Positions 1 to 22,209 of a stretch of DNA of 22,209 nt are shown here, piece after piece. The translations under genes and the position numbers were made by a program. Each line of letters starts with the position of its first letter. Position 1 is the first letter of the stretch. Origin of the DNA: Candidatus Bathyarchaeota archaeon (lineage in GTDB: Archaea > Thermoproteota > Bathyarchaeia > Bathyarchaeales > Bathycorpusculaceae); assembly GCA_963780185.1 (NCBI GenBank), contig CAWABA010000008.1, positions 1-22,209 on the forward strand, given 5' to 3'. The notes beneath the pieces are model-generated. The model was not told where the DNA came from. It worked only from the letters and a program-made list of their open reading frames with translations, and did not search any database.

Positions 1-83
1 GAATTCATGACAGATTCGTCCATGACCCAAAGGTTGTTGACGGAAAACAAGAATTTTGGTTCAAGCTGATAAAAACGTTGGAT

Positions 84-1230
84 TTATCTAATTCCGAATT
101 TTTCAGCCCATTCTTCGTTTAACTTTACTTCGTCGCCTGAAACCGAAGCTTTTCTGACTTGCAGCGCGTTACGAAGTCGCTTCTGGTTACGGGTCTTGGG
201 ATGCCGCTGTCAAGGTTGTTCTGCTGGTTAAGCTCATGGATCGGGATGTACCATGCGTCAATGCAGACTTTTTTGATGTCGTCGCCGCTGAAGCCTTCGC
301 TGAGTGTCGCAAGTTCATGCATGTTTACGTCGTCTGCAAGCTTGAGGTTAGGCATTTTCCGAAGAGAAATCTTGAACATTTCTTCCCGGGCATCCAAGTC
401 GGGCAGCGGAATCATTATGCGTTTGTCGAAGCGCCGAAGCATCGCAGAGTCAAGGCTCCACGGGCGGTTAGTGGCTCCCAACACAACTATTCTGTCGTCT
501 GCTTTACCCACTATGCCATCCATCATCTGAAGCATCTGTGTTAGAACCCGAGTAGAAACCGCAGATTCCTCGCCGGTTCTCTCCATCGCCCAGCGAGTCA
601 ACTTCATCAATGAAAATTATCGAGGGCTGATTTTTCCGCGCCGACTCAAACAACCCTTTGATGCGTTGCTCCGAGTCGCCGACCCATTTGATCATGACGT
701 CGGCGGCGCTTACGCTGAAGAAGGTGGCGTTGCATTCGGATGCGGCTGCTTTTGCAATCAGGGTTTTTCCGCAGCCCGGCGGACCAAACAGCAGAATCCC
801 TTTCCATGTTGGCATGCCTTTGAACAGGTCAACTCTGCGAAGGGGCAGAATAATTGCGTCTTCGATGGCTTGCTTAGCCGTCTGGAGGCCCGCGATGTCA
901 TCCCAGGAAACGTTGGGTTTCTCAGGCAAAATCATGGAGGAAACTTTGGATTGCAGCTCTTCCTCGTCTTTGTTGTCTTCTTTTGCTTGTCGCAGTTGGC
1001 GGAGGTCTTTTCGCGATGGATTTCAGTTGGTAGGCCCGCGAAAGGTATTGTTCGGCTCTTTCGGTGTAGAAGGTTTTCAACTGTTTATTGTCGGTGTATC
1101 GCACAACGGACATAAGCAGATCGAATGCCTGCAGGTACTTGCTGACTGCCTGCTCGGTTTTTCCTTCTGAATCGCATTTTGCGGCTTCGTTAGCTGCGTT
1201 CACTGCTAAATTGTACAGGGACGAGGACAA
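84..1230 (-). CDS. vps4: Vps4/CdvC-type MIT + AAA+ ATPase (~380 aa; apparent 1-nt frameshifts near 985, 590 and 170)
   Basis: Joined frames: MIT (AVNAANEAAKCDSEGKTEQAVSKYLQAFDLL...YTERAEQYLSRAYQLK); linker KDEEELQSKVSSMILPEKPNVSWDDIAGL; Walker A GPPGCGKT; pore loop KWVGDSE; Walker B IIFIDEVD; ATNRPW; LRRFDKRI; and, in another frame, the Vps4 C-terminal helix ALQVRKASVSGDEVKLNEEWAEKFGIR* ending at TAA 84-86. TTG start preceded by GGTG. Confidence 0.93.
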
Positions 1231-1264
1231 GAGCCGGCACCCATTAGCTTTAAGCTAACTCTTT

Positions 1265-1350
1265 GGGCATATAATAAATTTGTGAAACACTGGGGCAACT
1301 TAGCGCAAGCAGAAGTGCTGAGTTAGGGCAAGTTTTTTATCTTTAAGCCA
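1265..1350. promoter_or_regulatory. Divergent archaeal promoter region between vps4 and the ESCRT-III operon
   Basis: Minus-strand TTTATTATAT (~1269-1278) upstream of vps4; plus-strand TTTTTTATCTTTAAG (~1333-1347) about 20-35 nt before ATG 1369. Confidence 0.45.
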
Positions 1351-1368
1351 CCAACAATACGGTACGAG

Positions 1369-2002
1369 ATGTCACATATGCCAATAGGTGAAAAAATAAG
1401 GAACTTCGTGAAGGGCCCGCCGCTTGAAGACTTAGTCATCGACCTCAAAATGTACAACAAAGAAATCGGGCGGACACGGGACCAATACAAGAACAGGTCA
1501 ACCGCCATGTATGACCAAGCTAAAGAATGCTTGATTAAAGGTGACGATCACAGGGCAAAAATGTATGCTCAACAGTACATGAGCTGTGACAGGACAGCTT
1601 TTTCACTTGACATGTTCGTCATAAACATGGACAACCTAATCTTCGACCTTAACAATGCACAGTCAGTTGAAAACATCGGGTTAAGCCTCGGCAAAATAAG
1701 CAAATGCCTCGACAAACTAAACCTGCTTAAACAACGCGGCGTAGGCAAAGTCATGGGCAGAGTAAGCAGCCAAATGGAGAAAATCGGCTTCAAAACCGGA
1801 CAAATCTTTGACCAACTGAAAGATTACGAACCCTTCAACATTGAACCCGGCTCAGCGAAAGACCTAGACAAAAGTCATGGATAAAATGGTAAGCGAAGTC
1901 ATCGCTGAAGGACCAGCGTCAGGATTGCCCGAAGCAAAACTCACTGAGTTGCAAGCAGAAGAGGCAAGGCGTAAAAGGATCCAGCGCGGAAAGCACAAAT
2001 AG
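1369..2002 (+). CDS. ESCRT-III (Snf7-fold) protein, Vps2/24/46 (CHMP1-3)-like class, ~210 aa; one extra A at 1870-1873
   Basis: Helical hairpin with AKECLIKGDDHRAKMYAQQ, resembling the K-G-N/D-x-x-x-A-R/K-I-Y-A motif of Did2/CHMP1/CdvB. The +1 frame continues DKVMDKMVSEVIAEGPASGLPEAKLTELQAEEARRKRIQRGKHK* to TAG 2000-2002. Divergent from vps4. Confidence 0.82.
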
Positions 2003-2017
2003 TTTGAGGCGGTTGCT

Positions 2018-2614
2018 CTGTTCAAATCTAAGGATGATAACAAAAGAGATCTGTTGGATGCTTTAGATTTAGAAATAGAGGAACACACCAAGAAAAGCAG
2101 GGCACTAAAAGAGGAAAGCGCTAAAAACAAGGAAAAAGCCGCTGAGCTTGCTGAAGAAGACATGGATGACGCGGCGAAACGTCGGCTCGCAGTCTATTTG
2201 CTGTGTAGACAGTTGAGGACTAGAGAGGAAACGGTGATGGCTGATTTGGATGCGGCGCGGCTTCAGGTTATTATGCAGCCGGAGCACCTGACTTCTCAAA
2301 CAATCGACAAAGTCAACAAAGCACTTAAGGAGTCGGCGACTGAAAAAGACAAAACCGCGCAGGCATTCAACCGAATGTCATTCATAACCCAAGTGGGCAT
2401 GGAGCAGTCAGCAAGCGAACTTGAAGACTTCGGAATCCACCAGAAAAGCATAAACGAAGAATTTGAAAAACTCAAGGGAAAACAGGAGCCACCCGCTCCC
2501 AAAGCAAAGCCTCAGCCAATCGGCGAAAACGAGTTGCCCGAAGTCCCCGCCAAAGAGCCAGAGAAAAAGCAGGCGACGGAGGAAGAAAGGATTCCTGAAA
2601 AAGGTTTTAGCTAA
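2018..2614 (+). CDS. ESCRT-III protein, Vps20/32/60 (CHMP4-6)-like class, with a C-terminal MIM2 motif
   Basis: Charged helical protein (KEKAAELAEEDMDDAAKRRLAVY...ADLDAARLQV...SINEEFEKL), then a Pro-rich tail containing ELPEVP (2531-2548). Frame is open back to 2003; GAGG at ~2006 suggests a start near CTG 2018 (FKSKDDNK), while the ORF track starts at TTG 2054. Confidence 0.72.
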   Translation: MFKSKDDNKRDLLDALDLEIEEHTKKSRALKEESAKNKEKAAELAEEDMDDAAKRRLAVYLLCRQLRTREETVMADLDAARLQVIMQPEHLTSQTIDKVNKALKESATEKDKTAQAFNRMSFITQVGMEQSASELEDFGIHQKSINEEFEKLKGKQEPPAPKAKPQPIGENELPEVPAKEPEKKQATEEERIPEKGFS

Positions 2615-2615
2615 A

Positions 2616-3100
2616 TTGAGCGAGAACCTGACTGGCTCGAAAAACCATGGGTCTACACCAAACCCAAAGGTGAAGAAGCAGTTGCAAAGTGGAGAGAAAA
2701 CTGGAGTCGATTACGTTTTAGCGTTCGCGGAAAAAAAAAACATTTACGCGATAAGCCGGTTCGGATCTGCACCGCGAAAGCCCATTTCTGCAAACTCGAC
2801 CAAGCATCATTCGAGGACATAGTTGACTGCTTAATCACAGTAAACAGGCGAAGTGGCGAAGCAAACGTGGAAAAATGCTGGTGATATGCTGGCGTTCCCT
2901 GACAAGTGGGCGGACTTGACGGTTCAATTGGCAAAAGAAAAGAAGCAGCCGATAATCAACGGATCAAACGGACTCGTCGAATTGCATCCGCAAACCGATG
3001 CTTGCCAGAGAAAGAGCAGCAGCAAATCCTCAAACTCATCGTGAAGAAGAAAGCGGGTCACTGGGTTGACAAGAAAAAACTGGCTTTGCGGCTGAATTAA
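2616..3100 (+). CDS. vps25: ESCRT-II Vps25-like tandem winged-helix protein (~160 aa; several frameshifts, not intact in the ORF track)
   Basis: Joined frames: EPDWLEKPWVYTKPKGEEAVAKWRENW-DYVLAFAEKKNIYAIS-DLHRE-PFCKLDQASFEDIVDCLI-SKQAKWRSKRGKMLVICWRS-DKWADLTVQLAKE...LPEKEQQQILKLIVKKKAGHWVDKKKLALRLN*. This follows the Vps25 pattern WxxxVLxF / PF...L / W......IxWRxxxxW. Confidence 0.8.
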
Positions 3101-3104
3101 GTTT

Positions 3105-3728
3105 TTACGCGAGTTTCGTCGGCTCAGTAATTCCAGTCAAATCGATTGAAATTAAGTCAAGCCCAAGCCTGTACAGTTCGTTGAACAGTCGGGGCCTGAC
3201 TTGTTGGCTAATGAGTTCTTCCCGGTCGATCAGCAGGAACTCCTTGAAAGTCATGTTTTTCGCAATGTCGCGGAAAACGCTGAAACCAGCGGTCCCTCCC
3301 TAAGCCACTCCACCAGTTGTTCCCGAGTGAAACTGTTTTTGCCGCCACCACACGGGAAATGAATTGGGCGACGTTTTTCTCCATGTCCCCGTTTACCCTA
3401 AGCGTCGATCGTTCCGCTAAGCCCGATTTGGTAGCCGTCTTTCGTTATGGGACCGTGGTTTTTGGGGATTCCGAAGGCTTCCTGCCGCGGGCTAATATCA
3501 ACCCAGATTATTTCGTTGGTTCCTTTGGCAGCAGATGTTTTCCCGAAGAGCGAACACTCTCCATCGTGCCGCCCTTGTAAAAAATGGCTTTCTCAAATTC
3601 CTTGACGACGACTGCGCTTACGCCGCTTATCTTCGGGATATTTTTCGTTTGGGACATGCCAAATCAGCTCAGACGGAACGCGTCGGATTGCGTTCCCAAC
3701 TGACCACTTTTTTTCTGAACGGGCACAT
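3105..3728 (-). CDS. SPFH/Band-7 domain protein, YdjI-like (~205 aa; several frameshifts, missed by the ORF track)
   Basis: Joined frames: MCPFRKKVVSWER...PSELIWHVPNEKYPED-SGVSAVVVKEFEKAIFYKGG...GKHLLPK-TNEIIWVDISPRQEAFGIPKNHGPITKDGYQIGLSGT-TLRVNGD...FISRVV-GKNSFTREQLVEWLREGPLVSAF-RDIAKNMTFKEFLLIDREELISQQVRPRLFNELYRLGLDLISIDLTGITEPTKLA*. ATG at 3728, TAA at 3105-3107. Confidence 0.75.
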
Positions 3729-3829
3729 ACGGTAACCTACTTATGCTTGTATTAATCATTAATGGAAATTGCTTCAACAGGGTAACTTGTAACGTAGGGT
3801 TTAAGCCGCGGCTGTTTCCCGTCCGCCGT

Positions 3830-4923
3830 CTAGACACGCTAAATTTGCTTGGGAAATACCACCGTGTGATTGAGTCGTCGCCGATGACGCGCTTCGAAGT
3901 CTCAGTTTTCTCCATGTTACAGAGCACTCGCCGCGAATAGTCAACGGACCAGCCGTTGAGTAACGCAAGTTCTTCAGCCGTAACGCCGCCTTTTTGAAGC
4001 TTCACGTCTTTATCGACGATTTCTAGGGCTTTGCGGTCATCCAGCTTGAAAATCACGATTTTGTTTCCGTCAGGTTCACGTTCCACCCCTGAAATCCACC
4101 CGTCCTTCTGCAGCAAACTCAGGGATTTCTCCATGTCTTCCAACTGTATGCTGGTTAAGTCGGGATTGAGGTTTCGGTACTCGGCGAAGAACTCTTTAAG
4201 CCCAATGTAGGGTCCTTTCTGCTCTTCGATGGCGCGCGCCGCCAGCAGGGTTCGCACCCCGATTTTGCGGTAGTACTGCCCATGCTTGAGGGGGCTTTTC
4301 TTTTCGCTGTCCACAGACAACGCATACAAGCCACGCTTTTCACGGCTTTGTACATGTCTGGGTTTTCAGTCTCCAGAATCCGCAGAAGCTGGTTAAGAGG
4401 AACCTCAACGGCTAAAGAGCGGATGTGGGCGACGCGGTCGATATTGCGGAACTCATCCGTAAGCTTCGTGAGGAAAGCAAGTGCCGCTTCACTGTTGGGT
4501 TCAGCGCCAGCGGGGAACATGTCTCTTGTAGCTTCACTGACCGCGAAACATTTGGTAAGCAGAAGCGAATCAATGTACGCCAGCCCCTTTGGGTCCGTGT
4601 TCTTTTTGATTTCGAAATGCTGCGAGAACGTGATTGAGTCCCTCAGCCGCTCAAGAGCCTCCCTGCAGCTATGCAGCTTAGCTAAGAAGCTCTTTGTCGC
4701 CGCCTCGAAAAGCCACGTTTATGGCGAACGAGAGTTCTTGGTCGAGGCTGCTGATTTCGGAGACGGCTTGCACGATGGTGGCTTTGTCGTAGGTTTCCAG
4801 TTCTTTGGCGTTGGTCGGCATCCCGACCAGGTAGGCGCCAGCTTTCGTTGCGGCTTTTGTTGAGACGCTTATGGCGGCGCTTTGCCCCAACTGTTGAGCC
4901 CACCATGCAAGAGCAGCAATCAT
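3830..4923 (-). CDS. ESCRT-II Vps22/Vps36-like (EAP30 domain) protein with a ~190-aa N-terminal helical domain (~360 aa; frameshifts near 4680 and 4330, probably also near 3835)
   Basis: Track ORFs 4678-4923, 4155-4520 and 3664-4329 join into one protein. C-terminal half YYRKIGVRTLLAARAIEEQKGPYIGLKEFF...IQLEDMEKSLSLLQKDG...GGVTAEELALLNGWSVDYSRRVLCNMEK...TRWYFPSKF matches the EAP30 double winged helix. Likely stop is TAG 3830-3832, one indel out of frame. Confidence 0.78.
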
Positions 4924-5102
4924 GGCGTTTTCACATCAGGTAACTTGGGGAGTACCCCTTTTAAGGTTTAGTGTCAATCGACCGCTGGCAGAAGGCGGAG
5001 AAAGTTTTCTGGTCTCTGGAGGGGCTGAAGCGGACGCATGAATGTATGAAAAAGCATTTATGCGCTTAGACATCACACATAGTAGCATTTGGGGTTGCGG
5101 TA

Positions 5103-7272
5103 TTGATAATCAAAAGCATCAGCGACATGGCTAAACAGATGAATGTTGATGAGTCAGCCGTGTACAACGAGTTAGACCCAGTCATAGCCCGCCTGCAAAA
5201 CACAGGAGCCAAATACTTCCTCAGTCGGCAGCCAAACGGCGGCGGCAAACTGCTAATTGTAACGGCGGGGGACATCGCGTATGTTTTGTCAGGCGCCAAC
5301 ATGCGTTCGCTTATGGATTTGGGGACTCATTTCAGCGTCACCGCAGGCGACGTGGCTTGGCTGCTAAGAGAGCTGGTTGCCAGCGGCGCAGTCGGCGTTG
5401 AAGTTCAAGATTACTACATGAACGCGAAGAACAGGCCGTCGGTTAAAGCGTGGTTTGAGCCTGAAGCGGTGATAGTCGGCGAAAAAGCCACCTTAAACAT
5501 CGAAGTTAACAGTCCATGCGAAGTCCTCGAACCCAAAATCACTGTTGAGGCGCCGTCGGGGCTAGAGCTTGAAGAGGAACCTAAGACGCCGTCGAAGATT
5601 TTCAAGGGCACATTCATGGAGAAATACGAGTTCGCCGCCAACGCTTACGGAGACCTCAAAGTAGGCGGAGGCCTGGGCGGAACCGTGGACGGCGTCGAAT
5701 TCGACAACCCCTTCTACTCTGTACTCAAGGTGCTGCCGCTGCCTCCGCAGACTGGTGGTTTCGCAGAGCAAAAGCAGCTACGAAGCAACCTATCAGGGGT
5801 CGTTTAGGCTGACGCTTGACATCGCCAACAGCGGAGCTGGAGCCGCCCAAAACGTGGAACTTAAAGGCTTAGAGAACCACCCAGAGTTTGAAGTTTGGGA
5901 AACCACCAAGATAGGCAACATCTCATCGCATGGAAGCGTCAAACACATGATAGCGCTTAAGCCCAAGAAAAGCGGCATCTTCCAGCTGCAGGACCTCTCC
6001 GTGAGCTTTGAAGACCTCGCAGGGAAACCGTTCAGCACAGCTATTCCCAGCTTTGAAGTGCAGGTGACTACGCCGCAGCCTAAACTCAAAGTGGAATTCA
6101 TCTACCCCGAAGTCATCGACCAAAAACGGGTTTTCCCGCTTACCCTCAAAATCAGCAACGTCGGCGACGGCGACGCCAAAAACGTCACGTTCACGTTGCC
6201 CATCGACCACAAGTACATACAGTCAGGCATCGTCGACTGCAACATACCAAAACTGAAAAGCAACCAAACCGAAGAACTCATCGTTAGACTGCAGGCACCT
6301 GAAAGAGATGTGCTGGAAGTCCCCGACTTAAACGTTGAATACGACGACAACGAAGACAACACAATCGCCCAAAAAGTGTTCGGCGCCGTGATTCCTATCC
6401 GCGCCTCAAAAACAGCGGAGAAACCTGTGGTCAGAGACGAGTTTTCCAAGTTGCAGTGGCCGTTCACCCAGAACGCACGCGTCGGCGGGCAATACGACAT
6501 CGTGGAGGAAATCGGCGAAGGAGGATTCGCCAAAGTCTACCGTGTCAGACGCCTCAAATTCAACGAGGAATGGGCGCTGAAAGCGCTGAAGCTGGATTAC
6601 GTGACGGTGCCCTCTGTGGAGGAAAGCTTCGTGGAGGAGGCAAGAATCTCGCAGAAGCTGCGGGAAGACCACATCGTCGGCGTTCAATACGTGGATGTCC
6701 AATGCGTAGGCGACGTCGAGTTCCCCTACATCATAATGGAGTACATCCGAGGCGGCACGCTTAAGGACAAGCTTAAGGAGCCGCTGGACCTTATGACCTG
6801 CGCCGAAATCATGAAGGACATGTGCAGCGCGCTGCTCTACGCGCACCAGCAAGGCGTCATACACTTTGACGTTAAACCCTCCAACATCTTCTACGACGAC
6901 GACAAACAATTCTGGAAACTCGGCGACTTCGGCTTAGCCAAATACATAACGACCAGCAACAACATTTCCCCGCGGGGCAGCCTACCCTACATGGCGCCCG
7001 AGGTGAAGCAGAGGCGGGGAACATCCAAAAGCGACATTTACTCGCTGGGACGGGTCTGCGCAGAAATCCTCACGGGAAGCCCAGACGGCGACGTCTCCAA
7101 AGCCGACAAAAGCTACCCGCGGGAAGCCCAGCAGAAAGTACGCGAGTTCACAGGCATCGTACAGAAAATGTTGAACCCCAACCCAGCCGAGCGCCCGACC
7201 ATCGTTGAAATACAAAAGGTGTTCCTTAAGTCAACCACTTGGTCAAGCAACGAAAAAAGAAGAGCGATCTGA
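5103..7272 (+). CDS. Hanks-type Ser/Thr kinase with N-terminal winged-helix (PCI-like) region and three Ig-like (CARDB/BatD-type) domains (~720 aa; frameshift near 5750)
   Basis: Kinase motifs GEGGFAKV, ALK, HFDVKPSN, DFG, GSLPYMAPE, DIYSLG, RPT. Ig repeats LTLDIANSGAGAAQNV and LTLKISNVGDGDAKNV. ORFs 5103-5807 and 5755-7272 join at ...VLPLPP-LVVSQS...; no signal peptide or TM helix seen. Confidence 0.88.
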
Positions 7273-7278
7273 TAAAAG

Positions 7279-7821
7279 TTGACTGACACCTTCACATTGA
7301 GAAAACGGCAGACCACCTGCAGCGAATGCTCAAGCGAAATAGAAATCCCCATAACCTCAACAGCCACACGCATCAAATGCAAATGCGGCGTAGTCTACGA
7401 GTACAACCCTGCCGTAGAGCTTCTGCCCTACTTGATGTTGCAGGAGGAAAACAAGCCGCCGTCCGAGTACCGTTTAACGGCAAGCGTGAAAATCGGGCGG
7501 GAAGACAACAGCGACTACCTCACCATAACCAGCCAAGATGACCCCTCCATAAAACAGAAGTTTTACATAAGAAACTGCTACGTCTCCCGAAACCACGCGA
7601 AAATAGCCGTAGAGGACCAGTTCACCCTCCAAAAGCAGGGCGGCGCCAAGATACTGTTAAAAAAGAAATGCATGCTGGAAGACTGCGGCAGCACAAACGG
7701 CACCTCCGTGAACGACCACCTCCTCAAACCCCGCGAGCCAAAAGAGCTTAAACACAACGACCGCATCACGTTGGCGCCCAACAGCAACTTCCCAATGATA
7801 ATCGCCTTCAAAGAACGCTGA
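7279..7821 (+). CDS. Zn-ribbon + FHA (phosphothreonine-binding) domain protein
   Basis: N-terminal CSEC...CKC; FHA signatures IGR, VSRNHA and LEDCGSTNGTSVN; starts 6 nt after the kinase stop. Confidence 0.9.
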   Translation: MTDTFTLRKRQTTCSECSSEIEIPITSTATRIKCKCGVVYEYNPAVELLPYLMLQEENKPPSEYRLTASVKIGREDNSDYLTITSQDDPSIKQKFYIRNCYVSRNHAKIAVEDQFTLQKQGGAKILLKKKCMLEDCGSTNGTSVNDHLLKPREPKELKHNDRITLAPNSNFPMIIAFKER

Positions 7822-7835
7822 AAACCGCGCCGCCG

Positions 7836-9029
7836 CTACTTCGCAAGCAACGCTTCAATGTTCTTGCGCAAGCCGTTCTTAGAGAAGAATTTTTCTCCAT
7901 CCAAAGTCAAGTATCCCACGACGCTGTTGCGGCGCATGCCGTGCAGCAGAAACTTCTTTGTAAGGCCCAAACTTAACCCGAGGTTGGACGCCAAATCAAC
8001 CAGCGGAACCTCGTCTTTTTCGCTGAGCACCTGCAGCATTTTCTTTTCGGTTTCCGCTACGAAGTCTTTTGCAGCGGGGTCACCTACCGCGTCAAGGTCG
8101 CTTGCCTCAAGCATCTCGATTAAGGCGCGTCTAGCCCTAGACAGCGCCAAACGCGGGGTTGCAAAAGCAGCGGCGATTCCGCCGTGACCCAGAAGCAACG
8201 TAGCTATGCCCAGCAGCAACATGCCGTAGCCCAAGTAGTTTTCGATGGAAACCGTAGCCCACACGTTGGCGATGTCTAACCCAGCGATGGAGACGCCTAC
8301 CGCGAAGGCGATAACCCAGAGGCTGCGGAACAACCATTTTTCCTGAAGCAAAAGAGGCTTAGCCGACTTAAGCTTCACAACGTACTCTTTAACGACGATG
8401 CTGACGACTGCGAAGACGCCGAAGCTGATAACGAACACGCCCGCCAACATCACGGCAAACCCAACGTAGTTCGCCACGGTTTGCGTTGCCCACTCGCCCG
8501 CCGTCACGGAACCCAGCAAGAACATGGCAACCCCTGCGGTTACAGCCAGAATCTTGTTCAGCATTGAAAACCCGTGTTTGCTACCTACAACGTAGGTGGT
8601 GATGAGCCCAACTGTGCCCACGACTGCGGCGGCTAACCCGAACATCGTCAGCCCGTAGCCAAGGTAGTTTTCAACCGTGAATTTAGCCCAGTTTGCGTTT
8701 GCCGCTGAACCCACCAAAGCCACAGCAACTCCAGCGGCGAAGATGTGCAGGTTTTGGAACAGTTTCTGCTGGGGAACCTCGATGAAGCGAGGCGGCAGCC
8801 ACCTTGGGGTTCTTCGCTCTCTGGCTAAGATTGTTTTGAAGACGCCTTCAACCAACCAGAACGCGCCTAAAACGAGCAGGATTGTTCCAGCAGATTGGAC
8901 GCCGAAGCCCACGTAGTTTAGGGTGGTGTAGTAATAGTTGTTTTTGAAGAGGTATGACCCTGCAGCCGAGAAAACTATGCCTGCGACTAAGGCGTATAAA
9001 CCGTTAAGCAGGGTCTTTTGCAGTTTCAA
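7836..9029 (-). CDS. Multi-pass membrane protein (four repeated TM hairpins) with a C-terminal PCI-like winged-helix domain
   Basis: About 8 hydrophobic segments; motif T/S-x-x-NY-[LV]-G-[FY] occurs four times; soluble tail MLQVLSEKDEVPLVDLASNLGLSLGLTKKFLLHGMRRNSVVGYLTLDGEKFFS. Confidence 0.75.
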   Translation of the reverse strand: MKLQKTLLNGLYALVAGIVFSAAGSYLFKNNYYYTTLNYVGFGVQSAGTILLVLGAFWLVEGVFKTILARERRTPRWLPPRFIEVPQQKLFQNLHIFAAGVAVALVGSAANANWAKFTVENYLGYGLTMFGLAAAVVGTVGLITTYVVGSKHGFSMLNKILAVTAGVAMFLLGSVTAGEWATQTVANYVGFAVMLAGVFVISFGVFAVVSIVVKEYVVKLKSAKPLLLQEKWLFRSLWVIAFAVGVSIAGLDIANVWATVSIENYLGYGMLLLGIATLLLGHGGIAAAFATPRLALSRARRALIEMLEASDLDAVGDPAAKDFVAETEKKMLQVLSEKDEVPLVDLASNLGLSLGLTKKFLLHGMRRNSVVGYLTLDGEKFFSKNGLRKNIEALLAK

Positions 9030-9053
9030 GGCTTTTACTCACTCATCCCTCTG

Positions 9054-10583
9054 TTAACGCTTGAGTGTATGAAACTCTATACATATAACGTTTAAGTGAA
9101 AAACCTCGTCGTGGGCGGGTTCAGGCAAAAACCTCTTCAGGCGGCGAGTAACAAAAACAGCGATTACGATTATCCACCCCACCGCCAGAGCAACCGCCAC
9201 AACTTCAGCCGCCCCAAGTATGGTCTGTTCCACGGAGCCAACTGAACGGGTAGTTGAGCCGCCGCTGGCTGCGCTCTTGGTTGGGGTAGGCGTCGGCTGG
9301 TTTTGCTGAATAATTGGGGTGCTTGTCGGTGTCGCTGTAGCTTGGATCGGGGTGACGTTTGACTGGGAAGGAGACCAATTGATTGTCCACTGGGTTGACG
9401 GCGCCGCAGAATTTGGCTGCGCCAGAATCGGCAGGTAAGTGACTGTTCCCAGATTATAGTTGTATTTGGAGTCGTAGATTGACTGGCTAATGGCTTGGGT
9501 GTCCGGGGTGCCCCACCAGTTGTTAGCGGCGTTAACTGCGCCCTGAGCGTTCTGCAGGCAAATGCTGTTGCTAACGTAATTTTCCAAGTTGTTGTTGCTT
9601 ACAGTGCATGGATCATCCAGCGCAATTGACACGTTGCAATAAACGATGGTGTTGCCTTGGATGGTGACGCCGCTGCTTGCCTCAATCCCAGCAGTTGAAC
9701 AGTTGTAAACCAAATTGTTTTCGACAGTAATCGTTTTCCCAAGGTAGCTCCCCACGTCAATGCCCGTTTCACAGTTAACTACGGTGTTACCTGAAATTAC
9801 CATGCCATCTTCGTCGGCTCCACCTGTTATCCCATTGCTGTAGTAGCTGACCCCGAAGTCGTAGTAGTTGCCGGGGTAGCCTGGACCGATTATTTGGTTG
9901 CCGTTGACTGAGGGGAAGCCGCCGTCTATGTAAACGCCTTTTGTGACAACGTTGCTTTGGATTGTGGGGGTTCCGCCTGTGACTGTGACACGCGATATTG
10001 TGTTGCCGCTAACCTCAGGTGACCCCGCCGCCACAGTAAGCCCTATTATGTATGAGTAGTATCCGTCGCCGAACAAGTTGCCTGTTATGACTGGGGAGCC
10101 GCTGTAGACCTTTATACCGCCGACTTTTACTTCGTCGTCGACGGTTATCGGGTTGCCAACTCTGTTGGAGTCAATTTTCGGCGAAACACCAGTTATTTTG
10201 ATGAGGTAGAGCCCGTCTGTGTGCTCGATTATGGAGCCTGAACCTGCGCTTTGGCTCCAGCTGCTGCTTGAAGGCATAAAGTCAACTTCGCCTCCGCCCT
10301 GAAAGGTAATCGGGTTAGAATCGGTTCCTAACGCCTGAAATGTCCCGTTGACTTGAAGAATGTAGCCGTTGAAGTTCACTGTGGCACCAGCCTCAACGGT
10401 TAGAGTTGCCCCGCGGTTAACTGCGACAGGCCCGTTGATGTTGTAGGGGCTGCTCTCCGCGGTCCAGGTGGTGTCGGAGTTGATTATGCCGTTGAAAACA
10501 GTGGACGCCATAGCCATGTCACGCAGCGGCAAGGCACATAGCGCAAGAGCAATCAACAGAGCAACAGGCAAAGCCTTGTTCAT
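9054..10583 (-). CDS. Secreted right-handed parallel beta-helix (NosD/pectin-lyase-like) surface protein with C-terminal membrane anchor; paralog 1
   Basis: Signal peptide; DTTWTAESSPY N-cap; repeated IxxNxI beta-helix rungs; NNWWGTPD...SIYDSK; Thr/Pro-rich linker; TM followed by RRLKR. The true stop may be slightly earlier (~9121) if there is an indel. Confidence 0.85.
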   Translation of the reverse strand: MNKALPVALLIALALCALPLRDMAMASTVFNGIINSDTTWTAESSPYNINGPVAVNRGATLTVEAGATVNFNGYILQVNGTFQALGTDSNPITFQGGGEVDFMPSSSSWSQSAGSGSIIEHTDGLYLIKITGVSPKIDSNRVGNPITVDDEVKVGGIKVYSGSPVITGNLFGDGYYSYIIGLTVAAGSPEVSGNTISRVTVTGGTPTIQSNVVTKGVYIDGGFPSVNGNQIIGPGYPGNYYDFGVSYYSNGITGGADEDGMVISGNTVVNCETGIDVGSYLGKTITVENNLVYNCSTAGIEASSGVTIQGNTIVYCNVSIALDDPCTVSNNNLENYVSNSICLQNAQGAVNAANNWWGTPDTQAISQSIYDSKYNYNLGTVTYLPILAQPNSAAPSTQWTINWSPSQSNVTPIQATATPTSTPIIQQNQPTPTPTKSAASGGSTTRSVGSVEQTILGAAEVVAVALAVGWIIVIAVFVTRRLKRFLPEPAHDEVFHLNVICIEFHTLKR

Positions 10584-10624
10584 GCAACCACCCGCTCACC
10601 TATGGCGCAGTTTGGTTTAATAGG

Positions 10625-11983
10625 TTACGCTTTTTGGCTGCTTTTCGTTTTCAGCCGCCGCCTAACAAACACAACTATCACAACAGCCCAAGCAAACGCC
10701 AAGGCAACGGGCACAATTTTTGCAAGCTGCAGGATAACGGATTCAACCGAGTTCTCTGGACCCGACGAGCCAGCGCCGATAGAGTTTTGCCACTGGTTAG
10801 GCGTAAGAGTAGGCGTGGCTGTTGGATGAAAGGTGGCAGTGGATTGGGGGGAAGTTGTTTGAGGCGTGGGCGTAGGTAAGGTTACGGGCACAAGCGGGCT
10901 GGACGGAGCCTCGGAACTGGGCTGGTTCAGGATTGGAGTGTATGTTACTGTTCCCAAGGTGAAGTCGCTTTTCGAGTCGTAGATTGATTGGCTTATAGCT
11001 TGAGTGTCTGTGGTACCCCACCAGTTGCCAGATGCATCCACATTAGAGCTGCCCGTCAAGTAGACGCTGTATTGGGTGTTCCCGTAAATGTTGTTGTGTA
11101 CGATAGACGCTGAACCCGCACATTGGATTCCTACCTTGTTGCCTGTTATAGTGTTGCCCTCAACTGTCCCACCGCCAACAGAGATTCCGCATTTATTATT
11201 CGCAACGTAGTTCTGCTGAATCACTGCTGAACCCAAACTTTGAATCGCCACGTCAACACAGTTGATAACCGTGTTCCCATTGAACGTTGCTTGCCCATTT
11301 AATATAACTGAAATCCAACCCCCATTAACGACGTTGTTTGATAAAGAGGCGCTATCTCCCGCAGTGACCACATAAGTCCACCTAGTCGTGTCGAACTGGT
11401 TATTCGTAACTTTAGAGCCCCCGTTTGCCAAAATGGCGCCACTTATGGGTGGATTGTCCACCACGTTATCCGAAATTAAGGGAGACCCGCTTACGATATT
11501 TATCGATGTGTCAACTGTGTTGTTAAAAGTGTCCCTGCTGATTTTCGGGGAGCATCCTTGGATGGAAACCGAGGCGGTTTGGAAAAAAGCGTTCTCTATA
11601 ATACTTCCTGATGCTGTTTGTTCATTCCAACTTGTGCTGGAAGGCATGAATTCGATGGTGGGATTGCACTGGCTCGTATATTGAATAGGAGAGAGAAAGA
11701 CAATATTATTGTCACTCGTTCCCTGGGCTATGAGTGTGCCGTTGATTTCCATGTAGTATCCTGCAAGATCAACGGTTGTTCCCGGCGCAATAGTCAAAGT
11801 TACCCCCGCCACCACTCCAACCGCACCAGTCAGCGTATAGGGACTACCCGCAGACGCCCAAACCGTGTCAGAAGTTACCAACCCGCCAACGCTTGTGGAA
11901 GCATGAACATTGCTCACGTAAGCAGATCCGCACAGGATCAAAACAACCATCAGAGAGGCGGAAACCAGTTTTTTCATGTACAA
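10625..11983 (-). CDS. Secreted beta-helix surface protein with C-terminal membrane anchor; paralog 2
   Basis: Signal peptide ending VHA; DTVWASAGSPY; beta-helix rungs; GNWWGTTD...SIYDSK; TPTP linker; TM followed by RRRLK. Confidence 0.88.
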   Translation of the reverse strand: MYMKKLVSASLMVVLILCGSAYVSNVHASTSVGGLVTSDTVWASAGSPYTLTGAVGVVAGVTLTIAPGTTVDLAGYYMEINGTLIAQGTSDNNIVFLSPIQYTSQCNPTIEFMPSSTSWNEQTASGSIIENAFFQTASVSIQGCSPKISRDTFNNTVDTSINIVSGSPLISDNVVDNPPISGAILANGGSKVTNNQFDTTRWTYVVTAGDSASLSNNVVNGGWISVILNGQATFNGNTVINCVDVAIQSLGSAVIQQNYVANNKCGISVGGGTVEGNTITGNKVGIQCAGSASIVHNNIYGNTQYSVYLTGSSNVDASGNWWGTTDTQAISQSIYDSKSDFTLGTVTYTPILNQPSSEAPSSPLVPVTLPTPTPQTTSPQSTATFHPTATPTLTPNQWQNSIGAGSSGPENSVESVILQLAKIVPVALAFAWAVVIVVFVRRRLKTKSSQKA

Positions 11984-12015
11984 TCCTTACATATTTGGAC
12001 ATTTGGTTTAAGAGC

Positions 12016-13416
12016 TTACTGCTTACCGCGTGCTTTTCGCTTTAGCCGGCGCCTGACCACGACAAAGATAACGATTGCCCATCCAACTGCGAGGACAATT
12101 GGCACCGTTTCTGCAAGCTTCAGGATGACGGATTCAGTGGAGTTTTCTGGACCGGAAGAGGAACTGCCGATGGAGGATAGCCAACCTTGGGTTGAAGTCG
12201 GCTGAACATGCAGCGTGGGAGTTGCGGTTGTAGCTGGCTGGTTAGTTGGATTGGTGGTTGTTGAAGATTGAGTGAGGGTGTTCAAGTTGACGAGCGGGGT
12301 TGAAGGCGCCTGCGAATCAGCTTGACTTAGGATTGGGTTGAAGGTTACGGTACCCAAGTTGAAATCGTCTTTGTTATCGTAAATTGATGCCTTAATCGAT
12401 GTGCTGTCGGTTGTTCCCCACCAGTTATCGGTTGCGTCAACGTTCAAAGGCGAGGTAAGATAGATGCTGTTTTGGGTGCTTCCTTGAATGTTGTTACTTT
12501 TGATGGTTATGGAAAAGTCGGATGTGCTAATCCCTGCAGGTGACTTTATCCCGACATTGTTGTTTATTATAGCGTTGTGTCGAATAACTCCGATGCCAGT
12601 CACCCCAAAACCATTATTGGACATATAATTTTGCTCGATAATTACCGATGCACTATTTGATGCTACGGCAGCATCTTTACAATTCGTAATCGTATTTCCT
12701 GTTATCTTCGCTTCGCCGGAAGCCTGGATGCCTTGCCAACAATTGTTTACAACATTGTTTTCCACTGATGCGTTCTCAGACACCTGCATCCCGTAGATGA
12801 AGGGAGAGGAATCATGGACGAAATTGTTTGAAATAATTGGGGAACCTGCGGCAATGATGGCGCTTCCTCCGCTTCCAGCTGAGATGTCGTTGTTCACTAT
12901 CGAGGGGGATCCACTTAAAACGTTCAGGGGAGACTGAGATGGGTGAGTAAAAGTGTCACGGGTTATTTCAGGGGAGCAACCAAGTATTGAGACGCTCGTT
13001 GCGTTAAAAACCGAATTTTCAATCACGCATCCTGAAGCCGTAGGAGGATACCAACTTGTGCTTGAGGGCAAGAATTGAATTTGAAATTTCGTCTGAGACT
13101 GATAGGCAGAGGCAGCATCAGTTGAAAAAAATATGTTACTACTGCTTGTTCCTTGGGCGTCGAGGGTGCCGTTAACCTGCAGGTAGTAGATACCAAAGTC
13201 AACCTCAACTCCTGGTACTATGGTTAAAGTTACGCCTGCTTCCACGCCTACGGGTCCTATTAGCTTGTAGGGGCTGTCTGCTTGGGTCCAAGTGGTGTTT
13301 GAAGTCATCAATCCGCCGACGTTTGTAGAAGCATGAACATTGCCCATGTTGCCTGCTAATAAGAAACAGCCAAACAACGCCATTAGCAACAGGATCGGGC
13401 AAGCAAGCTTCTTCAC
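12016..13416 (-). CDS. Secreted beta-helix surface protein with C-terminal membrane anchor; paralog 3
   Basis: GTG start; signal peptide ending VHA; NTTWTQADSPY; DNWWGTTD...SIYDNK; Thr-rich linker; TM followed by RRRLKRK. Confidence 0.88.
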   Translation of the reverse strand: MKKLACPILLLMALFGCFLLAGNMGNVHASTNVGGLMTSNTTWTQADSPYKLIGPVGVEAGVTLTIVPGVEVDFGIYYLQVNGTLDAQGTSSSNIFFSTDAASAYQSQTKFQIQFLPSSTSWYPPTASGCVIENSVFNATSVSILGCSPEITRDTFTHPSQSPLNVLSGSPSIVNNDISAGSGGSAIIAAGSPIISNNFVHDSSPFIYGMQVSENASVENNVVNNCWQGIQASGEAKITGNTITNCKDAAVASNSASVIIEQNYMSNNGFGVTGIGVIRHNAIINNNVGIKSPAGISTSDFSITIKSNNIQGSTQNSIYLTSPLNVDATDNWWGTTDSTSIKASIYDNKDDFNLGTVTFNPILSQADSQAPSTPLVNLNTLTQSSTTTNPTNQPATTATPTLHVQPTSTQGWLSSIGSSSSGPENSTESVILKLAETVPIVLAVGWAIVIFVVVRRRLKRKARGKQ

Positions 13417-13516
13417 GACACCACCACATGCTAAGAATGGGTAGCTTTGGAAAATATAAGATTAACCTTAATCCTTGCCCGCCGCTCCACCGGCAAACTA
13501 AACCAGTTGCAACAAA

Positions 13517-13735
13517 CTAACGCGTAACCTCATGGTCGGGTTCAACTTTGACAGTGACATCTGATCCCTTTATTCCAGCCAAGGACGGAAGAATATGGGA
13601 AATGAATTGTTCCGCGGTGCATGGGCGAACGGTGCCGTTTTGGCTGTATTCTTTCCAGCCGTCCTCCTCTTTTCGGAACTTCTGAAGCCATTTATCCTTG
13701 AACATGATGTAGATTGTGCATTCTGAATTCTTCAT
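13517..13735 (-). CDS. Small hypothetical protein (72 aa)
   Basis: GAGG ribosome-binding site before ATG; protein-like composition; co-oriented with its neighbours. Confidence 0.6.
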   Translation of the reverse strand: MKNSECTIYIMFKDKWLQKFRKEEDGWKEYSQNGTVRPCTAEQFISHILPSLAGIKGSDVTVKVEPDHEVTR

Positions 13736-13773
13736 GATTATTCCTCTTGAAACGGGAAGCCGTGAGATTTGGT

Positions 13774-14361
13774 TTATTGTGCGGTTCTTCTTGCTCCGCA
13801 GTTTGGGCAGGTTAGCGTGGTTTCAGGCATTTCTGTTTGGCAGTATTGGCATGCGACAAGACGCACTTTTGGCGGTTCATTTTGGGGTCTTTCGCTTGGC
13901 GGGATGACCTGTAAGATGGTTTCTTTGGTGGTTACGTCGGGTCTTCCGTGGACGGCGACGACGCCTTTGATTTCCCACTGGACCGTGTCTTCTGCAGACA
14001 TGTAGGTTGGACGGGCTCCGGCGGGAAGGGGGATGCTGAATTTGAAATTTTGGCTGACACCGTTTGTGAGGGCGATGGCTGGGTTGCATTGGGGTTTTGC
14101 TTGGTAGAGAACCAGATTTTCGGTTACTTGCCGATTGACTACCATTTTGAGGGCGGGGTCGTACTCGGTTTTCATGACCTTTACGGTTTCAGCGCATTTG
14201 ATTTCGCAGCGGATTTCGTCTGACGCTATGTCTTCGTGCGGCGTAACGGTGAGTGTTCCTTCCAAGTTGTCACCTAAGACGGCGTATTGGTCTTGGAGTT
14301 GCAGGTTGACGTCGGCTTTTGGCGCAACTAAGTGGCCTTCAAGTTTTTTAAGAAAGCCCAT
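13774..14361 (-). CDS. Arrestin-N/SpoOM-like beta-sandwich protein with C-terminal Zn ribbon
   Basis: LGDNLEGTLTV...FKFSIPLPAGARPTY...VQWEIKGVVAVHGRPDV is typical of the arrestin/SpoOM fold; CQYC...CPNCG at the C-terminus; minus-strand TATA-like TTTTAAG near 14391-14397. Confidence 0.72.
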   Translation of the reverse strand: MGFLKKLEGHLVAPKADVNLQLQDQYAVLGDNLEGTLTVTPHEDIASDEIRCEIKCAETVKVMKTEYDPALKMVVNRQVTENLVLYQAKPQCNPAIALTNGVSQNFKFSIPLPAGARPTYMSAEDTVQWEIKGVVAVHGRPDVTTKETILQVIPPSERPQNEPPKVRLVACQYCQTEMPETTLTCPNCGARRTAQ

Positions 14362-14446
14362 GGGTACCGCATGATACTGTGAGCCGAGCGCTTAAAACCT
14401 TTTAGGAATTCTGGATTATACAATAAACCCCTAAAACAATGGGAAA

Positions 14447-14577
14447 GTGTGCAGTAAAGGTGTGCAATAAGAGCCGTAAACTGTGCAATAAGCGCTTAAC
14501 TGTTTGTGCATGGTGTTATTGATGGTGTTATACAGTATGGGCGCATGGTGTTATTTGCACACTTTTTGTAACACCAT
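14447..14577. repeat. Iteron-like cluster of short direct and inverted repeats
   Basis: TGTGCA(A/G)TAA at 14448, 14461 and 14482 (plus TGTGCA at 14505), inverted TTGCACAC at 14555; ATGGTGTTAT at 14510, 14522 and 14545, inverted TAACACCAT at 14569. Confidence 0.8.
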
Positions 14578-14920
14578 AGCGTAAAAGGTTGATACGGGTA
14601 AAAAACAGTACCTTTTTGGAACTTTAGGTAACTCTCCAAGCAAAATCTAAATGCGCCGTAAATCGCCAATTTTGGAAATAGAAATCAGATTTACCTTCCA
14701 TGAAATTACCGTGGAAAAACACCGTAAAAAGGGGCGTCAAAGATTTCTTTTTCACATTTACGCTATTTTTTATACTTGATTTATTTTTTACACTAACAAC
14801 CTTTTTTACGCTAAATTTACGGCTGGCTGAGACGAGCCGAAATCCGAGTTAAAAAACGCAAACCAGTTGTGATTGCGTAAGCGTAGATTCATAAATTGAT
14901 AAGTGTATAAGTTGCTAAGT

Positions 14921-14936
14921 AGAAAAGCTTATAAGG
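14921..14936 (+). promoter_or_regulatory. Putative BRE/TATA promoter for the small RHH genes
   Basis: AGAAAAGCTTATAAG: purine-rich BRE followed by a TTATAA box. Confidence 0.5.
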
Positions 14937-15065
14937 CGAATGGAACAATTAAGGTTGAGCGTCAAACGTTGAGTGGGTTCTCGCCCACCTTAAGGGCGAG
15001 GGGGCAGTGGGTGCGTTTCCTCACTTACCCTTTACCTTAATCTGTTTAATAGGGAGGCGAGTACA

Positions 15066-15218
15066 ATGGGAAAAATCAACCTTATAATGTCAGACCAATT
15101 AGAGACTGAATTTAGGAACGCGGTTTTCAAAAAATATGGGTTAAAAAAAGGCAACATTGCAAAAGCGACTGAGGAAGCCCTAAGAGATTGGATACAGAAA
15201 AACGCAAAAGAAGCGTAA
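15066..15218 (+). CDS. Small ribbon-helix-helix DNA-binding protein (50 aa; absent from the ORF track)
   Basis: MGKINLIMSDQLETEFRNAVFKKYGLKKGNIAKATEEALRDWIQKNAKEA*; GGAGG RBS upstream; strand-helix-helix pattern ending EEALRDW. Confidence 0.8.
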   Translation: MGKINLIMSDQLETEFRNAVFKKYGLKKGNIAKATEEALRDWIQKNAKEA

Positions 15219-15253
15219 AGCGTGAGCATGCACTTAAGAGGATGAATTGACCT

Positions 15254-15439
15254 ATGCGACTAACGTTTGACTTCTCACCCAAGGAAATGGCAGACATTGA
15301 CCGCTTAGCCCTCGTTCATAATCTCACCCGCTACTCAACCGTGAAGCAACTTATCCAACAGGGCAGAAAAGGCTTTACCCCAACGTATAGAGTTAAAATT
15401 TTGCAAGTAATACCCAAAGAATCATTGATAACTTCATAA
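15254..15439 (+). CDS. CopG/RHH-like small protein
   Basis: MRLTFDFSPKEMADIDRLALVHNLTRYSTVKQLI shows alternating-hydrophobic strand plus two helices; GAGG upstream. Confidence 0.6.
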   Translation: MRLTFDFSPKEMADIDRLALVHNLTRYSTVKQLIQQGRKGFTPTYRVKILQVIPKESLITS

Positions 15440-15473
15440 TAAAAACAATAAATTAAAGAAAAATTTGTAATTG

Positions 15474-16136
15474 TTACAAGTTATTTGCGCTGTTTTCATC
15501 AACAGTTGCTATTGCTATTTCTTCGATGGGTTGCAATTCTTCCTTTGGTACGTCTTTTAAGAACAGTTTAGCCATTGATAACACCGCAATCATTGTAACT
15601 ATCAGCTTGGACATTGATGGAAATTGCTCTTGTAAATCGTGGAAAAACTTTGTTTGTTCTTCTATCATTTTTTCGGTTTCTTCCAGTGGCATGTTGCTAT
15701 CGGAAGACTCCCCTTCGGTCATCATACTGAGTAGGAACTTAATCATTTCCTTAGCTATCGTTCTCACGTTTGCTGAATCGCTTTGAAGAGCGTTGGCTAA
15801 AAATACAATGGGCTTCGCATTAGCGCCAAAATTGCTGAATTGCTCTATGTTCTTCGTAAATTTCTTTGTGTCCATCTCTGAAAGAAGTGCTGATAAGACC
15901 CCTTGATTTGTCAGCCAATATTTAGGGAATTTTTGCCCCCGCCACTCGTAGATGTTTTTTTGGCAAATAATGCCCTTTTTTATTAAACTTTCAAATGCGC
16001 AATGAGTTGCTTTGTATTGCTTCTTTAATTCCTTGCTTGTTTGATTGATGGTTTCTGGCTCTGATTCGGTAAAATGTCTAACGATTAGGTGCTGTAATGA
16101 CGGCAAGTTAGTGCTATCTATTTTTGTTTTTGACAT
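15474..16136 (-). CDS. Winged-helix transcriptional regulator (putative repressor)
   Basis: N-terminal wHTH: LQHLIVRHF...TINQTSKELKKQYKATHCAFESLIKKGII...KYWLTNQG; helical C-terminal domain. Confidence 0.72.
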   Translation of the reverse strand: MSKTKIDSTNLPSLQHLIVRHFTESEPETINQTSKELKKQYKATHCAFESLIKKGIICQKNIYEWRGQKFPKYWLTNQGVLSALLSEMDTKKFTKNIEQFSNFGANAKPIVFLANALQSDSANVRTIAKEMIKFLLSMMTEGESSDSNMPLEETEKMIEEQTKFFHDLQEQFPSMSKLIVTMIAVLSMAKLFLKDVPKEELQPIEEIAIATVDENSANNL

Positions 16137-16155
16137 ATGTTAACCCCATGTTTGG

Positions 16156-16206
16156 TTATGTCATAGCATGACATAATCACATTAGTTATGTTATATCTTG
16201 ACATAT
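16156..16206. promoter_or_regulatory. Two tandem palindromic operators between divergent genes
   Basis: Perfect TTATGTCAT-AGC-ATGACATAA (16156-16176) and degenerate TTATGTTAT-ATC-TTGACATAT (16186-16206), 30 bp apart. Confidence 0.7.
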
Positions 16207-16281
16207 ATAGGCTTTGTGCGTAGTAATCACATGTGCTTGCTCGGCATGTTGCCGACAAAAGCGCAGGAGATATGTGGAAAA

Positions 16282-16965
16282 ATGGATAACCCGATTGAAC
16301 AAATTGGAAAAACTAAAGAATCAGACACGGAATTAGCCGAATTGGTGGACGGCAAAAGAGACCATACAAGCCTTAATTTGAAAAGAGAGCACACCGACGC
16401 CTTGTCAGAAGCCGCTAAAGACTTGAACCTAAGCAAAACCGCCGTGATGGACAACGCCCTTGACATTGCAATCCGCGAACTTAACAAGACGACAGCTATA
16501 GACCAAATGCTCTCACGAACAAACGGCTACTGGTTCGAGAGGGATTTAGCGCTCATTAAAGAAATCCTACCCCCCGAGGTATGCAAAAAATTGACTGCTC
16601 ATCAGGTAGCCTACCTGTACACAAAGCTAAACGACCCCCAAGACAGGCAACGAGTCTTTGAAGTGTTGGAATTAAGCTCAGAGCTTGACGAAATAGACCT
16701 CATAAATAAGCTTCTTGAAACCGCACGCAAACTAAAAGACGGACAAGTAACAGGCTTCCGACTCCCACAAATAGCCAACGAACTAAGAACCACTCTTACA
16801 AACATGCAAGTCAAATTTTTGCAGTTAACCATAGGCATCGAAGCCACTGAAAAACTCAAAAAACTGGCACCTGACAAATTCCCAAAAAACGACCTTTTCA
16901 AAGAAAAACAGACAACACAAGAACCCGTAGACCTCTTTCCCAAAGACGACCAAGAAAACAGTTGA
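16282..16965 (+). CDS. Protein with N-terminal RHH (CopG-like) domain and helical C-terminal region
   Basis: HTSLNLKREHTDALSEAAKDLNLSKTAVMDNALD fits RHH. ATG 16282 is preferred over TTG 16198, which lies inside the operator. Confidence 0.68.
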   Translation: MDNPIEQIGKTKESDTELAELVDGKRDHTSLNLKREHTDALSEAAKDLNLSKTAVMDNALDIAIRELNKTTAIDQMLSRTNGYWFERDLALIKEILPPEVCKKLTAHQVAYLYTKLNDPQDRQRVFEVLELSSELDEIDLINKLLETARKLKDGQVTGFRLPQIANELRTTLTNMQVKFLQLTIGIEATEKLKKLAPDKFPKNDLFKEKQTTQEPVDLFPKDDQENS

Positions 16966-16971
16966 GCACCC

Positions 16972-18534
16972 ATGAGTAACCGTGTTTTAGCTTCACCAAA
17001 ACAGCGACGAGGCGAAATAACAACCGATGAAGAGGTAAGCAACCTTTTCAGCCGCTTAAAAAAAGACAAACCAACACCAGCCGACCCCGTAACCAACCCG
17101 TGGAAGCTAAAACCGTTCAAAGGCATAATTCACGGCGACAAACACCAAAGCAGCTTACCCCATGACATAGAAGTGGAAATCAAAAACGGGATGCAATACG
17201 CTGATTACCTCGGCGTCGCAAAAAACACCTTCCTAACCCTAATCTACAGAGACTTTCCCAATGGCTCACCATCAAGCGCTAAAACCCTTGCAGACGCAAC
17301 AGTAGCCGAATACCAAAAAACCGATTGCCATAAAAAACTTGAAAAACGCTACAAAAACCCCGTAACAGGTGATTGGGGCAAACAAGGCAAAAATATTGAT
17401 GCGTTGGGGCAGTATTTGTACATGAAATATGGAAGGCGAGACCCCGCATATTTCAGTTTAGAGGACTTTCAACAAGCAAAAACTGACCCGAGATTCTTTG
17501 ATGAACAGGGAGACCCAAAGTTTTCGCCACTTTCACAGCTAAGGTGCATCATGCAATACACTGCGCTCCAAATAGCCGATTCACCGCTGAGCCAAAAGCA
17601 CTTTCAATTTACCGATGGTGACGAATGGACTACAACGGGATTGAAAAACATAGGCAGCAAAAAAGAAGATTACCTACAGGAAAAAGAGTTAGAAGCATAC
17701 GTTAACAACATCAACGAAATAGACACATTGGTACTCCATCGGCTAAGTTTTGAGGGCGGCGGCAGAATAAGTAGTCAACTACTCATGGGCACGACTATGC
17801 CGAACGGTTATCGCTGTCAAGCAGTGTGGGAATCAAACAAAATCTTAATGTTTGAACCTAAAGTCGAGGGTTCCAAGTCAGGGGGCAAAGTCACTCGGTA
17901 CTTTACACCTGAAACAATGGCATTTTTCAAACGATACGTTGATGAGCGACCCAACAAAGACGGAACCCACGGGATAATAGGCGCATGGTTTAAACGCTAT
18001 GACTCAGAAGACCGCAATTATCTAAGTTACAGTAGCAGCCTAAAATTCGCTGGCTTACGTGCTGGACTCTGGCAGTACAAAACAGCCAAAAAAGGGCAAA
18101 CACTTGGCGAAGGCGAAAAATTAGCCTCAGATGGTAGAGTGTACCGACTCAAAGCAATCAGCAACAACCAAAAAGGCACGGTTGACTATCGCAAACAATG
18201 GATAACCGAAGGCAAACTAACAACATCACACACCATAGGCAAACACACCTTTGTTAGCCTTGCTGGGCTTCATGGCTTAAGCTTAGATGATTGCGCCGAG
18301 CAATGCGGAACCGACCCAACAACCATACGAGACTTCTATCATGGCACTTTAGGCGACAAACTACGCGCGGCAATCTTGGGCGAAAAAACCTTTGAACCGT
18401 GGAAAGATTGGATACACCGCTTTATCGAACCGCTATACACCAACCGATATAATGAATTAATCGGCAAGGGAAAAGCAACCGTTGACATGAAGGCAGTCGC
18501 ACAGGAAGAGGTAGCAATGGCAGAGGTTGACTAA
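16972..18534 (+). CDS. Divergent tyrosine recombinase/integrase-family protein (520 aa)
   Basis: YLQEKELEAY...LSFEGGGRISS (box I, R265); KSGGKVTRYF...FFKRY; TSHTIGKHTFVSLAGLHGLSLDDCAEQCGTDPTTIRDFY (box II: H420, K424, Y456). Confidence 0.72.
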   Translation: MSNRVLASPKQRRGEITTDEEVSNLFSRLKKDKPTPADPVTNPWKLKPFKGIIHGDKHQSSLPHDIEVEIKNGMQYADYLGVAKNTFLTLIYRDFPNGSPSSAKTLADATVAEYQKTDCHKKLEKRYKNPVTGDWGKQGKNIDALGQYLYMKYGRRDPAYFSLEDFQQAKTDPRFFDEQGDPKFSPLSQLRCIMQYTALQIADSPLSQKHFQFTDGDEWTTTGLKNIGSKKEDYLQEKELEAYVNNINEIDTLVLHRLSFEGGGRISSQLLMGTTMPNGYRCQAVWESNKILMFEPKVEGSKSGGKVTRYFTPETMAFFKRYVDERPNKDGTHGIIGAWFKRYDSEDRNYLSYSSSLKFAGLRAGLWQYKTAKKGQTLGEGEKLASDGRVYRLKAISNNQKGTVDYRKQWITEGKLTTSHTIGKHTFVSLAGLHGLSLDDCAEQCGTDPTTIRDFYHGTLGDKLRAAILGEKTFEPWKDWIHRFIEPLYTNRYNELIGKGKATVDMKAVAQEEVAMAEVD

Positions 18535-18579
18535 ACAACCCAAAAACCCCTCCATTTTTAAAAGCTTGAAGGTGCTAAA

Positions 18580-19371
18580 ATGGCTGAAGAAGAACCAATT
18601 AAAAGCTGTAAAAAAGCAGAGAAGCTTAACTCTGACGTTTACAGCGAAGATTTAGACCTTCTCAATCAAACCATTACCGAAAAGTCACTCAGCAGCCGAA
18701 AAGAAGGTTTACACGCTTGGGCTAATATCGTTAGAGGTTCCAACATAGAAAAAGAGCAAGAATGCCAATACCATTTTGGTAACTTTTGCACTAACGAACC
18801 GCAACCACAGAAAAAGCTCAGAAAAACCACCTCTGAGTACTGCCAAGCTTGTCTTCAAGCCCAAAAAAATAAAGCACTTCAAGACGCAGGGGCAAAAGTA
18901 CAACAGGAACTTTTTGATTTATGTCATGTTTCCGAAAAAGACCGTGTTGACCCCTTCTATAAGTGGGCTATTATCGCGGATTTAATCGACAGCCTCAATT
19001 TTGAAATCGAAGAACTCAAAAAACCCGCAGAAAAATACTTGGAAGAAATTACCTATTTGAAAACCGAACTGGACAATCTTAAAGCGGTCAAAAGTCAAAT
19101 AGAGAGCCAAAATGCCATCCTGAAGCAACAGTTAGAACAGTCAAAAGAGGACATTCTTGCAAAAGAACTCCAAAAGCGTGCAAACCTTGAAAATGACAAC
19201 GCTTTCCTGAAACAGAAACTTGAAAAAATGAAGCATGAACCAGTGTTTGAAAAGAACGCATGGTTAACAGTAGAACTACAGAAAGCAAACCAAGAAATAG
19301 AAAAATTGAAAGCCAAAAACGAGCAACAAACAGCTTTAATAAATAATTTTACGGCTCAAAGGGGTTCCTAA
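18580..19371 (+). CDS. Coiled-coil protein with a Cys-containing N-terminal half
   Basis: CQYHFGNFC...CQAC cluster; heptad-rich E/K/Q/L C-terminal ~125 aa; GGTG RBS. Confidence 0.75.
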   Translation: MAEEEPIKSCKKAEKLNSDVYSEDLDLLNQTITEKSLSSRKEGLHAWANIVRGSNIEKEQECQYHFGNFCTNEPQPQKKLRKTTSEYCQACLQAQKNKALQDAGAKVQQELFDLCHVSEKDRVDPFYKWAIIADLIDSLNFEIEELKKPAEKYLEEITYLKTELDNLKAVKSQIESQNAILKQQLEQSKEDILAKELQKRANLENDNAFLKQKLEKMKHEPVFEKNAWLTVELQKANQEIEKLKAKNEQQTALINNFTAQRGS

Positions 19372-19536
19372 ATGAGCCAGCAACGACTTGAAAAACCGCT
19401 ATGGGAAGCCTTCCGAGGAAGATTTGGCGAGGAATATATCTGCTTGGAATGCCATAAAATTGTAAGTGAAGAAACCGAGAACTGCCCTGATTGCGGCGGC
19501 GTGATGTGTGTAAGGATAACTTCAAAAGTCTTTTAA
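19372..19536 (+). CDS. Small Zn-ribbon protein (54 aa; absent from the ORF track)
   Basis: MSQQRLEKPLWEAFRGRFGEEYICLECHKIVSEETENCPDCGGVMCVRITSKVF*; ATG directly follows the upstream stop. Confidence 0.7.
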   Translation: MSQQRLEKPLWEAFRGRFGEEYICLECHKIVSEETENCPDCGGVMCVRITSKVF

Positions 19537-19560
19537 GCAAATTCAACGCATCTTTCTTTT

Positions 19561-19737
19561 ATGAGCGGCAAACAAGCGGACAAGCCAACTTACACCGAAA
19601 GGGAGGGAACGGTTAAATGCCCTTCATGCGGCTCTACTTTCGAAATAGTCGCTACTTCAAAGGATGGAAAACAAACAATAATTTGCTCAAATTGCGATGT
19701 CGATAAGACCCCTGATTATTCAAGTAAGCGGGTTTAG
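19561..19737 (+). CDS. Small Zn-ribbon protein (58 aa; absent from the ORF track)
   Basis: MSGKQADKPTYTEREGTVKCPSCGSTFEIVATSKDGKQTIICSNCDVDKTPDYSSKRV*; two CxxC pairs. Confidence 0.68.
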   Translation: MSGKQADKPTYTEREGTVKCPSCGSTFEIVATSKDGKQTIICSNCDVDKTPDYSSKRV

Positions 19738-19739
19738 GA

Positions 19740-20168
19740 ATGTCAAGCCTTGAATTTTGGTCTTTAGTAGTTACCGCCATTGGCGTGGTTGTGGCTGCTA
19801 TTGGGTTAATACCTCAATTCAAGCATGTTAGGCACAGAAAAAAGGAAATTTCAGATAGCTCAGTTGACTTTAGTCTTTTGCGATTTAAAGAGCCTACCGA
19901 TAAACCCGTTGAGTCAATTTGGAGCATCAGAGTTTTACATCCAAACAAACCAATCGAGAAATGTTCCGTTTCCTATGACGGCTCTAAATTACCATGGTGG
20001 GACAAGTTAACAGACCCAGATTACGAGAAATTTATCGATAGAATGGGGGGTGGGAATGTACGAATACCTAAAGAACTTAAAAACGAAAAGGCGATGGTTA
20101 TCGTTAAAGACGGAAACAAAATAATTCGTCAAAAACGCTTTGATAAGCTACCGATTGTGAATCCCTGA
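19740..20168 (+). CDS. Hypothetical protein with an N-terminal transmembrane anchor
   Basis: FWSLVVTAIGVVVAAIGLI followed by a basic patch and a soluble beta-rich domain. Confidence 0.7.
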   Translation: MSSLEFWSLVVTAIGVVVAAIGLIPQFKHVRHRKKEISDSSVDFSLLRFKEPTDKPVESIWSIRVLHPNKPIEKCSVSYDGSKLPWWDKLTDPDYEKFIDRMGGGNVRIPKELKNEKAMVIVKDGNKIIRQKRFDKLPIVNP

Positions 20169-20362
20169 ACCTACTTTTAGATGAGTGTTTCCAAAACCAA
20201 CATAAAACCCCTGTTCCCATTGAAAGAATGCTAAGAAATTTAATGCCGTCTGAGCGGACAAATATTCCAAAGAGAAAGAAAACCTCTGACTGCGCAGTTC
20301 AGCTTATTCAACAGCTTAAGAGCCTAAATAAAGCGGTTCGGAGTTGCTTCCTAAAAAACAGG

Positions 20363-20500
20363 GATACCCTTTAACGCGCTCCGCGCTTCAATAAAAAAGC
20401 CAGAATATGACCCACTACTTTTTAAAAACAGTCTTTTTGAGAACGGCGCAAGTCGAAATTAGAATTATTGGAACTAACAGAACTATGCAATAAGGTATTT
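20363..20500 (+). repeat. ~140-bp non-coding direct repeat, copy 1
   Basis: GATACCCTTTAA...GCCAGAATATGACCCACTACTTTTTAAAA...GTCTTTTTGAGAA...AGAATTATTGGAA...TGCAATAAGGTA; aligns with 22066-22209. Confidence 0.9.
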
Positions 20501-20685
20501 GTGGAAAGGCTAACCCAACTTTTCAGTAGTAAAAAAGCCTAATTTTTATACTATCGGGTTTTGTTCCGATTTATTCTCTGACATTTTAGGCTAAGTAACC
20601 CTAATTACATAAAGCATTATTGCGAAATCTTATATTTGTAAACAACAAAAGAAGGAAGAGATTGGAATTCAGGAGAAAATAATTC

Positions 20686-20901
20686 ATGGCGAGAAGTGAC
20701 TACGAAATAAAGAAAATCTTAGAGCAAGGAACAAACATTGCAGTATCAGCCCAAGATTTCGACGGATTCACTTTGAAGAAATTCGCTGAAAAGGCTTACG
20801 AAAGTGGTGCCATACTTACTATCAACGATAGTGACGAAATAGATGGCTATTACATAAGAAAGATTGCAGAAGAAGGAAAAGGCAATGTCGTTTTAAGATA
20901 G
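20686..20901 (+). CDS. Small hypothetical protein (71 aa) with an internal duplication
   Basis: GGAG RBS; TATA-like CTTATAT near 20629; DFDGFTLKKFAE resembles EIDGYYIRKIAE. Confidence 0.7.
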   Translation: MARSDYEIKKILEQGTNIAVSAQDFDGFTLKKFAEKAYESGAILTINDSDEIDGYYIRKIAEEGKGNVVLR

Positions 20902-21084
20902 AATTATTTTCTTTGTTGAGGTCACATTAAATTTATATTCAGAACACCCATACAGGTATGAGGAATAAAATGCCAAAAAAAGGAACACACAAAGTTACGT
21001 TTTACGCTGAGGATGAGAAAAAGAAGAAAAAATGTAGCTGTAAATAACCTTCACTTTTTCAGCTTTTTCTTACATTGTACAGTT

Positions 21085-21894
21085 TTAAGACTTGCCACCG
21101 TTTAGTTTTTCCACGTAAAAGCAAAGGGTGTCAACTTGCCTAACAATAGACTCAATCTTGCGAGATTCATTTTTCCCAATATGTAGCCATTTGGGTCTAA
21201 CTAATTGAACTTCATAGTTTTCTGAGAGATACCCGAATACTCTTACCCATTCATTTGCAGTAAAGTGTCCACCTTGTCCTCTTTCTTTATCGTCATCTGG
21301 TTCAGATGCATTAAAATATTCGTAAACAACAACTCTTTTTCCCAATTCAAGCAGTCTCTTGAATAATGCTTGTTCATCAAACCCATATATGCAACAGTTT
21401 TCGTCTTCAGTGCATTCATGCTTAGGGTTTCGTGTCTTTGCGGTACATTCTTTTTCCCTGAGATGGTGCAAAGTCTTACTGATTAAGATGAAATCGAATT
21501 TATCAACTATGCTTTCTTGCTCACAGATTCTTTTTAGTGTTTCTTCATTGAAAAAGTTGCAGTCGTAAAATCCAATTTTGGTTTTTGTAAAGAGTTTGGA
21601 TTGGGCTTCAATCTCCGAAGCTTCCGAGAGAACGCCATTATTTATTCCAACTATTTTGTTTGGTGAAAACTTAAGAGCTATATAAAGCGGTTTGACTGCA
21701 TCCGTTCCAATATCCAAAACTGTCTTTCCACGCAAATCGGGTTCTTCATTTTCATTAGTTTTGAATGCGTCTTTAATTTCCGATAATTCTTTTAAAGCAA
21801 GTGTCCAATCAGGAAAAATGTTTTCGCTTTCTTCTTCACAATTCAATAACCGTTCGGTTAGTCTTTTATTTAGACCATCTTTATCATCGCACAT
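21085..21894 (-). CDS. Class I SAM-dependent methyltransferase-fold protein
   Basis: Motif I LRGKTVLDIGTD; FDFILISKTLHHL; Cys/His-containing insert; GGT RBS-like sequence upstream. Confidence 0.75.
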   Translation of the reverse strand: MCDDKDGLNKRLTERLLNCEEESENIFPDWTLALKELSEIKDAFKTNENEEPDLRGKTVLDIGTDAVKPLYIALKFSPNKIVGINNGVLSEASEIEAQSKLFTKTKIGFYDCNFFNEETLKRICEQESIVDKFDFILISKTLHHLREKECTAKTRNPKHECTEDENCCIYGFDEQALFKRLLELGKRVVVYEYFNASEPDDDKERGQGGHFTANEWVRVFGYLSENYEVQLVRPKWLHIGKNESRKIESIVRQVDTLCFYVEKLNGGKS

Positions 21895-22065
21895 GAAACA
21901 ACCTTCGCACTAAACGCATTAACCTGAATTGTTTTAAGAGTTTTTGGGTTTTCCAGTTTAAGCCATTATTTGGGGTTAAACGATGCATCCTCTTATAGTG
22001 TGGATGGATGCCAAAGCGCCAAAAGCAAGAATGCCTTTAGAGAATGGTGCATTGAAAAACAAGAA

Positions 22066-22209
22066 GATACCCTTTAAGCGCCTTCGGCGCGGGCTTCTGT
22101 AAAAGTGCCAAAATATGACCCACCTACTTTTTAAAAGCGGTCTTTTTGAGAAGGGCACAAGTCGATATAAGAATTATTGGAAATAATAGAACTGTGCAAT
22201 AAGGTACTT
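22066..22209 (+). repeat. ~140-bp non-coding direct repeat, copy 2 (runs to the window end)
   Basis: By hand count, the last ~103 nt align to copy 1 with about 11 mismatches and 1 gap; the 5' GATACCCTTTAA and a GC hairpin are also shared. Confidence 0.9.

Follow-up and report, generated by a model that had tools for sequence, protein, structure and literature searches.

Introduction

Asgard ESCRT gene clusters encode Vps4, ESCRT-III proteins of the Vps2/24/46 and Vps20/32/60 classes, Vps25, and Vps22/EAP30 (PMC9192718, PMC10936438). Makarova et al. 2024 (mBio, PMC10936438) also described archaeal ESCRT loci that encode phosphatases and Ser/Thr kinases as well as FHA and SPFH proteins, and proposed 'phosphorylated protein sorting' for the euryarchaeal ESCRT systems. 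Phosphorylation-linked ESCRT is therefore not new in general. A preliminary description of the locus studied here had raised the question of whether its arrangement is undescribed; the general idea of a phospho-ESCRT has this precedent, while for the narrower combination of a sequence-level ESCRT-II in a TACK lineage with a kinase, an FHA protein and an SPFH protein we found no report in the literature.

Results

Composition of the cluster and comparison with described systems

The window, which is the whole stretch of 22,209 nucleotides that was analysed, is a complete 22-kb contig (C8) of a Bathyarchaeia MAG (93% complete). A cluster of nine genes occupies positions 84-9029. The genes were pieced together from stop-to-stop fragments scanned with Pfam, and fragments without a Pfam match were named via the intact homologues of locus L015; both sources agree with the names given in the preliminary description.

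90..1254, minus strand: Vps4 ATPase (MIT, AAA, lid and Vps4_C), from Pfam on three frames
1369..1997, plus strand: ESCRT-III protein 'E3a', Vps2/24/46-like, from Snf7 and L015 homology
2018..2614, plus strand: putative ESCRT-III protein 'E3b', Vps20/32/60-like, from L015 homology; unbroken
2624..3100, plus strand: Vps25-like ESCRT-II subunit with tandem winged helix, from L015 alignment
3110..3737, minus strand: SPFH/Band-7 protein, TM-less, from Band_7 and L015 alignment
3804..4935, minus strand: EAP30 (Vps22/36)-like ESCRT-II subunit, from Pfam EAP30 and structure
5103..7272, plus strand: soluble Ser/Thr kinase with wH-like module, Ig-like domains and C-terminal kinase domain, from Pfam and AF2
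7279..7821, plus strand: Zn-ribbon and FHA protein (FHA 51.2 bits); unbroken
7836..9029, minus strand: 8-TM membrane protein with four internal repeats and a cytosolic tail of ~105 aa, from hydrophobic segments

The cluster thus combines an Asgard/eukaryote-type ESCRT-II (EAP30/Vps22-like and Vps25-like subunits) with ESCRT-III proteins of two classes and a Vps4 of its own. Genetically coupled to this set are a soluble Ser/Thr kinase with Ig domains, an FHA protein with a Zn ribbon and an SPFH protein that lacks a TM helix. As in the Asgard clusters, the Vps25 and EAP30 homologues are recognizable at the sequence level, with Asgard EAP30s as the nearest outside matches, and the two classes of ESCRT-III have tails that appear MIM1-like and MIM2-like. 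The Vps25 gene is co-directed with the ESCRT-III genes and the EAP30 gene lies in a separate unit, as reported for Asgard in PMC10936438. Unlike in Asgard archaea, the host belongs to the Bathyarchaeia (TACK) and has CdvABC, the EAP30-like gene pairs with an SPFH gene rather than with Vps28/Vps23, its product has a family-specific N-terminal domain, and kinase and FHA genes are built into the cluster.

The euryarchaeal 'Main', 'Halo_FHA' and 'Meth_adaptin' systems are likewise non-Asgard ESCRT loci with FHA and SPFH proteins, and their Ser/Thr kinases carry Ig-like (adaptin-appendage-like) and wH/PCI-like domains (PMC10936438, also for the following comparisons). However, they contain only structural ESCRT-II look-alikes (arCOG09748 wH) and arCOG08177, whereas Vps25 and EAP30 are detected here at the Pfam level. 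Their kinases are described as membrane-anchored (TM-Ig-...-PCI), whereas the present kinase is soluble (wH-Ig-kinase). The fusion partner of FHA is a CdvA-like domain in those systems and a Zn ribbon here. Among the euryarchaeal systems, SPFH, FHA and kinase mark separate clades, whereas all three occur in one Bathyarchaeia cluster. Phosphatases are present in the euryarchaeal loci but absent from the window, although a Metallophos gene adjoins the kinase in one relative (G237). In bacterial PspA-YdjI, an SPFH gene is also paired with ESCRT-III-family machinery, as cited in the same study, but the partner of the present SPFH gene is the EAP30-like gene of ESCRT-II instead of PspA.

Vps4 and ESCRT-III

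Vps4 was recovered as three Pfam pieces: MIT (922-1254, 49.1 bits), AAA (504-1022, 93.3 bits), and AAA with AAA_lid_3 (125-616). Together they cover residues 8-400 of the 401 residues of the intact L015 Vps4 at 69-85% identity per piece, and the translation contains Walker A (GPPGCGKT) and Walker B (IIFIDEVD). The cluster shares ESCRT-III and an MIT-domain Vps4-family ATPase with the TACK CdvABC system, but its Vps4s are distinct from CdvC: they show 58-60% identity to one another versus 37-38% to the host CdvC, and they reach 291-340 bits (L015 Vps4, 315.6) on the NCBIfam CdvC equivalog model (cut-off 650) versus 523 for the host CdvC.

E3a is 79% identical to its L015 counterpart. Its Snf7 score is 19.4 bits in the window (1327-1884; cut-off 27.3), 27.3 in L015 and 49.1 in L018, and its best PDB sequence matches are the CdvB/Vps2-like 9s9j_A (3.4e-5) and CHMP1B (0.014). 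Alignment of its relatives revealed a C-terminal LSELxxxRxxL motif, which we tentatively take to be MIM1-like. E3b (2018-2575) shows 60% identity to residues 1-180 of L015 E3b (E 1.5e-67). It had no match among PDB sequences, and its L016 orthologue matched Snf7 at 6.5e-5 (23.1 bits, under the cut-off). Three of the four orthologues, including that of the window, carry a C-terminal (E/Q)LPEVP, presumably a MIM2-like motif by comparison with that of CHMP6. The 23.1-bit match of one orthologue, the position in the cluster and this motif weakly suggest that E3b belongs to ESCRT-III.

ESCRT-II subunits and SPFH protein

The Vps25-like product aligned with residues 6-162 of the 164-residue L015 protein; for 2630-3094, the identity is 27% (E 1.1e-14). 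The window's own pieces gave no Pfam match; the orthologues of L015, L016, L018 and L019 scored 35.6, 33.2, 29.1 and 44.3 bits, respectively, on Pfam ESCRT-II (PF05871, cut-off 27). L015 Vps25 matched the Odinarchaeota Vps25 structure 7pb9_A with an E value of 7.6e-20, versus 0.36 for human 3cuq_C.

The EAP30-like protein consists of a helical N-terminal domain of ~190 aa followed by tandem winged helices. Pfam EAP30 was matched at 3664-4365(-) with 37.7 bits (cut-off 26.8), and the protein is 78-80% identical to the intact relatives P0002 and P0003 (363-374 aa). The AF2 model of P0003 (mean pLDDT 83.8) had the human and yeast ESCRT-II chains 3cuq_A, 2zme_A and 1u5t_A as top Foldseek matches, and VIA superposed residues 198-352 on 3cuq_B with Z 10.8 (rmsd 5.5, 148 aligned) and on 1u5t_B with Z 10.3. 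A profile of the family matched 123 of 1.84 billion representatives, ~25 of which cover most of the profile. Since the cluster contains a single EAP30-family subunit, its ESCRT-II may differ in shape from the eukaryotic Y.

The EAP30-like gene is followed directly by the SPFH gene, and the two are adjacent and read in the same direction in the window, L015, L016, L017, L018 and L021. Band_7 was matched with 17.3 bits by the window piece 3105-3299(-), under the cut-off, and with 40.3 bits by the L015 orthologue. The L015 homologue identified the stretch 3126-3670, the frameshift-aware alignment of the gene spans residues 5-212 of 213, and no hydrophobic helix was found in the L015 protein. The protein had been described as YdjI-type, a subtype that the mixed Band_7 and Band_7_1 scores do not support.

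Kinase, FHA protein and membrane protein

The kinase spans residues 7-726 of the 728-residue L015 kinase and matched Pkinase with 153 bits (5755-7272) in addition to the Ig-like TRAP_beta/CARDB domains; no TM helix was found. The N-terminal 235 aa were modelled by AF2 with a pLDDT of 81.2 as a strand, three helices and two strands (4-59), four helices (61-112) and a beta sandwich (119-219), whose Foldseek matches include the GGA2 GAE domain 3mnm_A (3e-4) and the gamma-adaptin ear 1gyu (8e-4). The translation contains GxGxxG, a VAIK-type K, HFDVKPSN, DFG and APE. The FHA gene lies directly downstream, and the two genes are adjacent in the window, L015, L016 and L022. In four FHA orthologues, C14, C17, C34, C36, G73-R74, S103, H106 and N140-G141-T142 are invariant. 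With the phosphopeptide-contact residues of FHA conserved and the kinase and Walker motifs present, these parts look active, as judged from sequence.

The 8-TM protein carries NY[LV]G[FY][GA] in each of its four repeats (residues 38, 121, 187 and 264) and had no match in Pfam, NCBIfam, PHROGs, PADLOC or Atlas, apart from a sub-threshold HTH_24 match of its tail (E 0.0029, 17.6 bits; cut-off 21.9). The tail is possibly a winged helix, and its earlier description as PCI-like is not borne out. No homologue of the protein was found in the relatives' loci, and it is not a conserved member of the cluster. In G237, the gene beside the kinase (L022:4727-6019) encodes a multi-TM protein whose C-terminal HTH matches HTH_IclR (2.8e-6), with no significant similarity to the 8-TM protein (E 0.6). 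Whether the 8-TM protein is a member of the system is uncertain.

Linkage and distribution in Bathyarchaeia

The other eight genes occur together and unbroken in three further Bathyarchaeia genomes (G259, G313, G237). The four genomes keep the set in three different orders and orientations, in which the sub-blocks E3a-E3b-Vps25, EAP30-SPFH and kinase-FHA are conserved; the expectation that kinase, FHA and SPFH genes stay syntenic with Vps25, EAP30, ESCRT-III and Vps4 genes was borne out in 3/3 of the other genomes with this strong form. In G259, seven genes form a co-directional run with gaps of <=120 bp inside a chromosomal contig of 1.68 Mb, and the neighbouring genes are of housekeeping type (CobN/ABC-transporter/Mg-chelatase on one side, Pyr_redox/EF-Tu-like on the other). 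As the preliminary description had noted for the stretch in view, no ubiquitin or ESCRT-I gene was found in the window, nor beside the cluster in this intact chromosomal relative. Genome-wide Pfam searches for ubiquitin, E2 (UQ_con), UEV/Vps23 and VPS28 also gave no match in this 93%-complete genome, a weak negative with controls positive for only one of the four families.

Among 401 genomes of the class, the kinase N-module was found as part of a full kinase in exactly the four cluster genomes. The EAP30-like gene was found in 0/40 other genomes of the genus, 1/103 of the family and 9/401 of the class. Family f20 has a kinase that is built differently (DUF7662, without the wH-Ig module), and no FHA gene was found on the short contigs. 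The system is thus rare and dispensable, and it could be of use under particular conditions such as stress or virus attack.

This patchy, accessory spread would also fit a membrane repair or defence module triggered by stress or viruses, in which the kinase senses damage or infection: an inducible response to envelope damage or an abortive-infection response, like bacterial PspA with its SPFH partners. The short contig, the low-GC right arm of the window (0.36-0.42) with its many orphan genes, the SPFH-ESCRT-III link of PspA/YdjI (cited in PMC10936438) and the resemblance of the kinase domain to PADLOC defence kinases (mad6, 177.9 bits; PD-T4-6) point in this direction. However, the PADLOC matches concern generic kinase and AAA domains only and no known system was matched; six of the eight L015 cluster proteins have no PADLOC match, and the flanks in G259 are not a defence island. 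We know of no described repair or defence system that contains ESCRT-II. We regard this explanation as unlikely, at perhaps one chance in five.

A second ESCRT system beside CdvABC

The host genome carries a canonical CdvB-CdvA-CdvB-CdvC locus on another contig (C9), where CdvA scores 37.8 bits on PF18822 (cut-off 30). Since this locus lies elsewhere in the genome, the cluster is a second ESCRT system beside the host CdvABC division genes. The host is a Bathyarchaeon with its own CdvABC, not an Asgard archaeon. In TACK archaea, division involves ESCRT-III and Vps4 (PMC10936438), and the Vps4 gene and the pair of ESCRT-III genes in the cluster might serve as an auxiliary Cdv-like machinery for cytokinesis under some conditions. 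Nevertheless, the genome keeps a complete cdv locus, the cluster lacks CdvA, and the cluster is missing in nearly all close relatives, so it cannot be the division system of the lineage. An alternative division role is accordingly improbable.

Frameshifts in the window

The indels suspected earlier are present in the deposited sequence. Frameshift-aware alignment to L015 located ~22 single-base frameshifts in bases 1-5751: three in Vps4 (near 996, 584 and 168), two in E3a (near 1876 and 1958), none in E3b, ~6 in Vps25, ~7 in SPFH, three in EAP30 (near 4677, 4327 and 3828) and one in the kinase (near 5751), the counts being approximate for the low-identity genes. So many frameshifts in 5.75 kb, away from homopolymer runs, might reflect genuine decay of a cluster that is dead in this organism. 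However, the alignment revealed no in-frame stop, and protein identity within the frames is high (up to 85%). No frameshift was called in FHA and long unbroken ORFs follow 5751, a local burst that fits a poor consensus. Moreover, both sites that lie well inside an independent short-read contig (4687 and 1874) lack the extra base there: one contig is identical to the window over 4573-4740 (0 mismatches) except for the base missing at 4687, and the other, covering 1874, has 17 mismatches. Each correction comes from one low-depth contig (depth 2.5-2.9), in one case from a relative of ~89% identity. The frameshifts therefore look like assembly errors, and we consider a pseudogene cluster to have about one chance in ten.

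A mis-binned contig of Asgard or other foreign origin, or a mobile element alien to this Bathyarchaeon, is very improbable. In favour of it are the separate 22-kb contig, a cluster GC of 0.49-0.53 versus a genome mean of ~0.46, and nearest non-family ESCRT-II relatives with Asgard names (Thor-, Odin-, Baldr-, Njord-, Frey-/Jord-, Sifarchaeia). Against it, Bathyarchaeia chromosomes contain orthologous clusters (NCBI names the G259 kinase and Vps25 'Candidatus Bathyarchaeota archaeon'), an 883-bp duplicate at 94% identity ties C8 to C9, the composition is inside the genome's range (tetranucleotide correlation of 1-9100 with the remaining genome 0.862, against a background of 64 chunks with a mean of 0.92 and a 5th percentile of 0.84), and no relative of the window was found in viral_contigs and no PHROG match among ten window proteins, a set that leaves out the frameshifted cluster genes.

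Discussion

We give roughly even odds to the reading of the cluster as a true accessory ESCRT machinery in Bathyarchaeia, gated by phospho-threonine and second to CdvABC, with frameshifts that are assembly errors. In such a machine, the SPFH protein, presumably co-transcribed with the EAP30-like subunit, would mark or organise a membrane patch. The Ig domains of the kinase would bind targets, whose threonines the kinase would phosphorylate, and the FHA protein would read the phospho-threonine and bring or activate ESCRT-II. Vps25 would then nucleate the Vps20-like E3b, with which E3a would co-polymerise, and Vps4 would, via its MIT domain, engage the MIM-like tails to remodel and disassemble the ESCRT-III polymer. 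Membrane would bud or undergo scission in the direction away from the cytoplasm, so that vesicles are released or proteins are sorted at the cell membrane, and routine division would not be the task. If the kinase, FHA and ESCRT steps are as proposed, phospho-threonine would select or gate as ubiquitin and ESCRT-I do in Asgard archaea and eukaryotes. The preliminary suggestions that a kinase/FHA pair may replace ubiquitin tagging, and that the system serves membrane repair, vesicle release or antiviral remodelling, are likewise hypothetical. A Bathyarchaeon with the usual Cdv genes also holds a rare second membrane-remodelling cluster, in which a kinase accompanies an SPFH protein and a reader of phospho-threonine.

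Gene content of the cluster and its conservation in Bathyarchaeia

The cluster at bases 84–9029 is real and conserved. When stop-to-stop pieces of the window were scanned with Pfam, Vps4 (MIT, AAA, and lid) was found over three minus-strand frames, together with weak matches to Snf7 and Band_7, an EAP30 match above the cut-off, a strong Pkinase match with Ig-like TRAP_beta/CARDB, and FHA. A tblastn search with the proteins of the intact cluster in another Bathyarchaeia genome (G259; locus L015) placed all eight genes on the window (Vps4, the ESCRT-III gene E3a, the putative second ESCRT-III gene E3b, Vps25, SPFH, the EAP30-like gene, kinase, and FHA) and reproduced the positions in the preliminary description. 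That description also contained a ninth gene, for a multi-TM protein with a PCI-like tail, of which the multi-TM part stood, while the tail gave the weak match listed here:

7836–9029, minus strand: 8-TM protein with four repeats; tail with a sub-threshold winged-helix match only

In G259, a fully intact copy of the cluster lies about 1.0 Mb into a contig of 1.68 Mb. The gene order is FHA, kinase (728 aa), SPFH, EAP30-like, Vps25 (35.6 bits), E3b, and E3a; these seven genes are co-directional with gaps of 0–120 bp, and Vps4 is divergent. The loci of relatives were obtained by profile search of genomes, and the full gene set was present in four genomes: the host, G259, G313, and G237, the last with the set split across contig ends. 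Three different gene orders were observed, in which the sub-blocks E3a-E3b-Vps25 (with Vps4 divergent), EAP30 then SPFH, and kinase then FHA were constant. The linkage of the kinase, FHA, and SPFH genes to ESCRT genes, on which the preliminary description had made its reading depend, is thus retained in the three relatives.

With the profile of the relatives, the EAP30-like gene was detected in 9 of 401 genomes of the Bathyarchaeia class, the host among them. The cluster is accessory, being found in none of the 40 other members of the genus and in one of 103 of the family, and the N-terminal module of the kinase occurs as part of a full kinase solely in the four genomes with the full set (4/401). 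Searches of genome and metagenome contigs, with queries among the EAP30 piece of the window, protein P0005, and alignment A1, returned no related locus, and the related-locus search found no relative on viral contigs.

Five of seven genomes of the Bathyarchaeia family f20 were positive. They include a more divergent version of the cluster, with Vps25, E3b, E3a, Vps4, a kinase with DUF7662, EAP30, and SPFH, in which no FHA gene was seen up to the contig ends. A second kind of f20 locus ('type 2') contains Snf7, Vps4, Vps25, a Vps25-like fusion, and EAP30 adjoining JAB-like and ThiF (E1-like) genes:

L019 (G049:C6:14000-33000), 2851–11640: EAP30 (339 aa), Snf7, Vps4 (447 aa), and Vps25 (44.3 bits); further genes for a protein of 373 aa whose N-terminus is Vps25-like, another EAP30 (231 aa), an ORF of 87 aa, a JAB-like protein (weak, E 0.0015), and a ThiF/E1-like protein (147.5 bits)

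The type 2 Vps4 is 41–47% identical to the Vps4s of the kinase-type clusters. No Pfam match to ubiquitin was obtained in the genome that carries this locus.

The identity of the window proteins to those of G259 is uneven: 69–85% for Vps4, 79% for E3a, 60% for E3b, 47–56% for the kinase, 46% for FHA, 35–46% for SPFH, 33% for EAP30, and 27% for Vps25, some of these values being lowered by frameshifts. The window EAP30 is 78% identical to the metagenome proteins P0002 and P0003. The ESCRT-II/SPFH block of the window is inverted relative to G259, and variants of the cluster may have exchanged this block.

The window is the entire contig C8 of an archaeal MAG of 2.75 Mb (13 contigs, 93% complete). 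The contig starts just beyond the 3' end of the Vps4 gene, and the assembly holds nothing to the left of base 1. A Bathyarchaeia host agrees with the source names of the orthologous proteins ('Candidatus Bathyarchaeota archaeon') and orthologous clusters are contained in other Bathyarchaeia chromosomes. C8 shares an 883-bp stretch with contig C9 of the same assembly (C8:13534-14415 and C9:39898-40780, 94% nucleotide identity). Tetranucleotide usage of bases 1–9100 correlated with the rest of the genome at 0.862, which is low yet within the background spread (64 chunks of 9 kb, mean 0.92, 5th percentile 0.84).

Frameshifts in the window

Frameshift-aware protein-to-DNA alignment called about 22 single-base indels between bases 168 and 5751 (Vps4, 3; E3a, 2; E3b, 0; Vps25, about 6; SPFH, about 7; EAP30, 3; kinase, 1; none in FHA). 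Neither in-frame stops nor homopolymer context were observed, and beyond base 5751 the ORFs are long and uninterrupted. Low-depth short-read contigs from two public DNA runs derive from the same or a near-identical organism, several of them matching the window with 0 differences; these runs contain only about 7% of sampled words, and the parts they leave uncovered are uninformative. Two frameshift sites fall well inside a short-read contig, and in both cases the contig omits one base: base 4687 in a contig that has no other difference over 4573–4740, and base 1874 in a contig that differs at 17 further positions. Because both informative sites lose the extra base, the indels are read as consensus errors of the assembly, each read-level correction being given by a single contig of depth <3. 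The indel correction envisaged in the preliminary description was accordingly obtained at these two sites.

The ESCRT-II subunits

Vps25 proteins are recognized by a profile match over the curated cut-off (Pfam PF05871, cut-off 27) and tandem winged helices. The orthologues in G259 and three other Bathyarchaeia loci scored above this cut-off (L015, 35.6; L016, 33.2; L018, 29.1; L019, 44.3 bits). The window's own frameshifted copy gave no Pfam match and was assigned via L015 (27% identity, E 1.1e-14). The L015 protein matched the crystal structure of Odinarchaeota Vps25 (7pb9_A) at E 7.6e-20 and human Vps25 at only 0.36. The G259 protein carries the automatic NCBI annotation 'vacuolar protein-sorting-associated protein 25'; a Bathyarchaeia Vps25 gene is therefore already in the databases, apparently undiscussed.

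For the EAP30/Vps22/Vps36 family (Pfam PF04157), which is recognized by a profile match and ESCRT-II-type tandem winged helices at the C-terminus, the window piece scored 37.7 bits (cut-off 26.8); its relatives have 363–405 aa. In the AF2 model of the related protein P0003 (pLDDT 83.8), tandem winged helices are preceded by a helical N-domain. The top five Foldseek matches of the model were all ESCRT-II chains (3cuq_A, 1.2e-4), and it aligned to 3cuq_B (VIA) with Z 10.8, rmsd 5.5, and 148 aligned positions. The N-terminal helical domain gave generic helical-bundle matches only, the best of which (Z 11.6) is under the helical-bundle noise level of the tool. The family is small: of 1.84 billion representatives, 123 matched at E<=1e-3; the matches at <=1e-30 numbered 19, and about 25 cover most of the profile. 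Matches confined to the C-terminal half bore Asgard names (Njord-, Frey-/Jord-, Baldr-, Odin-, and Sifarchaeia) in five clusters looked up; among five full-length clusters looked up, the single named one was Bathyarchaeota. A phylum-level profile search gave six non-self matches (E 7.7e-6 to 4.2e-4, 41–62 profile positions), five of them on the last winged helix, which are weak and were left out of the member count.

Eukaryotic ESCRT-II (Vps22:Vps36:2 Vps25) has two EAP30-family subunits, of which Vps36 contains a GLUE/PH domain that binds ubiquitin and lipid, whereas the cluster has a single EAP30-family gene in the window, L015, and L016. No Pfam match to PH/GLUE was obtained in the cluster at these three loci.

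ESCRT-III, Vps4, and the separate cdv locus

ESCRT-III proteins are recognized by the Snf7 profile (PF03357) and a C-terminal MIM for the MIT domain of Vps4. E3a belongs to this family: its orthologues scored 49.1 bits (L018) and 27.3 bits (L015, equal to the cut-off of 27.3), and the window copy 19.4 bits. It resembles CdvB/Vps2 and CHMP1B, and its tail is presumably a MIM1. E3b is a putative second paralogue; only its L016 orthologue matched the Snf7 profile, at 23.1 bits, which is under the cut-off. Its place between E3a and Vps25 favours the assignment, as does a C-terminal LPEVP motif, which we take to be close to the MIM2 of CHMP6 and which is conserved in three of the four E3b orthologues. 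Neither E3b nor SPFH had sequence relatives in the PDB.

Vps4 (ESCRT-IV) is defined by an N-terminal MIT domain, one AAA+ domain, a lid, and Vps4_C. The window protein contains MIT (49.1 bits), AAA, and lid, and the L015 protein also Vps4_C (25.5 bits, cut-off 21.3). In the PDB search, Cdc48/p97 dominated the matches and no placement was obtained.

On contig C9 of the host, consecutive genes encode CdvB, CdvA (PF18822, 37.8 bits), CdvB, and CdvC, a Bathyarchaeota layout that appears in Table S2 of Makarova et al. 2024 (PMC10936438). The cluster Vps4 is 38% identical to the host CdvC, while the cluster Vps4s of three lineages are 58–60% identical to each other. Against the CdvC model of NCBIfam (cut-off 650), the score was 523 bits for the host CdvC and 291–340 bits for the cluster Vps4s (L015, 315.6). 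Pfam detected no CdvA in the cluster of the window or L015. The CdvABC division system of TACK archaea needs CdvA in the locus and a Vps4 that is the CdvC equivalog, and the cluster has neither. It is a second ESCRT system, separate from the actual cdv locus of the host, which contains CdvA and lies on C9.

Kinase, FHA, SPFH, and membrane proteins

The kinase retains all catalytic motifs, but HFD replaces HRD. No hydrophobic helix was computed for its L015 orthologue. The Ig domain is similar to many Ig folds, GAE/adaptin ears among them, and filled both fold searches meant to place the first 113 residues. Secondary structure and sub-threshold PCI/HTH matches (E 0.018–0.1) hint at a winged-helix fold for these residues, and hhalign aligned this module to the second winged helix of EAP30 with a probability of 33% (E 4.6e-4). 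The same ~113 residues form a free-standing protein of 112–122 aa in two genomes of family f22 (L041:9532-9900 in G054 and L042:4528-4866 in G094), encoded in an unrelated setting among housekeeping genes (TIM, FBPase, ARMT1-like) and adjoining a gene for a beta-helix surface protein.

FHA domains are recognized by the profile and by conserved GR, SxxH, and NG loop residues. The cluster FHA scored 51.2 bits (cut-off 20.7); G73-R74, S103, H106, and N140-G141, which presumably read phospho-threonine, are invariant in all four orthologues, and the four zinc-ribbon cysteines are kept. The FHA domain follows the four-cysteine Zn ribbon, with no further domain after it. The SPFH protein (~213 aa) has Band_7 as its sole domain match, at 40.3 bits in L015 (cut-off 23.6); the window piece scored only 17.3 bits because of the frameshifts.

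The 8-TM protein had no homologue in the relatives' loci and no Atlas match. Beside the kinase-FHA pair of G237 (L022:3815-6019) are genes for a calcineurin-like phosphoesterase (Metallophos, 90.5 bits), possibly the phosphatase that matches the kinase, and for a multi-TM protein of 430 aa that has an HTH at its C-terminus. The latter has the same architecture as the 8-TM protein, to which it has no significant similarity (E 0.6).

Ubiquitin and ESCRT-I

The ubiquitin-ESCRT pathway of Asgard archaea and eukaryotes comprises ubiquitin, E1/E2, and ESCRT-I (UEV/Vps23, Vps28) linked to ESCRT-II. The preliminary description had seen no ubiquitin or ESCRT-I, which was borne out in the 22-kb window and around the G259 cluster, in stretches of 20 kb and 13 kb that reach ~8–12 kb from it. 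Across the host genome, the Pfam models for ubiquitin (PF00240), UQ_con (PF00179), VPS28 (PF03997), and UEV (PF05743) gave no matches at E<=0.01, which is a weak negative, since the genome is 93% complete and three of the four families had no match in any control genome. In five other carriers, searches for ubiquitin and UQ_con found nothing except one 19-bit E2-like match in G076.

Other genes of the window

Right of the cluster, the window contains the following:

9054–10583, minus strand: right-handed beta-helix/NosD-like protein
10625–11983, minus strand: right-handed beta-helix/NosD-like protein
12016–13416, minus strand: right-handed beta-helix/NosD-like protein
13774–14361, minus strand, with 13517–13735: 195-aa protein, Arrestin_N-like (E 4e-5, 24.1 bits, cut-off 24.9), C-terminal zinc ribbon
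20354–20497 and 22055–22206: direct repeat of ~150 bp, 84% identity, extending to the contig end

In each of the three NosD-like paralogues, a signal-like helix is present at the N-terminus and a TM anchor at the C-terminus, together with a short basic tail. In G259, a related protein of 1163 aa is encoded directly next to Vps4, and beta-helix genes also flank the G076 loci (L017) and the free-standing winged-helix gene in G054. Since beta-helix genes are common in the host genome, this link may be a coincidence, or it may point to cargo.

The Arrestin_N-like gene lies in the 883-bp stretch with a second copy on C9, and a third paralogue (26% identical) lies ~6 kb from the canonical cdv locus (L023:14622-15224). 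In eukaryotes, arrestin-fold adaptors feed ESCRT sorting, and the pairing of an arrestin-like gene with ESCRT genes may therefore not be chance.

The right arm (14500–22209) has a GC content of only 0.36–0.42, and its genes matched no Pfam, PHROG, NCBIfam, or PADLOC family except for one weak HVO_A0114 match. The arm may be mobile or of foreign origin. No integrase gene could be recognized in it; 16972–18534, considered as a candidate, found no support in the four collections.

Discussion

ESCRT-II (Vps22/36, Vps25) has been treated as a feature of Asgard archaea and eukaryotes, with TACK archaea having reduced CdvABC only (PMC10936438, PMC6393860); the TACK systems so described include those of Bathyarchaea (PMC10936438). 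Literature searches turned up no description of ESCRT-II, Vps25, or EAP30 from Bathyarchaeia, although a mention is possible in Table S2 of PMC10936438 beyond the part available. In the accessible part of Hatano 2022 on Asgard ESCRT (PMC9192718), FHA and SPFH are absent and 'kinase' occurs just in a reference. Euryarchaeal ESCRT loci contain kinases (TM-Ig-PCI), phosphatases, FHA-CdvA fusions, and an SPFH protein, from which Makarova et al. inferred sorting of phosphorylated proteins (PMC10936438). The kinase, FHA, and SPFH features are thus already known, separately, from euryarchaeal systems; what appears to be new is that a TACK lineage has a core of ESCRT-II, ESCRT-III, and Vps4 of Asgard type, in a single cluster with all three.

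The cluster was also compared with the individual euryarchaeal types. 'Halo_FHA' has FHA fused to a CdvA-like C-terminal domain (arCOG13166; PMC10936438), whereas the cluster FHA has a Zn-ribbon partner. The marks of 'Meth_adaptin' are GOLD, ProX, adaptin-appendage proteins (Ig+TBP), and an SPFH protein that also has a coiled coil and a Zn ribbon (PMC10936438); in the cluster, the SPFH protein of ~213 aa shows Band_7 alone, the adaptin-ear-like Ig domains are within the kinase, and Pfam gave no match to GOLD or ProX in the window and L015. The 'Main' clade has arCOG09748 and arCOG08177 proteins alongside Vps4 and ESCRT-III (PMC10936438). Neither DUF3568 nor Cas2-like had a Pfam match in the cluster of the window or L015.

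Domain content and gene linkage suggest a phospho-gated mechanism. Phospho-threonine marks read by FHA would gate ESCRT-III assembly, which would be nucleated by ESCRT-II on a membrane patch organised by SPFH, and the outcome would be budding or sorting rather than division. The main rival reading of the same gene set is that the cluster is a stress or defence module. It is also conceivable, though improbable, that the kinase is itself an ESCRT-II subunit, whose N-terminal winged-helix pair fills the Vps36 position of the missing second EAP30-family subunit. ESCRT-II would then carry its own phospho-writer, and the FHA protein would close a feed-forward loop. If this were true, then, together with the f20 ThiF/JAB cluster, it would mean that the full ESCRT-II machine is older than the Asgard-TACK split and that, before the ubiquitin version became fixed in eukaryotes, it was wired either to ubiquitin-like tagging or to phosphorylation.

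For annotation, the cluster is a warning, as relatives are labelled 'hypothetical protein' or wrongly named. For the biology of Bathyarchaeia, it places ESCRT-II, at the sequence level, within a TACK class and beside an ordinary Cdv system. With eight soluble proteins, the cluster offers a compact natural system in which to study ESCRT-II recruitment without ubiquitin. It also adds a data point to the question of origin: a complex sorting ESCRT may already have existed in the archaeal ancestor, or Bathyarchaeia may have taken it over from Asgard archaea.

Follow-up and report, generated by a model that had tools for sequence, protein, structure and literature searches.

A second, Asgard/eukaryote-like ESCRT module in Bathyarchaeia

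Components of ESCRT-II are usually credited to Asgard archaea and eukaryotes only. The window analyzed here, a contig of 22,209 nucleotides from a genome that an earlier note judged not to look Asgard, codes near its left end for both ESCRT-II subunit types together with ESCRT-III proteins and a Vps4 ATPase, raising the question of whether these genes belong to their host and, if so, where they came from. We read positions 84 to 4923 as the core of a nine-gene ESCRT module that has long been resident in Bathyarchaeia and whose frame breaks are assembly errors, and we give this joint reading a probability of about 75%. The named members are MIT-Vps4, ESCRT-III a, ESCRT-III b, Vps25, an EAP30 protein, an SPFH protein, a CARDB-repeat Ser/Thr kinase, and an FHA protein. 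The module is a second, Asgard/eukaryote-like ESCRT machine, alongside the host's own CdvB/CdvC division system, and a literature search found no published account of it in Bathyarchaeia.

Gene content of the module

The window is organized as follows, G000 being its genome bin and C9 that bin's contig treated as the main chromosome.

1-66, no strand: left end of the contig, its homologue on the main chromosome lying upstream of hdrC
84-1230, minus: Vps4 (MIT-AAA-Vps4_C ATPase) in four frame pieces; TTG start, TAA stop at 84-86
1369 to about 2000 (2002), plus: ESCRT-III a (CHMP1/Vps2-24-46-like), Snf7 match; breaks near 1870 and 1955
about 2006 to 2614, plus: ESCRT-III b (divergent paralogue), C-terminal LPEVP motif; no frame break
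2615-3100, plus: Vps25 (ESCRT-II, tandem winged helix), matches relatives' profile; six frame breaks
3120-3719, minus: SPFH/Band-7 protein, by alignment to an intact relative; six frame breaks
3802-4923, minus: EAP30, Vps22/36-like ESCRT-II subunit (PF04157); two breaks, true C-terminal end uncertain
5103-7272, plus: Ser/Thr kinase with CARDB/Ig-like repeats, by tblastn to a G517 protein; one frame break near 5750
7279-7821, plus: FHA-domain protein (FHA, 51.2 bits)
7836-13416, minus: four tandem secreted beta-helix/NosD-like paralogues (Beta_helix/NosD matches)
13517-14361, minus: conserved small ORF and arrestin-like/zinc-ribbon gene, a genus-typical chromosomal anchor

All five gene types named in the earlier note (MIT-Vps4, two ESCRT-III, Vps25, and EAP30) are present, and the SPFH/Band-7 gene, absent from its list, is a sixth within 84-4923. 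Vps4 matches the Pfam MIT (PF04212, 49.1 bits), AAA, and AAA lid families and is collinear with an intact 380-aa relative in a frameshift-aware alignment (284/379 identical, no stops, and three breaks, near 1002, 587, and 168, the last a 1-nt deletion relative to same-genus genome G047); Vps4_C scores 25.5 to 29.4 bits in the relatives. In a Vps4 tree with an unresolved backbone and no labelled Asgard Vps4, the window protein is sister to that of the same-family genome G517 (support 100), and the two fall within an 11-row clade (support 100) apart from a 22-row CdvC clade (support 100). Across three genomes, divergence of the cluster Vps4 (77.4% identity for G000-G517, 59.5% for G000-G341, and 60.9% for G517-G341) tracks that of the native CdvC (81.8%, 57.1%, and 56.5%, respectively).

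The Vps25 and EAP30 homologies proposed earlier are upheld by profile searches, with PF05871 matched in the relatives and PF04157 in the window itself. Intact relatives of Vps25 score 35.6 to 44.3 bits against PF05871 (cut-off, 27), and their own profile finds the window gene in three frame pieces (45.8, 35.1, and 21.7 bits); aligned to an intact relative it has 63/158 identities, no stops, and breaks at about 2705, 2760, 2794, 2838, 2903, and 2998. Searched with the Bathyarchaeial Vps25 profile, the solved Odinarchaeota protein (7pb9_A) gives an E value of 1.7e-29 and human VPS25 one of 1.8e-5, and the G517 protein alone matches the Odinarchaeota structure at 74.6 bits (E, 7.6e-20). EAP30 scores 37.7 bits against PF04157 (cut-off, 26.8), and two type-A relatives fall below that cut-off, at 23.7 and 20.6 bits. 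It is organized as a helical N-terminal part of about 210 residues followed by two winged helices and is 288/373 identical to relative P0002, with frame breaks near 4680-4687 and 4327. The EAP30 profile has no sequence match in the PDB, and the AF2 model of P0002 (pLDDT, 86.5) places the protein next to human and yeast VPS22/VPS36, the top Foldseek matches being human VPS22 (1.6e-5) and VPS36 (4.8e-4), with a VIA Z of 10.8 over 146 residues against VPS36 (3cuq_B). Structural comparison gave no match between the helical N-terminal part and a steadiness box.

The two ESCRT-III proteins differ in how securely they are classified. ESCRT-III a scores 19.4 bits for Snf7 in the window and 26.8 to 27.3 bits in intact relatives (cut-off, 27.3), is 148/207 identical to a relative with two frame breaks, and in PDB profile searches matches CHMP1B best (6.2e-8), followed by CHMP1A (2.5e-6) and CdvB (1.1e-5). 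ESCRT-III b has no match in Pfam and none by PDB sequence search, although it aligns with the ESCRT-III a profile at 87.4% probability (hhalign E, 3.7e-6). It is 109/197 identical to a relative, has no frame break and no canonical start codon upstream of TTG 2054, and carries a conserved C-terminal LPEVP motif with P169 and P172 invariant in the alignment of relatives. Its AF2 model has helices at 8-45 and 49-85 and then a disordered tail, and it superposes on the Snf7 core 5fd9_A (Z 9.3, rmsd 1.1 Å, 79 residues), a match that unrelated helical proteins exceed. The earlier description of a two-class ESCRT-III pair is borne out in part: ESCRT-III a has its CHMP1B and CHMP1A matches, and the class of ESCRT-III b rests on the LPEVP motif and non-specific fold matches.

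Among the remaining genes, SPFH is 82/195 identical to an intact relative, with breaks at about 3671, 3637, 3524, 3403, 3332, and 3285, and Band_7 scores 61 and 40.3 bits in relatives. The kinase gene has NCBIfam kinase matches and codes for an N-terminal region, CARDB/Ig-like repeats, and a C-terminal kinase domain; its two tblastn pieces (5115-5750 and 5749-7263, 47% and 56% identity) match one 728-aa G517 protein, which scores 134.7 bits for Pkinase and 43.1 bits for CARDB. The FHA gene adjoins the kinase gene in both G000 and G517, where the orthologue is 46% identical (FHA, 39.7 bits). Whether the beta-helix/NosD-like paralogues, a region with internal 131-nt repeats, belong to the module is uncertain; in G517 a 1163-aa beta-helix protein flanks Vps4.

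Host identity and integrity of the locus

In line with the impression of the earlier note, the host is not an Asgard archaeon. At 60 to 90% identity, all five loci matching the flanking arrestin-like/zinc-ribbon gene are titled Candidatus Bathyarchaeota or Bathyarchaeia archaeon; G000 carries a native CdvB/CdvC locus, its CdvC on C9 scoring 522.8 bits in the same search that gave the window Vps4 pieces 144, 103, and 29 bits; and composition is host-like, the tetranucleotide correlation of 84-4923 with the rest of the genome being r = 0.885 (equal-length null mean 0.868, sd 0.116). The module occupies a variable site, with hdrCB on one side and the small-ORF/arrestin-like gene pair on the other; this pair is 79 to 86% identical in many same-genus genomes. 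Window positions 1 to 24 are 100% identical to C9 positions 42534-42557, just upstream of HdrC, and pieces of the window between 4573 and 12633 recur at 100% identity in six short public-run contigs. Since the 0.9 kb shared with the main chromosome (C9 positions 39885-40780) is only 93.7% identical, the ESCRT contig probably comes not from the population behind most of G000 but from a second one, a close relative that fell into the same bin.

Frameshift-aware alignment to intact relatives shows 19 single-base frame breaks in 4.85 kb (Vps4, 3; ESCRT-III a, 2; ESCRT-III b, 0; Vps25, 6; SPFH, 6; EAP30, 2), a feature absent from the earlier note that leaves five of the six genes not intact. They are modelled as 11 extra and 8 missing bases. 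The total of 19 to 20 lies within the leftmost 5.8 kb; beyond it the contig is clean, as is most of the genome, which makes such a patch of error unusual. No in-frame stop occurs in about 1,500 aligned codons, and the extra base at 4687 is missing from a short public-run contig that otherwise shows 100% identity across 167 nt, although this is the sole break of the 19 compared with independent reads and the run may be the source sample itself. For these two reasons the breaks look like errors of assembly, one base each, at a contig end with poor coverage rather than gene decay. A public contig of 89% identity also lacks 1 nt at 1874, in ESCRT-III a, and 8 of the 10 listed differences from it are at third codon positions, taking the start as 1378.

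Two other accounts would make the locus less than it appears. Were the breaks real mutations, the cluster would be a decaying pseudogene array in a lineage losing the system, as G047 did; the breaks are concentrated in the ESCRT genes with intact genes downstream, they show no enrichment in homopolymers, and 119 of the 120 genomes of the genus are without the locus. We consider this improbable, because, beyond the missing stops and the clean public contig, Vps4, ESCRT-III a, and EAP30 keep 71 to 77% identity to relatives, all breaks are of 1 nt with no larger deletions, and similar 1-nt deletions occur in the essential RPA gene on C9. The other account, an Asgard ESCRT fragment that was misbinned or became fused to Bathyarchaeial DNA during assembly or binning, draws on the shortness of the 22-kb contig, bin contamination of 3%, the position of the ESCRT genes at a contig end, and their presence in no other same-genus genome, but it retains very little probability and is already largely refuted. 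In the independent genome G047 the small ORF directly adjoins what is left of Vps4, an in-frame stretch of its last ~42 codons (window 67-204 matches at 79% identity), and this is a deletion scar at the same locus; in G517 the complete module is unbroken and lies 1.0 Mb into a 1.68-Mb contig, with the kinase and FHA genes likewise adjoining the ESCRT genes; and both the left-end match to the main chromosome and the tetranucleotide composition argue against a join. The chimeric contig that the earlier note wished to see excluded is thus ruled against.

Distribution and origin

The module is found in 1 of 120 genomes of the genus, 9 of 401 genomes of the class, in three families (f1, f52, and f56), and none of 400 other genomes in a phylum-wide sample; PF04157 reaches its cut-off in 1 of 201 phylum-sampled genomes, which is G000. 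Intact, conserved copies recur in a minority of Bathyarchaeia scattered over at least three families, so the module is no product of assembly or binning and has long resided in the class. In G517 and G329 the cluster has the same GC content as its flanks, and carrier loci range from 36 to 64% GC. The sparse distribution fits lateral spread as well as it does vertical descent with loss.

How the module entered the class is a separate matter. Of the two alternatives in the earlier note, an older origin of ESCRT-II and horizontal transfer, both are plausible, now for a module shared by several families and not for an isolated case. An ancestor of some Bathyarchaeia may have taken ESCRT-II, ESCRT-III, and Vps4 from a sediment-sharing Asgard archaeon, followed by vertical and lateral spread in the class, and we place this a little short of even odds. 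The closer match of Vps25 to its Odinarchaeota than to its human counterpart favors it, as do the orientation of Vps25, co-directed with the ESCRT-III genes as in Asgard loci described in part of one study (PMC10936438), the sparse distribution, and the restriction of ESCRT-II to Asgard archaea and eukaryotes in surveys covered by another (PMC9192718). However, cluster Vps4 divergence follows that of native CdvC, and where Asgard loci typically carry ESCRT-I and ubiquitin genes, type A has SPFH, kinase, and FHA genes; since composition fits the host fully in all carriers compared, any transfer must be old. This alternative agrees with the preferred reading on the identity of the locus and differs only on its source. 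Carriage of the module by a mobile element moving among Bathyarchaeia would account for its patchiness. The spot is variable, with two secreted-protein genes on C9 and nothing in G047; at 14.4 kb the locus is abutted by a low-GC element that carries an integrase-like gene of 520 aa and is common to five genus genomes at 67 to 73% identity; flanking contexts in G000 and G517 are unlike; and the loci of low-GC relatives add HerA-like ATPase and zinc-ribbon genes. Yet no integrase, att repeat, or replication gene was found within 1-13.5 kb, the G517 neighbors are ABC-transporter and Mg-chelatase-like genes, a viral contig collection gave no matches, and composition is host-like, and we regard mobile cargo as unlikely.

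Relationship to known ESCRT systems

Like the Asgard loci in the portions of two studies that describe them (Hatano et al. 2022, PMC9192718; Makarova et al. 2024, PMC10936438), the module codes for a tandem-winged-helix Vps25, two ESCRT-III paralogues, an MIT-Vps4 with Vps4_C, and an EAP30 protein of the Vps22/36 type whose N terminus is extended by a helical part; Vps22 of the Asgard loci is described there as a steadiness-box fusion. It differs in that its host is a member of the Bathyarchaeia with CdvB/CdvC too, in that type A is without ESCRT-I (Vps23/UEV, Vps28) and ubiquitin genes, in its fixed SPFH, CARDB-repeat kinase, and FHA members, and in a pore-loop-2 "arginine collar" with two of three arginines in type A. 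The TACK Cdv system (CdvA/CdvB/CdvC), present in the same genomes, likewise combines ESCRT-III-family proteins with an MIT-AAA Vps4-family ATPase, but the cluster Vps4 is only 41 to 47% identical to the same-genome CdvC, falls in a clade of its own with full support, and has a pore loop 2 one residue longer than that of the native CdvC; the cluster also includes ESCRT-II genes, and its ESCRT-III proteins are 188 to 227 aa, with no C-terminal winged helix in the ESCRT-III b model.

The euryarchaeal "Main," "Halo_FHA," and "Meth_adaptin" systems, as outlined in part of PMC10936438, also link Vps4/ESCRT-III with Ig-repeat Ser/Thr kinases, FHA, and SPFH, although their ESCRT-II-like winged-helix parts are recognized there by structural similarity or HHpred, whereas Vps25 and EAP30 here pass Pfam cut-offs; their Vps4 proteins form other clades in the tree of that study. 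Eukaryotic ESCRT-II (VPS22/VPS36/VPS25; PDB 3CUQ and 1U5T) shares the tandem winged-helix cores, with the EAP30 model closest to human VPS22/VPS36, but the module is without a GLUE/PH domain, type A has a single EAP30-type gene, and sequence similarity is low, as the human VPS25 and PDB searches above illustrate.

Proposed role of the module

By homology, the Vps22-like protein and Vps25 would form an ESCRT-II-like adaptor on a membrane patch that SPFH may help mark; Vps25 would nucleate ESCRT-III b, which would recruit ESCRT-III a, and MIT-Vps4 would remodel and remove the polymer such that the membrane is cut or repaired, with the kinase and FHA protein gating the process by phosphorylation. 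A predicted complex weakly suggests that Vps25 contacts ESCRT-III b (ipSAE 0.49, best control 0.00; partner pLDDT at least 77; runs agreeing in at least 94% of contacts). Of 80 solved complexes, 58 reach the mark applied, as do 2 of 110 mismatched pairs; scores of 0.60 or less account for 7 of the 80 and both mismatches. Because the Vps25-Vps20 complex has already been solved, the pass may reflect what the predictor learned from that structure. As Cdv is present for division, a role other than division is likely, and the module probably serves in vesicle budding, membrane repair, or a virus-related process.

An ESCRT module in a Bathyarchaeial genome

The ESCRT module at 84-4923 is genuine and rare, resembles those of Asgard archaea, and belongs to Bathyarchaeia; its copy in the window is damaged by assembly errors. 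The ESCRT-II, ESCRT-III, and Vps4 genes that an earlier note had placed here hold up against Pfam, PDB-profile, and intact-relative matches. The longest reading frame in window 1-5000 is 221 aa at most, and stop-to-stop frames yield recognizable pieces, as follows.

922-1254, minus strand: MIT domain (Pfam, 49.1 bits)
504-1022, minus strand: AAA domain, first half (Pfam, profile positions 1-73)
125-616, minus strand: AAA domain, second half, and AAA lid (Pfam, profile positions 71-131)
1327-1884: Snf7 domain of ESCRT-III a (weak Pfam match, 19.4 bits)
3664-4365: EAP30 (Pfam, 37.7 bits; cut-off, 26.8)

The MIT domain and the two AAA pieces lie in differing frames, indicating one Vps4 gene spread across frames; its true C terminus, which closes with the usual helix, is read in a further frame that ends with the TAA at 84-86.

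Origin of the frame breaks

Frame breaks were counted by frameshift-aware alignment of the proteins of intact relatives to the window DNA.

Residues identical to the intact relative, and frame breaks, for each module gene in the window
Vps4: 284/379; 3 breaks
ESCRT-III a: 148/207; 2 breaks
ESCRT-III b: 109/197; 0 breaks
Vps25: 63/158; 6 breaks
SPFH: 82/195; 6 breaks
EAP30: 288/373; 2 breaks

The aligner models the breaks as 11 extra and 8 missing bases, with no enrichment at homopolymers. We think that they are not real but are assembly errors, as several observations argue together. The six aligned genes have no in-frame stops in ~1,500 codons and retain high identity to their relatives, the changes at the breaks are +/-1 only, and the breaks are confined to the first 5.8 kb from a contig end, including at least one further break in the downstream kinase gene near 5750. 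In a public run from freshwater sediment, one 167-nt contig matches window 4573-4740 exactly, save for one base fewer at 4687, which is the exact EAP30 frame-switch point; this is the only break compared with an otherwise identical contig, and the run may be the source sample. Public run X1 covers 14 of 30 bins at a depth of 1 to 4, and the 18 other breaks are outside its reach. A second public contig, 89% identical, has one base fewer at 1874, where the ESCRT-III a frame switches, and 8 of its 10 listed differences are at third codon positions (our own count from the frame of the gene). Lastly, the essential RPA gene on the main-chromosome contig C9 (G000:C9:38393-39660) is split over two frames, with single-base deletions relative to the same-genus genome G047, and assembly indel errors thus also occur outside contig C8, whose 22,209 bp make up the whole window. 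Programmed frameshifting and an alternative genetic code were both dropped as explanations for the module, since the breaks shift the frame, are not stops, and are far too numerous.

For ESCRT-III b, window 2000-2060 has no ATG or GTG where the relatives begin with GTG, and the first usual start, a TTG, comes only at 2054, within the N-terminal helix that is conserved; the missing start may be another sequence error or an unusual start. The sequence of the window copy calls for polishing, and the copy to study is the intact one of G517, a genome of the same family.

Host and chromosomal setting

The host genome, G000, is a 2.75-Mb, 13-contig archaeal genome, and the suggestion that it is Bathyarchaeia-like and not Asgard is supported by record titles, a native cdv locus, and composition. 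The right part of the window has an arrestin-like/zinc-ribbon gene, a small ORF, and a low-GC element, all shared with same-genus genomes, and the arrestin-like/zinc-ribbon gene is present in five named records, every one of which bears the title Candidatus Bathyarchaeota or Bathyarchaeia. The cdv locus contains two CdvB-like genes and a CdvC gene scoring 522.8 bits, and the composition of window 84-4923 is typical of G000.

Contig C8 matches C9 in two places, with 93.7% identity between window 13534-14430 and C9:39885-40780 and an exact match of window 1-24 to C9:42534-42557, just upstream of hdrC, indicating that C8 and C9 carry different versions of the same chromosomal spot. This spot occupies 1.75 kb with two secreted-protein genes in C9, and 13.5 kb in C8, where it holds the ESCRT module, the kinase and FHA genes, and four beta-helix genes; the 94% identity suggests that the bin may hold a second, related population. 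In G047 the small ORF is joined directly to 138 bp that are 79% identical to window 67-204 and are still in frame as the last ~42 Vps4 residues. This stretch is a deletion scar, and Vps4 was thus formerly present at this locus in the common ancestor of G047 and G000.

The four beta-helix/NosD-like secreted paralogues are in tandem at 7836-13416 and have common 131-nt repeat segments (9392, 10897, and 12297); a 1,163-aa beta-helix protein also adjoins Vps4 in G517, so the neighborhood in the window may not be due to chance. A region of genome G003 matching window 5045-6383 has only a paralogue of the kinase N terminus and no ESCRT genes nearby. This paralogue (667 aa; L154, G003:C1:358000-377900, at 8333-10333) shares 45% identity with the N-terminal and CARDB part of the G517 kinase (residues 7-454), the similarity stopping before the kinase domain. 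Window 14405-22209 has the appearance of an integrated mobile element, being a low-GC (40%) stretch with ribbon-helix-helix-like small ORFs, 86-nt direct repeats at 20415-20500 and 22124-22209 (88% identical), and a 520-aa integrase-like gene (16972-18534) that has no Pfam match and is 67 to 73% identical in five same-genus genomes. Scans of the window for tRNAs and Rfam families found nothing.

Vps4 and the native Cdv system

The window gene is predicted to encode a Vps4 with an MIT domain, one AAA domain, and a C-terminal Vps4 helix; Vps4_C scores 29.4 and 25.5 bits in relatives (cut-off, 21.3), with which the window C terminus is collinear. PDB matches of the Vps4 piece are dominated by two-domain Cdc48/p97 chains and do not rank CdvC against Vps4. 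The CdvC equivalog NF041006 gives 144, 103, and 29 bits for the window pieces versus 522.8 bits for the native gene, and the module does not qualify as a TACK Cdv system by either the CdvC equivalog or the CdvB winged helix. Makarova et al. (PMC10936438) give CdvA/B/C as the TACK systems and, for Bathyarchaea, mention only additional CdvA-like proteins.

A Vps4 tree of 58 rows that include no labeled Asgard sequences (quick IQ-TREE search, SH-aLRT support) places the window as sister to G517 (support, 100), both within an 11-row clade (support, 100) with the class carriers G341 and G571 and seven metagenome contigs. All native Bathyarchaeial CdvC proteins are in a separate, 22-row clade (support, 100), on a tree whose backbone is unresolved. 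Native CdvC and module Vps4 are both present in G517, G341, and G329 and are 41 to 47% identical within one genome; between genomes, the two proteins diverge as follows.

Identity of module Vps4 and of native CdvC between genomes
G000-G517: Vps4, 77.4%; CdvC, 81.8%
G000-G341: Vps4, 59.5%; CdvC, 57.1%
G517-G341: Vps4, 60.9%; CdvC, 56.5%

Pore-loop 2 of module Vps4 has the length found in rows bearing the eukaryotic motif, and the loop of native CdvC is one residue shorter. Two of the three collar arginines of this loop are present in modules of the window and G517 kind (type A), and all three are present in a distant kind (type B). Lu et al. describe three collar arginines for Asgard and eukaryotic Vps4, with a Bathyarchaeota CdvC serving as the TACK control. 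No locus was found with the Vps4 of metagenome contig L053 in viral_contigs.

The ESCRT-III pair

Of the two ESCRT-III classes proposed by the earlier note, two genes are indeed present and one has recognizable matches, but the class of the other finds no specific match. ESCRT-III a is borderline against Snf7 (PF03357), with relatives scoring 26.8 and 27.3 bits at a cut-off of 27.3, and its PDB profile search recovers CHMP1B (6.2e-8), CHMP1A (2.5e-6), and CdvB (1.1e-5). ESCRT-III b has no Pfam match and its profile has no meaningful PDB sequence match; hhalign pairs it with ESCRT-III a at 87.4% (E, 3.7e-6; 81 columns), and from these comparisons it appears to be a divergent paralogue. Its model aligns to Snf7 5fd9_A (Z, 9.3; rmsd, 1.1 A; 79 residues), with BAR-type helices scoring higher (Z, 11), and has no C-terminal winged helix and no Foldseek match at E of 0.001 or below. 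The C-terminal tail has a conserved LPEVP, which we take to resemble the MIM2 motif. A MIM2-type tail is linked to the Vps20/32/60 class of ESCRT-III in PMC10936438.

ESCRT-II: Vps25 and EAP30

Profile searches bear out homology to both ESCRT-II subunits, through PF05871 in relatives of Vps25 and PF04157 in the window for EAP30. Vps25 of four intact relatives scores 39.1, 43.8, 35.6, and 44.3 bits against PF05871 (gathering cut-off, 27), and the window Vps25 is collinear with these across its breaks, the relatives' profile matching the window in three pieces. This profile matches PDB 7pb9_A (E, 1.7e-29; positions 10-163), which is the Odinarchaeota Vps25 crystal structure according to Hatano et al. 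(PMC9192718), as well as 9uyv_A (3.9e-23) and human VPS25 3cuq_C (1.8e-5); these matches place the protein with the Vps25 structures already solved, as one with tandem winged helices. A predicted complex of Vps25 and ESCRT-III b has weak support (0.49 versus 0.00 for the best control), and because a like complex has already been solved, this score may simply reflect that known structure.

EAP30 proteins of two type-A relatives fall under the PF04157 cut-off, at 23.7 and 20.6 bits. P0002, the closest full-length relative of the window protein, has an AF2 model (pLDDT, 86.5; pTM, 0.81) with ~210 helical N-terminal residues followed by two winged helices, for which Foldseek ranks human VPS22 and VPS36 at positions 1 to 4; VIA aligns it to VPS36 3cuq_B (Z, 10.8; rmsd, 5.4; 146 residues) and 1u5t_B (Z, 9.3). 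The GLUE/PH domain of Vps36 is absent from the model, with the N-terminal 210 residues all helical, so the protein is Vps22-like rather than Vps36. VIA matches to the helical part (Z, 10 to 11) are generic helix bundles, with no specific steadiness-box match. The EAP30 profile A3 has no match in PDB sequences at E up to 1 and no loci in genome_contigs, metagenome_contigs, or viral_contigs, and a protein atlas search with P0005 gave no usable match.

Intact relatives and distant modules

G517 has an intact module at ~1.0 Mb of a 1.68-Mb contig, in the order FHA, kinase, SPFH, EAP30, Vps25, ESCRT-III b, ESCRT-III a, Vps4, and beta-helix gene; the EAP30-SPFH pair is inverted in the window relative to G517. 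Protein and locus searches identify intact EAP30-type relatives of 363 to 405 aa with 59 to 78% identity, and 12 metagenome contigs code for a Vps4 67 to 83% identical to the window piece, with two ESCRT-III genes and Vps25 as neighbors and, in some, a HerA-like ATPase, SPFH, and a long EAP30. Six of the metagenome contigs (L051-L055 and L060; GC, 37 to 39%) have a HerA/DUF87-type ATPase of 633 to 747 aa between Vps25 and Vps4, along with several zinc-ribbon proteins; both are missing from the window and G517, and L049 and L050 are without the ATPase.

Type-B modules are present in G361 (L145) and G329, small, GC-rich Bathyarchaeia of family f52, with a Vps4 ~44 to 46% identical to those of the window and G517. 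Their genes are Vps4, one or two ESCRT-III genes, Vps25 (44.3 bits), an SPFH-Vps25-like fusion, and two EAP30 genes (43.6 and 33.3 bits versus the PF04157 cut-off of 26.8). Directly next to the G329 cluster (L146, G329:C6:13000-32999, at 3368-12640) lie a ThiF/E1-like gene scoring 147.5 bits and a weakly scoring JAB/MPN gene, a pair that hints at coupling to a ubiquitin-like system, as in Asgard archaea. The ESCRT-I and ubiquitin genes of the Asgard ubiquitin-coupled system are not found in the window and G517 loci, where Pfam matches to either module include no Vps23/UEV, Vps28, or ubiquitin. Metagenome contig L102 (GC, 35%) has UEV/E2-like, VPS28 (58.7 bits), EAP30, and two ESCRT-III genes in a row, an arrangement reported for Asgard ESCRT-I/II loci.

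Distribution, origin, and implications

The module is sparsely distributed. The EAP30 piece is present in 1 of 120 genomes of the genus, across which DNA 1-5100 finds only the G047 scar, an AAA motif, and some weak matches of short length. EAP30 reaches the Pfam cut-off in 1 of 201 sampled phylum genomes (G000), and its profile is found in 9 of 401 genomes of the class, including G517, 2 of 71 in family f56, and 5 of 7 in f52; the Vps25 profile is in none of 400 others in an even phylum sample. The long EAP30 profile has 39 matches at E of 0.001 or below among 1.84 billion representatives. Full-text searches found no report of ESCRT-II in Bathyarchaeia, although supplements to PMC10936438 and PMC9192718 might list such genes; Hatano et al. 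2022 (PMC9192718) give only nine non-Asgard, noneukaryotic ESCRT-II matches in NR, judged to be misclassified.

Module GC equals flank GC in both G517 and G329, with carriers' loci ranging from 36 to 64% GC. Together with the Vps4 tree and the parallel Vps4 and CdvC identities, this sequence record argues for a probable long residence in the class. The origin of the module could be either very old inheritance with many losses or an old transfer from Asgard archaea followed by spread. It seems rather unlikely that ESCRT-II (Vps25 and a Vps22-like subunit), the ESCRT-III pair in its split form, and a Vps4 of eukaryote-like type are an old vertical trait of Bathyarchaeia that predates the TACK/Asgard split and was mostly lost; were this true, ESCRT-II would not be an Asgard innovation and the G047 scar would be loss in progress.

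ESCRT-II serves as a eukaryotic signature tying eukaryotes to Asgard archaea, and the same parts are present here in chromosome-scale Bathyarchaeia contigs, beside normal Cdv and in at least three families, with the scar recording one loss. The fixed partnership with SPFH, kinase, and FHA genes suggests a regulatory layer, which is testable. Bathyarchaeia provide a second, independent lineage for asking what ESCRT-II does in a prokaryote and how it is linked to ESCRT-III where ESCRT-I and ubiquitin are absent, and they bear on whether ESCRT-II predates Asgard archaea or traveled out of them.
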